In this document: positions 1 to 64,000 of the stretch, piece by piece
Position numbering within the stretch: position 1 is the first letter of the stretch
How the letters are laid out: every line of letters begins with the position of its first letter
NCBI GenBank assembly: GCA_963737065.1
Contig: CAVTRC010000001.1
Span: 2,208,001 to 2,272,000, forward strand
Reading direction: 5' to 3'
DNA from: Candidatus Eremiobacteria bacterium
GTDB taxonomy: Bacteria; Vulcanimicrobiota; Vulcanimicrobiia; Vulcanimicrobiales; Vulcanimicrobiaceae
DNA: 64,000 nucleotides
The notes under the pieces: model-generated
What the model was told of the DNA's origin: nothing
Databases searched by the model: none
Seen by the model: the letters and a program-made list of their open reading frames with translations, nothing else
Made by a program: the position numbers and the translations under genes

Positions 1-336
1 AAAGTTATGACGATCGCTTTTACGATGCTCGGTACCGACTTTCTCGCGCTTAACGGCGGTGAATGGGAACTCGCGCCGCATCCCGCGTTCATGGTTCACT
101 GCGAGACGCAAGAGGAAGTCGATCGCTATTGGGATCGCCTGTCCGAAGGCGGCGAAACGCAGCCGTGCGGATGGCTTCGCGATAAATACGGGATCGAATG
201 GAACATCGTACCGACCGTTTTGCTCGATCTCCTTCGCGATCCCGACCGCCAAAAATCGAATCGCGTCATGAAGGCGATGATGGAAATGGGCAAACTCGAC
301 ATCGCGGCATTACGCGCGGCGGCCGAATCATCATAA
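1..336 (+). CDS. VOC/PhnB-like family protein (5' truncated by window)
   Basis: Motifs FLALNGG, CETQEEVDRYW, CGWLRDKYGIEWNIVP, RVMKAMMEMGKLDI are typical of the 3-demethylubiquinone-MT-like VOC family. Confidence 0.85.
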   Translation, partial: KVMTIAFTMLGTDFLALNGGEWELAPHPAFMVHCETQEEVDRYWDRLSEGGETQPCGWLRDKYGIEWNIVPTVLLDLLRDPDRQKSNRVMKAMMEMGKLDIAALRAAAESS

Positions 337-352
337 CGCGCTAATCGAAACG

Positions 353-1534
353 TCACGTCGATGCGTCGAGTGCGACGATGCGTTTTCCCAAACTCGGGTG
401 CGTGCCGAAGAAGAACTCGTACCATCCCGGCACGTCTTCTTCGGCAAGGTTCTGATCGCGCAGACGGCGGAACGCCGACGCACCCGCCTGCGGATTGCTT
501 GTCGCCGCGAGCGCAAACCGGTCGGCGGCCCATTCACGCGATCGCGAGAACGCAGCCATCGCCGGACGCAACACGTGCATGCCCGCACCGGCGAGCGCGG
601 CGATCCGCGCGATGCGCAGCGAATCGTCGCGATCGGTGGAACGTTCCGCGCGCGCGACGAGCGCCAGCAGGACTGCGGTCGCAAGTTCCGCCACAAAAAT
701 CAACCGCCACGTGTCGCGCGACACGTAATGCCCTAGCTCGTGCGCGATAACGAACTCGATTTCGTCGGGCGCAAAGTTATCGATCAACGTATCGCCGAGC
801 ACGATTCGATGCGTCTGCCCGACGCCCGCAACAAACGCATTTGCCTTGCGCGTTTGCCGGCTCATGTCCATGCGTAAAATCTCCGCGTCGCCGACGCCGA
901 AGCGTGACGCCAGCGCGCGTAAGCGTATTTCCAGCGGTCCGTCGAGCCGTTCGAACGTATTGAAAAGCGGAAGAATGTACACGGGCACGATCACGTTCGC
1001 AAGCACGTAGAGCGGAAACGCGGCAAGCGCCGTGACGAACGGCCACGAGCGCGGGAAACGGCCGACGAGCGCTGCGGCGAGCGTCGCGAGCAAGGACGTC
1101 ACGATCGCTTCGATCGCCGTCGATTTCGCCCAATCACCGACATACGACCGCAGCGATTGTTCGCTCAGTCCGTAGCGCCGTTCGATGCGGAATCCTTCGG
1201 AGATCGAAACGGGAAGCTCCGCCGCGGCGCCGGTCAGCGAGGCGAACGCAGCAAACGCGGCTGGTCGTGCCCAACCGGGAAGCGGCGCGACGATGCGCGC
1301 GGTTCGCATTCCGACCGGTCCGTATGCAAACGCAAGTGCGGATGTCGTGGAGCGAAGAACATCGCTGACCGCAAAGGCGCGGCGCGCGCGTCCATACTGC
1401 GCGGCCTTCCCGTTCGGCTGCACAGGTGCTTGCGCGGTATCGCGCACGGCGCCGAGCGCCTCGATCGTGCGAATCGCCGCGTAACCCGTAAGTACGCCGG
1501 TTGCCAATCCAATCATGAACCCGCGGAGTTTCAT
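353..1534 (-). CDS. M48 (Ste24/HtpX-like) membrane zinc metalloprotease
   Basis: HELGH zinc motif, ANAFVAG, EWAADRFA, THPSLGKR, several TM segments. Confidence 0.9.
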   Translation of the reverse strand: MKLRGFMIGLATGVLTGYAAIRTIEALGAVRDTAQAPVQPNGKAAQYGRARRAFAVSDVLRSTTSALAFAYGPVGMRTARIVAPLPGWARPAAFAAFASLTGAAAELPVSISEGFRIERRYGLSEQSLRSYVGDWAKSTAIEAIVTSLLATLAAALVGRFPRSWPFVTALAAFPLYVLANVIVPVYILPLFNTFERLDGPLEIRLRALASRFGVGDAEILRMDMSRQTRKANAFVAGVGQTHRIVLGDTLIDNFAPDEIEFVIAHELGHYVSRDTWRLIFVAELATAVLLALVARAERSTDRDDSLRIARIAALAGAGMHVLRPAMAAFSRSREWAADRFALAATSNPQAGASAFRRLRDQNLAEEDVPGWYEFFFGTHPSLGKRIVALDAST

Positions 1535-1571
1535 AGGTACGGTCTTACCCTCTCACGGGCCGCACGAGCGG

Positions 1572-3065
1572 CTAATTCACGCGGGGCTGCGCGACCGCGA
1601 CACGTTCGGCTTCTTGTAACGCTACGGTGCTCATCCGGCGCCCGTACGAGAAATAGAACAGCAAGCCGATTGTGAACCATATCAAAAATCCCAGCCAGAC
1701 CAGCGGAAAGAATCCCCAAACATACGGATTGCCGACCTTCAAGAAATACATGAGAAAGAGCGCCGCAATCGCCGAGATCGTCGGCAAAATGTATGGCCCG
1801 AACGGAACCGTGAAGGCCGACCGTAGTTCCGGGTGACGCAAGCGCAGTACGGGGACGGCCGCCGACGTCAGCACGAATGCCGCGAGCGTTCCCATATTCG
1901 TGAGCGAGCCGAGAATCGAGATGGGAAAGAATGCGCCGCCGGCCGCAATGAGGACGCCGAAGATTAACTGCGAGATCCACGGCGTTTTCCATACCGGATG
2001 AAGCCGCGTAAATGTCGGCGGAATCAGACCGTCGCGCGACATCGAGAAGAAGATGCGGCTCTGGCCGAACATCATGACGAGCATGACGGTCGTCAAACCG
2101 GCAAGCGCGCCGAAGGAGATGATCACGCTCGCCCACGGCAGGCCGACGTAATTCATTGCAAATGCGACTGGATCGGCGACGTTGAGTTTGTAGAACGGCA
2201 CCATTCCGTTCAGAATCGCCACGACGACGATAAAGAGAATCGTGCAGATGATCAGGCTCGCAATGATGCCGAACGGCAGATCGCGCGCCGGGTTCTTCGC
2301 TTCTTCGGCTGCCGTCGAAACCGCATCGAATCCGATGTACGCGAAGAAGCAGAACGCGGCGCCCCCGAGCATTCCGGTAATGCCGAAGGGAAAGTATCCG
2401 CCGAATCCAGTTTGCGGTCCGGGCGGAAGATGATAGTAGGCCGTGTTGATATGGCCCGCACCGACCGCGATAAAGAAGAGCACGATCGCGACTTTGATTG
2501 CAACGATCACGGCGTTGACCGAACTCGATTCACGCGTGCCGCGAACGAGCAGCCCGCTCAGAATACAGACGATGACGGCGGCCGGAATGTTCGCAACTCC
2601 GGGTGTCGGATCCCAATGGCTGTGCGTCCAAATCGCGGGCAAGTCGAAGCCCCAGACGTGCAAAATGTTCGTGAAAAAACCCGACCATCCGACGCTCACC
2701 GTTGCAGCGCCGAGCGCGTATTCCAACACCAAGCCCCATCCGACGATCCATGCGAGAAATTCGCCCCACGTCGCATATGTATAGGTATACGCGCTTCCTG
2801 AAATCGGGATTTTGCTCGAAACTTCTGCGTAGCACAGTGCCGCGAGCGCGCTCACGATGCCGGCGACGACGAAGGAGATCGTGATCGATGGCCCGCTTCG
2901 CGTTGCGGATGCGACGCCGGTGAACACGAAGATGCCCGTGCCGATGATTGCGCCGATGCCCATCGCGGTGAGCGCCCATGGGCCGAGCGATCGTTTCAAT
3001 CCATGCTGTTCGTTACGGCCTTCCGCGAGGATGCGTGCGAGGGGTTTGACGCGTTGTAAGATCAT
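1572..3065 (-). CDS. APC-family amino acid permease
   Basis: GAIIGTGIF, LCYAEVSS, GFDAVSTAAEE motifs; start placed at ATG 3065 after AGGAGGA. Confidence 0.92.
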   Translation of the reverse strand: MILQRVKPLARILAEGRNEQHGLKRSLGPWALTAMGIGAIIGTGIFVFTGVASATRSGPSITISFVVAGIVSALAALCYAEVSSKIPISGSAYTYTYATWGEFLAWIVGWGLVLEYALGAATVSVGWSGFFTNILHVWGFDLPAIWTHSHWDPTPGVANIPAAVIVCILSGLLVRGTRESSSVNAVIVAIKVAIVLFFIAVGAGHINTAYYHLPPGPQTGFGGYFPFGITGMLGGAAFCFFAYIGFDAVSTAAEEAKNPARDLPFGIIASLIICTILFIVVVAILNGMVPFYKLNVADPVAFAMNYVGLPWASVIISFGALAGLTTVMLVMMFGQSRIFFSMSRDGLIPPTFTRLHPVWKTPWISQLIFGVLIAAGGAFFPISILGSLTNMGTLAAFVLTSAAVPVLRLRHPELRSAFTVPFGPYILPTISAIAALFLMYFLKVGNPYVWGFFPLVWLGFLIWFTIGLLFYFSYGRRMSTVALQEAERVAVAQPRVN

Positions 3066-3125
3066 CGCTCCTCCTGATATGTCGTTCCGAGAATTCACGA
3101 GCATCGCGTCGAAACCCGTCGCAAC

Positions 3126-4622
3126 ATGATCTTACTCGAACATGGACGCATCTACGCCTTCGACCGCACATCACACCGTTTCACACGGTATTCCAACATG
3201 TTGGTCGATGGTGCCCGCATTGCGGCACTCGACGTCGATGTTTCCGGCATCAACGTGAGACGTATGGATCTCGACGGCCGCACGGTGTTGCCCGCGTTTG
3301 CCGACTGCCACGTGCATCTCGCCGAGACCGGCTATCATACCGGCGCGCGCTCGTTGCGCGGCGTTCCGAGCTATGCGGCGTATCAGCGCGCCGTCGAACG
3401 CGCGCCGATCGAACACGGCATGTTGTATCTCGGATTGTTCGACGACGCGCTGTGGCCCGATGGACGCGCCGACCGCGCTCCGGTCGAGCGGTATCACCCT
3501 AATGCGATTGCCATGATCGTGCGCGTCGACGGCCACTCGTGCATCGTCAACCGCAAAACGTTCACGTGGCTGGGTCTTCCCGCGGATCTCAACGGCATCG
3601 AACGAGACGAGGTCGACGCTCCGACGGGCCGTTTGTTTTACGAGGCAAATTGGCGCGCGCAGAAGACGCTGCTCGAACGGATGCCGGTCTCCGTGGTGCG
3701 CGGCGCCGAACGCCGCGGCGCCGAGGCCGCACTGGCGAACGGCATCGTTCACCTGCACGCGCAACTACTCGGCCGCGACGTGGACGGATATGCCGCGGAC
3801 ATCGAATCGTTCCGCGCGCTGCCGGTGAACGTGCACGCGAAAATCTGCGAACCCGATCCGCTGCTTGCCGAACGTTTCAATCTTCCGTACATCGGCGGTG
3901 ACGTATTTCTCGACGGTTCCATCGGCAGTTGCACGGCCGCCGTCTCGGTTCCGTATGAATCGGCCGGCCGTGGCGAATTGCGGTACACCGACGACGAAGT
4001 CTACGCATATTTTTCCGCAGCCGAAACGCACGGGATCTCGGCGGGCGTTCACGCGATCGGCGACGAGGCGATCGATCAATGCGTGCGCACGTGGATGCGC
4101 GTCCTCGCTGGTGCGCCGTCAGCGCGCGGCACGCGTCATTTCATCGAACATTTCGAAATCGCGCGCGAGGACCATATCGAACTGTGCGCGGCGATGAACA
4201 TCCACCTCTCCATGCAGCCGCAGTTCGACGCTTATTGGGGCGGCGATGGCGGTATGTACGAAGCGCGCCTCGGCGCAGCGCGCAAGCGCACGATGAACGC
4301 GCTCGGACGCCTCCATCGCGCCGGCGCAACAGTTTGTGGCGGATCGGACAGCCCCGTGTGCGTGCTCGACGCGCTCGCAGGAATGCAAGCCTGCGTCGAT
4401 CATAACGAACCATCGGAGCGTCTGACGCCACACGAAGCGCTCGCACTTTACACCGTGAATGCGGCGCGTTTCGGATTCGTTGAAACGCAAACCGGAAACC
4501 TCGAGCCGGGATTGCATGCGGACCTGGCCATTCTCGATAGCGATCCGCTCGACGGGGCCGCGTTCGACCGCTGCCGCGTCGTTGAAACGTGGCGCGGCGG
4601 CGAGTGCGCCTACTCCTTGTGA
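3126..4622 (+). CDS. Amidohydrolase (YtcJ-like, Amidohydro_3)
   Basis: DCHVH, HAIGD, EH, GSDSPV, YTVNAA, G..ADLAILD motifs. Confidence 0.88.
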   Translation: MILLEHGRIYAFDRTSHRFTRYSNMLVDGARIAALDVDVSGINVRRMDLDGRTVLPAFADCHVHLAETGYHTGARSLRGVPSYAAYQRAVERAPIEHGMLYLGLFDDALWPDGRADRAPVERYHPNAIAMIVRVDGHSCIVNRKTFTWLGLPADLNGIERDEVDAPTGRLFYEANWRAQKTLLERMPVSVVRGAERRGAEAALANGIVHLHAQLLGRDVDGYAADIESFRALPVNVHAKICEPDPLLAERFNLPYIGGDVFLDGSIGSCTAAVSVPYESAGRGELRYTDDEVYAYFSAAETHGISAGVHAIGDEAIDQCVRTWMRVLAGAPSARGTRHFIEHFEIAREDHIELCAAMNIHLSMQPQFDAYWGGDGGMYEARLGAARKRTMNALGRLHRAGATVCGGSDSPVCVLDALAGMQACVDHNEPSERLTPHEALALYTVNAARFGFVETQTGNLEPGLHADLAILDSDPLDGAAFDRCRVVETWRGGECAYSL

Positions 4623-4867
4623 CCAGCTTTGCGGCGCGTCGTCAGCTTGGCCATCAGCGAGGCGCGAACCGCGGGTGGCGGTGCGCTCGCTGGAACTGCG
4701 CCCGGTGCGCCGTGCCGGTGCACGCACTTGCAACGCCGGGGATTCCGCCGGCGCGGATCCGTGGGAGCCGGGAGGTCCCACGCCGCGCAGCCGTGGGCAT
4801 CGTGCAGTTCCGGGCCGTGGCCGCAAATGCAAATGGTCGACGCAGTAGTTAGCAGACTAGCGCTCAT
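4610..4867 (-). CDS. Small Cys/His-rich hypothetical protein, possible zinc-binding
   Basis: 85 aa ORF fills the gap between two + strand genes; CICGH-x4-H-x4-C...CKC cluster. Confidence 0.45.
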   Translation of the reverse strand: MSASLLTTASTICICGHGPELHDAHGCAAWDLPAPTDPRRRNPRRCKCVHRHGAPGAVPASAPPPAVRASLMAKLTTRRKAGHKE

Positions 4868-4989
4868 TACAGCTCAACCGTACATAATTTTGGCCGAGCG
4901 TGCAAGGGCCCGCCGGACCGCAGCGTCGTCCGAAAAACTGTATGAGTCGTTCGCCTCATAGGACTTGAAGCCCATGCTATAGTGCCCTT

Positions 4990-6297
4990 GTGCATCACGG
5001 CTCGGCGGCGAAGCGTGAAAATCTTCCACACGTCGTGATTGTCGGTGGCGGCTTCGGCGGTCTGTATGCCGCGAAGGCGTTCGCTCGAGCGCCGGTGCGA
5101 GTCACGCTCGTCGACAAGAATAGTTATCACATGTTCCGCCCGCTGATGTATCAAGTGGCAACCGGAATCCTTTCTCCCGACGAGATTGCCGCGCCGCTGC
5201 GAACGATTTTCCGAAGCCAAGCGAATATTGAGGTTCGCATGGGCGAAGTGACCGGCATCGACACGCAGAAGCAGCTCGTGCACGTCGAGCCGTGCGATCT
5301 GCGCTATGACTATCTTGTGCTCGCGACGGGCATTCGGAGCAACTATTTCGGGCACGACGCCTGGGAACAGTATGCGCCGTCGCTTGATTCACTCGAGGGC
5401 GCGGAGAGAATGCGTCGCGACGTGTTGTTGGCGTTTGAAAAAGCCGAACGGCTCGCGTCATGCAACGCAAGCCCCGATCGAATACGCGCGATGATGACGA
5501 TCGTATTGGTCGGCGGCGGCACGGTCGGCGTTGAGTTGGCCGGCACACTCGCGGAGTTATGCCACATGGCGCGCAACGGTGAGTTTCGGCACATCGATCC
5601 CGGTGACGCCCAAATCGTTCTCTACGAAGGTGCACCGCGGATACTGCCGACATTCCCGGAACACTTGTCGTCGAAGGCAATGCAGCATCTCGAACATCTC
5701 GGTGTGAAAATCCGGACCGGTGTGCGCGTGGAACAAATCGACCGCACCGGCGTTGTGGCGGGCGGTACTCACGTTCCGAGCGCGACCGTCTTGTGGTCCG
5801 CGGGCGTCGTCGCGTCGCCCGCCGCAACCTGGTTAGGCGTTGAAGCGGCACGTGGCGGAAAACTAAAGGTCAATGCCGATCTTTCGGTGCCCGGACTACC
5901 AAACGTTTTCGCGATCGGCGACACCGCCGAAGTCGTTGCTCCCAAGCGCAATCTGTTTGGGATGAAAACGGGCAAGGCGGAGATGCCCGGCGTCGCGCAG
6001 CCCGCAATTCAGGAAGGCGAATTCGTTGCGAAGTTGATTGCAAGCATCGCCGAAGGCAAAGAGCGGCGAGCGACGTTTTCGTATGTCGACAAAGGCGATC
6101 TCGCGGTCGTTGGGCGCGGATACGCGATCGCCGACCTTCGCGTGTGGCGCTCCGCGGGGTTCTTCGCGTGGTTGATATGGGCGGGCGTTCACATTCTAAA
6201 CTTGATCGGCTATGCGAATCGATTTCTCGTCCTGGCTCGCTGGGCGATCACCTATCTCATGCGACGGCGCGACGCGCCGGTTGTCCAAGGCGACTAA
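4990..6297 (+). CDS. ndh: Type II NADH dehydrogenase-like FAD/NAD oxidoreductase
   Basis: GGGFGG, RPLMYQVATG, VGGGTVGVELAG, VFAIGD, AQPAIQEG, YVDKGDLA. Confidence 0.88.
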   Translation: MHHGSAAKRENLPHVVIVGGGFGGLYAAKAFARAPVRVTLVDKNSYHMFRPLMYQVATGILSPDEIAAPLRTIFRSQANIEVRMGEVTGIDTQKQLVHVEPCDLRYDYLVLATGIRSNYFGHDAWEQYAPSLDSLEGAERMRRDVLLAFEKAERLASCNASPDRIRAMMTIVLVGGGTVGVELAGTLAELCHMARNGEFRHIDPGDAQIVLYEGAPRILPTFPEHLSSKAMQHLEHLGVKIRTGVRVEQIDRTGVVAGGTHVPSATVLWSAGVVASPAATWLGVEAARGGKLKVNADLSVPGLPNVFAIGDTAEVVAPKRNLFGMKTGKAEMPGVAQPAIQEGEFVAKLIASIAEGKERRATFSYVDKGDLAVVGRGYAIADLRVWRSAGFFAWLIWAGVHILNLIGYANRFLVLARWAITYLMRRRDAPVVQGD

Positions 6298-6308
6298 TAG
6301 CGCGCGCG

Positions 6309-7445
6309 TTACACCAAAGTGATCGTCTCTTTCGGCTTCGGATGCGCGGCAAGCGACGCCAGCAACGCGTCCGCAAGCTGATCGACGATCGGATCGTCGA
6401 TCTCTTCAACCCGACCCTCATCGGCGAGCGCCGCTTTGCGCGGGTCGATCGGAATACACGCGAACATCGGCGCTTGAGCAAGTTCCGCGACGCGGCTCGC
6501 ATACGAGGGACCGAACACGTCATACTTCTTTCCCGTATCAGGCGCAACGAAATACGACATGTTCTCCACCACACCGAGGATTGGTTTTTTCAGTTGATGC
6601 ACGAGATTCGCCGCCTTCCGCACGATCATCGTCGCAAGCGCTTGCGGCATCGTCACCAACACGACTCCGTCAACCGACAGTGATTGCAATACGGTCAATG
6701 GTGCATCCGACGTTCCCGGCGGCAGATCGATCAGCAGCACGTCCAGATCGCTCCACAACACTTGCTCGTAAAATTGGCGGATAACGCCCGAGAGAATCGG
6801 GCCGCGCCAAATCATCGCGGTGTCTTCTTTGTCGGTCAGCAGATTCGCGCTCACGACTTCAATGGCGCTGCGCGAGACGGCCGGCACCATGAGCGGCTGC
6901 GGGTTGCCTTGCGGCGTTTTCGGCGCATTGGGGTCGGCTTCAATTGCAAGCGGTGTGTGCAAGCCGAGGAGTTTGGGAATCGAGGGTCCGGTGATGTCGC
7001 CGTCGAGAATGCCGACCGAGAGATGTTTGCGCCGCAATCCGAGCGCGAACAACGCGGTGACGAGCGATTTGCCGACGCCGCCTTTGCCCGACATGACGGG
7101 CACGACGTGTTTGATGCGCGCGCGACCGCTGAATTGTCCGGGTGCGCGACGCGACGCCGCCTTATCGTCGTTGGAGATCAGCGGAACGAAACCCGAAAGG
7201 CGCGCCTGCGTGAGCGCCGCAACGATTGGTTCGGCGCGCAAGCCATGCGCTTTTGCACCCTGTTCGATCGTCTCGTACTTGCTGACGCCGCAACCGGAGC
7301 ACCCAAGACCGAACTGCGTCAACACATCCGCCGCGATCGGCAGCGCCGAGACGAGCTCCTTGATGTTGCTCTGCGGGGAAATCGGCATCTCTACGTGAGG
7401 CATCGCTTCTATTAAACCATGTACCGCCATCAACGGCTGCGCCAA
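6309..7445 (-). CDS. Mrp/NBP35 (ApbC) Fe-S cluster carrier ATPase with N-terminal DUF1858-like domain; start uncertain
   Basis: SGKGGVGKS, DITGPS, IWRGP, DLPPGTSD, GVVENMS; N-terminal FGLGCSGC. Confidence 0.88.
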   Translation of the reverse strand: MAQPLMAVHGLIEAMPHVEMPISPQSNIKELVSALPIAADVLTQFGLGCSGCGVSKYETIEQGAKAHGLRAEPIVAALTQARLSGFVPLISNDDKAASRRAPGQFSGRARIKHVVPVMSGKGGVGKSLVTALFALGLRRKHLSVGILDGDITGPSIPKLLGLHTPLAIEADPNAPKTPQGNPQPLMVPAVSRSAIEVVSANLLTDKEDTAMIWRGPILSGVIRQFYEQVLWSDLDVLLIDLPPGTSDAPLTVLQSLSVDGVVLVTMPQALATMIVRKAANLVHQLKKPILGVVENMSYFVAPDTGKKYDVFGPSYASRVAELAQAPMFACIPIDPRKAALADEGRVEEIDDPIVDQLADALLASLAAHPKPKETITLV

Positions 7446-7496
7446 AAGCGGCCCACGATCGTATTCGGGAAGCGCAACTCCGCGGTGCCGTCAAAA

Positions 7497-8441
7497 CTAC
7501 GAGGAAGGAGACGCGATCGTTCGTTTTGGCGCATCATAGACGTACGCCTCTCGATTCCAACCCGCGGCCGTGAAGCACAGCTCGTAAATGGAATCGATGA
7601 ACGCCGTGATCGCGGCAGCGGGATCTTCAAGAGAACGCACGTCGTCGTAAGGCATCGTCCATTCGTGTAGCGCTGTAGACCACGTTGCCGGCGAAGCTAC
7701 CGGCAAATGTGCCGCATTGGGCGGCTCCGGGTAGATGTACCCGTAGAAAAATGGCGCGTTGTGTTCGTCCCCGACATAGAGTCCCACGTTCATTAATTCA
7801 GCATCGAGATCGTATTTCATGATGTAGCCGCGATCGGTCGGCGCGGCCACGCGCCGGCCGCTAAATAGAATGAGCGCTAAGTCGAAAGCGCCCCACCACA
7901 ATGGAATACCTGTGCGTCCGAAGAAACGCGCGCGCCACGAATCAAACACAGTCGCGGTGGCTGTCGTCGCGCGGAACCAACGTTGCACGGCAGGCGGGTC
8001 GTACTCGCTCGGACGACGATCGTCATTGAAGGGTGTCGTGTCCGGGACTTCCTGAGGGACGGGCGAGAGGTAACAGGTCAGGCGCAGTTCGCGCAGCGCG
8101 GCAGACACGGCGGCGAACACTTCGGCAATCGTTCGTACCGGCAACAACGGGATGGTTCGTTTCTCACCGTCGCTACGCGCGATAACGATCGTCGAGTCGA
8201 ACACGTCGAGCATCGCCTCGAATGAGCCGCGTCCGAACGGTATGAATCCCGTGGTGAACCCGCGAGCCGTGAGAGATAACGGCGTGAACATCCAGTTTGG
8301 CTGCGACGGCGATAATGCGACGCGCATCTTGCCGAGCATCTGCGAATACAGATGGAGGCTCCGCTTCGTTCCCGCCCACGTTGCAACGTCAATGTCCGGC
8401 CAAACCGAGCCGTCATGAGCGGCATTATCCGATGTGATCAT
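7497..8441 (-). CDS. DUF5996-like protein
   Basis: WAGTKRSLHLYSQMLGK, LTARGFTTG, WWGAFDLA, FYGYIYPEP pattern. Confidence 0.7.
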   Translation of the reverse strand: MITSDNAAHDGSVWPDIDVATWAGTKRSLHLYSQMLGKMRVALSPSQPNWMFTPLSLTARGFTTGFIPFGRGSFEAMLDVFDSTIVIARSDGEKRTIPLLPVRTIAEVFAAVSAALRELRLTCYLSPVPQEVPDTTPFNDDRRPSEYDPPAVQRWFRATTATATVFDSWRARFFGRTGIPLWWGAFDLALILFSGRRVAAPTDRGYIMKYDLDAELMNVGLYVGDEHNAPFFYGYIYPEPPNAAHLPVASPATWSTALHEWTMPYDDVRSLEDPAAAITAFIDSIYELCFTAAGWNREAYVYDAPKRTIASPSS

Positions 8442-8473
8442 GGCGTGTAACGGCCTTTTCGCCGCGACGCCCG

Positions 8474-8737
8474 TTACAACCGCTGATCGACGGTAACGAC
8501 CGCGAGGTGTCGCGACGCGAGACGCACGAACCAATAACAGAGCAGGGATAAAAGCGCAGCATCATCCAGCAATCCCAAGCCCGGTATGTCGCTGAAGAGA
8601 TCGATCGGCGATATAATCAACACCGCAATTACGAGCGTCGCTGCCTTGAGCATCAACGGTACACGCATATCGCGCATCAACGGCACGGCGCGGAACACCG
8701 AGCTCTTGGCGGCAAGCAGAAGGCGAAGAACGTTCAT
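8474..8737 (-). CDS. YkvA/DUF1232-family small membrane protein
   Basis: SPIDLFSDIPGLGLLDD signature; 87 aa from ATG 8737. Confidence 0.8.
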   Translation of the reverse strand: MNVLRLLLAAKSSVFRAVPLMRDMRVPLMLKAATLVIAVLIISPIDLFSDIPGLGLLDDAALLSLLCYWFVRLASRHLAVVTVDQRL

Positions 8738-9569
8738 GGAGCATGCTACTCCGTCACCCGGCAATGAGTTTCGGCAGCCGAGCGATGCGTCGTTTACGGC
8801 GGCGATCCCCGAGCGATACGAGAAAGATCTCGTGCCGCTGCTCTTCGAGCCGTACGCCCGCGACCTGTGCGATCGCGTCGCTCGGTATGCGCCCTCGCGC
8901 GTCTTGGAGATCGCCGCGGGCACCGGTGCGCTTACCCGTGAACTCGGTGCTGCGCTTCCCGAAAGCAACATCGTTGCGACGGATCTGAATCAAGCGATGC
9001 TCGATGTTGCGGCACGTTCGGTGCACGCTGCGAACGTTCGCTTAGAACGGGCTGATGCGGCTTCGCTGCCGTTCGAAGCGCACACGTTCGATGTGGTGGT
9101 CGCGCAGTTCGGCGTCATGTTCTTTCCCGATAAGGGTTCGGCGTTTCGCGAAGCGCGGCGCATGTTACGAGACGATGGAACGTTCATTTTCAGCGTCTGG
9201 GACGGCGCAGCAAAAAATCCGTTCGACGATGCTATCTGCGAAACATACAAGCGGCATACCGGTGAGGCGTGTTTCCTCGAACGCGTGCCGTTCGGCTATT
9301 CCGATCGGGACCGCGTTACAAACGATCTGCGGCGCGCCGGATTTACGAACATTTGGATAGAGCGGGTGAAACGAACGACAACGGTGCGGTCCCCCGTTCA
9401 TGCATTCGACGCGCTCGTGAACGGGTCGCCCCTCGCAGCGGATTTTGATTCGCTTGGCATGGAGCGCGGGTCCGCGGTCCGCGCTGCAATAGCCGAACGC
9501 CTCACAAGTCTCTTCGGAGACGGCGAATTCAACAACGACATGTGCGCGCTCGTAATCGCCGCATCCTGA
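8736..9569 (+). CDS. Class I SAM-dependent methyltransferase
   Basis: IPERYEKDLVPLLFEPYA, VLEIAAGTG, QFGVMFFPDK; start at ATG 8736. Confidence 0.9.
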   Translation: MEHATPSPGNEFRQPSDASFTAAIPERYEKDLVPLLFEPYARDLCDRVARYAPSRVLEIAAGTGALTRELGAALPESNIVATDLNQAMLDVAARSVHAANVRLERADAASLPFEAHTFDVVVAQFGVMFFPDKGSAFREARRMLRDDGTFIFSVWDGAAKNPFDDAICETYKRHTGEACFLERVPFGYSDRDRVTNDLRRAGFTNIWIERVKRTTTVRSPVHAFDALVNGSPLAADFDSLGMERGSAVRAAIAERLTSLFGDGEFNNDMCALVIAAS

Positions 9570-9577
9570 ACGCGCGT

Positions 9578-9766
9578 CTACCAGAGCGCGCCGTCGGATA
9601 CGAGAATGTAGACGATCGGACCGAGACCCCAAACCAGGCTGACGATGAACCAAATGAGTTTCTTGGCGCCGTCGAGATCGGTTCGGCCGAGCAAGTTCAT
9701 CCACATCAGCACCATCGCAATCGGGTGCAAGACGATCGACAGCAAAATTTCGAAGAGCAGCTTCAT
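9578..9766 (-). CDS. Small membrane protein, PLDc N-terminal-like
   Basis: 62 aa: MKLLFEILLS...KKLIWFIVSLVWGLGPIVYILV, with K..W......G...Y pattern. Confidence 0.7.
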   Translation of the reverse strand: MKLLFEILLSIVLHPIAMVLMWMNLLGRTDLDGAKKLIWFIVSLVWGLGPIVYILVSDGALW

Positions 9767-9835
9767 GCTTAACTTATAGCAAATACGATCGAGCCTCAAA
9801 CGGTGTGCTCGCATTCGCGTCGAAGCCCCGCGGTA

Positions 9836-11107
9836 ATGGAAACCCAAACGACGATCGAGCGCGCTTCCGCCGTACTTGCAGGCGGGTGCGACTCGCCGGT
9901 GCGCAGCGGCTGGAGTGTGAGCGCTCCGATGTTCGTGCAAACGCGTGCGCATGGCGCGTACGCGTTCGATGAAGAAGGTCGCCGCTATATCGATTACATT
10001 ATGGCGTACGGGCCGCTGCTCTTCGGGCACACGCATCCGGCGCTGGTAACAAACCTCGACGAGATCGCGCGTGAGGGGTTCGTGTGGGGCACGACGCATC
10101 CGCAAGAAATCAGGCTTGCGGAGCGCATTCGTTCGTATTTGCCCTCGATGGAACGTATGCGGTTCGTCTCAACCGGTACCGAAGCGATCATGAGCGCGAT
10201 CCGCGTTGCGCGCGCGTATACTCGACGGAACGTGATTCTGAAGTTCGCCGGCAATTACCACGGCCACAGCGATTTAGCATTGCTCGGCGCAGGTGCTTCC
10301 GCTCACACGTCCGACGCAAGCGCCGGCGGAATCCCAGCGGGCATAGTGGGCGATGTGCTCGTCGCGCGGTACAACGATCTCGACAGCGTTCACGCGCTGA
10401 TTCGCGGTCGTGAACAGGACATCGCGGCAATCATCGTCGAGCCGATCGTGGGGAACATGGGGTACGTTACGCCGGCTGCGGGTTTTCTCGAAGCGTTGCG
10501 CGAGCGAACGCACCGTCTCGGAGCGCTCTTGATTTTTGACGAAGTGATCACGTGGCTGCGCTTTGGCCTGCGCGGCGCGCAAGGACGCGTCGGCATTACG
10601 CCCGACATGACCACGATCGGAAAGATCATGGGAGGCGGCGCGCCGATTGCCGCATTCGGCGGACGTGAAGACATCATGCGCGTTCTCGCGCCGCAAGGAC
10701 TCACATTCACCGGCGGAACGCACGGCGGAAACCCATTCAGCGTGGCGATGGCGCACCGCGTGATCGATCTGCTCGAACGCCACCCCGAGTACTACGACGA
10801 CATGAATCGGCTCGCGCGACGCCTTGCGGACGGCATCCGTGACATCTTTCGATATCGGGGACTACCATATGCTGTCGTGCAAAGCGAGTCGATCGTCGAC
10901 TTCAAATTCCGCGCAGGCGCGCCGAACCGCAATTACGACGATGCGCTCGCGGCCGACAAAGCGAAGTACGGCGCGTACTACAAAGCGATGCTGGAACGCG
11001 GAATTCTCCTACCGCCGTCGCAGAATGAAGTCATGTTCGTCTCCGTTGCGCACACGCAAGCTGACATCGACGAGACGATTGCAGCGATCGGCGAGTCGAT
11101 CGAATGA
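9836..11107 (+). CDS. hemL: Glutamate-1-semialdehyde 2,1-aminomutase
   Basis: GGCDSPVR, YIDYIMAYGPLLFGH, STGTEA, YHGHSD, EPIVGNMG, FDEVIT, GKIMGGG, PPSQNE. Confidence 0.92.
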   Translation: METQTTIERASAVLAGGCDSPVRSGWSVSAPMFVQTRAHGAYAFDEEGRRYIDYIMAYGPLLFGHTHPALVTNLDEIAREGFVWGTTHPQEIRLAERIRSYLPSMERMRFVSTGTEAIMSAIRVARAYTRRNVILKFAGNYHGHSDLALLGAGASAHTSDASAGGIPAGIVGDVLVARYNDLDSVHALIRGREQDIAAIIVEPIVGNMGYVTPAAGFLEALRERTHRLGALLIFDEVITWLRFGLRGAQGRVGITPDMTTIGKIMGGGAPIAAFGGREDIMRVLAPQGLTFTGGTHGGNPFSVAMAHRVIDLLERHPEYYDDMNRLARRLADGIRDIFRYRGLPYAVVQSESIVDFKFRAGAPNRNYDDALAADKAKYGAYYKAMLERGILLPPSQNEVMFVSVAHTQADIDETIAAIGESIE

Positions 11108-11637
11108 CGGAGATTCCGGTCGTTGAAACCGCGCGACTCCGGCTGCGCGCGCATCGCGCCGACGATTATCCGTCATCCTCCGCGATGTGGGCTGATCCGC
11201 AAGTCACGCGTTTCATCGGCGGCAGGCCGTCGAGCGCGCAGCAAACATGGTCGCGACTCTTGGGCTACGTCGGACATTGGCAATTACAACATTACGGGTA
11301 TTGGGCGATCGAGGAGAAGAGCACCGGCCGATTCATTGGTGATGTCGGATTTTCCGATTTCAAGCGTGACATCATCGAGCCGATGCGAAACGTCCCGGAA
11401 CTGGGGTTCGCTCTCATCTCGACGGTGCACGGCAAAGGTTATGCCACCGAAGCGGTCCGCGCCGCAACGGAATGGGGCGACGGCCATTTACCTTCAAAGC
11501 GCACGGTCTGCTTAGTCGATGAAAAGAATGCGGCATCACTCCACATTGTGCGAAATGCCGGATACCGCGAGTTCGATCGCATAACGTTCAACGACACGCC
11601 GGTCGTCTTACTAGAGCGCGTTACCGGCCGCGATTGA
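11104..11637 (+). CDS. GNAT (RimJ/RimL-type) acetyltransferase
   Basis: ETARLRLR, ELGF, HGKGYATEA, NAAS. Confidence 0.88.
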   Translation: MTEIPVVETARLRLRAHRADDYPSSSAMWADPQVTRFIGGRPSSAQQTWSRLLGYVGHWQLQHYGYWAIEEKSTGRFIGDVGFSDFKRDIIEPMRNVPELGFALISTVHGKGYATEAVRAATEWGDGHLPSKRTVCLVDEKNAASLHIVRNAGYREFDRITFNDTPVVLLERVTGRD

Positions 11638-11666
11638 ACGACGGAATGTGTTCTCACGTCGGCTGC

Positions 11667-11936
11667 TTACGTTCCGAAGCGCTTCTCCGCGCGCGCTTTG
11701 GCTCGCGCCGCGCACTCCGCGCGATCGCGCGGCGCAGCCGTTGTGACGAGCGAATTCATCAAGCGCGTTGCTGCAGCCGTCACCTCATCGACGGCGCGGT
11801 TGAACGCCGCCTCGTTCGCCTGTGACGGGCGCGTGAACCCGGAAAGTTTGCGAACGAATTGGATCGACGCTGCGCGGACTTCGTCTTCGCTGGCGGCAGG
11901 CTCGAAGTTGTAGAGCGTGCGAATGTTGCGGCACAT
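11667..11936 (-). CDS. DUF2277 family protein
   Basis: MCRNIRTLYNFEPAASEDEVRAASIQFVRKLSG...PSQANEAAF signature. Confidence 0.88.
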   Translation of the reverse strand: MCRNIRTLYNFEPAASEDEVRAASIQFVRKLSGFTRPSQANEAAFNRAVDEVTAAATRLMNSLVTTAAPRDRAECAARAKARAEKRFGT

Positions 11937-13104
11937 GATAACGAAACTCCCATTCGATGAAGCCATCGATCTCGGCCGGCTGCGAAAGCGAACGAGTGAA
12001 AAGTGGCGGCATTATCCCGACGACGTCCTGCCGGTCTTTGTCGCCGAGACCGATTTTCCGCTTGCCGACCCGATCGCGGAGCGGCTGCGCGCGGCAATTG
12101 ATAACGGCGACCTCGGCTATGCGGTTCCGCTCGGGTTGGGTGAAGCGTACGCATCGTTCGCGCGAGAACGGTACGCGATGGAGGTCGACCCGAGCGATGT
12201 CCAAGCAGTTCCGGAAGTGATGGTCGGCGTCGCAGAGATTCTGCGCGCAATGACGGCAGCAGGCGGATACGGTCACGCGGTCATCATTAACTCGCCGGTC
12301 TATCCGCCGTTCTTCTCGACGATAGAAGAAGTCGGATGGACGATCGCCGATGCGCCGCTTCGTCGCGACGGCGACCGCTTCACGCTCGACTTCGATGCGG
12401 TTGAAACGCGGATGCAAGGTGGTGCGCGCGTCATGCTGTTGTGCAGCCCGCACAATCCGGTCGGGCGGGTCTATACGAGAGATGAGTTGACGTCGCTCGC
12501 GTCGCTCGCACAACGGTACGGCGCGATCGTACTCAGCGACGAGATTCACGCACCGCTCGTCTTACCCGGCGCGCAGTTCACGCCGTTTGCCGCGATTGCG
12601 AATGAATACGGTGTAACGTGCATCACGTTGACGTCAGCATCAAAAGGTTGGAACACGGCCGGCCTGAAATGCGCGATCGCCGTTGCGTCGGACGATTCGT
12701 CGCGTGAAATCATGCAACGCCTGCCGGCGGTCATGGCTGAACGAAGCGGTCATCTAGGGATCCACGCAACGATCGCCGCGTTCACCGAAGCAACTGCCTA
12801 CCTCGACGCCGTCGTCGCACATCTCAACGGCGTGCGCGCACAACTGCGCGGTATCTTCGACCAGCATGGACTTCACGACATCCGTTTCACACCACCCGAA
12901 GGCGGCTACCTTGCCTGGCTCGATTGCAGCGCACTCGGCGTCGACGATCCCGCCGCAACATTTTTCAAACGCGGCAAGGTCGCGCTCTACCCGGGCTCAG
13001 CGTTCAGCCAATCGTACACGCAATGGGCGCGTTTCAACTTTGCCACATCAATCGCAGTCGTAGAAGAAGCGGCAAAGAGGATGGCCAGAGCCCTGTCATC
13101 CTGA
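11935..13104 (+). CDS. MalY/PatB-family PLP enzyme (cystathionine beta-lyase-like)
   Basis: SEKW..YPDDVLPVFVAETDF, CSPHNPVG, SDEIH, SASKGWNTAGLK, GYLAWLD. Confidence 0.9.
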   Translation: MITKLPFDEAIDLGRLRKRTSEKWRHYPDDVLPVFVAETDFPLADPIAERLRAAIDNGDLGYAVPLGLGEAYASFARERYAMEVDPSDVQAVPEVMVGVAEILRAMTAAGGYGHAVIINSPVYPPFFSTIEEVGWTIADAPLRRDGDRFTLDFDAVETRMQGGARVMLLCSPHNPVGRVYTRDELTSLASLAQRYGAIVLSDEIHAPLVLPGAQFTPFAAIANEYGVTCITLTSASKGWNTAGLKCAIAVASDDSSREIMQRLPAVMAERSGHLGIHATIAAFTEATAYLDAVVAHLNGVRAQLRGIFDQHGLHDIRFTPPEGGYLAWLDCSALGVDDPAATFFKRGKVALYPGSAFSQSYTQWARFNFATSIAVVEEAAKRMARALSS

Positions 13105-13376
13105 GCTTGTCGAAGGACCTCGCTCGCAAATCCATCGCGTTGCGCAACCGAGCACGAGTCTAGAGCCCTGTCATCCTGAGCTTGTCGAAGGACCTCGCTC
13201 GCAAGTCCATCGCGTTGCGCAACGGGCACGTGTCCAGAGCCCTGTCATCCTGAGCTTGTCGAAGGACCTCGCTCGCGAGCCATCGCGTCGCGCAACCGAG
13301 CACGAGTCTAGAGCCCTGTCATCCTGAGCTTGTCGAAGGACCTCGCTCGCAAGCCATCGCGTCGCGATCGCGCAAC
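13087..13376. repeat. Tandem array of four 74-75 bp REP-like units
   Basis: Units start at 13087, 13162, 13236, 13310; each begins AGAGCCCTGTCATCCTGAGCTTGTCGAAGGACCTCGCTCGC followed by a near-identical tail. Confidence 0.95.
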
Positions 13377-13397
13377 ACGGGTTCGGGGACTCGCACC

Positions 13398-13832
13398 TCA
13401 TTGCGTAGTTCGATGCGTCTCAACCTTCTGAGGTTTTTCGCCGCACTTTTCACACGCGATTGCAACGCTGACATTGCCGCCGCATCCCTCGTGGCGAACA
13501 TCGCTCAGATCCGCGCCTTTTGTCCACCGCCGCCCCCAAGCACGTAGCGCCAGAACGACCGGCGCCAGTTCCTCGCCTTTTTCGGTGAGGATGTATTCGT
13601 AACGATCCGGTGAGGTCTGATAGCGGACGCGTTTGAGAACACGCGCTTGCGCGAGCGTTTTTAGGCGTGCCGAAAGAATGTTGTCGGAAATTCCCGATCG
13701 TTTGAAATCATCGAACCGCCGTGCGCCTAAGAGCGCATCGCGAATAATCACCAACGACCACCATTCCCCGACAATTTCGAGCGTGCGGGCGATCGGACAC
13801 GGCAAGGCAGCCGCCAGACTCGCATGGCGCAT
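13398..13832 (-). CDS. HxlR-family winged-helix transcriptional regulator
   Basis: CPIARTLEIVGEWWSLVIIRD, RFDDF, LSARLK, RYEYILTEKG. Confidence 0.92.
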   Translation of the reverse strand: MRHASLAAALPCPIARTLEIVGEWWSLVIIRDALLGARRFDDFKRSGISDNILSARLKTLAQARVLKRVRYQTSPDRYEYILTEKGEELAPVVLALRAWGRRWTKGADLSDVRHEGCGGNVSVAIACEKCGEKPQKVETHRTTQ

Positions 13833-13847
13833 AATCTTATGCTAGTC

Positions 13848-13897
13848 ACTTGCATGATAAAAGTCAATGGAGTTATACTGACTTGCATGATGCAAGT
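13848..13897. promoter_or_regulatory. Two tandem palindromic operators in divergent HxlR intergenic region
   Basis: Perfect palindrome ACTTGCAT-G-ATGCAAGT at 13881-13897; imperfect copy ACTTGCATGATAAAAGT at 13848-13864; TATACT lies between them. Confidence 0.7.
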
Positions 13898-13912
13898 AAC
13901 AGGAGGTCGATA

Positions 13913-14632
13913 ATGCTTCAGGTTTTGGGAATCGTTTTAATCATTGCAACGACAGGCGCAATGATTGTCACGATAGTGACCGCGCTCTTCGAGCGCCGAG
14001 GTGCGCAGATTACGGCAGCTGCCTTTGCCGCCGGCTGGATTGGTTTTTTGACAGCGATGGTCGCATCGGGCGCGCTGAAATACACGATGACGCTACCCGC
14101 CCTGTTTGCCGTACCGTTCGTGATCGCGGCAATTAGTATCGCAGCGTCGCCGGCGGCACGCGAGCGGCTGCGTAATATTCCGCGCCGCCTCATCCTGGCG
14201 ATGAACATCTTCCGCGTGAGCGAATTCTTATTTGTCGCACTCGCGTTTGCGGGAGCGCTTGCCGGTCCGTTCCCCTACTCGGCCGGCATTGGCGACGTCG
14301 TTGTCGGCCTTCTTGCAATACCCCTAACGCTCGGCGAACCGCGGCTCGCACGGAGCGATCTGCGGCTCGGACTCTGGAATGCGCTCGGTCTGCTGGATCT
14401 GCTCTCGGCGGTCGCACTCGGCGTGACGTCCATCAATCACTCACCGCTGCAGCTCATTCACGCCGGCGCAGGCGCCGACCAGATCATGCAGTTGCCGTGG
14501 GCCTTGATTCCACTGTTCCTCGTGCCGTGCTACGTCATCGGTCACGTCATCGTGTTCGTGCAAATGCGGCCGACGGTACAAATATCTTTGATGCCGCGTG
14601 TCGAGAATCGCGGTGCTGGTTCGACGTCATGA
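13913..14632 (+). CDS. Multi-pass membrane protein
   Basis: AGGAGG RBS; about 6 hydrophobic segments; GIGD, WNALGLLDL, PWALIPLFLVP..H motifs. Confidence 0.8.
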   Translation: MLQVLGIVLIIATTGAMIVTIVTALFERRGAQITAAAFAAGWIGFLTAMVASGALKYTMTLPALFAVPFVIAAISIAASPAARERLRNIPRRLILAMNIFRVSEFLFVALAFAGALAGPFPYSAGIGDVVVGLLAIPLTLGEPRLARSDLRLGLWNALGLLDLLSAVALGVTSINHSPLQLIHAGAGADQIMQLPWALIPLFLVPCYVIGHVIVFVQMRPTVQISLMPRVENRGAGSTS

Positions 14633-14675
14633 GTGAAGGGCCGATCGGGGCCCGCGCTCGTAGGAGACACGCACC

Positions 14676-15089
14676 ATGTCCGTCGTTTCGCTGATCGCCC
14701 GTATCCTGCTTGGACTGATGTTCACGCTGGCCGGCATCTCGCCCCTATTTCTCGGCACGCCGCCGCCGATGCCCGGCCTTGCGGGCGTGGTCAACTCGGC
14801 GTTCTGGCAGAGCCACTGGATCTATGCGATCTCGCTCGCGCAACTCGTCGCCGGCGTGCTGCTGCTGACAAACCGCTACGTTACCGTTGCGCTCGTGATT
14901 CTCGGCGGATTTCTCTACAATAGCCTCGCTTTTCACGCTTTGGTCATGCCCGCGACGCTGCCGGTACCGCTCGTCGTCGTGGCATTGTGGGTTCTCGCCT
15001 CGCTACCATACCGCGCGCATTTCGCGACGCTCTTCACGGCGGCGAGCGCCGGAAGCACCGTAAGAGGGGAAACCTTCGCGCAACCATAA
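14676..15089 (+). CDS. DoxX-like membrane protein
   Basis: ARILLGLMF..AG, QLVAGVLLLTNRYV, N.LAFH; AGGAG RBS. Confidence 0.75.
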   Translation: MSVVSLIARILLGLMFTLAGISPLFLGTPPPMPGLAGVVNSAFWQSHWIYAISLAQLVAGVLLLTNRYVTVALVILGGFLYNSLAFHALVMPATLPVPLVVVALWVLASLPYRAHFATLFTAASAGSTVRGETFAQP

Positions 15090-15146
15090 GCCTTTTTTGC
15101 GGTGTACCAGCACATACAGGTACGCTGCACGGAGGCGGAGGTGCAA

Positions 15147-16517
15147 GTGGAAGCCATCTCCAGGCCGGTGGGCCAGGCCTCGGCGGGTGAAGGCCTCGTG
15201 TCCACCTGGCGCCGGACCCGCCGCTTAGATCGAACGGTGGTCCGCTATGGACTGATCCTCGTGGCCGTGCTGGCGATCATCATCGGAAGCTTCGCTACGT
15301 CGAACGTGCTCGACGGAAAGTCGCGGCAGCTCGATGACGTGCGTCTCGACGCGCGCCTCGCGCTCCAGCTTTTCGACGATGAAGTGGCCGCCGTTCGCGG
15401 CTTCGACGACACCAGACAGGCACTGTTCCTCGTGCCGTACAACGGCGCGCGAGGCCGGTTGCAGAGCTTGTTGCTTTCGCTCACGAGCAGAACGGCTGAC
15501 GATCCCGTTGCCGCAAGCGCGATCGCCGATTTCGCCCTCTTACACGACGCGTGGTTGAGCGCCGTCGCTCATCCGGTTATCGCGGATCCGCGCGATCCGA
15601 AGAATGCGATCCGCGAACACGCGGGCGAAAAATTGATCGACGCGGCACGTTCCGATATTGCGCGCGTCGAAGACCGGTACGCGCAGCGCTACGACGAGAT
15701 CATGGCGCGCAAGTACGAACTGCGATGGTTTACGCTGGGCGTTATTCTTCTTTCGATCCTCGCGATTGCCGCAACCGGTTACCTGACCGAGCGCCAAAGC
15801 GTCGCGCGTGAGGAAGCGATGCTCCGTACGATCATCGACGAACGCGACGCGGAAGCACGCCGCAGCGAATGGCGGACGAAAATCATCGCGATGCTCGCCC
15901 ACGATTTCCGTTCGTCGCTCAGCGTCATACGCGCGTACTCGGAGATGCTGCAAACGATGCCCGAACGGCGCGAAGATACGCAGACATACGACGTCATGGC
16001 AAAAACCGTCGAAGATTTGACCGCGATGACGGAGGAAGCATTAGTCATGGCGCGCTTGAGCAACAACGCGATTTCGGTCCAGCTTCACCCGCAGCCGATC
16101 GCCGACATCGTCGCTGAAGCAGCGGAACGTCACCGTGCGGAACGTCAGATCCGCATTTCGTCCTCCGATGCGATGGTGATCGGCGATCGTCCGTATCTGG
16201 TGCGCGTCTTTGATAATCTCATCAGCAACTCCGTGAAATATTCACCGCCCGCAACGTCGATCGATGTAACGATTTCGCGAAACGGCGGCAGCCATGTCGA
16301 AGTTGCCGTGAGCGATCGCGGACGTGGAATTGATCCCGCCGACCTGCCGCATGTCTTCGACGAATTCTGGCGCGCGCAGAGTACGAGCGAACGCGGCGGC
16401 AGCGGCATCGGGCTCTTCATCGTGAAGAAGATCTTGGAGGCTCACGGAGCGCATGCCACGATTGAAAGCACGCCCGGAGCCGGAACGACGGTTCGCGTGA
16501 AGCTGGCAGCCGCCTGA
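15147..16517 (+). CDS. Membrane sensor histidine kinase (CHASE3-like sensor); start uncertain
   Basis: Two TM segments, AHDFRSSL H-box, NLISNSVKYS N-box, DRGRG, GSGIGL; no cognate response regulator in window. Confidence 0.88.
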   Translation: MEAISRPVGQASAGEGLVSTWRRTRRLDRTVVRYGLILVAVLAIIIGSFATSNVLDGKSRQLDDVRLDARLALQLFDDEVAAVRGFDDTRQALFLVPYNGARGRLQSLLLSLTSRTADDPVAASAIADFALLHDAWLSAVAHPVIADPRDPKNAIREHAGEKLIDAARSDIARVEDRYAQRYDEIMARKYELRWFTLGVILLSILAIAATGYLTERQSVAREEAMLRTIIDERDAEARRSEWRTKIIAMLAHDFRSSLSVIRAYSEMLQTMPERREDTQTYDVMAKTVEDLTAMTEEALVMARLSNNAISVQLHPQPIADIVAEAAERHRAERQIRISSSDAMVIGDRPYLVRVFDNLISNSVKYSPPATSIDVTISRNGGSHVEVAVSDRGRGIDPADLPHVFDEFWRAQSTSERGGSGIGLFIVKKILEAHGAHATIESTPGAGTTVRVKLAAA

Positions 16518-16524
16518 CAAACGT

Positions 16525-16971
16525 CTAACTCGAGGCTTTCATTTCCGCGATCTGATCGCCGAGTTCTTCGATCTCGTCCTTTCCGAGCAGCTTCTGCGCT
16601 TGCGGAAACAGCGAGCGCTCTTCCTCCTTGACGTGATGCTTCACGAGCTCTTCGAGCACTTGCAGCTTCGCTTTATACGTTTCGTCTTTCGCGTCGGTAT
16701 CGCGAAGCTTCGCGATCATTTCCTTGACGTTATCGTGCTCTTCGTATGCTTCGAGTACTTCTTCGCGCGCTTCTTTATCGCGGCGTGACGCGCGTTTGAC
16801 GCCAGGATAGAAGATTTGTTCTTCGACGGAAGCGTGCAGCTCGAGCGCCGCGGCGATGCGGTCGAACAGTTTGCGGCGGGACGCGCTTGCCCCATCGCCC
16901 AGTTCGTCCACTTCTTTAAAGAGCGCCTCAACTTCGCGGTGGTCTTTTTTCAGCAGTTTGATTGCATCCAT
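16525..16971 (-). CDS. Hemerythrin-domain protein
   Basis: DAIKLLKKDH, HASVEEQIFYP, EEH, HHVKEEE. Confidence 0.9.
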   Translation of the reverse strand: MDAIKLLKKDHREVEALFKEVDELGDGASASRRKLFDRIAAALELHASVEEQIFYPGVKRASRRDKEAREEVLEAYEEHDNVKEMIAKLRDTDAKDETYKAKLQVLEELVKHHVKEEERSLFPQAQKLLGKDEIEELGDQIAEMKASS

Positions 16972-17100
16972 GGCCCGCTTCTTACCCAGGCAGGCAACGG
17001 ATTACGCGATACGCCGGATCGCGCCGCCATCGCGCCGGTATGCCGTAATCGCGCGTTCGCGTTTATTGCGATTCACGAGCGGCGCTCGTCGACGATCGCG

Positions 17101-18447
17101 TTATTCCCGAATCGGCGTCGGGTAGCTTACGACGCTCTGATGTCCGTGCGCATCGATTGCGCGAACGCCGAGAATATAATCATCTTTGCTGACCGGCACG
17201 GTCGCTTGCGTCACGTTGCCGACGTTTTTACCGTATTGCCATTGCGCCGAATCGGTCGGGCGCCAGACGATTTCGTACGACGCGGCGCCTGCCGATGGTT
17301 GCCAGCGCAGCGTCGAATCGTAGCCGAGCTTGTGCATGACCATCTCGGCTTTTGCGGGCGGCAGCGGCGCCGACGCAAGGGACGCGAGGACGGCAATATT
17401 GGCCTGTGTTGCTCGTTTCAAATACTCCCAATCCATGAATTGCGGAAGGTCGCCGTACTGCACGCCGTTTTCCATGCGCACGTTTTGATGCTGGTGCGTG
17501 AAATTCTCGTTCGACTCGACGAAGCGGATCGCGGGATAGCCGTCGTTGAGAAACGATTCCTGGTCCCCGCCGCGTAAGAAGCGATCCGCACGCCAGATCT
17601 CGCGCGCGGAAAAGTCTTGCACGTATTGTGGAACGACCTCGCCCGCATAGCGCGCCAGCTCGCGCGACGGCGAATCGTTTTCCGATCCGACCAAATTGAC
17701 ACGTTCGAGCGCTGCGCCCGCGGGCAGCGCTTGGCTGAAGACGCGGATGACATCCGGTTCGTGGGTTCCGCTTCCTCCGGTGCTGTTGCCGACGATGTCG
17801 TTGTTCAAATCTGCGGCAACTGCCGTACCGGCGTGCTTCAACTCGTCGGCGTAATGCTGCGACCCCCATAGTCCCAGCTCCTCACCATCGAATACCGCAA
17901 ACACGATCGTGCCGCGAAACCGATGCGGCGCCACGACGCGTGCCGCTTCTAATACGGCGGAAGTTCCGGAGCCGTTGTCATCGGCACCCGGCGCGACGCG
18001 CGTTCCGTTCGTGCAGTCGCCGTTGCAGTCATCGTAGTGGCTAGACATGATGTAGAGCGGCCCCGGTTCCTCACCGCGTAACGTCGCGACAATGCTCGAT
18101 TCGGTCACCGCACGCGGCGTTTTCGGCGTCTTCGGCTGAAGGTACGTATCGAGCGTCACCGTCATCCGTCCCCCGCTCGTCGTCGCGATGTTTTCGAATT
18201 GCGAACGAATCCAATCGCGTGCCGCGAACACGCCGCGAGTCGCGGTCGATGTCGTTTCCGAGAAGTCATTGCGAGTAAAGAAGTTTACGAGCTTCGTATC
18301 GTCGTCGCGCAGACGATCTGCGCTAACGGCGTTCACGAGCGTAACGATCTGCGGATCGACCGGTGGTGGGGTTAGCGTTGCTTGGGGAGCGGCGGCCAGC
18401 AGCGGCACACAAAGAACGGCGGCAAAAAACGCGGCGCATGATTTCAT
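17101..18447 (-). CDS. Secreted M28 peptidase with C-terminal FN3-like domain
   Basis: Signal peptide; SSHYD, PGADDNGSG, GEELGLWGS, NNDIVG, GGDQ. Confidence 0.9.
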   Translation of the reverse strand: MKSCAAFFAAVLCVPLLAAAPQATLTPPPVDPQIVTLVNAVSADRLRDDDTKLVNFFTRNDFSETTSTATRGVFAARDWIRSQFENIATTSGGRMTVTLDTYLQPKTPKTPRAVTESSIVATLRGEEPGPLYIMSSHYDDCNGDCTNGTRVAPGADDNGSGTSAVLEAARVVAPHRFRGTIVFAVFDGEELGLWGSQHYADELKHAGTAVAADLNNDIVGNSTGGSGTHEPDVIRVFSQALPAGAALERVNLVGSENDSPSRELARYAGEVVPQYVQDFSAREIWRADRFLRGGDQESFLNDGYPAIRFVESNENFTHQHQNVRMENGVQYGDLPQFMDWEYLKRATQANIAVLASLASAPLPPAKAEMVMHKLGYDSTLRWQPSAGAASYEIVWRPTDSAQWQYGKNVGNVTQATVPVSKDDYILGVRAIDAHGHQSVVSYPTPIRE

Positions 18448-18460
18448 GCGGCGGAGTATT

Positions 18461-18931
18461 TTACGAAACGCTCGTGCGTCCCGTGTTTTCGTACGCCCGC
18501 CTCCAGCGTCCCATCGTGATGGCGGTTCCCACGCCGGGCGCGCTCTTCACGTTCATGAAGTCGGTGCAGCGCTGCATGATCGGAATGCCGCGTCCGCGCT
18601 CGACGAGCGCTTCGGGTAACGCCACCGGCTCGTACGCGTTCACGGCGAGACCTTGACCGTAGTCAACGACGGTTGCGACGATTCGGTCGCTTTCGATTTC
18701 CGCGAAGACTTCGATGTCGCGTCCGCTCGCCGAATGTTCGATCGCGTTCGCGAGCGCCTCGCCGACCGCAAAGAGCAACGATTCAACGTCGCCGTCGCCA
18801 ACGTGGTTCAGGCGGCCGAAGCCGATAAGCGCATCGCGAACCGTCCGCGCGAACGCGGGATCCGGAGGGATGCTTAAATGGAGGGTCCGTTTTACGTGGC
18901 CGTCCTCGCGGCCGAAAAGCTGAGTCGCCAT
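18461..18931 (-). CDS. Anti-sigma-factor-like ATP-binding protein (RsbW/HATPase_c_2)
   Basis: AVGEALANAIEH, DYGQG, ERGRGIPIM, GTAITM. Confidence 0.82.
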   Translation of the reverse strand: MATQLFGREDGHVKRTLHLSIPPDPAFARTVRDALIGFGRLNHVGDGDVESLLFAVGEALANAIEHSASGRDIEVFAEIESDRIVATVVDYGQGLAVNAYEPVALPEALVERGRGIPIMQRCTDFMNVKSAPGVGTAITMGRWRRAYENTGRTSVS

Positions 18932-19038
18932 GGCACCACGTCGATTGTAGCCACCGTTTGTTTTAATTAAACTCCGGGCCGCGAGCGGGCCCCTTGCTTC
19001 GGGGAGGCAAAGCGGCGGGCGCGTACAAAACGGCGGCC

Positions 19039-19527
19039 ATGGCACGCACAGCACCAAAGGCCGATGAGCTGGACGAGTATACGGAGCGCGCGCGAACGTC
19101 GCAGGCACGCATCGCCACCAGCAAAGGCGACATGGCCTTCACGTTTTTCCCGGACGATGCGCCGATGCATTGCGCCGCATTCATCAAGCTCGCCGAAGAG
19201 GGCTTCTACAACGGCCTGACGTTCCACCGCGTCGAGCCCGGGTTCGTCATTCAAGGCGGCGATCCCGAGGGCACCGGAACGGGCGGGCCGGGCTATCGGT
19301 TGAGAGCCGAGTTCAACGAGAAACCTCACGTCCGCGGTGCCGTCGCCATGGCGCGCTCATCGGATCCGGACTCCGCCGGCTCGCAATTTTACATCTGCTT
19401 GGACGACGCACGCTTCTTAGACAGGCAATACACCGTGTTCGGCCAACTCGCCGACGGCTACGAAACGCTCGACGCAATCCGCCGCGGCGATAAAATGACG
19501 ACCGTTACAATCGAATCGAAAGCGTGA
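19039..19527 (+). CDS. Cyclophilin-type peptidyl-prolyl isomerase
   Basis: GFYNGLTFHRVEPGFVIQGGDP, AMARSSDPDSAGSQFYI, LDRQYTVFG. Confidence 0.95.
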   Translation: MARTAPKADELDEYTERARTSQARIATSKGDMAFTFFPDDAPMHCAAFIKLAEEGFYNGLTFHRVEPGFVIQGGDPEGTGTGGPGYRLRAEFNEKPHVRGAVAMARSSDPDSAGSQFYICLDDARFLDRQYTVFGQLADGYETLDAIRRGDKMTTVTIESKA

Positions 19528-19534
19528 CACCGCG

Positions 19535-20407
19535 CTAGACGTCACTTCGGCCGGCAAGGCGGTACGATAAGCGCGCGATGCGGTGTGTCGCCGCGTACAT
19601 TGCATTGTAATCCCGAACGTCTTTGCTGTACACGGTGAGGATATACGGTGAGTCTTTGAACGGTTCGACGATCGCGATGTCGTTGCGCGTTCCGTCGATC
19701 TCGCCGGTTTTGTTCGCGACTTGCGTCCCGCGCGGAAGTGCGGCGGGAATGCCGTCGCGATCCGTTTGACCGAGCATGATGTCGATCATGCGCTTGCAAT
19801 GCGCGGGCGTCGCGACGGTCTTTACGTCTTCGCGCGCACCGTGCGCGATTTTATACAGCAACGTCGCCATATCGGACGGCGTGGTGACGTTGTCGTTGTG
19901 ATGCACGATCGCGCTGTAATCGAGAAAATGCCGCTTGAGCGCGGTCGATTTCATTCCGGCGCGGCGGCCGACGGCGTTGACCGTATCGAAACCGAAGAAC
20001 GTCATCAGATAGTTGCTCGCCGTGTTGTCGCTCAACTGAATCATCGGAACCACGAGTTCGCGAACGCTAAAACTCGACCCGTCCGGCTGCTCGCGCATGA
20101 AATCCGAGCCGCCGATGAGATGACGCCGGTACGTCGTGATACGGTCGTCGAGCGTTCCGGGGCTCCGCTCTTCCGTCGCAAACGCCGTCGCCATGATGAG
20201 GACTTTGATCGTGGAGGCCGTCGGAAACACTTGCCGATGATTGAAGGCGAAGACCGGCGGTCCGCCCGCGAGCGTGCGACAGTAGACGCCGATCGTTCCC
20301 GGGACGGTTTGCGCGATTGCTTCGATGCGATTGTACGCGCCGGCATGCGCGCGAATCGGGAGCGCGGCGAACGCGCCGAGCCCCGCAAGAAAGGCGTGGC
20401 GCTTCAC
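19535..20407 (-). CDS. Class A beta-lactamase-like serine hydrolase
   Basis: ASTIK (SxxK), SDNTASN, NKTG; GTG start overlaps upstream stop (GTGA). Confidence 0.85.
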   Translation of the reverse strand: MKRHAFLAGLGAFAALPIRAHAGAYNRIEAIAQTVPGTIGVYCRTLAGGPPVFAFNHRQVFPTASTIKVLIMATAFATEERSPGTLDDRITTYRRHLIGGSDFMREQPDGSSFSVRELVVPMIQLSDNTASNYLMTFFGFDTVNAVGRRAGMKSTALKRHFLDYSAIVHHNDNVTTPSDMATLLYKIAHGAREDVKTVATPAHCKRMIDIMLGQTDRDGIPAALPRGTQVANKTGEIDGTRNDIAIVEPFKDSPYILTVYSKDVRDYNAMYAATHRIARLSYRLAGRSDV

Positions 20408-21198
20408 GAGCCCGTTCCTTGATAATGACGCAGGCCGATACGCCAGAACGCGTACGATGCGAGAAACCACGCCGCGCCGATCGCCGGGGTGAGAAGTCCG
20501 ACGGCTGCATTCAAATGAAGACCCGTTTCGGCTTTCTGCAGAAAATATGTTGCCGGAAAGTAGTTCATGAACGCAAATGGAAAAACGAAGGCGAGCACGA
20601 TGCGGACGCCGCGCGTATAAATGCTGATCGGATATCGCGTGAAGTCCTGCTCCAAAGACATCACGACCCAGCGCAGTGTATCGACGCGAACGAACCAGAA
20701 TGAGAGCGTCGCGACACCTAACGAAATGCCGAGATCGATCAGTGCGCCGCCGATGACGACGAGCGGAACGAACAGCACGAGCAGCGCGTCGACACGAACG
20801 TGCGCCGCCGCGATCGCCGCAATCAGCGTTGCGATACTCAGGAAGATGCCGTCCGGCGAAATCTGCTGCGGCACCGTAAGGACTTGAAAGAGTGTGTCGA
20901 GGGGACGCACGAGAAACCGGTCGAACCGCCCTTCCCGCACGAACTCGGGTACCGTGACGACATTGAAGAAGAGGACGTTGTGAACCTCATGGCCACACAT
21001 CCACAGCGCGTAGAGGAAAAACATCTCGCGGAAACTCCATCCGTTCATAGACGGGAATTGGCGCATCGTCACGTACAGCGCCGCGAGTGCGACGCCGTGA
21101 TAAACGATGGTGAACCCGAACCACATGATGAAGTTCGCCCGGTATTCCAGCATCGTCAAGACATTTACACGCCAATACTGTACGTAGGCCGCAAGCAT
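20404..21198 (-). CDS. ABC-2 family exporter permease (DUF990-like)
   Basis: EYRANF, GWS, GRFDRFLVRP, YPISIY, PFAFMNYFP, YQGTGS. Confidence 0.88.
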   Translation of the reverse strand: MLAAYVQYWRVNVLTMLEYRANFIMWFGFTIVYHGVALAALYVTMRQFPSMNGWSFREMFFLYALWMCGHEVHNVLFFNVVTVPEFVREGRFDRFLVRPLDTLFQVLTVPQQISPDGIFLSIATLIAAIAAAHVRVDALLVLFVPLVVIGGALIDLGISLGVATLSFWFVRVDTLRWVVMSLEQDFTRYPISIYTRGVRIVLAFVFPFAFMNYFPATYFLQKAETGLHLNAAVGLLTPAIGAAWFLASYAFWRIGLRHYQGTGS

Positions 21199-21203
21199 CG
21201 GTG

Positions 21204-22103
21204 ATGCGATTCACCACGCGCGACATCATCCCCGTCACGCAGCCGTATCGTTTGGACCTCACGGTCGACGCGCTGCGCCGTCTCGCGGCGAACGTCGTCG
21301 ACGTGGTGGGCGACGACGGCGCGTATTACCGCGCGCTTTCCAACGGACGTACCACGAGCGCGCTTCGCGTAACGCAATGCGAAGACGGTTCTCTCGAACT
21401 CCAAACAAGCGCGCGTAATTCGCACGCGATCTTGCCGACGGTACGCAAGATGCTCGGTACGGCGTTCGACCTAAGCGATTGGGAAAATCGAGCGTCTGGA
21501 ATTCCGTGGCTTGCGCGCATCGCGCGTGAATGTCGCGGCGTGCATCCGCCGCGATACGCGTCACTCTTCGAAGCGTGCGCACATGCAGTCGTATTTCAAC
21601 AGATAAGCATTCACGCCGCGGCAGCCATCATGCGACGCGTCGTGGAGGCGCTCGGCGAACCGGTGGAAATCGACAGCGTACGGCTCGTTGCGTTTCCGAC
21701 GCCGCGCGCGATGCTGCGCGCGAAGGAGTCAACGGTGCGCGGTGCCGGACTTTCGGCGAACAAAGTGATGCACTTGCGTTCTGTCGCCGAGGCGATCGAT
21801 GGCGGCGACATCTCTGAAGGCGATATCGAAGCGTTGCCGACACCGGCCGCGTCCGAACGCTTGGTGCAAATTCGCGGCATCGGTCCATGGAGCGCGGCCG
21901 TCGTGCTGTTGCGCGGTTTCGGCCGGCTCGACGTCTTCCCGATGCGCGATTCCGGCGTCGCGCGTACGATCAAGCTCCTCTCCGGCGATGCCAACGTCGA
22001 CGTCGACGCCGTGCTCGACCGCTTAGGGCCCGTGCGCGGAATGCTCTACTACCATTTGCTGCTCGGTCGCATCCGCAACCTTATTCCGGTCGCCGCCGAT
22101 TGA
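21204..22103 (+). CDS. AlkA-like DNA-3-methyladenine glycosylase
   Basis: VVFQQIS, AFPTP, GLSANK, IRGIGPWSA helix-hairpin-helix, FPMRD. Confidence 0.85.
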   Translation: MRFTTRDIIPVTQPYRLDLTVDALRRLAANVVDVVGDDGAYYRALSNGRTTSALRVTQCEDGSLELQTSARNSHAILPTVRKMLGTAFDLSDWENRASGIPWLARIARECRGVHPPRYASLFEACAHAVVFQQISIHAAAAIMRRVVEALGEPVEIDSVRLVAFPTPRAMLRAKESTVRGAGLSANKVMHLRSVAEAIDGGDISEGDIEALPTPAASERLVQIRGIGPWSAAVVLLRGFGRLDVFPMRDSGVARTIKLLSGDANVDVDAVLDRLGPVRGMLYYHLLLGRIRNLIPVAAD

Positions 22104-22113
22104 ACCGGGTGCT

Positions 22114-22836
22114 ATGGCTTCGATCTCCACTCCGGTGTTTACCGTCCAACGTTCCGCCAATCGCGCGTTCTTCGATCACGGTTGGCTGAAGACGTACCAT
22201 TCATTTAGCTTCGCCGACTATTTTGACGAGAAAAACCTGCACTGGGGCGCGCTGCGGGTCTTCAACGATGACTGGGTCGCCGCAGGCAAAGGTTTCCCGC
22301 CGCATCCGCATCGCGACATGGAGATCGTGACGTACGTTCTTCAAGGACGTCTCGCGCATCGCGACAGCATGGGAAACGAGGGCATCGTCGGTCCGGGTGG
22401 CGTCCAGTTCATGAGCGCCGGGACCGGCGTTCGCCACAGTGAGTTTAACGACGACGCGGAAGAGCCGTTGCATCTCGTGCAAATGTGGGTGATTCCCGGA
22501 CGTACCGGTGAAGCGCCGTTGTACGGTCAGATGGACTTCGACCCGCACGCGCGGTACAACACATGGCTACGCATCGTCAGCGGCGAGCCGAGCGTCGGCG
22601 CGCCGATCCGCATCACGCAAGAGGCGACGTTTGCGGTGGCACGCGTTGACGGCGTGCTACCTGTCTACGAGTTCACGCCGCAACGGTTCGGTTTTCTCTT
22701 CGTCGCCTCGGGCAACGCTGAAGCGAACGGCGAGAGCCTCCAAACCGGCGACGCCGTCCGCCTCTACGATGTCCGCACACTCCAAATCAAGGGCAGCGCC
22801 GAACTCGTCCTCTGGGACACGCCGCCGGTCGCATAA
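22114..22836 (+). CDS. Pirin family protein
   Basis: HGWLKTYHSFSF, HPHRDMEI, HRDSMGN, MSAGTGVRHSE. Confidence 0.93.
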   Translation: MASISTPVFTVQRSANRAFFDHGWLKTYHSFSFADYFDEKNLHWGALRVFNDDWVAAGKGFPPHPHRDMEIVTYVLQGRLAHRDSMGNEGIVGPGGVQFMSAGTGVRHSEFNDDAEEPLHLVQMWVIPGRTGEAPLYGQMDFDPHARYNTWLRIVSGEPSVGAPIRITQEATFAVARVDGVLPVYEFTPQRFGFLFVASGNAEANGESLQTGDAVRLYDVRTLQIKGSAELVLWDTPPVA

Positions 22837-22842
22837 CGCGCG

Positions 22843-23226
22843 TTACGATCCCTTACCGGATCCGCCGCGTCGGCCTGACGATTTCTTTCCGCGAGCGCCG
22901 CTCGCCATTGCTTGTTCCGCAAGCACCGCCCCTGTTTCGAGAACGACCCCGGCGACTTCCAAGATCGTCCCGAGTTTCTTCGCTCCCCGCGTCGCGTTCG
23001 GCGCGGCCTTCTTCGCTCCGGCCGCGGCCTTCTTTGCTCCGGCTGCGGCTTTCTTTGCGACGTCGGTGCCCTTTTCAACGCCGTCAGCGATCGCTTTCGC
23101 CGGCGACTTCTTCGTCGCAGTCTTCTTGCGGGCAGTCGTCTTCGTCGACGACTTTTTCGCCGTCGACCGTTTTGCCGCGGTCGACTTCTTGCTCGGCGAT
23201 TTTTTACTGGTTTTTCTTGCTGCCAT
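22843..23226 (-). CDS. Lys/Ala/Ser/Thr-rich basic protein (histone H1-like low complexity)
   Basis: GGGGAG RBS; MAARKTSKKSPSKKSTAAK...AKKAAAGAKKAAAG. Confidence 0.7.
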   Translation of the reverse strand: MAARKTSKKSPSKKSTAAKRSTAKKSSTKTTARKKTATKKSPAKAIADGVEKGTDVAKKAAAGAKKAAAGAKKAAPNATRGAKKLGTILEVAGVVLETGAVLAEQAMASGARGKKSSGRRGGSGKGS

Positions 23227-23274
23227 GCTACCGTTCTCCCCCGCATGCCGGACGCTCAAAACGCCGCCCCTCGT

Positions 23275-24066
23275 TTAACCACCTTGCACGACAACCCGCC
23301 GCGAAGCCGCCCGCCAGACCAGCGTCGATAGCGTCCCGAAAAGGCCGAGCCAAACCAGCTGGACGAAGAGATACATTACCCACTGAGCCCGCGGAATGAC
23401 GCCGACATAAATGAGCAACGGCGTCGAGTAAATTGCCGCGAAGGGCAGCGCAAACACGACGCGCCCGATGAGGCCCGGAAAGAACGTCAACGGAATGATC
23501 TGCCCCGAGAGCAGATCGGACACCCACCGCACGACCAACTGCACGGCGAACGTCTCGAGCGTCCAAAACGCGATCGAATTCATGAGGAAATTCAAGAAGA
23601 AGTTCACGCAGTATCCTAAGACAAATGAAAGCGCGAACATCGCCAACGTATCGACGGGCGGCACGTCGATATGAACCAGCAGCAAGGCAAAGAGCAGCGA
23701 AGGGATGACCAACAGCGCGTGCAGCAACGTCTGCCCGATTCCGTCGGAAAAGAAGTACATCGGCACGCTGATCGGCTTCATCAAATCCGTCGCGATGGTG
23801 CCTTCCCGGATCTTCTCACGAATCAGCCGCGTCCCATCAACCTCCAGAATCAACGACATCAACAACGACACCGTCGCATACGTAATCATCGCATGCAACG
23901 GCAAATTGATCGGCATAGCGTTCTGCGAATAAAGCGCCGTCCACAACGACCGCAGCAAATACACGCGCAAAACCAGCGACCCGACCTCGGTCAAAACCTC
24001 CATCCGGTAAGTCGCCTCACGCGCAAACGCCTTTTTCGCAAACTCAACATACGGCGCCGCAATCAC
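23275..24066 (-). CDS. ABC-2 family exporter permease
   Basis: TYR, IREGTIATDLMKP, LSGQIIPLTFFP, LPF, VVVQGG C-terminus. Confidence 0.88.
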   Translation of the reverse strand: MIAAPYVEFAKKAFAREATYRMEVLTEVGSLVLRVYLLRSLWTALYSQNAMPINLPLHAMITYATVSLLMSLILEVDGTRLIREKIREGTIATDLMKPISVPMYFFSDGIGQTLLHALLVIPSLLFALLLVHIDVPPVDTLAMFALSFVLGYCVNFFLNFLMNSIAFWTLETFAVQLVVRWVSDLLSGQIIPLTFFPGLIGRVVFALPFAAIYSTPLLIYVGVIPRAQWVMYLFVQLVWLGLFGTLSTLVWRAASRRVVVQGG

Positions 24067-24118
24067 AAAAATCTCAATTCCAACCAGCGAAAGAACAACC
24101 CAAACGCCCGACGCAACC

Positions 24119-24310
24119 TTGGCGTGGTTCGACTGGCGGCGGCACCGTTCGGCTCGGGGGCGTCTGATTTTTGCGCCCAGACAGGATGTCTGTTACAAAA
24201 CTTGTTCCGCGCAAAAATCAGCCGAGCGAAAAAATCACACGAAGTGATGTTTTCGCGTCCCCCAAAAGGAACCGTCGTATCGGCGCATGAGCCGCGCCAG
24301 TAGCCGCCAA
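24119..24310 (+). repeat. Dispersed structured element, copy A
   Basis: Core GGGGGCG-TGATTTTTGCG-CAGAC(AGGAT)GTCTG-...CGCAAAAATCA-GCGAAAA..TTTTCGC-CCCCC is shared with the 28540 and 35064 copies. Confidence 0.85.
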
Positions 24311-24967
24311 TCAGCGTTTGGGCTTGTTCTTGAGCGCATCGCGGCGTCGAGCTTCCATCTCCTGAAGCTCCAGCATCATCACATCGACAACGGTTTCCGC
24401 TTCAACCGGGGCCGCCAAGGTGTCTTTGTCTTCACGCGGACGGCCTGCCGGAGCCGTGCCGACGTGCGCATCGAGCACGGCGTCTTGCGCGTGCGTCTTG
24501 CGCAAGAACTGCGCGTAGGTCAGCGCCGCCCTCGCATTCGCGTCGGGTGCTTTTTCGATATTGAACACCGCTTCGTTGAAGTCGCCGGCGGGTTGTTTCA
24601 CCGCGTTTGGTGCTACTCGCGCGTTCGATTGAATCGTTACACCGTTGTAGACGCGGGCGCCGCTGCCGATCGCGCAGCCCTTTTGTAGCGTAGCTCCGGC
24701 GACGAACGCATGCGGTCCGATCATGCAGCGGTCGCCGATGGTGACCGGAAACTGCAACGCGCGTCCACCGCTCGATTTCACGACCGCGTGCTCCATGACG
24801 ACGCAATCCGATCCGATCGTTACGGGCGCGCCCTCCGCCGTGATGATCGCACCGTGCAAGACGGCGCAGCCCGCCCCGATCGTGACATCGCCGCTCACCG
24901 TTGCGCTCGGCGCGACGTAGGCGCTCGCATGAATCTTCGGCTTCTTCGTTCCGCTTGACAGAATCAT
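24311..24967 (-). CDS. Gamma-carbonic-anhydrase/hexapeptide-repeat (PaaY-like) protein
   Basis: PKIHASAYVAPSATVSGDVTIG hexapeptide repeats. Confidence 0.82.
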   Translation of the reverse strand: MILSSGTKKPKIHASAYVAPSATVSGDVTIGAGCAVLHGAIITAEGAPVTIGSDCVVMEHAVVKSSGGRALQFPVTIGDRCMIGPHAFVAGATLQKGCAIGSGARVYNGVTIQSNARVAPNAVKQPAGDFNEAVFNIEKAPDANARAALTYAQFLRKTHAQDAVLDAHVGTAPAGRPREDKDTLAAPVEAETVVDVMMLELQEMEARRRDALKNKPKR

Positions 24968-25115
24968 AGGAGCGGTGTCCGCGCGCGAACGTCCGATCTC
25001 CTGGACGAAAGCGAGCTTACTCTAAGTAGCTTATGATGGGTCTTATGGCCCAAGGACCGTTGGGCAAAGCATGGTAAGGTAGAGCTGCCGCGTAGGCTCT
25101 TTGAGGAACCGACAC

Positions 25116-25676
25116 ATGTCCCTTGACTTCCATACTGCTATCACGCCGTCTAAAGACATCGTGTTAAAACGACGTGCTTTCAGCTCCGTTGTGTTAGTGA
25201 GCGAACAGCTCACTATCGAGTGTGCGCACCCGGGCGCGCTCGAACTCCTTTCCAAAAAACTCGGAATGCCGGCCGAATCTCTCGACCGCTTTCCCCTTCC
25301 GATCGAACGTCAATTGCGCGATGCCGTGCGACGCGTCGACGCGAGCGGACGCGATATCGTAATCGAACCCGTCCCGTCGCTCTTGATTCGCGTCTCGCGG
25401 TTACGCGGCGCGGACGGTCACGCCGTTACGGCACTGCTCGTCGAAGAGCGCACCGTTCGCGATGCGGCTAAGCGCGCGCGGCAAGAATATCGCCTCACCA
25501 ATCGCGAGAGCGAAGTGTTGCGCCTGGTGCTGCGCGGAAAATCGGGCGAGCAGATCGCGCGACACATGTGCATCGCTGAAACGACCGTTGCCGACTACAT
25601 CAAAGCGCTGCTACGAAAGACGTTTTCGAAGAATCGCGCCGAGATGATCGCGCGCATTTGCGACGAGACGTTTTAG
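25116..25676 (+). CDS. LuxR-type HTH transcriptional regulator
   Basis: LTNRESEVLRLVLRGKS..QIA...IAETTV..Y...LLRK C-terminal HTH. Confidence 0.85.
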   Translation: MSLDFHTAITPSKDIVLKRRAFSSVVLVSEQLTIECAHPGALELLSKKLGMPAESLDRFPLPIERQLRDAVRRVDASGRDIVIEPVPSLLIRVSRLRGADGHAVTALLVEERTVRDAAKRARQEYRLTNRESEVLRLVLRGKSGEQIARHMCIAETTVADYIKALLRKTFSKNRAEMIARICDETF

Positions 25677-26690
25677 GTCGTGTAGTCGGGAATCACATCT
25701 TCCGACGTACGATACCCCTCCAGGTAAATGCGCCGGATGATCGATTCCAAATCGGGTTCTTCCAGCGTGACGTCCTGGAGTCTATAACGCTCGCTCGCCT
25801 CGCGGATTAAGAGATCCGCTCGTTGTACGATTTCGGTCGAAGCGGAAGCGCGCGATTGTCCCATCGCATTCTTCGAGCTCGGCGCCCGGCAGGTGCGGTA
25901 TCGCGATACGGTTTTCGAATCGAAGCACGAGGCGGCGGAATCGGCCGTACTCCGTCTTGATTCGCTCGACATCGCCGTCGTAGATGATCGTTCCGTGATC
26001 GATCAGCACGATGCGGCGGCACAACCGCTCGACGTCCGCGAGATCGTGCGTCGTGAGAATGATCGTCGTGCCGCGCTCCGCATTGATTCGTGCGATGAAT
26101 TCGCGAATCGCTTCTTTTGCCACGACGTCGAGCCCAATCGTTGGTTCATCGAGGTAGACGATCTTCGGATCGTGCAGCAACGCTGCGGCGAAGTCGCCGC
26201 GCATGCGTTGTCCGAGCGAGAGCTGACGAACCGGCGTGCGCAAGAAGTCGTCCATTTGCAGCAGCTGAATGAATTCATCGAGGTTGCGCTTGTAGGCCGT
26301 TTGCGGGATCCCATAGATCGCGCGTAACAACTCGAAGGACTCGATCAGCGGCAGATCCCAGTAGAGCTGGCTTCGCTGTCCGAACACGACGCCGATATTG
26401 CGAGCGTTCTCTTTCCGGCGTTCGTACGGAATGAGCCCCGCAACATCGATCGTCCCGGACGTCGGAACCAAAATGCCGGTTAGCATCTTGATCGTCGTCG
26501 ATTTTCCCGCGCCGTTTGGTCCGATGTATCCGACCAACTCGCCCGCTTCGAGGGACATCGACACGCGATCGACCGCCACGCGTTCCTCATACGTGTGCGA
26601 GAAGAGCGTGCGGATCGCGCCGAGCGCTCCGGGCGTACGTCGAACGCTGCGGAACACTTTTCGCAAGTCGCGGGTCTCGATGATCGCCAT
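25673..26690 (-). CDS. ABC exporter ATP-binding protein (frameshift near 25830)
   Basis: GPNGAGKST, FGQRSQL, LSLGQRMR, LDEPTIGLD; C-terminal EEPDLESIIRRIY is in a second frame. Confidence 0.9.
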
Positions 26691-26708
26691 CGCTAAACTT
26701 CTTTCGCT

Positions 26709-27314
26709 GTGATCGTCACGATCTCCAACAAATACGGATCCGGTGCCGTAGACATCGCTGCGCGCGCCGCCGCGCAGCTCGGATATACGGTTGTAGACCG
26801 TCAGCTGCCGGTCGTCGTTGCAAAGCGGATGCGGATTAGCCGTAGCGTCGCGCAGGAAGCCGAAGAATCGGGCCGTTCGCTCGGCTCGCGCCTGCTCACC
26901 AGCCTCGAACTCGCAACGCCGGAAGTCGTTGCGGAGAAGTTCGGCGAGACGTTCGATGAATCGTTGTTGCGAGAGGTGCAGCGCGCGGTGCGCGACTATG
27001 CTGCGCGCGGCAACTGTATCATCGTCGGGCGCGCCGCATCCGTGATTCTCGGGCGGCGTCCGGACGTGCTGCGCGTCTATATGTTTGCTCCGCGCGAGTG
27101 GCGCATCGAGCGCCTCGTGCAAACGCTCGGCGTCGATGAGAAAGCGGCAAGCGCCGAAGTCGATCGAATGGATCGCGCGCGTCGCGCGCATTTGCGCGAT
27201 TGGTACAACGTCGACATGGGATCATCGGAGCTCGTCGATCTCGCGATCGACACATCGACATTCGGCGAAGAAGCCTCCGCAAAGCTAATCGTCGCGGCGG
27301 TGCATGCGCGATAG
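26709..27314 (+). CDS. Cytidylate kinase-like family protein
   Basis: IVTISNKYGSG, CIIVGRAA, RVYMFAPREWRI, DLAIDTS. Confidence 0.85.
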   Translation: MIVTISNKYGSGAVDIAARAAAQLGYTVVDRQLPVVVAKRMRISRSVAQEAEESGRSLGSRLLTSLELATPEVVAEKFGETFDESLLREVQRAVRDYAARGNCIIVGRAASVILGRRPDVLRVYMFAPREWRIERLVQTLGVDEKAASAEVDRMDRARRAHLRDWYNVDMGSSELVDLAIDTSTFGEEASAKLIVAAVHAR

Positions 27315-28533
27315 CGGCGCCCGTACGATCCTCGCGCCGCTGCGCTTTCGCGATTTTCGTCTGCTTTGGATCGGGTTGATGGTTTCGAATCTCGGCACGT
27401 GGATGCAGTTCACCGCCATGGGATTCTTCGTGTCGCAACTCGCGGGCTCGCCGCATCGTGCGGCGCTCTATCTTGGGATCATCGGCGGCGCCCGCGCCGT
27501 TCCGGTGATGCTGCTGTCGCCGGTCGCGGGCGTCATCGCGGATACGCAGCCGCGTCGGCGCGTGCTCGTCATGACAAATGTAACGATGTCGCTCGCCGCC
27601 CTGGCATTAGCGGTGCTCGCAACGATTCATCACTTGAGCATGATCGGGCTCGTCGTGATCTCCGCGGTGAACGCGGCTGCAAACGCGTTCGATTCGCCGG
27701 TGCGGCAAAGTTGGACGCCGCATCTCGTGGATCGTCCGCTGGTCGGCAATGCCATCGGCCTCTCGTCCGTCGCATTCAACGCTCCGGCCGTTATCGGTCC
27801 CGCCATTGCAGGCGTGCTGATCGTCTGGGTCGGTGTCGCGGGCTCGTTTTACGTCAATGCGGTCGCAACGCTCGCGGTCGTCGTCGCGATCATGATGATG
27901 GCGCCCTCGCCGCCGTCCGGAGCAACGCGCGAGCCGATGCTCGAATCGATTCGCACGGGCTTACACTTTCTCGCAAACCACGCAATCCTGCGATGGATCA
28001 TTCTCGTCTTCATCGTAACGGCGATCCTCGTGCGTCCCTACAGTCAGCTGATCCCCGCATTTATCGTTAACACGCTCAACGGTGACGCACGAGCGTTAGG
28101 CTGGACCGTCGCGGCGGTCGGCATCGGCGGCTTCGGCGGCGCACTCGTCACCGCAGCCTTCGCCGGCCGCGAACGCCGGTCGACACAATGGGTGATCGCC
28201 GGATCGCTAATGTCGGCCGGCGTGCTCGCGCTAGGGTTCATCTGGAACATCGGTTTTACGATCCCCGTTTTCTTCGCAATCGGCCTCGGCACACTGGCGT
28301 TCCTCGGAGCCTCGAACACGCTCATCCAAACGCTATCGCCCGACGACGTGCGCGGCCGCGCAATATCTGTCTACACGATGGTAGCGGTCGGCATCGTCCC
28401 CGGTGGCTCGCTCGTTCTCGGCGCCATCGCCGCCGTAATCGGCCTGCACCTCACGTTCGCGATAGCCGGTGCGACCTGTCTCCTCATAGTCCTCAGCGTA
28501 TATGTATTCCGCCCCATCATTCGCACCGTATAA
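27304..28533 (+). CDS. MFS transporter
   Basis: FRLLWIG..VSNLGTWMQ, GVIAD..PRRR, IGPAIAG, about 12 TM. Confidence 0.92.
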   Translation: MRDSGARTILAPLRFRDFRLLWIGLMVSNLGTWMQFTAMGFFVSQLAGSPHRAALYLGIIGGARAVPVMLLSPVAGVIADTQPRRRVLVMTNVTMSLAALALAVLATIHHLSMIGLVVISAVNAAANAFDSPVRQSWTPHLVDRPLVGNAIGLSSVAFNAPAVIGPAIAGVLIVWVGVAGSFYVNAVATLAVVVAIMMMAPSPPSGATREPMLESIRTGLHFLANHAILRWIILVFIVTAILVRPYSQLIPAFIVNTLNGDARALGWTVAAVGIGGFGGALVTAAFAGRERRSTQWVIAGSLMSAGVLALGFIWNIGFTIPVFFAIGLGTLAFLGASNTLIQTLSPDDVRGRAISVYTMVAVGIVPGGSLVLGAIAAVIGLHLTFAIAGATCLLIVLSVYVFRPIIRTV

Positions 28534-28539
28534 CAGACG

Positions 28540-28736
28540 GGTTTGGCGTGTTGTGAATCTGCCCCAGAGTCCTTGGGCTCGGTTCCGGGGTTTGGGATTT
28601 TTGCGCCCACACAGGACGTGTGTTTCAGAACTTGTTCTGCGCAAAAATCGCGGAAGCGAAAAATCACACGAAGTGATTTTTCAGCGGCCCCGGAACCGAC
28701 CCCAAGAGCTCTGGGCACATTCACAACACGCAAACC
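28540..28736 (+). repeat. Dispersed structured element, copy B
   Basis: Same core as copy A, enclosed by ~50 bp inverted arms GGTTTGGCGTGTTGTGAAT... / ...ATTCACAACACGCAAACC. Confidence 0.9.
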
Positions 28737-28750
28737 AAGGCCCGCGCAAC

Positions 28751-28779
28751 AAAAAAGCGAGCCGCATGGTGCGGCTCGC
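28751..28779 (-). terminator. Intrinsic terminator downstream of the basic-protein gene
   Basis: Hairpin GCGAGCCGCA-TGG-TGCGGCTCGC preceded by A6 (U tract on the minus strand). Confidence 0.75.
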
Positions 28780-28806
28780 AAATGAGGCGTAAAAAACGCC
28801 GGTAAG

Positions 28807-29157
28807 TTAAGCTGCTGCTTTCTTCCGGCGCGATGATTTACGGCGAGTAGTCTTGCGAGCCGAAGCCTTACGCGTCGATTTGCGGGCGCTCGACTTGCGC
28901 GTGCTCTTCTTGCGCGAGGTTTTCTTACGGCCTGCGGTTTTTTTGCGTGCGCCGGCGGTCTTCTTGCGTCCGGCGGCGCTCTTCTTACGTCCGGCAGTGC
29001 TCTTCTTGCGTCCGCCTGCAGACTTCTTCCGAGAAGTCTTGCGGCGCGTCGTCGTCGCTTTCTTACGCGTACTCTTGCGGCCGGCTGATTTACGGCGCGG
29101 AGCCGCTTTTTTCGCAGCAGGTTTCGCCGCCGCTTTCTTTCTCCGTTTGACTGCCAT
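28807..29157 (-). CDS. Histone H1/Hc2-like Lys/Arg-rich protein
   Basis: GAGAGGA RBS; 116 aa with no acidic residue; repeated RKK(S/T)xxG units; own terminator. Confidence 0.8.
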   Translation of the reverse strand: MAVKRRKKAAAKPAAKKAAPRRKSAGRKSTRKKATTTRRKTSRKKSAGGRKKSTAGRKKSAAGRKKTAGARKKTAGRKKTSRKKSTRKSSARKSTRKASARKTTRRKSSRRKKAAA

Positions 29158-29233
29158 GTGCGTGGAGTCGTCCTCTCTCTGGTAGTTAAGCAACCAGGGT
29201 TGTTGCCTTCCTTATACACAATATCGACCGTCA

Positions 29234-30028
29234 ATGCAAGTTTTGGTACATGACGACGTCCGAATCGATACGCGCATTGACGGCTCCGGCGATGAAGCGG
29301 TCGTGCTAATTCATGGTTTTCCGCTCGCGAAAGAAATCTGGAATGCGCAGATTGAGATGCTCGCGCGCGCGCATCGCGTCGTCGCCGTCGACTTGCGCGG
29401 TATGGGCGGATCGAGTGTTGTCGCGGGGCCGTATTTGATGGAAACGCTCGCGGGCGACGTCGCCGCAGTGATGGATCACTTCTCGATCGATCGCGCGACG
29501 ATCGTCGGACATTCACTCGGCGGGTACGTTTCGCTCGCGTTTGCGCGCATGTATGTTGAACGCGTCGCGCGTCTCGCACTCATCTGTAGCCGCGTCATCG
29601 CCGACACGTCGCCGATCGCGAACGGCCGTAACGACCTCGCGTCGCGATTGGAAACAAGCGGTTCGATCTCGGAGGTTCTCGAGAAAAACGTGCCCGCGCT
29701 TTTCGCTCCGAATACATTGGAAAACCGGCCCGAACTCGTGCGACACGCCCGAAAAATTGCAGAAAGCAACACGGCGCGCGGACTCGCCGCTATGCTGCGC
29801 GGCATGGCGGTTCGGAGCTCCTCCGAGGACATCGCGCCCGAGCTCGGGATGCCCGTTCTGGCCGTCGGCGGCGGCGCGGATCCCGTCGTCCCGCATGAAG
29901 AAACCGAGCGAATTGGACGCCTTTTTCCGAATGTGCATGTAGAATGGATGCCGGCGTCAGGCCACCTTCCGATGATGGAAGAACCGGAGCGCTTAGCGTT
30001 GGTGCTCGACGCGTTTACCGGCGGCTGA
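29234..30028 (+). CDS. Alpha/beta fold hydrolase
   Basis: IHGFP, DLRGMG, GHSLGG nucleophile elbow, GHLPMME. Confidence 0.92.
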   Translation: MQVLVHDDVRIDTRIDGSGDEAVVLIHGFPLAKEIWNAQIEMLARAHRVVAVDLRGMGGSSVVAGPYLMETLAGDVAAVMDHFSIDRATIVGHSLGGYVSLAFARMYVERVARLALICSRVIADTSPIANGRNDLASRLETSGSISEVLEKNVPALFAPNTLENRPELVRHARKIAESNTARGLAAMLRGMAVRSSSEDIAPELGMPVLAVGGGADPVVPHEETERIGRLFPNVHVEWMPASGHLPMMEEPERLALVLDAFTGG

Positions 30029-30209
30029 CCGCGACGTCCCGGCGGCGGCGGCGGACGAGGTTATAGAGGAAGAGACCGCCGACGACCACGCCGGCGACAA
30101 GCGCTGCGACAACGACCACCTTCAGCACGACGACGAGCAGCAACAATCCGGCTAACGCCCCGGCGATGATGAGCGTCAGACGGATGAACGTGGCGAGCAG
30201 CGGATTCAT
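30015..30209 (-). CDS. Small membrane protein
   Basis: MNPLLATFIRL..., long hydrophobic stretch then RRRRR; GAGG upstream. Confidence 0.65.
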   Translation of the reverse strand: MNPLLATFIRLTLIIAGALAGLLLLVVVLKVVVVAALVAGVVVGGLFLYNLVRRRRRDVAVSRR

Positions 30210-30278
30210 GGAGTACCTCTGGACGGTCGTTGGAGTTCTCACCGTAATCTACCGATATTGATCGTGGAGGTTTCACGG

Positions 30279-30437
30279 ATGGATCTAAGCGGGATCGCGA
30301 CCAGCCTAGCGATGACGAGCGTCGCCCAAAGCGTCGACGTCGGCGTTTTGAAGGCGGTTCAAAACCTCGACGCGGCGAGCAGTGCGATGATGTTCGCATC
30401 GATCGGAGTCGGTACCGGCATCGACGCGTTTGCGTAG
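30279..30437 (+). CDS. YjfB-like putative motility-associated small protein (not on ORF track)
   Basis: GGAGG RBS; MDLSGIATSLAMTSVAQSVDVGVLKAVQ...GTGIDAFA, 52 aa. Confidence 0.7.
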   Translation: MDLSGIATSLAMTSVAQSVDVGVLKAVQNLDAASSAMMFASIGVGTGIDAFA

Positions 30438-30496
30438 TAGGCACGAACGACGCGTTCGGAGGATGCCTTCGCCCCTATAGCAGAAGACGCAGCCGC

Positions 30497-31240
30497 ATGC
30501 AGCGTCTTCTTTCTTTGGTTGCGGTGCTGTGCATCGCATTTTCTGCCTCGCCGGTAACCGCTTCGGCGGATCAGCCGGCTGCACAACGACATCTCGTGTA
30601 CGCCTTCGATGTCGGCATTCAAAACGACAGTCACAGCACCGATGCCGCGGTTCAAGGCACCGGTCAGGGAAACGGTGGAACCGTCACGGGTACAGGTGAT
30701 ACGCAGTATCTCGGCACGGGTTCCGACAAGGGTCAGATCATCGTCGACGTGCAAGGCGTCGAGCAGGATGGCGGACTCGTCGTGAACGTTGCCGAGAAGG
30801 CGCAGAACTATCGTACGGCCGCTCCGGTGACGTGCGTGGTCTATGCCAACACGAATGTCCTCTGCGGTACCGGCACGGTGAATCCGGAAGAAATGAGCGT
30901 GCTGCGCACGCTCTCGCCGCACTTCTTCGATCCGAGCGCGCTCGATGCAAAAAAGCATTGGCACGAGGGAAACGACGCCGCGGGTATCGGCATCGACTAC
31001 ACCGTTGCTGCGATGAACGGTGGTATCGTGACGATCAACGCGGAGCGTCAGGAGAAGTTTCAGGGGTCCACGCGCGGTTCAACGCAATCCACGGCGAAGT
31101 ACACGTACGACATGAATAAACTCATGCCGACGGCGATTTCCGAGTACACGACGATTCGCGAAGAAACCGGCCCGGGCCAATATTCAAACATTACGATTGA
31201 CTTGAAAGCGAATCTCGCGTCGGATACTGGAAAAGGCTAA
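30497..31240 (+). CDS. Secreted hypothetical protein
   Basis: Signal peptide ending TASA; 247 aa; host-like codon usage. Confidence 0.75.
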   Translation: MQRLLSLVAVLCIAFSASPVTASADQPAAQRHLVYAFDVGIQNDSHSTDAAVQGTGQGNGGTVTGTGDTQYLGTGSDKGQIIVDVQGVEQDGGLVVNVAEKAQNYRTAAPVTCVVYANTNVLCGTGTVNPEEMSVLRTLSPHFFDPSALDAKKHWHEGNDAAGIGIDYTVAAMNGGIVTINAERQEKFQGSTRGSTQSTAKYTYDMNKLMPTAISEYTTIREETGPGQYSNITIDLKANLASDTGKG

Positions 31241-31291
31241 CCTCTTGGAGGTGTTGACGACGACGTAAGCCGAACGAATGTTCGGTTCCTC

Positions 31292-33974
31292 ATGCCGGCT
31301 TTTGACGCGCTGCATCCTGATGTCGCACGGTGGTGCGAAGCTCATCTCGTCGATCCGACGCCGCCGCAGCGCGACGCCATCGCGCCTGGAATCGAGCGCC
31401 GCAACCTCCTCATCTCCTCGCCGACGGGTACCGGGAAAACGCTCGCCGCATTCCTTCCCGTGATCTCGCGGCTCGCGCACGCGCGCGATCGCGATGAATT
31501 ATTTGCGCGGACCTACGCACTCTACATTTCGCCGTTACGCGCACTCGGCTACGACGTCGAGCACAATGTGCGCCGGCCGATGCGCGAGATGCATCTGCTG
31601 GAGCGGCCGAATACCGAACGTGCGACGCTGCGTCGAGGCCGCATCCGCGAAAAATTTGTGCGGACCGGCGTGCGAACGGGCGATACGCCGCAGCAAGAGC
31701 GGCGCCTCATGCTTTCCCGGCCGCCGCACATTCTGCTAACGACACCCGAATCGCTCGCCGTGATACTCGCGATGGAAAGCTACCGGCGCACGTTGCGTCT
31801 CGTCGAAACCGTTGTGATCGATGAAGTGCATGCGCTCGCCGGAAACAAACGCGGCGCGCAGCTATCGCTCGTGCTCGAATCGCTGGAGACGCTCGTGGAA
31901 CAGCCGTTCAACCGCGTCGGCTTGTCGGCGACGATCTCACCGCTCGATCGTGTCGCCCAGTTCGTTGCGGGAGCGCAACGGCCGTGCGACGTCATCGACC
32001 ATCGCGGGTTGCGCAGTATTCGCATCGACGTGGTTGCGCCGTTCGCAGGTGCAATGGCGCCGCTCGAAACGGTCGCGCGAACGGCGTTGAAACTCTCCAA
32101 CGACGTGCACACGTCGCTCGTGTTCACCAACGTGCGCAGCCAGGCGGAACGCGTCGCGCACGTGATGTCCGAAGCGATGGAAGAGATGGAAGCGCCGGCG
32201 GCTTCTCCAGCCGAGGTTGCGGAGCCGAGGGTGGAGCACGTGTTAGAACAAACGCGGCCGCCGAAGAACCTTGGTTCTTTGGGCGTCCACCACTCGGCAT
32301 TGGAACGGAGCGTTCGCCATCGCGTCGAAGCGGCGTTGCGCGCCGGACATTTGCATACGGTCGTCTGCAGTTCTAGTCTGGAACTCGGCGTCGACATCGG
32401 CTTCATCGATCGCGTGCTTCTCGTCGGCGGCGCGCGCGGAATGACGTCGACGCTGCAGCGCGTCGGACGTGCCGGACATCGTCCGGGTGCAATAGCGCAA
32501 GGAACGATCATCGCGCAGGATCGCGACGACATCATCGAAGCGGCGGCGACAAAGCGCTGCATCGCCGACGGCATCATCGACGAGGTCGCAATCCCGCAAG
32601 CGCCGCTCGATGTGCTGGCGCAATGGATGGTGGCCTCCGTCTGTTACGACAAGCGGTTGACGATCGACGCCGTTCTCGCGACGGCGCGACGTGCCTATTC
32701 GTATACCTCGCTGACGCGTGACGACGTGATCCGCTGCGCGCAGTATCTCTCGGGCGGCGGAGCCGGCGGTGATGAAGCGCACGTGCGCCGCCTGGGATTC
32801 GACGGCGAAGCGATCTTCGGATTAGGCCGCGACGTCTGTTCGGCGTTTTTCGAAAACGTCGGCACGATCCCCGACGAATCGTCGGTTGTCGTACGCGTTG
32901 ATGGTTCGGACATCGGCCGCGTGGAAGAGGGGTTCGTGAACGAACTGCGCGTCGGCGACGTCTTCGTACTCAATGGCCGCACGTTGCGCGTGAAAGAATT
33001 GAGCGCCTACGTCTGTCGCGGCGGAACCCTTCGCCGCGCGCCCGACCGTTCCGCAGTGGAGTTCGCATCTCAAAGGCATTCCGCCGCCGCTTGCGCGTGA
33101 AATCAACCGTTTGCGTGTCGGCATTGCGGAACGTCTGCGCCGTCGCGACGCCGGCGGCGCTTTAGATTTTCTGCGCGTTCGCTACGCGCTCGACGGTCCG
33201 GAGGCGGCGCACGTCGTCCGGTACATCGCACAGCAGCAAGCGCTTTCGGCCGTGCCCGGCGAGGGGCGGCCGGTAATCGAGATCTATCGCATGGACGCGC
33301 GACAAACCGCGGTGTTTCACACGTGCGCGGGCCGCCGCGTGAACGAAACGCTCGCGCGCATCGTCGGTGCGCGCGTATTCCGTATCGCGAACGCGAATTC
33401 ACAGATCACAACCGACGACAACGGCTTCTTGTTAACGCTGCCCGCCGGCAAAACGCTGCCCGATGCCGCATGGGCGGAGATGCTGCGCGTCGACCGTTTC
33501 AACCGCGACCTCATGGATGGTTTGCGCAGTTCGCACCTGCTGCGCAATCACTTCCGCTACGTCGCAAACACGGGATTGCTGGTCTTGCGGCGCGCGGCCG
33601 GGCGCGCGCTGCGGCGGGGAGCCCAAAGCTGGAACAGTCAAAAAATCTTCGATCGTCTTTATCGCACCGACCGCAGCTTTCCATTACTGCGTGAAACGAT
33701 CCGCGTCGTGACGCGCGACCTGCTCGACGCGCCCTCGGCACGCGAGTATCTGGAATCGATCGTCGAGGAGCCACGCGTCCTGCATCCGATCGCCGCATCG
33801 CCGTTTACGTTCGGCATCATTACGTCGTCATTCGGCGATTCGGTCGTGTTGGATGACCGCGCGACCATGGTGGAAGCACTGCACGACCGGGTCTTGCAAC
33901 TCCTCGGCGAACGCGCCGCGGCCGGCGACGAGCCGGTCGACGAACCGCAGCTGTCGCTGACGTGGGGAACATGA
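31292..33974 (+). CDS. lhr: Lhr-core DEAD/DEAH helicase (frameshift near 33010)
   Basis: SPTGTGKT, YISPLRAL, RTGDTP, TTPESL, DEVH, GLSAT, HHSAL, SSLELGVD, QRVGRAGH, LDVLAQ, GTIPD; C-terminal part in ORF 33111-33974. Confidence 0.88.
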
Positions 33975-34744
33975 ACGCACCGCAGCCGTCGGCCGAATCC
34001 TTTGAGCTTCTCCACGGCGCAATCGCATTGCCGCGCGGTGTACTGTGGCTTTCGTGCTCGAAAGCGATCGTGGCGGCCGACGCACACCTCGGATACGAAG
34101 ACGTCATCGGCGGCGCATTGCCGTTGTGGAGCACTACGGAGACCACGCAAACGCTGCTGGTGGCGGCACGTCGCATGCAGGCAGAAGAGATCATCTTCCT
34201 CGGTGACATCATACACTCGACTCGTATGAGTGCCGGCGCTGCACACGCAGTTGACGGTGCGCTCGAACTATTGCGTAAGGAGTTCCTCGTCACGCTCGTT
34301 GCGGGGAACCACGAGGGACGAAGCCGCGGCGTCGGGGTATTGGGCGAAACGCAAGAAGCAGTTGAACGCGACGGGTGGCTCTTACTTCACGGGAACGAAC
34401 CGGTACGCGGACGCCGCTGCATCATCGGCCATCTGCATCCGAGTCTTCCGCTCGATGACGGCTACAGCATCCCCGTCTTTCTGGCCGCAGCTCATCTCAT
34501 CGTCGTTCCGGCGCTTACGCCGTACTCGAGTGGGCTGAACGTCCTCTCCGCCGCGTGCACGGAAGCGTTGCGCGAGTTCGGTGAAACGAGCGACCTGATC
34601 GTCGTTGCAGCGACGGATGACCGCATCTATCCGTTCGGCAACCGTCAAGATCTCCAACGCATCACGCTACAAACGGCTCGCTACGATGAGTCGGCGCCAT
34701 TCACGACAGCGCCACGAAGGGCGTCACGGTTGCGTCATTGGTGA
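33971..34744 (+). CDS. Lhr-associated metallophosphoesterase (PdeM/MPE-like)
   Basis: DAHLG, LGDIIH, GNHE, HG, GHLHP motifs; ATGA overlap with lhr. Confidence 0.82.
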   Translation: MNAPQPSAESFELLHGAIALPRGVLWLSCSKAIVAADAHLGYEDVIGGALPLWSTTETTQTLLVAARRMQAEEIIFLGDIIHSTRMSAGAAHAVDGALELLRKEFLVTLVAGNHEGRSRGVGVLGETQEAVERDGWLLLHGNEPVRGRRCIIGHLHPSLPLDDGYSIPVFLAAAHLIVVPALTPYSSGLNVLSAACTEALREFGETSDLIVVAATDDRIYPFGNRQDLQRITLQTARYDESAPFTTAPRRASRLRHW

Positions 34745-34758
34745 GCGTTAACGAACGT

Positions 34759-35081
34759 ATGGATAGGCAGCGAAAAAATTGACGCCGTCCGCGCCCTGTT
34801 CAAAGCCTGAAGAGTTCACGTTTACGAGTCCCTACGATGACCACATCGACAAAGCGGCGTACTTCAAACGTTGCTGGCCCAACAGCGAGCAAATCTTACA
34901 ACAAACGATTGAGTCAATCTCTCTCGCCGACGATGATGTGTTCGTCATATATCGCTGCAAAACGCGCGACGGCAAAGCCTTTCGAAATACAGAACTCCAC
35001 CACGTCGAGGCCGGCAAAATCAGAAGCGTCGAAGTGTTCTTCGGAAGAACCGACGAGGTTAAACCGACGATGGTTGTATGA
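34759..35081 (+). pseudogene. SnoaL/NTF2-like protein with disrupted 5' end
   Basis: FTFTSPYDDHIDKAAYFKRCWP, FRNTE, VEVFFG are intact; N-terminal VRALFKA is in another frame and ends in TGA. Confidence 0.65.
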
Positions 35082-35258
35082 ATGAGGTGGGGCCTCACCT
35101 CGGTACGGGGGCGTCTGATTTTTGCGACCACACAGGAGGTGTGTTTCAAAACTTGTTCCGCGCAAAAATCAGTCGAGCGCAAAAACTACACGGACGTCGT
35201 TTTTGCGCGTCCCCCGAACCGGGGTGAGGTCCCACCTCATTCATACAATCATCGACGG
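35064..35258 (+). repeat. Dispersed structured element, copy C
   Basis: Same core, enclosed by ~50 bp inverted arms CGATGGTTGTATGAATGAGGTGGG... / ...CCCACCTCATTCATACAATCATCG. Confidence 0.9.
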
Positions 35259-35272
35259 CCACCACAACGCGC

Positions 35273-35821
35273 CTACAAGCGCCCCAAACGCTCGAGTGCA
35301 GCATACGCAACCGCAATAGACGGCACCGCGCCAATCTCACCGGCACGTAGCCGCCGTGCGAATTCATCGACGGGCATCAGCGTAAACTCGACTTCTTCGC
35401 CGTCGTCGAGATGCTGCTCGTGCGTTCGCTTCGCGTCACGTGCAAGGTACGCGTGCATAATGGAATTCGAACGCACCGGGTCGGAGGGCGCGATCATCAG
35501 TTCTTCCCAGTCATCCGCGGTGAAGCCCGTCTCTTCGATTAGCTCGCGTTGCGCGCAACGTAACGGATGCTCTTGCTCTTCGATTGCACCGGCCGGCAGC
35601 TCCAGCGTGATGTCGTCGATGCCGTAGCGATACTGATACACGACGACGACGTGATCGTCGTGCGTGATCGCGAAAACGATGATGAATCCCGGTGATTCGC
35701 GGATGAAGTAATCGGTAATCCGCTTGCCGTCAGGCAGCTCGATTTCGTCCTTACGTATCTTGAGAAACTCCGAGTCGATCACCAACGTACGGGATCGCAC
35801 GTTCCACTGCGGTTTTTCCAT
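35273..35821 (-). CDS. NUDIX hydrolase (ADP-ribose pyrophosphatase-like)
   Basis: QYRY, ELPAG..E..E.P..CAQRELIEETG. Confidence 0.9.
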   Translation of the reverse strand: MEKPQWNVRSRTLVIDSEFLKIRKDEIELPDGKRITDYFIRESPGFIIVFAITHDDHVVVVYQYRYGIDDITLELPAGAIEEQEHPLRCAQRELIEETGFTADDWEELMIAPSDPVRSNSIMHAYLARDAKRTHEQHLDDGEEVEFTLMPVDEFARRLRAGEIGAVPSIAVAYAALERLGRL

Positions 35822-35865
35822 GCGCCGTTTCATACCGCACGAAGCGTTTTGCGCCCCCCTCGCGA

Positions 35866-37473
35866 ATGAAACGGCCCGTGCAAGAGAAGGTCCTTGTAGC
35901 GGGCGGCGGCACGATGGGCGCGGGCATTGCGTTCGTCGCGGCACGCGGCGGTTATGCCGTAGAGCTCATCGAGCCCGACAGCGGCGCGCGCACGCGGGCG
36001 CAGGAACGCTGGCGCAAAGACGCAGAGCGCGCAGGCGATGCGGCGATCTTCGAACGTCTAACGTTTCTCGACGACGTCCCCGCAACAAGCGACGCGGCTA
36101 TTGCGATTGAAGCGGTGCCCGAACGGTTCGACGTCAAACGTCAGGTCTTGTTGAAGTTCGAATCCGCGCTTGCAAACGATGCGATCGTCGCAACGAACAC
36201 GTCGTCGCTCTCCGTCGATGAACTCGCTGATGTCGTCGATCATCCGGAGCGTGTCGTCGGTCTTCACTTCTTCAACCCGCCGGTCGCGATGAAGCTCGTC
36301 GAAGTGATTGCGGCCAACGCAACGTCCGATGATGTCCTCGACCGCGCGCACGCGTTCGTGGAGCGTCTCGGCAAGACGGGCGTCGATGTTGCCGATACGC
36401 CGGGATTTATCGTCAATCGTGTGGCCCGGCCGTTCTATTTGCAATCGATGCGCGCGCTCGATCTGGGCGTTGCGAGCGTACCGGAGCTCGATGCGCTCGC
36501 GCGTGCGGCGGGGTTTCGCATGGGACCGTTCGAGTTGATGGACCTGATCGGGATGGATGTCAACTTCGCAACGACCCTCTCGGTGTACGAACGGCTTGCA
36601 GCCGAACGTTTGACGCCGATCGAACTGCAGCGGCGGATGGTTTCCGAGGGACGTCTCGGACGAAAAACCGGGCAAGGATTTTACGACTACGCGGGAGGCG
36701 ATCCCGAGCGTATCGATCTTCGCGTGGAAGCGGCCGCATCCGAGGAGCGCAATGAGGACGAAATCGTTTGCGTCGTCGGCTTCGGGACGATTGCGGAGCA
36801 GCTGACCGAGATGCTGCACGAGCACTATGCGAACGTCATTGGGATTCACAACGATGAGGCGCTCGATGAACTTCCGCTCGACGTGACGCTCGTCGTCGAT
36901 GCCGGTGACGGCATGAGCGATCGTTCGTCGGTCGCGCGCTCCCTTGACTCGCTGCTCGGTCCGGACACGATCATTCTCGTGGATGCGTATGCGACCGATC
37001 TTTCGGAAACGACGAAACGCATGCGCCATCCCGAACGCGTCGTCGGCTATGGCATCGTCGGCGCGCCGGAAACGCAATACGCGGTCGAAATCGTCGACAG
37101 TGACATCGTCTCCGATGATGCGCTTGCGCTCGCGCAAGAGTTGTTCGAATCGATTGGAAAAGGCGTGTGTTTGGTCGAGAACGTTCCGGGTCTCTTTCTC
37201 GGGCGCGTCATCGGCGCGATCGTCAATGAAGCGGTTACCGCCGTGCATGAAGGCGTTGCGACGGCCGACGATGTCGACACCGCGATGCGTCTCGGCGTAA
37301 ATTATCCGCAAGGACCGATCGCCTGGGGGCGCGAGATCGGCGGGCGTCGCCTAACGCACATCTTGCGTCGAGTCGCCGAAGCCGAAGGCGAAGCATTCGC
37401 GCCGCATCGCGCGCTCTGGGTGTTAGACGTTCGCGAAGAGGAAGGAGCGGACCAGATCGATGCAGGGATGTGA
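35866..37473 (+). CDS. 3-hydroxyacyl-CoA dehydrogenase (PaaH-like, duplicated domains)
   Basis: GGGTMGAGIA, IEAVPE, ATNTSSLS, GLHFFNPP, DTPGFIVNR, MRLGVNYPQGP. Confidence 0.9.
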   Translation: MKRPVQEKVLVAGGGTMGAGIAFVAARGGYAVELIEPDSGARTRAQERWRKDAERAGDAAIFERLTFLDDVPATSDAAIAIEAVPERFDVKRQVLLKFESALANDAIVATNTSSLSVDELADVVDHPERVVGLHFFNPPVAMKLVEVIAANATSDDVLDRAHAFVERLGKTGVDVADTPGFIVNRVARPFYLQSMRALDLGVASVPELDALARAAGFRMGPFELMDLIGMDVNFATTLSVYERLAAERLTPIELQRRMVSEGRLGRKTGQGFYDYAGGDPERIDLRVEAAASEERNEDEIVCVVGFGTIAEQLTEMLHEHYANVIGIHNDEALDELPLDVTLVVDAGDGMSDRSSVARSLDSLLGPDTIILVDAYATDLSETTKRMRHPERVVGYGIVGAPETQYAVEIVDSDIVSDDALALAQELFESIGKGVCLVENVPGLFLGRVIGAIVNEAVTAVHEGVATADDVDTAMRLGVNYPQGPIAWGREIGGRRLTHILRRVAEAEGEAFAPHRALWVLDVREEEGADQIDAGM

Positions 37474-38635
37474 AGTGTTCGTTGTCGACGCGGTGCGTAC
37501 GCCGATTGGACGGTTCGGCGGTGCGCTCGCGTCGTATCGTCCGGACGATCTTGCGGCAGCGGCCATCGCGGCCGTCGTGCAACGCGCGCAGTTGCCGTAC
37601 GATCGAATCGACGACGTGTTCTTCGGTGCGGCAAACCAAAGCGGCGAAGACAATCGCAATGTCGCGCGGATGGCCGCGCTGCTCGCCGGATTGCCGGTCG
37701 AAGTTCCGGGCGTCACGCTCAATCGTCTGTGCGGTTCGAGCCTGCAAGCAATAAACTCCGCTGCGCACGCGATCGCGGCCGGCGAGGCCGACGTCATCGT
37801 GGCGGGAGGCGTTGAATCGATGAGCCGCGCGCCGTACGTGTTGCCGAAGACCGACAAACCGTTCGGCCGCGGTCAGCAGCTGTTCGATACCGTGCTCGGC
37901 TGGCGGATGACCAATCCGAAGATGCTGAAAGACTGGACGATCCCGCTCGGCGAAACCGCGGAAAACGTTGCAAAGAAATACGGCATCACGCGCCAAGAGC
38001 AAGACGAGTTCGCGTACGCGTCGCAGATGAAGGCGAAAGCGGCAATCGAAGCAGGCCGTTTCGATGATGAACTGATCGCCGTCGGCGACGTGCGTGTGGA
38101 CGAACATCCGCGTGTCGATACGACGCTCGAAGCGCTCGCGAAGCTGAAACCGGCGTTCGCGCCAAACGGCAGTGTGACGGCCGGCAACTCATCGGGGATC
38201 AATGATGGTGCGGCGGCACTCGCGCTCGCCTCAGCGCACGCCGTCCAGGAATTGAACCTCAGGCGTATTGCGCGTATTGTTGCAACGGCATCGGCCGGCG
38301 TGGCGCCCGATGTCATGGGACTAGGTCCGATTCCCGCGACGCGCAAAGCGCTCAAAGCGGCGGGATTAGCGGGCGGGGACCTCGACCTCATCGAGATCAA
38401 TGAAGCATTCGCCGCACAGTCGGTCGCTTGTATGCGCGAGCTAGAATTGGATCCGCAAAAGACGAACGTCAACGGTGGAGCGATTGCGCTTGGCCATCCG
38501 CTGGGGGCGAGCGGGGCGCGTATCGCAACGACGCTTCTTCATGAACTGCGCCGCCGCGGCGGCCATTACGGCCTTGCGACGATGTGTATCGGCGTCGGTC
38601 AAGGCATTGCAACCATTTTCGAACGGACGGAGTGA
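37460..38635 (+). CDS. Beta-ketoadipyl-CoA-type thiolase (PcaF/PaaJ-like)
   Basis: NQSGEDNRNVARM, NRLCGS, NEAFA, GHPLGASG, MCIGVGQG. Confidence 0.92.
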   Translation: MQGCEVFVVDAVRTPIGRFGGALASYRPDDLAAAAIAAVVQRAQLPYDRIDDVFFGAANQSGEDNRNVARMAALLAGLPVEVPGVTLNRLCGSSLQAINSAAHAIAAGEADVIVAGGVESMSRAPYVLPKTDKPFGRGQQLFDTVLGWRMTNPKMLKDWTIPLGETAENVAKKYGITRQEQDEFAYASQMKAKAAIEAGRFDDELIAVGDVRVDEHPRVDTTLEALAKLKPAFAPNGSVTAGNSSGINDGAAALALASAHAVQELNLRRIARIVATASAGVAPDVMGLGPIPATRKALKAAGLAGGDLDLIEINEAFAAQSVACMRELELDPQKTNVNGGAIALGHPLGASGARIATTLLHELRRRGGHYGLATMCIGVGQGIATIFERTE

Positions 38636-38638
38636 TCG

Positions 38639-40087
38639 ATGAGCTCGACGCTGGAAGCATCCGGTACCACCTACGAAGACCGCAATCCGGCAACAGGCGC
38701 CGTCATTGCGCACGTGCACGAGACGACGCGCGAAGAACTCGATGCGGCGGTGAAGTCGGCGCGCTCAGCGTTCGACGGCGGCAGATGGTCGAACATGGCA
38801 GCTTCGCGCCGCGCGAAGATCGTCTATAAGATCGCGCAGCTGATCGCCGAACGCGCGCAAGAGTTGATGATGCTCGAAGTCCGCGACAACGGCAAAGCGG
38901 TTGCAACCGCAAAGGGCGAGATCGGTGCGATCGTCGATTGTTTCGAGTTCTACGCCGGCGCTGCAACAAAGAATTACGGTGAAACGATTCCGCCGCCGCT
39001 GCCGACGTATCTCGCGAATACGGTCCGCGAACCGGTCGGCGTCGTCGGTGCAATCGTTCCGTGGAATTTTCCGTTGCTGCTCGCGTCGTGGAAAGTCGCG
39101 CCTGCGCTCGCCGCCGGATGCACGGTCGTGCTCAAACCCGCTCCCTCTACGCCGCTCACCGCAATCGAACTCGGGAAGATCGCCCTCGAAGCGGGCGTTC
39201 CTGAAGGCGCCCTCAGCATCGTTACAGGTTCCGGACGCGAACTCGGACAGTGGCTCGTCGAACATCCGCTCGTCGATAAAATTGCGTTCACGGGCAGTAC
39301 CGCAACCGGAAAGATCGTCGCAAAAACCGCGGCCGAAACCGTCAAGCGCGTCACGCTCGAGCTCGGCGGAAAATCGCCGACGCTCGTCTTCGATGACGCC
39401 GACATCGATGCTGCGGTCGCGGGCGCGCTCTACGGAATTTTCTACAATGCGGGTCAAGCATGCGAAGCGCGTTCGCGCGTGCTGCTCCATCGTCCGATAT
39501 ACGACGCGTTCGTTGCGTCGTTCGTCGAGCGCGCGCAAAATCTGCGCGTCGGAAATCCGGAAGACCCGCAGACGCACGTCGGCGCGATCACGTTGGCCGA
39601 ACAATTCGAGAAGATCAAGTCGTACTGCGAGATCGGCCGCAGCGAAGGTGCGCGAGCATTGATCGGCGGAACGCCGGCCGCGCTCGGCGACGAGTTCGCG
39701 AACGGAATGTTCTGGACTGCGACGGCGTTTGAAGCGCAACCGGGACATCGCATCGCGCGTGAAGAGATTTTCGGGCCCGTCGTCACGTTCACACCGTTCG
39801 ACGATGAAGCGCAGGCGGTCGTACTCGCGAACGACGGTGACTACGGGCTCTCCGCGAGCGTCTGGTCGAACAACATCGGACGTGCCAACCGCGTTGCGCG
39901 GGCGATTCGCAGCGGCACCGTCGCGATCAACACGCCGTATGCGGTCTTTCCCGGCGTGCCGTTCGGCGGGTATAAGCAGTCAGGGTACGGCCGCGAACTC
40001 GGCATGGAGACGATGCGGCTTTACACCGAGACCAAGAGCGTTCTAACGTACGTCGGAGAGAAAGCGATGAACCCGTTCGGCCTATGA
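38639..40087 (+). CDS. Aldehyde dehydrogenase
   Basis: PWNFP, FTGST, LELGGKSP, GQAC, EEIFGPV, PFGGYKQSG. Confidence 0.93.
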   Translation: MSSTLEASGTTYEDRNPATGAVIAHVHETTREELDAAVKSARSAFDGGRWSNMAASRRAKIVYKIAQLIAERAQELMMLEVRDNGKAVATAKGEIGAIVDCFEFYAGAATKNYGETIPPPLPTYLANTVREPVGVVGAIVPWNFPLLLASWKVAPALAAGCTVVLKPAPSTPLTAIELGKIALEAGVPEGALSIVTGSGRELGQWLVEHPLVDKIAFTGSTATGKIVAKTAAETVKRVTLELGGKSPTLVFDDADIDAAVAGALYGIFYNAGQACEARSRVLLHRPIYDAFVASFVERAQNLRVGNPEDPQTHVGAITLAEQFEKIKSYCEIGRSEGARALIGGTPAALGDEFANGMFWTATAFEAQPGHRIAREEIFGPVVTFTPFDDEAQAVVLANDGDYGLSASVWSNNIGRANRVARAIRSGTVAINTPYAVFPGVPFGGYKQSGYGRELGMETMRLYTETKSVLTYVGEKAMNPFGL

Positions 40088-40395
40088 TCAAAATCGGAGC
40101 GTACTACGAGACGACCTACGGCACGCTGTGGAAAGACGGTACGTATTTTCCGCGCGGCACGCGCGTGCTCGTTGTCGGCGTGCATCTCGATCAAGGTTTT
40201 TGCGTGCGCTTTCCGGCGGAAATCGAGGACGAGCCGCTCGAAACGTGGGAAGACTGGGGCGAATCGTCATTCCTTGCTGATGAAGGCAGCGTTCAACCCG
40301 CCGAACCGATCTCGCGCGCGGTCTTGAGCGAAGCGCGCGCCGTGCTTTCCGATGCCGAAGACGGCAGCCACCTGCATCTTCACGAAGAAGATTAG
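40084..40395 (+). CDS. Hypothetical protein, translationally coupled to the ALDH
   Basis: ATGA overlap; 103 aa. Confidence 0.55.
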   Translation: MIKIGAYYETTYGTLWKDGTYFPRGTRVLVVGVHLDQGFCVRFPAEIEDEPLETWEDWGESSFLADEGSVQPAEPISRAVLSEARAVLSDAEDGSHLHLHEED

Positions 40396-40853
40396 AACGA
40401 TAGCGTTACGCCGACCGTCCCCCAATATGGCGTACAGTCGTATTGCGTGCGCGGCAGCGGTGTCGGACCCGGTGTCGATGACGGTCCCGGAGTTGGCTGG
40501 AATGTTGCGCTAAAACAATAGGTTACGGTCGGTGTGAGGTTGCTGAAAACGGCTTTGCCCGGCCCCGGGCTCGCGTTGCTGAACGGCGCCGTCGTCTGCG
40601 TTGCGAGCGGCGTGCCGACGCTTCCGTTTACCGACGTCGACAGCGTGACCGTTTGATTCGGTAGCGGAGATGACGAGTAGTAGACGGACACAACCGCTGT
40701 CGATGCACTCGGGTCCGGCGACGGCGACGCGGTCGATGTCGGAATCGGCGTCGGTGTTGCGGAACCGAACAAATCGTTGACGTCGCCGTTGTTGCAAGCG
40801 GCAAGCGCGAGCGCTGTGGCAGCGAAGGCAAACGCGAGATAACGTTTGGGCAT
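40392..40853 (-). CDS. Pro/Thr/Ser-rich lipoprotein
   Basis: LAAC lipobox after a hydrophobic signal; PTP-rich linkers. Confidence 0.75.
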   Translation of the reverse strand: MPKRYLAFAFAATALALAACNNGDVNDLFGSATPTPIPTSTASPSPDPSASTAVVSVYYSSSPLPNQTVTLSTSVNGSVGTPLATQTTAPFSNASPGPGKAVFSNLTPTVTYCFSATFQPTPGPSSTPGPTPLPRTQYDCTPYWGTVGVTLSF

Positions 40854-40872
40854 GGCGCGGTGGCTTCGACGC

Positions 40873-41703
40873 TTATGCCGATGCTGCCTGGCCGGTTGCA
40901 TCGAAGAAGAATCTCAGCGATTTCCGATCGATCGCGGCGTAATATTCGCGGAAAAGCGCGGCCGCCGTCGTGCCCGGCCAGTGCGCCGGAAGCAGCGTGC
41001 TCGGAAGTCCCGGATCAACATACGTGAACTTGCGATAGTCATGAACGAGCCATAAGCGCTCGACGAACGCCTCCTCTTGCGAGAGGCCTCCTCGTTCACG
41101 CTCCCGAGCCAAGCGCGGCTCGTACATATGAATGAAGTCCCGATACGCCGATGCGATCGCTTCAAGATCCCAACACTTACTCAGCAATTCGCGATCGCTG
41201 CGCGGACCCGCATAGTCGCTTACGAACAAGTCGATGTTGTCCGCGACACCTGCAGACTCGACGATCTCGCGAACGTCTTCCATTGCATCGCGCGGTGACA
41301 ACCAGGTGGACGAAGATAGCGGCGCCCAACCGAGCACGGTGAGTTCTTTGCGCAACCGGTCGCGCCGTTCGCGTTGCGCTTCGGCTACGCTGTAGGTCAG
41401 CATGCGCCAGCGTCCATCCCACTCGACGACCGGTCCGTAAATCCGAGGGCTCAGGCCTTCGATGCGCCGGCGCCCGCGGTCGGTCACGGCATAATAGGCC
41501 CGATTCCCGGTTCGATGCGCCGACAGCCAGCCTTGTCGCGACATCCGCGACACCGCCTGGCGCACGGCCGCTTCCGATAGACCGAACGGCGCCATGAGGC
41601 GGACGAGGCCGCCGATCCACAGTGATCCCTCGGTCACATGGCGGTGCACCAAGTCACCGTATAAGGTGAAAATGAAGGAATTGGGCCTTGTTATTTGACG
41701 CAT
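40873..41703 (-). CDS. paaX: PaaX-family transcriptional repressor
   Basis: SFIFTLYGD, VRQAVSRMSRQGWL, WDGRW, WDL..I...Y..F, DPGLP..LLP..WPG. Confidence 0.9.
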   Translation of the reverse strand: MRQITRPNSFIFTLYGDLVHRHVTEGSLWIGGLVRLMAPFGLSEAAVRQAVSRMSRQGWLSAHRTGNRAYYAVTDRGRRRIEGLSPRIYGPVVEWDGRWRMLTYSVAEAQRERRDRLRKELTVLGWAPLSSSTWLSPRDAMEDVREIVESAGVADNIDLFVSDYAGPRSDRELLSKCWDLEAIASAYRDFIHMYEPRLARERERGGLSQEEAFVERLWLVHDYRKFTYVDPGLPSTLLPAHWPGTTAAALFREYYAAIDRKSLRFFFDATGQAASA

Positions 41704-41780
41704 TCGTCGCTAATATATCACTGTTCTCACGGAAACCATTAAATCCGTCATAACGGGGCGTCCCGGAAAGGCGTTGCACC

Positions 41781-42908
41781 ATGGCGCGCATCAGCACCTT
41801 CGACGACTGGATCGATCTCCTGAAGGATTGGCAGAAGGACATCGGCCTGGACCAAGAGCTCATCGAGCGGTTCATGCCGGGATACACGTTCCAAGCGAAA
41901 TACGGCGAACTCGCGACGCCGGAGATCTATTTCGGCGACTTCAAAGGCGAGCGGAGATGGGAGAAGGTGCGCGAGATCCCCGATCAGCGCATGCGCGATG
42001 CGGTGCTCAACATGATCGTCTATCAGGGCGATACGGAGTTTGCGTCGAACGAACAGCAGCGCTTTCTCGTCAACAACGCGCCGTCGGAGTACGATCTCGC
42101 CTCGCTCGTGCGCATCATGGTCGAAGAGACGCGTCACGGGTATCAAATGTGCCATCTGCTGGTCAATCAGTTCGGCAGCGAAGGTAAGATCGAAGCGCAG
42201 AAGATGCTGGAGCGCCGCGCATTCGGGAAGAAGAACCGGCTGCTCAACGCGTTCAACGACGACGTGACGCATTGGCTCGACTTCTTTGCATACACGAATT
42301 TCATGGATCGCGACGGCAAGTTCCAATTGACGATGCTCTCGCACTCGAGTTTCGCGCCGCTCGCGCAATCGATGGGTCCGATGCTGCGTGAAGAGTCGTT
42401 CCACATGGGCACCGGCATCACCGGGCTGCGTCGCATTGCGAAAGCCGGCATCATTCCGGTCGACATCCAACAGAAGTACTACAACAAGTGGATTTCGGGA
42501 TCGCTCGATCTTTTCGGAACGGATCACTCGGGTTCGGCGCAATGGGCGTACACCTGGGGAATCAAAGGACGCGTGGACGAAGATAAGACGGCCGATTCGG
42601 TCGACAAAGAACACTTGAACGAGCGCGCGCGTCAGCAGTTCCACGACGAAGTGCAGGCGACCGTCGATCGAGTCAACGAAGTGAACCCGAGCGAGACGAA
42701 GCTCTATGTCCCCGACATGAGATTCAACCGCCAGATCGGCGAGCATGCCGGTAAATTCTTTACCGTCGACGGTCGCCAACTCACGAAAGGCGAGTGGGAG
42801 TCGTACATGCCGAGCGTTCTTCCTACGCCGGCCGACGACGACGTCCTCAAGAGCTATTTCAAAGATTCCGACTGGATCGCACCCAAAGGCAATTTGAGCG
42901 CCAACTAA
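41781..42908 (+). CDS. BoxB-like di-iron aromatic-CoA epoxidase subunit
   Basis: QGDTEFASNEQQ, APSEYD, EETRH, DRDGKFQL, EESFHMGTG, LDLFG, FNRQIG. Confidence 0.85.
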   Translation: MARISTFDDWIDLLKDWQKDIGLDQELIERFMPGYTFQAKYGELATPEIYFGDFKGERRWEKVREIPDQRMRDAVLNMIVYQGDTEFASNEQQRFLVNNAPSEYDLASLVRIMVEETRHGYQMCHLLVNQFGSEGKIEAQKMLERRAFGKKNRLLNAFNDDVTHWLDFFAYTNFMDRDGKFQLTMLSHSSFAPLAQSMGPMLREESFHMGTGITGLRRIAKAGIIPVDIQQKYYNKWISGSLDLFGTDHSGSAQWAYTWGIKGRVDEDKTADSVDKEHLNERARQQFHDEVQATVDRVNEVNPSETKLYVPDMRFNRQIGEHAGKFFTVDGRQLTKGEWESYMPSVLPTPADDDVLKSYFKDSDWIAPKGNLSAN

Positions 42909-42919
42909 GGGACAACGAT

Positions 42920-43780
42920 ATGAGCACGACAGCTAACGGTACCGCAACCCAAGCGACGCCCTTCGGGCGCGAAGGGCGCATCTTTGACGGCAAGCGCGTC
43001 ATCAACCACTGGAAAGACGGACACATCGGTTTCGTCGAAATGAATGATCCGCCCGCGAATACCTACACGCACGAAATGATGCGCCAGCTCGATGAAGCGA
43101 TTCTTGACGCGCGCTTTGACAGCGACGTGGAAGTGATCGTGCTCACCGGCGCGGGTGAAAAGTTCTTCTCTGCCGGCGCGAACATCAACATGTTGAACTC
43201 GGTGACGCCGGAGTTTAAGTACATGTTCTGCTTGCATGCGAACGAGACGCTCTCGCGTTTGGAACAGACGCCGAAACTCGTGATCGCCGCACTCAACGGC
43301 CATTGCGTCGGCGGCGGCATGGAGATCGCCATGGCGGCCGACATCCGGATTGCGCGTCAGGATTCCGGAAAGATGGGTCTACCCGAAGTTGCACTCGGCG
43401 TTTTGCCGGGCACGGGCGGGACGCAGCGCCTCGCGCGCCTCGTCGGTAAGGCGCGAGCGATGGAGCTTATGGTGAGCGGCAAGACGTTCAGCTACGAACA
43501 GGCACTCGACTGGGGCGTGATTAGCGACATTTACGAAGGCTCCGCCGACGAATTTCGCGAGCAGATCACCGACTACGCGCGTCAATTCTGTAGCCCGAAC
43601 AAGGCGCCGATGGCAGTCGGTCACATCAAGCGCAGCGTGCAGACCGGCGCGGAACTTCCGCTCAACGACGCGCTCGCGCTCGAACGGGAACTCCAGTCGC
43701 TGCTCTTCAAGAGCGAGGATGCGAAAGAAGGCATCTCCGCGTACAATGAAAAGCGCGTCGCGAGATTCAAAAATAAATAG
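42920..43780 (+). CDS. Enoyl-CoA hydratase/isomerase (single crotonase domain)
   Basis: FFSAGANI, GHCVGGGMEIA, GLPEVALGVLPGTGGTQRL. Confidence 0.9.
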   Translation: MSTTANGTATQATPFGREGRIFDGKRVINHWKDGHIGFVEMNDPPANTYTHEMMRQLDEAILDARFDSDVEVIVLTGAGEKFFSAGANINMLNSVTPEFKYMFCLHANETLSRLEQTPKLVIAALNGHCVGGGMEIAMAADIRIARQDSGKMGLPEVALGVLPGTGGTQRLARLVGKARAMELMVSGKTFSYEQALDWGVISDIYEGSADEFREQITDYARQFCSPNKAPMAVGHIKRSVQTGAELPLNDALALERELQSLLFKSEDAKEGISAYNEKRVARFKNK

Positions 43781-43805
43781 CCGTTGCACGTCATCACGAC
43801 CGGCG

Positions 43806-43834
43806 GGCCGCTCGTCTCGAGCGGTCTTTTATTT
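43806..43834 (+). terminator. Intrinsic terminator
   Basis: GGCCGCTCG-TCT-CGAGCGGTC followed by TTTTATTT. Confidence 0.75.
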
Positions 43835-43899
43835 GACCTTCTTACACCATCAAAACAAAAGCGCGAGGTTCTCTCAGGTTTCGTTCGTACCATGAGCGA

Positions 43900-44877
43900 A
43901 TGCGAATCGCGGGGCTCTTCCTTCACACCGCCTGGCGCAGTGCTGGAACGTGGATTTGGCAACAGTTCCGCGCGCGGGACAACGTCATGGGTTTTTGCGA
44001 ACCGCTTAACGAGTGGCTCGCAGACGCCAAGCCGAGTACGCTGCTCGAACCGCGGCCGGAAATTTGGCCTTCCGGCCATTCCGACATCGGGCCCTATTTT
44101 GCGGAATATGCGCCGCTCCTGACCCCACGAGGCGTCGCCGGCTACGATCGACGCTTCGCGTACGAGTCGTACTTCATGCCCGTATCGCAAGGCGTGTCCG
44201 GTCTCGAGCGCTACGTCCAAAGCCTCTGCGATCTCGCGCACGCGAACGGACGACTGCCCGTTCTCAAATTCACGCGATCGCTCGGACGCGTTGAATGGAT
44301 GCGCACGCACTTTCCGGACGCCGCGCACGTGGTCATCGTGCGCAGCCCGCTCGCGCAGTACCGCTCGGCCGCACACCTGTACACGCGCGGACATCGCGAT
44401 TTCCTGGCGTCGCCGATTGCGCTTCTGGCGCACTTCGAGGAACATCCGGTCGTTCGTGACGTGCTCTGCGGACTTCAATGCAACGTACGCGCCGTTCGAC
44501 GGCGCACGCTGGAACGGACGCGCGTCGCGGCCGAACAGTATGTCGCGCGGGGAAACCCGCAAGAAACGTATCGTACGTCGCTTGCGTTTTGGCTTGCAAC
44601 GGCGCTGACGTCGATGCCGTTCGCCGATCTCGTGATCGACGCTGAATGTCTGGCCGAGAACGCCGAATACCGTAGGCTCATCGAAGAACGGTTGGCCGAG
44701 CTTTCAGGTATCGACATTTCGTTGGCGTCCGCGTCTGCGCCGTCATCCGGCGACGTCGGCGGGCTGATGCCGCCGAATGACGTGCTCCGAACGCTTCACG
44801 AGTCCGGCCGATCGATTTCGGAGAGATTTGCCGCGCATAGCGACGTCAATGCCGAATTGCTCGCAAAACTAGCATAA
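43900..44877 (+). CDS. Sulfotransferase-like P-loop protein
   Basis: LFLHTAWRSAGTW (5'-PSB-like), EP.NE, VLKFTR, IVRSPLAQYRS (3'-PB-like). Confidence 0.65.
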   Translation: MRIAGLFLHTAWRSAGTWIWQQFRARDNVMGFCEPLNEWLADAKPSTLLEPRPEIWPSGHSDIGPYFAEYAPLLTPRGVAGYDRRFAYESYFMPVSQGVSGLERYVQSLCDLAHANGRLPVLKFTRSLGRVEWMRTHFPDAAHVVIVRSPLAQYRSAAHLYTRGHRDFLASPIALLAHFEEHPVVRDVLCGLQCNVRAVRRRTLERTRVAAEQYVARGNPQETYRTSLAFWLATALTSMPFADLVIDAECLAENAEYRRLIEERLAELSGIDISLASASAPSSGDVGGLMPPNDVLRTLHESGRSISERFAAHSDVNAELLAKLA

Positions 44878-44947
44878 CGCGCGGCATACCTGCCGGGCGT
44901 CCGGTATGCCGGGAGGGGACGGACTGCGCGATTGCAAGTCCAAACGC

Positions 44948-45751
44948 GTGGGGCTGTATGCGTTTCCGTCGTTTCTGCTCTTGCTACTCGCAGTCGTCGT
45001 GGCGCCGGTGCTGGCGTGTGTTGGACAGTGGTTCGTCCATCGCAAGCTGAACCTTCGAAGGTTCTTCGTGGACAACGACGTCGCCGGATTTATCATTGCG
45101 GTCGTCGGCTCACTATATGCCGTGCTTCTCGGTTTTATGACCGTTATCGTGTGGACGCATTATGAAGCCGCTCGACTTCGCGTTTGGGACGAATCAGCGA
45201 GCGTCGCGGACGTCTGGCATGACGCTGTGGGTCTACCTCCCGCGCTCAGCCGTCGCGTTCGCCACGACATGCTCGAATATTCGAACACGATGATCGACAA
45301 AGAATGGCCCGCGATGCGCAGCGGAGGCTTTAGTGTCGTCGGTGATGAGCTCATTATGGACGCCGCGACGGTCGTCGGCCAGTTCGCACCGAAGACGTCG
45401 GCTCAGAGCAATGCGCAAGCGGCGATCATCGAACGCTTGAACGAAGTACACGACGCGCGTGGAGCTCGGCTCGCCTCGAATGCCGACGGAATGCCGGCGT
45501 TTCAATGGGCGGTGCTTTGGATCGGCGCGATTGTCGTGCTAGCGTTTTGTTATTTGTTCAGTGTCTCGCATTTGAACGCCCATATGTTGATGACGGGGTC
45601 CGTTTCCGTCTTGATCGCGACGATGTTCGTGTTGATCTTCGAACTGCAACTGCCGTTTCGCACGGACATCGGGATTAAACCGCAAGCGTGGCAGGCGTTG
45701 ATCGTACACATTCACTCGATGGACAAAATGCCGAACCCGATGTCGATGTAA
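44948..45751 (+). CDS. DUF4239-like membrane protein; start uncertain
   Basis: NDVAG, LYAVLLGF..V.VW, EWPAM, R..RL, L.LPF. Confidence 0.75.
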   Translation: MGLYAFPSFLLLLLAVVVAPVLACVGQWFVHRKLNLRRFFVDNDVAGFIIAVVGSLYAVLLGFMTVIVWTHYEAARLRVWDESASVADVWHDAVGLPPALSRRVRHDMLEYSNTMIDKEWPAMRSGGFSVVGDELIMDAATVVGQFAPKTSAQSNAQAAIIERLNEVHDARGARLASNADGMPAFQWAVLWIGAIVVLAFCYLFSVSHLNAHMLMTGSVSVLIATMFVLIFELQLPFRTDIGIKPQAWQALIVHIHSMDKMPNPMSM

Positions 45752-45839
45752 AGCATTATCGCGAGCTACGCCTGAGGGACCGCGAGCGAGCCTCGCTCGC
45801 AAGACGGACTATGCAGCGCCGCGACTTGCTTGCAGAGCG

Positions 45840-45868
45840 TGATATACTGACTAGACTAGTCAGGAGGC
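45840..45868 (+). promoter_or_regulatory. Toxin-antitoxin promoter/operator
   Basis: Extended -10 TGATATACT overlaps perfect palindrome CTGACTAG-A-CTAGTCAG (45847-45863), then AGGAGG. Confidence 0.7.
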
Positions 45869-45871
45869 GAA

Positions 45872-46246
45872 GTGAAACGAGGTAAGGTGCGGGCGCCCGA
45901 CCAGAAGCAGCGCCGCGAAGCGACGCCGATTCGCAAGGCCACGCTCCATATGCCGCCTTTGCTTGGGGCACTGTGGAACACCATTGCACCGGGACGTTGC
46001 CGGCGGTGGCAACTGCAGGATGCAAAGTCGCAGTTCAGTGAGGTGGTCCAACGGGCGCTTGAAGGCGCACCGCAGTGCGTGACCAAGCATGGCAAAGATG
46101 CCGTCATCGTCATCGCGTACGAAACGCTGATTCAAGCGGTGCGACCAAAACAGAATCTCTACGAGTTCCTTCGATCTTCACCGCTCGTTGGCGCCGACTT
46201 AAATTTTGAGCGCCTTCCCGGGGACGTTCGCGAGGTCGACTTTTGA
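45872..46246 (+). CDS. Phd/YefM-family antitoxin
   Basis: WQLQDAKSQFSEVV.RA..G.PQ.VTKHG. Confidence 0.88.
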   Translation: MKRGKVRAPDQKQRREATPIRKATLHMPPLLGALWNTIAPGRCRRWQLQDAKSQFSEVVQRALEGAPQCVTKHGKDAVIVIAYETLIQAVRPKQNLYEFLRSSPLVGADLNFERLPGDVREVDF

Positions 46247-46680
46247 GTGGGTTTTTGATGGACACCTGCGCCATTTCCGATGCAACGAAGGCACGTCCCG
46301 ATACGGGATTGACCGGCTGGCTGCGGTCCGTTGATCCCACACAAGTCTACATAAGCGTGGTAACGCTCGGGGAAATTCGCAAGGGAATCGAATGTTGTAC
46401 GAACGCAGTCAAAAAAGCAACGCTGGAAGCGTGGCTTACTAACGATGTCGCACAACAGTTCGCAGGACGCGTGCTGCCTTTCGACGCTGAAGTCGCAGAC
46501 CGCTGGGGTCGATTGGTTGCTGCGCTACAGCAAGGCGGTATCACCGCAGCGGCGATCGATTCCCTCATCGCTGCGACGGCGTTGGAACATAACCTGAGTG
46601 TCGTTACGCGGAACGAAAAAAATTTTGGACCGATGCGCATCTCAATCACAAATCCGTGGTTAGCATCTCCATCTCCGTAA
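46243..46680 (+). CDS. vapC: VapC-family PIN-domain toxin
   Basis: LMDTCAIS, SVVTLGEIRKG, DSLIAATA, VVTRN..NF, NPW. Confidence 0.9.
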   Translation: MSGFLMDTCAISDATKARPDTGLTGWLRSVDPTQVYISVVTLGEIRKGIECCTNAVKKATLEAWLTNDVAQQFAGRVLPFDAEVADRWGRLVAALQQGGITAAAIDSLIAATALEHNLSVVTRNEKNFGPMRISITNPWLASPSP

Positions 46681-46964
46681 CGAACGTACTGTTCCTTGTG
46701 ACGTTGAAACGACGGAAGATCTCCTTCGCGTTTTATCATAACGAAAACCGCGAGAATACATCGGACCTCCGAGAGCTATACCGAAACCGCTATACGCGCG
46801 TACTCGATCTAAATTTGACTACGCTGAAATTGCCGGCGTAACGACCCGATGGAACGCTTCGGTACTCCCTGGACAAATCGCCGTATCGGCCCCGCACTTC
46901 ACACACGGTTGGCACTTTGCAGCAGCCAATGGACGCGTTGGCACGAGCGGTCGCTGATTCATAA

Positions 46965-48373
46965 TCAGCTGCTTGGAGCGAAGCGGATACCGTCGACAAG
47001 GTTCGATTTCTTGTTGATCCACAAATAAAACTTGATGGTCGCGCTCGCAAATTCGACGCGATAGACGTACGCGTCGTCGTCGCCCATCTCGAACTTTTGC
47101 TTAAAGATCACGTTCTTCAACGCGCCGAGGGTCGCCAGTTGCTCTCCGATCTGTTGCTGCTGTTTTTGCGAAATCGTCTGACGAACGAGCGGCGAAAGCT
47201 GATCCGGCGGGAGCGAACCTTTGAGCGCCGCGTCAAGCAGCAGCTTCATGCGCGCCGTTACGCCCAAGTTTTCGCCGGCGCCCGGCTTCATCGCCGCGAG
47301 CGCGACTTGCGGGAACAACGTCTCGTAGATCTTTGTCGCGAGCGCTGCCGTAGCGGCCCCGTCTTCGTTTTCGAGCACGATCACGTCGACGCCGTCTTGC
47401 GGGAACGTGACGTTACTCGACGATGATCCGAACGTGCCGCCGTTATGCCAGACGCGTTCCCGCCCGTCGACCGTGTCGATTTGCCAGCCGAATCCATAGC
47501 CGTCGGAGGCGCCGTTCGCGAGTTTGCCGGGTGTCGTCATCAGCGCGAAGTCGGCCGGCGAGATAATTCTGTCCATCGTGCAAGGCGATATCCCACTTCG
47601 CGAGATCCCCGACGGTCGATACGATATCGCCGGCCGCGGATGCCCATGCATCGAAAAGCGGCTGCGCGGGCGAGACGCGTTGGCTATTTGTCATCCCGCG
47701 CCAGTACGGCGTAGCGAAATCGCTGAGCGAGGCTTCGTCGGCGATCGTGGCGCTATGCGTCATACCGGCCGGCGCAAAGAGATGCGTGCGGATGTACTGC
47801 CCATATGATTGCCCCGACACCACTTCAATCACGCGTCCGAGCGCAACGTAATTCGTGTTGCTGTACTCCCATTTCGTCCCCGGTTTGAAATGCAGCGGCT
47901 GCGCGGCAATCAGCCCTTCGATCTTTTCAAAACTTCCGGGCTGCCGCGCAATCGAGACGAAGTGATTGACGTCGGTATAATTGGGAAGTCCCGTGACTTG
48001 ATTCAGCAGCTGACGAAGCGTGATCTCGCGCGCGTGCGGAAACGAAGGAACGAATTTCGCCAGGCTGTCGTCGAGCGAAAGCTTCGCGTGTTCTTTCAGT
48101 TGTAGAATTGCCGCCGCAGTGAACTGCTTCGTGACCGATCCCACTTCGAAATCGGTATCGGCGTCCACCGGCATATCCGAGGCGATGTTCCGCAACCCGA
48201 ATCCCTTCGCGTAGATGATACGTCCGTTCGCGAACGACGGCGACGGCGCCGCCGGGCGCGCGTTGCGCATCGATCGCTTGGCCGGCGACCATGCTGAGAC
48301 GGTCATCGAGCGCAAGCGGCTGGGGCGACGCTGCCGGGTTAGCGACCGCTAAGAGCAGCGCAAGAACGAACAT
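46965..48373 (-). CDS. Secreted serine hydrolase (class C beta-lactamase-like), two apparent frameshifts
   Basis: Signal peptide from ATG 48373 (GGAGGAG RBS); GSVTKQFTA, YSNTNY, HNGG spread over three ORFs. Confidence 0.82.
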
Positions 48374-49606
48374 ACTCCTCCAATGCGTGTACGGTTGCAT
48401 CGATTTCCGCCGGCGTGTTGTAATGCGCCGCGCCGACACGGACGACGCCCGCGGCTTCATTTAAGCCGAGCGAACGAACGGGTTCCAGCGCAAAATTATT
48501 TCCGCTCCAGACGAAGATGTTGCGTCGTGCCATCGCGCGCGCGATGTCGTCCGTCGACGCAGCGGGATGAACGAATGACACGGTCGGCACGCGATGCGCC
48601 GCCGACGCCGGTTCGGTAATGCCGAAGATAGACGTGCCCTCGATGCGCTGCAGCCCTTCAATCAATCGACGTGCGAGTTGCTGCTCCCACTGCACGGACG
48701 CTGCAAACGCGGCGCGGATCTTCGCGCGCGCGTCGCCGTAGGTACCAACTTGTTCGCCCAGCCATTCGTAATAGGCAATCGTCGCGCTCAGCGCAGCGAA
48801 GAGTTCGATCTGCGGCGTGCCCAAGTCGAAGCGCCACGGAAGTTCGTCGCTTGCCGGGCGAACTTTGTCCGTCTCGAGGTTTTCGAGCAGCGATTCGCGT
48901 CCGTACACGATCCCGAGGTGCGGGCCGAAGAATTTGTACGACGAACACGCGAGAAAGTCGCAGCCGAGTTCGGTGACGTCGATGAATCCGTGCGGTGCGA
49001 ACTGCACCGCATCGACATATGCAAGGGCGCCGGCGTCATGGATTCGTTCAACGAGCGCGCGTACGTCATTGATCGATCCGGTAAGATTGCTCGCATAGTT
49101 CAGCGCGACGATGCGCGTGCGTTCGGTGAGCACACGATCGAGCGCATGCGGTTCGATACGCCAAGAATCCGGTCATAGTCGAGCCATCGCACGGCGAGTC
49201 CGCGGTCGGCGGCCGCCGCAAGCCAAGGTGAGATGTTGCCGTCGTGATCCATGCGCGTCACGACGATCTCGTCGCCCGGCTTTAACCGTCGCACCAGCGC
49301 GCGCGCAATCCCAAATGTAAGCGCCGTCATGCTCGGCCCGACGATGATTTCGCGCGATGACGCTGCGCCGAGAAACTGCGCCATTCGCTCGCGCGCGTCT
49401 TCGGTCGTTTGCTCCGCGAGACGGCTCGTGACGAAGTAGCCGCCGAGATTGGCGTTCGTCTCGATCAGGGCGCGCGCAGTGGCGTCTGCCACGCGCTTGG
49501 GCACTTGCGTTCCGGCGGGATTATCCAGGTAAATTCGCGGCGTTCCGGCGTCCGTAATTGAAAGGGATGGAAACTGCTCGCGGATCCGTTCGACGGGAAA
49601 ACCCAT
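48339..49606 (-). CDS. Cysteine desulfurase-like class V PLP enzyme (frameshift near 49155)
   Basis: YLDNPAGTQVP, MDHDGN, ASNLTG, VDAVQFAPH, SSYKFFGPH, HYNT. Confidence 0.88.
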
Positions 49607-49662
49607 TTCTGACGATTCTCATCCGCGCATGGGAGAGCCTTGAAGCTACCGAATCTGCAAGC

Positions 49663-49899
49663 ATGCGCAGGTGGGAGACGCTCAGCGCACTGGCTGCAGT
49701 TGTCCTCGCGAGCGTGGGAAGCATTCCGCGCGTACCGTTTCGGGCGATGCTGACCGGCGGCGCCGTCGTATTGATTACCGTGGTCGGTATTTCGCGGGTC
49801 GCTGCCGCGCTCAATGCAAAGCCGAAGCCGCCCGCATCCTTCGATCCGGGTCAGCGCGCGAGAATGATTCGCGAGGAAAGAAGCAAACGGCGCTCCTAA
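49663..49899 (+). CDS. Small membrane protein
   Basis: 78 aa, two hydrophobic segments, basic tail. Confidence 0.6.
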   Translation: MRRWETLSALAAVVLASVGSIPRVPFRAMLTGGAVVLITVVGISRVAAALNAKPKPPASFDPGQRARMIREERSKRRS

Positions 49900-49948
49900 C
49901 CTCTCGCTTGCACAGTGGACCGAAACGGCCGGGCGCGAGCGCCGTTTT

Positions 49949-51623
49949 TTATGACCCGCTTATGCCCTCGCGTTCGAGCATTTCTTTGTAAATGCGATCC
50001 ACGTCGGCTAGCGTGTTGATTTGTGAAACGGGCTTATCGTCGCGGATGCGCACGATGCGCGGAAACCGAAGCGCGTATCCGCTTTCATGCAGATCGCTGC
50101 GCTGGACGACATCGAACGCCACTTCGAGCACGATCTTCGATTGCACGGCGATCGCGTAACCGCGCTTGCCGGTCTGGTGCTCCAGGAACCACGTCGTCAT
50201 TCCCGCGATCTCAACGTCCGTCAAACCGGAATATGCCTTTCCGATCGTCAGCAGGTTGCCTTCGTCGTCCTGTACGGCGAACGTATAGTCGGAGAGCACC
50301 TTCGCGCGGCGACCGTGACCCCATTCGACTGCGACAACCACCACGTCGAGGGTTGTCAACTCGCGTTTCAGCTTTAGCCACCACTTCCCGCGCCGGCCGG
50401 GAACGTACGGCGCGTCGACGCGTTTGAGCATCAGCCCCTCGTTGCCGCGCGCGCGTGCCGCTTCGAAGCGTTCGTTGATCGCTTCCGCGACGGCGTCATC
50501 ATCGATGCGCTCGAACTGCGCGAGCGCGGCCCGTTCGCTCGGCTCGAAGGCGCTCGCCAAGCGCGTACGGCGTTCGATCAACGGTTCGTCGATCAAGAAT
50601 TCATCGTCGATTGCGATCGCATCGAAAACGACGTATTGCAACGGAACGTCCTCCAGCAGCGATGGATCGATCTCCTTACGCTGCAGACGCGCTTGCAAGA
50701 TGCGAAAGGGCAGCGCTTTTCCGTCGCGCGATGCGATGATTTCGCCGTCGAGAATCATACGCCGCGACTGCATCGCGAGGCGCTTGCGCGATCTCCGGAT
50801 ACGACCGCGTTACATCGTTGAAATTGCGCGAGTATAAGGCAACGGTTCCGTCGTGAACGTGTGCCTGCGCCCGAATGCCGTCGAATTTATCCTCTGCGAT
50901 CCACGTTTGTCCCGCGAGCTCGCGATAGCGATCGCCGTACGGAATCGGCGAGGCGAGCATGAATCCGACCGGCGACCCGTACGCGACGTGAATTGCGTTC
51001 AGCCGTTTGTGTTTCGCTGCAACGGCAACTTCTCCGATGTCGCCCGAAGCCATCACCGCGCGATGAATCTCGCGATGCGTGCTCTCGAACGCCGAAGCGA
51101 TCGCGTCGTGAACGAGCCCTTCGCGCAATCCGATGCGCAAATCGCCGGTGATGATCTTGATGACGTACGTTGCTTCCAAGGCATCGGTGCAATCGCGAAG
51201 GATGCGCTCGAGAATTGCCTCACGCTTTCTGCCCGCGTTCTTCCCTGACTCATCGGCGATCTGCACGAAGAGCGCATCGAGGAACGACGGCGTGAGCGTC
51301 TCTTCGGAAAAGAGCATCAGATCGGCAGGGGGCCGCACGAGCGGCCCGAGCGCTGAACCTAAATCGCCCGTTTCGCGATAGCGCGCCGAAAGCGCCGCAT
51401 CGTCGAATCCCCACACGCGTTTGGCGACGGCAATGATCGCGCGACCGCCGAGATTCAAGTTGCGCTGGTCTCGCGCAGCGAAGGGGTTGCCGGTAAAGAA
51501 GCGTGCAGCGGCATGCAGATCCCCGTCGTCGAGTTCGCGCAGATACTCCGCGATCAGCGCGATCTTTTCGAGCTTGCCGCCGCGCGCCGCGACGGCGTTC
51601 GCGACATAGGCGAAGCGCCGCAT
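49949..51623 (-). CDS. ATP-dependent DNA ligase (LigB-like; frameshift near 50780)
   Basis: EDKFDGIRAQ (KxDG), LDGE, FD, EGLMLK, WLKLK, LRFPRIVRIRDDK. Confidence 0.9.
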
Positions 51624-51626
51624 ACG

Positions 51627-53354
51627 CTACGGCAGGTCGATACGATACAACGGCTGACCGTCGAGCCACAAGCGCTGCATTTTGCCGCCCGCATTTGTAT
51701 CGAAGCGCACCGCCGACGCGCCGAGCGCAAACGCTCCGTTTTTCGGAAGAAGCGGCTGCACGCCGTCAACGGTCAAGCGATCTTTGACGACGACGATGCG
51801 CATGACGAGCGGCGTTCCCCAAATGTCGGCCTCATAGCGCCCGGTAAGGCTGTTCCAGGCCGGCGGATACGAGAACGACGACGGGCCGCGGTAGCGTTCG
51901 TTGGTGAAAACCGTCGAACCGTGCGTGAAGCCGTCGACGACTTTGTTCGCATTTCGCGTGAACGCGACGTAGTAATTTGGGAAGTGCGGATCATCGGTCC
52001 AAAACAAGTCGTCGCCGCGCGGGTCGAGTGCGTACGTTGCTCCGCCGTCGAGAAGTTGAACGGTTCCGTTGTTGTTACGCACGCTAACGGCGCCGCCCGT
52101 TGGTCCGCGATAGGTTCCGGCGTACTCCGACGCCACGGCCTTCGGCGGTGGGATCGGCAAAGCAGTTGGTGCCGGCGGCAACGTCGTGCCGAGCTGCTGC
52201 GCGCGTAGTACGGCTATTGCATATTTGACGATCGCGCACGGATGCAGCGGAGCCTCGATGAGATTCGCCATCGCGATGACACCGAAGCCGCGCGTGAGAT
52301 TGGCTTGCATGCATGCCGTGTAGCCGTTGATGCCGCCCGTGTGTCCGATGAGATGATCGCCGTTCGTATTGAAGACCGCAAGCCCGTACCCGTAGCGCGT
52401 GTAAAATTCCGGCCATTCCGCGACTTCCGGCGATGCCGCACCTGCCGGCTTCCCGTTGCTGAGCCGGTCCGGGGTTGTCATTGCGGTGAACGTGGCGGCA
52501 TGCAGTAGTCGCGTGCCTTGCGCACTCTCGCCGTTATTCAGATAGAACCGCATGTACGCCGCCATGTCGCCGGGAGTGGAAATCACCGAGCCTGCCGGAT
52601 TGAGAAAGTCGACCGCCTGTGCGGGAATCAGCGCCGGGTTCGGCGGTGTTGCGACCAAATCTCCGTCGCGAAAAATATAGCCGGTTGCGGTATCGGCCAT
52701 CGTGCGCGCGTCAAAATATGCCGACGAGTGCGCCATGCCGAGCGGTGTGAAGACCGCCGATTCGATACCGTCTTGCCACGAACGGCCGGATACCGTCGCC
52801 TCGATCGCGCCGACCGTCGCAAAACCGTCGTTCGAATACGACCACTTCGTTCCCGGCGTAAAAATCGTATGCGCGTTTCGCAACGCTGCGATTTCATAGC
52901 TATAGCTGCCTTCGAGCGTGTAGTCGTCGGGAATTCCGCCCGTATGCGAAAGCAATTCATGAACGAGGACACGATCGCCACCGCCGATCGACCACCACGG
53001 AAGATATCGCTTCACCGGCGCGTTCAAATCGACGAGCCCGCGATCGTGCAATTGCAGGAGCGCGAGCGACGTCATGGACTTCGAAATCGACCCGATGGGG
53101 AAGCGGGTGTTTTCCGTGACCGGCGTTTTGCTCTCGACGTTCGCATAGCCGAACGTCAAAATTTTCAACGTATGCGTACGATCCGTGATGGCGACCGACA
53201 TGCCGGGCGCCCCTTGTTCGGCAAGCGCACGCGGTCCGTACGCGGCAATCGCGGCGATTGCGTCGTCGATCGATGGACCGCGCGACGATGTTTGCGCTTG
53301 CGCGCCAAATGGAAGCAGCGCGAAAACGAGGGCTATTGTGGCGGCTCTCTTCAT
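51627..53354 (-). CDS. Secreted serine hydrolase (beta-lactamase-related)
   Basis: Signal peptide; GSISKS, YSN, HTGG. Confidence 0.85.
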   Translation of the reverse strand: MKRAATIALVFALLPFGAQAQTSSRGPSIDDAIAAIAAYGPRALAEQGAPGMSVAITDRTHTLKILTFGYANVESKTPVTENTRFPIGSISKSMTSLALLQLHDRGLVDLNAPVKRYLPWWSIGGGDRVLVHELLSHTGGIPDDYTLEGSYSYEIAALRNAHTIFTPGTKWSYSNDGFATVGAIEATVSGRSWQDGIESAVFTPLGMAHSSAYFDARTMADTATGYIFRDGDLVATPPNPALIPAQAVDFLNPAGSVISTPGDMAAYMRFYLNNGESAQGTRLLHAATFTAMTTPDRLSNGKPAGAASPEVAEWPEFYTRYGYGLAVFNTNGDHLIGHTGGINGYTACMQANLTRGFGVIAMANLIEAPLHPCAIVKYAIAVLRAQQLGTTLPPAPTALPIPPPKAVASEYAGTYRGPTGGAVSVRNNNGTVQLLDGGATYALDPRGDDLFWTDDPHFPNYYVAFTRNANKVVDGFTHGSTVFTNERYRGPSSFSYPPAWNSLTGRYEADIWGTPLVMRIVVVKDRLTVDGVQPLLPKNGAFALGASAVRFDTNAGGKMQRLWLDGQPLYRIDLP

Positions 53355-53394
53355 GTAAGGGGGCGTTCTCCCGGACGTCCGCGAAGGCCTCGGC

Positions 53395-53673
53395 ATGGTC
53401 ACGGCCTTTATTCTGATGAACGTTTCGCGTCCGCGGCTCAAATCGATTGCCGATGATCTGCTCGCCATTGACGGCGTTGCCGAAGTCTATTCCGTCGCGG
53501 GGCCGTTTGATATCGTCGCCATCGCGCGCGTAAAAGAACATGAAGCGCTCAACGATCTGGTCACCGAGCACGTGGCTGCGCTCGACGGCGTGGACCGCAC
53601 CGAGACGCTGATCGCGTTCAAGACCTTCGCGAAAAAAGATCTCGGCATGCTGTGGGACATCGGCGTCGATTAA
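53395..53673 (+). CDS. Stand-alone Lrp/AsnC ligand-binding domain protein
   Basis: MVTAFIL, GV.EVYSVAGPFD, GVDRTETLIAF. Confidence 0.88.
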   Translation: MVTAFILMNVSRPRLKSIADDLLAIDGVAEVYSVAGPFDIVAIARVKEHEALNDLVTEHVAALDGVDRTETLIAFKTFAKKDLGMLWDIGVD

Positions 53674-53676
53674 GGG

Positions 53677-53997
53677 ATGGCGTCGATGAAGCAAGTCGAA
53701 GACGCGATCTTCGAAAAGGAAGGCTTTCGCGTGAAGCTCGCGGCGCTTGATGGCAAGAAGAGCGTCGCGTTGCCGCCGTACGACTACGAGTACATGGCTC
53801 CGAACAAATGGAAGTTAACGGACTGGCGGATGGTGCGTATGGCGCGGTACATCCCGTTCTTGAAGTCGCTCGAGACATTTCGCGGCGACGGCACGAAAAC
53901 GACGTCCGATATGCGGCTCGGGAATCTGCGCGATACGTACTTCAACGAGCACTGTGCGGATGAGGCTCGCGCGTTGGAGGAAGGCAACACGAACTAG
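53677..53997 (+). CDS. Hypothetical protein
   Basis: 106 aa, host-like codons, 3 bp after the AsnC gene. Confidence 0.7.
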   Translation: MASMKQVEDAIFEKEGFRVKLAALDGKKSVALPPYDYEYMAPNKWKLTDWRMVRMARYIPFLKSLETFRGDGTKTTSDMRLGNLRDTYFNEHCADEARALEEGNTN

Positions 53998-55019
53998 AAA
54001 AGCGTTAGTTGCGCGTTCGCTTCCATGTACTCCGCATCGACACCCAGTGTCCGAAGCCGATAGACGAAGTCGCGCCAGCCGTGATTGAGCAACACCTTCT
54101 TCGGCTGCGCGAGCTCGATATAGCGCAAGAGCGAAGGGTAGTCCGCGTGATCGGAAAGTGCGAACCCGTGTTCCGTCCCATAACGAAATAGCGCACCGCG
54201 ATCGACCGACCAACCCGTCAGCACTGCCGTGCGCACTTCGCGGTCCCGCAAAGCTCTCGGCAGCGCTTTTCCGCCCGGCGGCCACACGAGCGCGGATGAT
54301 GCGTCGAAGAGTTCCGCGTGATATCGCTTGTACGGCGGCATCGTCACTCCGCACTTTTCGTAAATGTTCGCGATCGTGTGGATCGCGCCGTGAACGGTCA
54401 CGGCAATCCCGGCGTTGCCGAGAATCGCGATCGCTTCTTGCGCCTTGCCGAGCGAATATGCAAAGAACACCGGAACCGCATCCGTTTCGAGCGCGCTGCG
54501 CGCGAACGCGATCATCGCACCGGCAACCTCTTCGCGCGGTGGAAAGGCGTAATGCGGACGTCCGTACGTGCACTCCATCAACAGTACGTCGCATCGTTTG
54601 ACTTCCGGCGGTTCGGCAGTGAGCGAATGCGACAGTTTGAAGTCGCCCGTGTACACGAACGACCCCGATTCGCCTTCGATCAGCAGTTGCGAACTGCCCA
54701 GAACGTGACCGGCCGAAAAAAGCGTCAGACGATGCTCGCCTTCGAGCCACGGCTCGTTATAGGCATGCTCTTCGAACGCCGGATCGATCCGCGGACGTTC
54801 CGCGCGCGGCAGCAGCGAGGGCTCCTGCGCGGACTGCTCGCGGCGCATGAAGCGCGCACGACAAATCTGCGCCGTATTCGGCGTCGTTACGAGGACCTGA
54901 TGCTCGCGCGCATGATCGCTATGTCCGTGCGAGACGTAGCAGCGATGGCGCGTGCTCATGCTGTCGATCCAAAGATCGAGCGCGTCGACGTACAGGGATT
55001 GTTCCGAGAGGCTAAACAC
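53994..55019 (-). CDS. MBL-fold/beta-CASP nuclease (ligase-associated exonuclease-like)
   Basis: SHGHSDH, AGHVLGS, YTGDFK, ECTYG, YSLGKAQ, LSDHADY, HG. Confidence 0.88.
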   Translation of the reverse strand: MFSLSEQSLYVDALDLWIDSMSTRHRCYVSHGHSDHAREHQVLVTTPNTAQICRARFMRREQSAQEPSLLPRAERPRIDPAFEEHAYNEPWLEGEHRLTLFSAGHVLGSSQLLIEGESGSFVYTGDFKLSHSLTAEPPEVKRCDVLLMECTYGRPHYAFPPREEVAGAMIAFARSALETDAVPVFFAYSLGKAQEAIAILGNAGIAVTVHGAIHTIANIYEKCGVTMPPYKRYHAELFDASSALVWPPGGKALPRALRDREVRTAVLTGWSVDRGALFRYGTEHGFALSDHADYPSLLRYIELAQPKKVLLNHGWRDFVYRLRTLGVDAEYMEANAQLTLF

Positions 55020-55108
55020 GTTCGCCGCCCCTTCGCTTCGGCAGGGCTTCGGCCTTCGCAGGCTAAGCCTGCAAATCTCCTTACGCCAACGGGGTTTTAC
55101 GAAGCACT

Positions 55109-56074
55109 ATGGCACGCATATACGAGAATCTGGCCGATACATTCGGCAATACGCCGCTGGTGAAGATTCCGCGGCTGAACAAGGGGTTACCCGGGACGGT
55201 TCTTGTGAAGATGGAGTCGTTCAACCCGGCCGGCTCGGTCAAAGATCGCATCGGCGTTTCGATGATCGAAGCCGCCGAACGAGACGGCCGCCTGCTTCCT
55301 GGGATGACGATTCTCGAACCGACGAGCGGCAATACGGGTATCGCGCTCGCGTTCGTCGCCGCGGCCAAGGGCTATCGATGTATTCTCGTCATGCCGGACA
55401 CGATGACCGTCGAGCGCCGCAACTTATTGAAAGCGTACGGCGCGCAAGTGGTGCTGACGCCCGGCGCGGACGGCATGAAAGGCGCGATTGCGAAAGCGGA
55501 AGAGATTCGCGCCAAGGATCCGAGCAAATATTTCATTCCGCAGCAATTCGAAAATCCCGCGAATCCGGACGTTCATTACCGCACGAGCGGCGAAGAGCTT
55601 TGGCGCGATACTGACGGCAACATCGACATCCTCGTCTCGATGGTCGGAACCGGCGGTACGATCACCGGTGCGGGACGTCTGCTCAAAGAACGCAAACCCG
55701 GCGTTAGAATCATTGCCGGCGAACCCGATGCATCGCCTGTGCTCTCCGGCGGAAGCCCCGGACCGCACAAGATTCAGGGGACCGGAACCGGGTTCGTACC
55801 AAAGGTTCTCGATACGAGCATCTACGACGAAATCGTCCGCGTGACGGACGCCGATGCGATTGCAACGGCACGCCGCGCGGCGCGTGAGGAAGGCATGCTC
55901 GTCGGCATCTCGTCCGGTGCGAACATCGCTGCCGCGTTGCAAGTTGCCGCACGTCCCGAGTCGGCAGGCAAGACGATCGTTACGATTGCGTGCGACACCG
56001 GCGAGCGGTATTTGAGCAATCCGGTTTTCTCGGAACAGGAAGCGGTCATCGTAGAACCAGCCTTGGTTTCGTGA
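55109..56074 (+). CDS. cysK: Cysteine synthase A
   Basis: [43 protein letters not shown]. Confidence 0.95.
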
Positions 56075-57085
56075 GAATTGAAGTTACACGCGGAGATCTC
56101 GTAGAGTCCGTCCATCACGTCGCCGCCGCAGCCGCAACACCGCGCGGCGACGTGATCCTCTCCACCGGCGATATTTCCTCGCCGGTGTTTTTGCGTTCGT
56201 CCGCAAAGCCGTTCATCGCGGCCGCCGCCGTTGAAGCGGGTGTCTGCGAGCGGTTTCGGCTTCGACATGCGTGAAATCGCCGTCATCGCGGCCTCGCATA
56301 CGGGCCAGCCGTTTCATGTGGCGGCGGTTGAATCGATTCTCAAGAAGATCGGCATCGATGAGTCGGCGTTGCATTGCGGCGCGCACTATCCTTACAACGA
56401 AGCGGCCGCCCATGCGCTGATCGAGCGTGGCGAAAAGCCACGCGCCGTTCACAACAACTGCTCCGGAAAACACGCCGGCATTTTAGCACTGTGCAAAGTC
56501 TTGGGTGGCGACCTCTCGACGTATCTTGAAGTATCGAATCCAGCGCAACAAGCGATTCTTTCGTTTTGTGCCCGCATGTCCGATGACGATCCGGCGACGT
56601 GGCCCATCGCAGTCGACGGGTGCGGAATTCCGGTGTACGCAACGAGCCTGCAAAAGGCGGCAACGGCATTCGCGCGATTCGCGTCGTTGACCGAGGTCCA
56701 GCCGCGCGATGCGCGGGCGCTGCTCGTCGTACGTGACGCAATGGTTGCACATCCCGAATATGTGTCGGGAAGAGGCGAATTCGATACGGCGCTGATGACC
56801 GCGGGCGGCGGCAGCGTTGCATGTAAGGCGGGCGCCGAAGGCGTCCACGGCGTGTCGTTGGTTCCCGACGGCGTCGGTTTTGCGAGTAAAGTGGCTGACG
56901 GCGCGAGCCGCGCGCGAGCGCCGGTGACAATGGCGGCGCTGAAGGCGCTTGGTTCGCCCGTAGCGGATGCGACGGAACTGCGCGCCTTTGCGCATCCCGT
57001 CGTGTATAATCGAGCCGGACGCGCGGTCGGCGAAATCCGCCTCGCGACCGACTTCGCCATCGAACAAGCGAGTAGCAGAATTTAA
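56071..57085 (+). CDS. Asparaginase II-family protein (frameshift near 56255)
   Basis: TRG..VESVH, RSSAKP, ASHTG, NNCSGKH, DGCG.P, KAGAEG. Confidence 0.85.
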
Positions 57086-60000
57086 TTGCGAGACTATTTG
57101 CGGCCGCTGCAGGAGCGGGTTCTTATTTATGATGGCGCCATGGGCACGCAGCTCATGGCGCTCGACTTAACGGCTTCCGATTTCGGCGGTGAGCGCTATC
57201 ACGGGTGCAATGAAGCGCTCGTCCTCACCCGCCCGGACGTCATTCGCGCGATTCACACCGCGTATTTGGAAGCCGGCGCCGACGTGGTCGAAACCGATTC
57301 GTTCACCGCGTCGCGGTTGAAGCTCGACGAGTACGAACTCGGCGAAAAGACGTACGAGATCAACCGCCGCGCAGCCGAGATCGCACGCGACGCATGCGAC
57401 GCCGTTGCAACGCCGGATTGGCCGCGTTTCGTAGCCGGTTCAATGGGGCCGACCGGCATGCTCGTCTCGTCGTCCGACCCCGCGCTCTCGAAGATCACTT
57501 TTGAAGAGCTCGCAACGATTTACGGCGAGCAAGCGCGCGCGCTCGTCGACGGCGGTGTCGACGTGCTGTTGCTCGAGACGATGCAAGATCTGCTCGAGCT
57601 CAAAGCGGCGATTGCCGGAATCGTCCGTGAGTTTGCGCGCGGCCTGCGCCGTGTGCCCGTTCAAGCGCAGCCGACGCTCATCACCGAAGGACGCATGCTG
57701 CTCGGCACCGACATTCGCGCGATAACGGCGACGCTCGACGCACTGCCGATTGACGCGATCGGATTGAATTGTTCCACGGGGCCGGCCCAAATGCGCGACT
57801 CGGTTCGTTACCTGTCCGAAAACTCGCGTTGTTACGTCAGCGTCATTCCAAATGCCGGGTTGCCGCTCATGGGTCCGAAAGGCGAGACGATCTATCCCGA
57901 AACGCCGGACGAGCTAGCGCGCGAACTTGCGAACTTCGTCCAGGAATTTCACGTCAACATCGTCGGCGGATGCTGTGGCACGACGCCCGCGCACATCAAA
58001 GCCTTGCGTAAAGCGGTCGAGGAAATTCCGTTCAACGCAAAACGCGTCGTGCCGCGCGACTCCGAGGGCGACGATCGTCCGGAATATGTCGCGTCGGCGA
58101 TGACGGCCGTGACGCTCGAACAGCAGCCGAGACCGCTGCTCGTCGGCGAACGGATCAACAGCCAAGGCTCGCGCAAGATGAAGCGCCTCTTGCTCGACGA
58201 CGACTACGACGAGATCATGCTCGTCGCGCGCGAGCAAGTCGAAGGCGGAGCGCACGTCTTGGACGTCTGCTGCGCGCTGACCGAACGAACCGACGAAGAC
58301 GTGCAGATGCGCGAACTCGTCCGCCGTCTCGCGCAATCGATCGAAGCGCCGCTCATGATCGACTCGACGGAGCCGCGCGTACTGCAAGCTCGCGCTGGAA
58401 AACTATCCCGGCCGCGCGATCGTCAATTCCGTGCATCTCGAAGCGGGGCGCTCGAAGATGGACGTGGTGCTGCCGCTCGCGGTGGAGCACGGCGCGGCGG
58501 TCGTTGCGCTGACCATCGACGAAACCGGCATGGCGAAGACGGCGCAGCGCAAGCTCGAGGTGGCGAAGCGGATCTACGATATCGCCGTCGGTGAGTACGG
58601 CCTGCCGCCGGGCGCGCTGATTTTCGACGATTTGACGTTTACGCTCGCAACGGGCGACGCCGAGTTTCTCGAATTCCGCAATCGAAACGATCGAAGGCAT
58701 TCGCTCGATCAAACGCGAGCTTCCCGGCGTGTTGACGTCGCTCGGCGTTTCGAACGTGTCATTCGGATTGAAACCCGCGGCGCGCGCCGCATTGAATTCG
58801 GTTTTTCTCCACCATTGCGTGCAAGCCGGCCTCGATCTTGCGCTCGTCCATGCAAAAGAAATCACGCCGTACGCGGAGATCGAGCCGACCGTACGCGAAC
58901 TTTGCGACGATCTCGTCTTCAATCGCCGCGCGGATGCGTTGAGCGCGCTTCATCGAGCACTTTGAATCGGCTGTCGTTGCGACAAGGTCAGGATGACGCC
59001 GGCGGCGAGCGAAGAAGCGCAAGTTGCCGATCGAGCAGCAGATTCACAATGCGATTCTGCGCCGTCGCAAAGACGGCATCGAAGCGAAGATCGACGTCGC
59101 GCTGCAAGCGCGTACGCCGGTTGCCGTCCTCAACGAGATTTTGCTGCCCGCGATGAAGGACGTCGGCGACAAATTCGGCTGCCGGCGAATTGATTTTGCC
59201 CTTCGTGCTGCAGTCGGCTGAAGTGATGAAGAAAGCGGTCGCGCATCTCGAACAGTTCCTCGAGAAGAAAGAAGGGACGCGACGAAAGGCACCGTCGTTC
59301 TTGCGACGGTGTTCGGCGACGTTCACGACATCGGCAAGAATCTCGTCAACACAATTCTGACGAACAACGGCTACACCGTGCACGATCTCGGCAAACAAGT
59401 GCCGATGAACACGATTCTTCAGAAGGCGGTAGAAGTCGATGCCGACGCGATCGGACTATCGGCACTCCTCGTCTCAACGAGCAAACAGATGCCGATCTGC
59501 GTGCAAGAACAAGAAGCGCGTGGCTTGCAATTCCCGGTGATCGTCGGCGGCGCGGCGATTAACCGCGATTTCGGTCGCCGCATCGCGCTCTTGAATGATG
59601 GTGAGCGCTTCTTCGAGCCGGGACTCTTCTACGCAAAAGATGCGTTCGAGGGACTGGACATCGTGGATCGCTTGACCTCGGACGGTGCGGCTCGCAGTGC
59701 GTTGGTGGAGCGGATTCGTACCGAGGCGTTCGCGCAGCGCGATCGCGCGCGAATTGCTACCGTACACCGTTCGGAAACGCCATCGGTTTCCGCGGTGAAA
59801 AGCGAACTTGCGGACATTCCGCAACCTCCGTTTTGGGGCGCGCAGACACTCGACGCAATCGACGTCGAAGAGCTGTGGCCGTGCTTCGATCTCAAAAGTC
59901 TCTACCGGCTTTCGTGGGGCGCCAGCAATACCAAAGGTGAAGCGTTCGAAGCGCTGTTGCGCGATGAATTCCAGCCGCGGCTGCATCGCTATCAGCACGA

Positions 60001-60604
60001 AGCTGCGCGCGGCGGATTGCTCTTTCCGAAAGTTGCGTACGGGTATTTTCCTGCGGCGGGCGTCGGCAACGACGTGATCGTCTACGACCCGAACGATCGC
60101 TCGCGTGAAATCGCGCGCTTTCCGTTCACGCGCCAAATCGGCGGCGAACATCTGTGCCTCGCCGATTATTTGCGCGAGCCGCGCAGCGGCGAAGGCATCG
60201 ACGTCGTCGCGTTGCAAGTCGTCACGGTTGGTACGGTCGCCGCGCAACGTACGGAAGAACTACAGGCCAAGGGCGACTACAGCGAATCGTATTTCCTTCA
60301 CGGATTCTCCGTGCAATCGGCCGAAGCGCTCGCCGAATGGACGCACCACCGCATCCGCACCGAACTGCGGCTGGAACCGCAACGAGGCAAACGCTATTCG
60401 TGGGGTTACGGCGCGTGTCCCGATCTCTCGCAACACGAGATCGCGTTTGGTCTCCTCGAAGCCACGCAGCGCATCGGCGTCACGCTCACCGAAGCGTTCC
60501 AAATCATACCGGAACAATCGACAGCCGCAATCGTGATGCACCATCCGCGCGCCTCGTATTTCAACGCCGCCGCGGTGAGAGAAACCGCCGCCGCGGGAGT
60601 GTGA
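57086..60604 (+). CDS. metH: B12-dependent methionine synthase (several apparent frameshifts 58390-59290)
   Basis: DGAMGT, GLNCSTGP, GGCCGTTP, GERIN, DSTE, GVSNVSFG, GDVHDIGKN, GYGACPD, PEQST. Confidence 0.92.
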
Positions 60605-60623
60605 TCCTGAGCTTGTCGAAGGA
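60601..60623 (+). repeat. Single copy of the REP-like core
   Basis: GTGATCCTGAGCTTGTCGAAGGA, one mismatch to the core of the 13087 array. Confidence 0.8.
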
Positions 60624-60629
60624 CGCTAA

Positions 60630-61526
60630 ATGAGCGTCCTTTCGATCGTTCTGGTCGCTGCTGGCGTTGCTCGCCATCGTGTACATCGTTATATGGGTGC
60701 GCGAGATGCCGAACGCCGGCGGGTTCTCGTTTCCCGGTGCGGGACGGCTCGGCATCGGGTTTCTCACCGATTTCCTCGACACGCTCGGCATCGGATCGTT
60801 CGCGCCGACGACGTCTCTCTTCAAGTTTTTCAAGCTCGTGCCGGACGAAAAAATTCCCGGCACGCTGAACGCCGGTCACGCGTTGCCGACGATTGCGGAA
60901 GCGCTCGCGTTGACACGACGGTCATCGGCGTCGATCCGCTAACGATGATGGCGTTGATTATTGCTTCCGTCGTGGGGGCGTGGCTTGGCGCCGGACTGGT
61001 TGCGCGCTGGCCTCGTCGCTACGTGCAGGTCGGGATGGGCGGCGCGCTGACGGCCGCGGCGCTGCTCTTCATCATGGAGAATCTCAAACTCGTCCCGGCG
61101 GCGGAACAGCGCTCGGCTTGACGGGCGGATTGCTCGTTCTCGCCATCGTCATCAACTTTTGTCTGGGTGCGCTCATGACGATCGGCATCGGATCTTTACG
61201 CGCCGTGCTTGATCATGATCAGCCTCCTCGGGATGGATCCGAGCGCAGCGTTTCCGATCATGATGGGCTCATGCGCGTTCCTTATGCCGCCGGCGAGCAT
61301 CCGGTTCATCAGCTTCAATGCCTACGAGCTGAAAGCGGCGCTCGGACTGACACTCGGCGGTATTCCGGGCGTACTCGTGGCGGCGTTCATCGTGAAGTCA
61401 CTGCCGCTCAAGCGCGTGCGCTGGCTCGTCGTCGTAGTGGTCGTCTACGCTGCGTTCACCATGTTGCGCTCGGCGCTTGCGGAACGCCGCGCGATTCCGG
61501 GAGAAGCCGCCGAAGTTCACGGCTAG
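60630..61526 (+). CDS. TSUP (TauE/SafE) family transporter (several apparent frameshifts)
   Basis: DFLDTLGIGSFAPTT, IPGTLN.GH, LGALMTIGIG, AFPIMMGSCAFL spread across frames. Confidence 0.82.
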
Positions 61527-61579
61527 TCGAGGCCGAAAAAATCGCTCGTTTGATTCGTAGAGCGATTGATGTTTTCGCG

Positions 61580-62377
61580 ATGATACTTGCCGCGCAGATC
61601 GCGGCATCTTCAATTGCCGCGCCGGTCGATGCGCATGAACTATATGTCGCTGCGATTCGCGCAATGAGCGATTTGCGGCAACCCTCATATGTTACATATC
61701 GATTGGTCGGCCAGAGCGACGGCATGAAGGTCGGACTCATCGTGATGGGCGGAAATCTGTGGCTCGCCATGGGCGGCGGTGATGCGCCGTCCGATTGGTC
61801 CGTGGAGCATCGCACGTTCGACTACAAGAGCATCGTTAGCGATGCGACCACCGGAAAGCAATACACGACGGCACGTTCCTTTTTCGATCCGACGTGGTAC
61901 GGAACCGAACGCGCGCTGCGTTTAGGGATGTTGAATTCCCAAGATCCAGCCGCGGCTCATCACACCGAGAACGATCCGACGCCGCCGCCCGGACCGTCGC
62001 TTCGCACGATCGCCGTCACGACGGTCATGAGTCCGGCGCTGTACAACGTCGAGGATCGCGGACCAACGCAATGTGCGAACGGCGATGCCGGGCGAGCGCT
62101 GCACGTGTGGTCGCGCGCGCATAACGTGATGCATCAGCTTTCCGACGTGACGGTCGACCTCACATCGATGCGCTTCTGCATGATGCGTTACTCCATTGCG
62201 GACACATTCGGCTATCACGGCATCGTCGAGCAGCATTTCGCAAACGTCGGCGGTTACTGGATGCAAACCGACGGACTGCTCGACGGCACGCTGCGGTTCA
62301 TGGGGTTCGCAACGCACCACGGCGTCTGGCGCTACCGCTTCACGGATATGCGGTTTCCTTCGCAACTATCGATTTAG
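61580..62377 (+). CDS. Hypothetical exported protein; start uncertain
   Basis: 3' part of ORF 60980-62377, with signal-like N-terminus and coding-like composition. Confidence 0.65.
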   Translation: MILAAQIAASSIAAPVDAHELYVAAIRAMSDLRQPSYVTYRLVGQSDGMKVGLIVMGGNLWLAMGGGDAPSDWSVEHRTFDYKSIVSDATTGKQYTTARSFFDPTWYGTERALRLGMLNSQDPAAAHHTENDPTPPPGPSLRTIAVTTVMSPALYNVEDRGPTQCANGDAGRALHVWSRAHNVMHQLSDVTVDLTSMRFCMMRYSIADTFGYHGIVEQHFANVGGYWMQTDGLLDGTLRFMGFATHHGVWRYRFTDMRFPSQLSI

Positions 62378-62631
62378 CGAACGACGAAACGCTGAGCAAT
62401 CGGCAATAGAATTGAAACAGCGATAAGTCCGATCAGCCACATGAACCGCTGATCGATCTGTGCAAAGCGTGCATCGGCTCGCGCAAATCGTTCGTCAATG
62501 CGTGCGAATCCGGCGTCCATTCGCGTCTCCAGGCTGCCGAGCCGCTGCTCCACGTTGCCGAGCCGATGGTTGATCTGCTCGTATCCACCCTCGAGGTGAG
62601 CCATCCGAACTTCAAGTGCTTGCGCGCTCAT
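62374..62631 (-). CDS. Coiled-coil protein with C-terminal TM helix
   Basis: Heptad repeats RL..VEQRL..LE.RM..IDERF..ID then WLIGLIAVSILL. Confidence 0.7.
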   Translation of the reverse strand: MSAQALEVRMAHLEGGYEQINHRLGNVEQRLGSLETRMDAGFARIDERFARADARFAQIDQRFMWLIGLIAVSILLPIAQRFVVR

Positions 62632-62698
62632 TACGCTAGATCTATCACGCGGCCGCCTCACGTATGCGCATCACCGCGCGTTATCCGAAACATGGGCT

Positions 62699-63009
62699 TC
62701 ATTTCGAGTCGGTCTCCGGCTCGTCATATGAGTCATGCCAGTTCCACCACTTGTATGGCTCGGTTTGGGGATAGCCTTCCGGCGAGTCTTCCCACAGCTC
62801 TTGACGTCCGAGCGGCGTGATATTGAGGTAGCTCCACGTGCGGCCCATCGCTTCATCGCCGCGGTTATTGATGAAGTAATCGCCAACCACGGCATGCGCC
62901 GCCGCTCCGCAGCCAATGCGTCACGCGCGCGGGCATGCGTTTTCTTTCACGGCAGCTGCTGCCGCGCAGCCTCCCATTGAGCGGCCGATACGACCGGAGC
63001 GGTTTTCAT
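62699..63009 (-). pseudogene. DUF899-family remnant with large internal deletion
   Basis: N-terminal PVVS..QW.AAR...RDALAAERRRMPW joined directly to C-terminal RGDE...YL.ITPLGRQE.WEDSPEGYPQT. Confidence 0.75.
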
Positions 63010-63037
63010 GTTGTGAGCAGCGCCGCCGCGATCTTTT

Positions 63038-63852
63038 TCACAGATACGTCAGCGCGTCCACATATTCCAGGTGAGGATTGAGACGGGCTAGCTCTCGCAA
63101 GAGATACTTGTGCCCGGCGCCCATGAGGACGACGACGCGGTCGCCCGGTTTAATCACGCTCAGAATGTTTGAAAAAATGTAACAGTTTCGCGCATACCAT
63201 TGCGCAACATACGCGCTCCCTGCGTAATCCGCGCTGCGTCCCATGCCGTCCATCACACTATACCATCCGGCGTTGGCTCGGATCCAATCCTCACCGTTGA
63301 GGTAACGTAACAAATCGAGATACGTGCCCGTTCGCTCCAAGGCATCTCCGCGTTTGTTTGCCTCATCGCTTGCGGGATCATCGACCTTCAAGAAATTCTT
63401 ATTCAGAAACGCGTAGATGCGCTTTCCGCTTGGCGGTGTTGTCGTCGATCAGGGTGGGACCGAACGTATCGATCGGATAAATCGTGTCGTTGCCGGAACG
63501 CGCGGCGAGTTTGAATCCGAACTGATACACTTCATCTGCACCGAGCTTGAATTGCCCGTCACGATATAACCGGTATCGTTCGGGATATTCCTTGTCCCCC
63601 ATCTGCTACTTCGACGAGCACTTTCGTGGGCTGGAAGCGTGCGAGGTGAGTCGATGACCTCGTCGACCTGGGCCTGACGCTTCGGCGAAAGCGGACTGTC
63701 GACGAACACGCTATTGTGAATATCGTGGCGAGCGACTAAATGCGCAACACCAACGATCATGATTTGTGCGCGATTGCCGGCGGCCACGCAGGCGCTACGC
63801 CCGCGGCGAGCAGACACACGAAAAGACAGGCGGTAGAAAACAGCTTCGGCAT
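63038..63852 (-). CDS. DUF5694-like protein (several apparent frameshifts)
   Basis: IMIVGVAH, SPKRQAQ, EVYQFGFKLA, WYARN..IFSN, GAGH across three ORFs. Confidence 0.65.
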
Positions 63853-63879
63853 TTTACCCCCGGTGCGCGATATCCAGCG

Positions 63880-64000
63880 TCATGCGTAAAGATCGCGGCG
63901 CGTCATCGGAATGTCGACGTGCCCGTTGACGTCGGGCTTCGCAAGCAAGGATTGAAACACCGCGATGTTGCCCGCCTCGAAGTTGACCGCACTTGCGGCC
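63880..64000 (-). CDS. C-terminus of a cyclopropane-fatty-acid synthase-like methyltransferase (truncated by window)
   Basis: AASAVNFEAGNIAVFQSLLAKP...PMTRRDLYA*. Confidence 0.65.
   Translation of the reverse strand, partial: AASAVNFEAGNIAVFQSLLAKPDVNGHVDIPMTRRDLYA

Follow-up and report, generated by a model that had tools for sequence, protein, structure and literature searches.

In the 64,000-nt stretch of a Candidatus Eremiobacteria genome analyzed here (the window), a multi-stem intergenic element occurs three times within 11 kb. A first-pass annotation had suggested that these copies represent a family spread through the genome, and that this family is either a structured RNA module or a mobile hairpin of the non-autonomous kind. 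A repeat search found the copies at the places reported, as a single 93-nt family at 24149-24241 (copy A), 28579-28671 (copy B) and 35100-35192 (copy C); all three lie on the plus strand and are 73-88% identical. A covariance model (R1) placed the conserved cores at 24147-24268 (P1-P2-P3 of copy A, 122.9 bits), 28577-28697 and 35098-35220, with scores of 120.6-128.2 bits.

The fold that had been proposed was recovered by RNAalifold: a G/C basal stem, a GATTTTTGCG/CGCAAAAATC stem that carries an inner hairpin, and a second hairpin. The compensatory differences between copies, CAGAC/GTCTG versus CACAC/GTGTG and GCGAAAA/TTTTCGC versus GCGCAAAAAC/GTTTTTGCGC, are likewise present in the sequence. 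The stretch that had been called invariant, AACTTGTTC, itself forms a 3-bp mini-hairpin (P2b) and shows covariation (A-T in 42, G-C in 6). The element as a whole consists of a ~122-nt conserved branched core (P1; P2 with P2a and P2b; P3) atop a long stem. In copy C, on the plus strand, the 5' strand of the P1 basal stem (35102-35111) pairs with 35211-35220. The P2 domain (35116-35171) is closed by a U5/A5 helix (35116-35126 with 35161-35171), inside which lie P2a (35129-35143, loop AGGAG at 35134-35138) and P2b (35150-35157), and the P3 hairpin (35177-35208) has the loop ACGGAC at about 35190-35195.

The initial description had missed that copies B and C extend outwards as long copy-specific inverted repeats, giving whole units of ~195-200 nt. 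The unit of copy B (28540-28736, plus strand, 120.6 bits) comprises a 5' arm at 28540-28580, the core and a 3' arm at 28698-28736; its 41- and 39-nt arms pair with 36 matches, 2 mismatches and 4 gaps, and it folds at -120.2 kcal/mol. In copy C (35064-35258, plus strand, 128.2 bits), the arms lie at 35064-35101 and 35221-35258 on either side of the core, within an inverted repeat (I1) whose 48-nt arms are 90% complementary (-130.3 kcal/mol). The outer stem of copy A is short and degenerate, with just 4 further perfect pairs beyond the model and imperfect pairing out to about 24119-24300, a 182-nt stretch that folds at -83.0 kcal/mol. The gene contexts were as annotated. Copy A lies between two co-oriented minus-strand genes, for an ABC-2 membrane protein and a hexapeptide transferase, and is antisense to both; copy B lies between a convergent MFS gene (+) and Lys-rich repeat ORF (-), and copy C between a SnoaL-like ORF (+) and a NUDIX gene (-). 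A Pfam scan of the 68 window ORFs (21 + 47) detected no transposase, integrase or RAYT, in agreement with the view that the window lacks a mobilizer.

No known family accounts for the element, as had been surmised: at the gathering level, none of 4227 Rfam families matched anywhere in the 64 kb, and E-value mode gave chance-level matches alone, the best sub-threshold one reaching 46.8 bits against a cut-off of 150 bits. The covariance model bore out the prediction of a genome-wide family, locating in the 3.08-Mb source genome 8 copies that are full (90-130 bits) and 2 that are partial. The element is low-copy in this genome, not abundant, and 3 of the 8 copies fall inside the 11-kb stretch. 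Such counts require the covariance model, since BLAST alone under-counts the family, finding 4 full copies in the source genome and the element in 8 of 41 genomes including the source. Across the bacterial family to which the source belongs, the model had matches in 78 of 151 genomes, the maximum being 38 copies in a genome; five fully scored genomes held 13 to 38 copies, G015 and G024 carrying 37 and 38. When genomes were sampled across the phylum, the model matched 39 of the 70 that belong to this bacterial family and none of the 80 that come from 20 other families. Confirmed named loci are titled Eremiobacterota or Baltobacteraceae, except for two loci in one MAG titled Babeliales. Seven pattern matches were found on viral contigs and none was confirmed by the model, so that carriage by phage is unsupported. 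The element is a previously undescribed family of dispersed intergenic hairpins, restricted to one Eremiobacterota family (Baltobacteraceae by record titles).

The fold is supported by covariation far above both controls, with a score of 0.80 as compared to 0.21 for shuffled and 0.07-0.14 for slid alignments. Pairing was retained in 96.2% of 2037 cells, versus 63.4% when shuffled and 36-52% when slid. Both sides had changed in 37 of the 41 model pairs, including 10 of 10 in P1 (51 distinct sequences) and 11 of 12 in the P3 helix. The U-A pairs of the U5/A5 run show little or no variation (47-49 of 49), while neighboring pairs covary, and the unpaired positions of the core and two loops are at least 90% conserved over about 40 genera. 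A small ORF in the core was ruled out by 1-nt indels (CTTGTT versus CTTCGTT) and by the compensatory pattern, which are incompatible with a reading frame.

Imperfect pairs are distributed unevenly between the two strands. In the core we counted 37 G:U against 8 A:C and 48 G:A against 4 C:U, and in the arms 47 G:T against 8 A:C among 84 mismatches. Together, 84 wobble pairs stand against 16 A:C mismatches, which indicates that one strand is the selected fold. This strand-specific wobble pairing argues for a functional form that is single-stranded and probably RNA, although the bias does not separate RNA from single-stranded DNA, because G:T is also the least harmful mismatch in a folded DNA strand.

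Outside the core, the 53 copies analyzed share a near-perfect outer stem (median 31 nt beyond P1, up to 80 bp), giving units of 126-279 nt that fold at -102 to -172 kcal/mol, flanks included. Their arms pair with 1546 matches, 87 mismatches and 31 gaps. Arm sequence differs in every copy: the longest word shared among 903 arm pairs was 11 nt, and only between orthologues, and the arms had no other match in the source genome from which they might have been copied. Orthologous copies are 77-91% identical in their cores and only 56-75% in their arms, where indels are mirror images of each other. The 5' arm is strongly G-rich (G 41.5%, C 23.1%; G exceeds C in 42 of 49 copies); this is neither a general feature of 3' flanks nor a transcription-linked skew, as the 3' flanks contain 30.0% G and 30.3% C.

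The copies also have a polarity with respect to genes. Of 53 copies, 32 had genes called on both sides by a rough gene caller, with 17 in convergent, 14 in co-oriented and 1 in divergent contexts. In 27-32 of the 53 copies, an antisense ORF has its stop directly against the 3' side of the element; a sense ORF ends against the 5' side in just 12-14. With this orientation of the flanks, read-through from the nearest gene would often yield the complementary strand, i.e. the one with the A:C mismatches. In 13 of 15 close pairs of elements (<1.5 kb), the relative orientation is (-,+), with the 5' ends facing across spacers of roughly 75-1100 nt. There was no promoter-like motif at a fixed distance upstream of 48 copies (no enrichment of -10/-35-like words). 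The outer stems are not followed by a U-tract or T-run, such as comes directly after the G+C-rich hairpin of an intrinsic terminator, and at site B the neighboring gene's own canonical terminator persists separately beside the element. Synteny around the copies is ordinary, non-cassette and common to relatives that lack the element.

Orthologous sites revealed that whole units come and go. At site B the entire unit is missing in the sister genomes G001, G003, G005 and G006 and in two metagenome contigs, both distant from the source genome, and G001 and G005 also lack the element at site A; divergence at the empty sites prevents placing the insertion junction to the base. Presence and absence between sister species argues for mobility. 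Among 48 copies, neither a direct repeat nor a conserved flank indicative of target duplication was present, and no conserved tag or terminal sequence was found at the element boundaries. An all-versus-all comparison of ORFs within about 1.5 kb of copies from 43 sources detected only orthologous neighborhoods and no recurrent gene, including any adjacent reverse transcriptase of the kind expected for a retron. Both alternatives raised at the outset, mobile hairpin and structured RNA module, found support, and they are not exclusive.

The loops of the core suggest a possible protein partner. As given in PMC4347634, the CsrA consensus is RUACARGGAUGU, with GGA placed in a hairpin loop. Of 104 distinct copies, 100 have GGA in the P2a loop, and the P3 loop, with the motif CA(C/G)GAUG, contains GGA in 62 of 98 parsed copies and lacks it in 36. 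The source genome encodes CsrA (91.9 bits) in a fliW-csrA-flagellin cluster. The flagellin leader contains a hairpin with ACAGGACGT, the same nine bases as the P2a hairpin (a stem-flanked loop) of copy B, followed by a GGA-containing ribosome site, and a comparable GGA leader hairpin was present in 8 of 12 relatives examined. By sequence, both hairpin loops of the element are similar to CsrA sites, among them the hairpin in the flagellin leader of the source genome; loop resemblance by itself is a weak indication, because GGA hairpins are common in this genome (59 by a loose definition, 7 of them inside elements). Co-occurrence with csrA was uninformative, as 127 of the 151 genomes have the gene, irrespective of whether they carry the element.

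We consider it quite plausible, and adopt as a tentative explanation, that the element is a new dispersed family of structured-RNA hairpins. Its active form would be one strand, always of the same polarity and most likely RNA transcribed through gene 3' ends, and the long stem would provide a stable 3' structure, forming a barrier to exonucleases or to transcription. The FliW-type CsrA of these bacteria may recognize the apical loops CAGGAUG and CA(C/G)GAUG as GGA-type hairpins, and whole units would be gained and lost between species in the manner of a non-autonomous mobile element. A more speculative extension, which we regard as improbable, is that a self-spreading RNA/DNA hairpin seeds CsrA-type docking sites at the ends (3') of numerous unrelated genes, forming a distributed CsrA decoy or regulon where CsrA is otherwise linked to FliW and flagellin; its copy-specific, G-rich-first stems would be made or kept symmetrical by hairpin-templated copying, which is undescribed for bacterial repeats.

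Much of the same evidence can be read at the level of DNA. The core might be a recognition structure for a recombinase or transposase acting on one folded strand, as attC sites or IS200/IS605 ends do, with any RNA being incidental; this is possible, though we judge it to be on the unlikely side. Whole units that are present or absent among sister species are in keeping with it, as are the three copies within 11 kb, all of one subfamily, the nearly constant relative orientation of close pairs and the polarity towards neighboring gene ends, and the G:T bias is as compatible with one recombinogenic DNA strand as with RNA. In one locus (L049), the arms are made of another palindromic repeat, as if a core had landed in the center of a pre-existing palindrome. 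However, neither target-site duplications nor conserved termini accompany the copies, no gene family recurs beside them and no copy was confirmed on viral contigs. The known mobilizers that we considered were rejected: a RAYT/IS200 transposase (PF01797) is absent from the source genome, and of the 151 family genomes only 7 encode Y1/HUH proteins, with the element lacking in 6 of these; reverse transcriptases (RVT_1) occur in only 18 of the 151 and in neither of the high-copy genomes, G015 and G024. Moreover, arms of 30-80 bp have been kept paired in old orthologues, which would be unexpected if the site were needed at transposition only.

Alternatively, the copies could be separate small-RNA genes, each driven by a promoter of its own in the variable 5' spacer and acting in trans, e.g. 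as part of a distributed CsrA sponge. The 3' side tolerates contact with a neighboring stop codon while the 5' side is usually roomier, close pairs face each other like divergent genes with a common promoter region, most copies present one or two GGA loops, and copy A, being antisense to both neighbors, would need its own transcription to produce the favored strand. This idea seems doubtful to us, given that no conserved promoter motif lies upstream and that a promoter outside the conserved unit would not move along with it; no sponge RNA is known to us in FliW-type CsrA systems. That the copies are merely stable, terminator-like palindromes tolerated at gene ends, with a core that has no function of its own, would fit their intergenic placement, preference for convergent gene ends and very stable folds. 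It is very unlikely in view of the conservation of unpaired core positions and two loops, a U5/A5 run that hardly varies while neighboring pairs covary, the stem without a trailing U-tract and the canonical terminator that still stands beside the element at site B. Finally, a unique stem beneath a conserved tip is reminiscent of a microRNA precursor, and the sole Rfam near-match was to a miRNA model from plants, which scored 46.8 and 44.5 bits on the two strands of copy C, below the 150-bit cut-off. The hairpins might thus be precursors of small guide RNAs, e.g. in defense, with specificity provided by the variable stems. We consider this extremely improbable: the arms match nothing else in the source genome, their uniform G-rich bias (42 of 49) is unexpected for captured foreign fragments, orthologous arms drift through ordinary divergence, and no protein gene is associated with the copies. 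Of these readings, we retain the structured-RNA hairpin family as our working explanation.

Eremiobacterota (WPS-2) is an abundant phylum of soil and peat with one cultured species, and we know of nothing on its non-coding RNAs or repeats; our literature search found no paper tying Eremiobacterota to palindromic, hairpin or transposable repeats. As a multi-stem motif with covariation, the element is similar to the structured RNAs of Rfam and differs from them in having no gathering-level match. It represents a well-supported new fold of unusual design, in which a conserved branched tip sits on a stem that is free in sequence yet almost perfectly paired. REP/BIME and ERIC-type repeats are thought to stabilize mRNA or to stop transcription, and the element is like these proteobacterial repeats in being a dispersed intergenic hairpin at gene 3' ends and between convergent genes. 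REPs, as described in PMC2817692 and PMC3733652, are 20-40 bp long, occur in more than 100 copies, bear a GTAG or CGTC tag and are associated with a RAYT gene. In contrast, the element is about 150-280 nt long and present in 8 to 38 copies per genome where fully scored, with a branched tip, a copy-specific stem and no RAYT/Y1. ERIC copies have their entire sequence in common, whereas the stems of the element differ from copy to copy.

Similar to MITEs, the element is short, non-coding and foldable, is present or absent between relatives and lacks a transposase of its own. However, MITEs have conserved terminal inverted repeats and target duplications, whereas the ends of the element are variable and without duplication, and no parent element was found for the hairpin family. 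What defines integron attC sites is structure, not sequence; they are active as one folded strand and lie just after gene ends, antisense to the gene. The element shares with them a structure-based definition, the single folded strand and placement at gene ends. In attC sites the boxes at the base are conserved and the tip is variable, and they occur in cassette arrays with an integrase; the element has a conserved tip and a variable base, in non-cassette synteny and with no integrase among the 68 window ORFs. If the unit does move by itself, the absence of terminal repeats, target duplications and known transposases would imply an undescribed way of moving. Each known CsrA sponge is encoded by one gene that has a regulated promoter of its own, a terminator and numerous GGA hairpins, and such genes occur in lineages that lack FliW. 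The element resembles CsrB/RsmZ in presenting GGA in the loops of short hairpins, and CAGGAUG is close to the SELEX consensus (RUACARGGAUGU). It differs in that its many units are dispersed and carry one or two GGA loops each, in the lack of a recognized promoter and in the FliW type of the csrA gene; were CsrA to bind its loops, the element would be the first dispersed RNA partner for a FliW-type CsrA.

A repeat search of the window returned one direct-repeat family of 93 nt, with 73-88% identity and all members on the plus strand, at the three places where the first-pass annotation had reported a recurring core (copy A, 24147-24268; copy B, 28577-28697; copy C, 35098-35220). The same search detected arms around copy C that extend for 48 nt and are 90% complementary, and folding energies of 182-203-nt stretches were -83.0 (A), -120.2 (B) and -130.3 (C) kcal/mol. 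The gene arrangement described earlier was also recovered. ORFs with Pfam support place copy A between co-oriented genes, both on the minus strand, for an ABC-2 membrane protein and a hexapeptide transferase; copies B and C each lie between convergent genes, an MFS gene (+) and a Lys-rich repeat ORF (-) for B, and a SnoaL-like ORF (+) and a NUDIX gene (-) for C. The Lys/Arg/Ala-rich ORF at 28807-29193 (minus strand), which gave no Pfam match, contains 21-nt (7-residue) repeats and adjoins the MFS gene in sister genomes too.

With BLAST alone, four full copies and half of a fifth came up in this genome, and 8 of the 41 genomes searched, this genome included, had copies. An alignment of 14 copies from 7 genomes (A2), in which RNAalifold placed 41 pairs with compensatory changes in 34, was the basis of a covariance model of the core (R1). 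With this model, eight full copies (90-130 bits) and two partial ones were found in the 3.08-Mb, two-contig genome, which bears out the suggestion of a genome-wide family. Within the same bacterial family (titled Baltobacteraceae in records), R1 matched 78 of 151 genomes and 39 of 78 genera, a tally that takes in the unpublished genomes G041, G050, G073, G121, G130 and G154. When the phylum was sampled, matches were obtained in 39/70 genomes of this family and in 0/80 genomes of 20 other families. Five genomes scored in full held 13, 13, 35, 37 and 38 copies. Genomes rich in the element include G015, G024 and G162, and the complete genomes G010, G046 and G081 carry none. When the motif was searched for across prokaryotes, with each species represented by a single genome, at least 112 stretches turned up, and 80 loci among the matches listed were scored with R1. 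Among these listed loci, 67 of 80 matched at 29 bits or more, and the record titles for 62 of the 67 named Eremiobacteraeota, Vulcanimicrobiota, Vulcanimicrobiales, Baltobacteraceae, Cybelea or Rubrimentiphilum; of the remaining listed matches, three had no title beyond "bacterium" or "uncultured bacterium", and a single MAG titled Babeliales supplied two. Twelve listed loci of other phyla gave no R1 match, and one listed Limosilactobacillus locus gave a partial match of 20 bits. We consider it practically certain that the element is a real, structured and lineage-restricted family.

The covarying pairs reported for the three window copies were examined in a larger alignment, A3, of 51 distinct sequences, one of them (L046) from the unpublished genome G121. 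Standard pairs filled 96.2% of its cells, as compared to 63.4% after shuffling and 36-52% with the 3' partner slid; the sequences were aligned to R1, and fitting to a model favours structure, yet the margin is large. The covariation score was 0.80, versus 0.21 in shuffled and 0.07-0.14 in slid controls, both-side changes occurred in 37 of 41 pairs, and none of 500 shuffles equalled the observed fold on any measure. The closing stem, P1, has 10 pairs, all with covariation. In P2, a nearly constant run of U-A pairs (47-49 of 49) is bordered on either side by pairs that covary, and a 5-bp hairpin inside P2, named P2a, carries the loop AGGAU. The AACTTGTTC element that the first-pass annotation had called invariant contains a 3-bp mini-hairpin, P2b, with covariation (C-G 48; A-T 42 or G-C 6; A-T 48 or G-C 1) and with UU, UUU or UUC in its loop. 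Together with the closing C-G pair, the UU loop makes CUUG, a stable RNA tetraloop type. The hairpin P3 has the loop CA(C/G)GAUG, and some positions outside the helices are at least 90% conserved. Shortened forms were also found: a partial copy at C1:820011-820077 of this genome and a second variant at L027:2272-2340 keep P1 and P3 and lack the whole P2 domain, and look like clean deletions across the base of a hairpin. Another partial copy, at C2:235755-235835, consists of the 3' half only.

Beyond P1, 53 copies have a stem extension whose arms have a median length of 31 nt and reach 80 nt at most; over all of them, 1546 positions are matched and 87 mismatched, and there are 31 gaps; copies of this genome with 70-nt flanks fold at -102 to -172 kcal/mol. 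Three genes of the window, for a class-V aminotransferase, an ATP-dependent DNA ligase and a B12-dependent methionine synthase, were each split into two adjacent or overlapping ORFs in the ORF and Pfam scan (window 48339-49606, 49949-51623 and 57086-60604). These splits may be frameshifts or assembly errors, and if such errors are common, part of the arm mismatches and gaps could be errors too. Arms of different copies are unrelated in sequence, and those of this genome had no match elsewhere in the same genome. Across 903 arm pairs, the longest word common to two arms was 11 nt, found only among three orthologous copies.

Orthologous copies were paired by common flanks (copy I of this genome with sister genomes G001 and G002, copy D with G003, and a G155 copy with one of G088). 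Four comparisons had both arms intact, and in these identity was 77-91% for cores and 56-75% for arms, with indels mirrored between the 5' and 3' arms; in the fifth, copy D has lost its 5' arm. The most economical interpretation is that entire hairpins are passed on intact and now and then copied intact, with arms that would be free to vary in sequence yet kept paired, mostly via G:U intermediates. Inheritance as a unit does not yield two further features, a G-rich 5' arm and the borrowed arms of one locus. The 5' arm is 41.5% G, 23.1% C, 21.7% T and 13.7% A, with G exceeding C in 42 of 49 copies, and as the arms are complementary, a G-rich arm leads on either strand; typical 3' flanks here are not G-rich (30.0% G, 30.3% C). 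This order may exist because a C-rich arm, if it came out first, would leave a Rho loading site exposed. Runs such as TTGGGGTTGGGG or GGGTTGGGGGGTGGGTGGGG occur in the G-rich 5' arms of loci L035, L039, L040 and L047 and could form G-quadruplexes. The borrowed arms, 80 nt long, belong to locus L049 (genome G157) and are made of units of a second repeat family, GTCATCCTGAG...TCGAAGGA; the core of L049 looks as if it sits at the centre of an older palindrome. In the window, the repeat search found this second family as four tandem units of 74-75 nt holding CCTGTCATCCTGAGCTTGTCGAAGGACC (13057-13353).

Comparison of orthologous loci, which had been proposed as a check for empty sites, showed that the position of copy B is empty in sister genomes G001, G003, G005 and G006 and in two metagenome contigs. 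Its flanking genes are common to sister genomes at 74-82% DNA identity, and about 200 nt, comprising both arms and the core, are missing in 4/4 of them. The conserved terminator that belongs to the next gene directly follows the MFS stop codon in G001 and G006; in G003 and G005, 18-38 nt of unrelated, non-palindromic sequence lie between stop codon and terminator. The site of copy A is empty in G001 and G005 and holds a diverged look-alike in G006; that of copy C is empty in G003 and G005, both also without the SnoaL-like ORF. In sister genome G002, the second repeat occupies sites A and B as an inverted pair. Copies A, B and C, three of the eight in the genome, lie within 11 kb and form one sequence subfamily with copy D. 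Neither a target duplication nor a conserved end was found in 48 copies. As the first-pass annotation had stated, the window carries no mobiliser (transposase or recombinase, 0/68 ORFs by Pfam scan), and the HUH/RAYT link that it had proposed to check did not emerge: Y1/HUH transposases number 0 in this genome, and of the 7 family genomes (out of 151) that have them, 6 lack the element. Reverse transcriptases occur in 18 of 151 family genomes, with none in G015 or G024. The sole reverse-transcriptase match of this genome (C1:1823877-1824272) is fragmentary and contains two TGA codons in frame. Comparison of neighbours revealed no gene family recurring beside copies, and the element was on none of the viral contigs searched.

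Read in the direction of the window copies, the core shows G:U 37 times against 8 for A:C, and G:A 48 times against 4 for C:U, and 84 mismatches in the outer arms include 47 G:T versus 8 A:C. The complement turns each G:U into A:C, so foldability is maintained on one strand, which excludes a purely double-stranded role, as a cruciform or a protein operator. That one strand is the selected form is probable. The bias fits RNA and equally a single folded DNA strand, and we lean towards the selected strand acting as RNA. Regularities of orientation are real. A rough GC3-based gene caller placed genes on both sides of 32 of 53 copies, of which 17 were convergent, 14 co-oriented (7 in each sense) and 1 divergent. 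An antisense ORF has its stop within 25 nt of the 3' side in 27-32 of 53 copies, and a sense ORF ends within 25 nt of the 5' side in 12-14. Five genomes contained 15 copy pairs with members closer than 1.5 kb, and 13 of these pairs were arranged (-,+), with 5' ends facing, as were pairs in G088 and G223. Close pairs (G076, G094, G162, G015, G088, G223) are separated by about 75 to 1100 nt of spacer or single ordinary genes, and no transposase genes were found between them. They may stem from a rule of insertion or from what a separately transcribed unit requires; promoter-like words were not enriched upstream of the 5' arm.

The loops of the element are the sole positive lead to a partner, the RNA-binding protein CsrA. 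GGA is present in the P2a loop of 100 of 104 distinct copies, mostly as ACAGGAUGU, and in the P3 loop of 62 of 98. A review (PMC4347634) gives RUACARGGAUGU as the SELEX consensus for CsrA, its GGA lying in the loop of a hairpin. This genome has a fliW-csrA-flagellin cluster (L208, C1:233073-236228), in which the flagellin leader contains, 5' to 3', a putative sigma-28-like promoter (CTAAAGT-N15-CCGATAT), a GGA-loop hairpin (GGGGACAGGACGTTCCCC) and a ribosome site that also contains GGA (AUGGAGGA). Bacillus hag has such a layout. Nine bases, ACAGGACGT, comprising a stem-flanked loop, are common to the leader hairpin and the P2a hairpin of copy B. Among 12 relatives examined, 8 have a GGA leader hairpin too, and the remaining 4 lack a flagellin gene after csrA. 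Against this lead, csrA occurs in 127 of 151 genomes regardless of whether the element is present, and only 7 of the 59 loosely defined GGA hairpins in the genome are inside elements. Since csrA is nearly universal in the family and GGA hairpins are common, CsrA binding is a testable idea rather than a finding, and we regard it as rather unlikely that the loops bind CsrA. The csrA, Y1/HUH and reverse-transcriptase tallies also take in unpublished genomes, and the conclusions are independent of them.

The element matched no Rfam family, in keeping with the first-pass annotation, which could not assign it to a known family. Full-text searches returned no paper linking the phylum to such repeats, and a general literature search on palindromic covarying repeats, within the text it covered, gave nothing matching. 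The element is alike to REP and ERIC repeats in genomic placement, to MITEs in gain and loss, to attC sites in the one-strand fold that defines them, and to Csr/Rsm RNAs in its loops, but the defining tests for REP/RAYT repeats, MITEs and attC sites came out negative, and among the traits of Csr/Rsm RNAs it shares the GGA loops and a csrA gene in the same genomes; the class we give it is that of a dispersed structured hairpin repeat.
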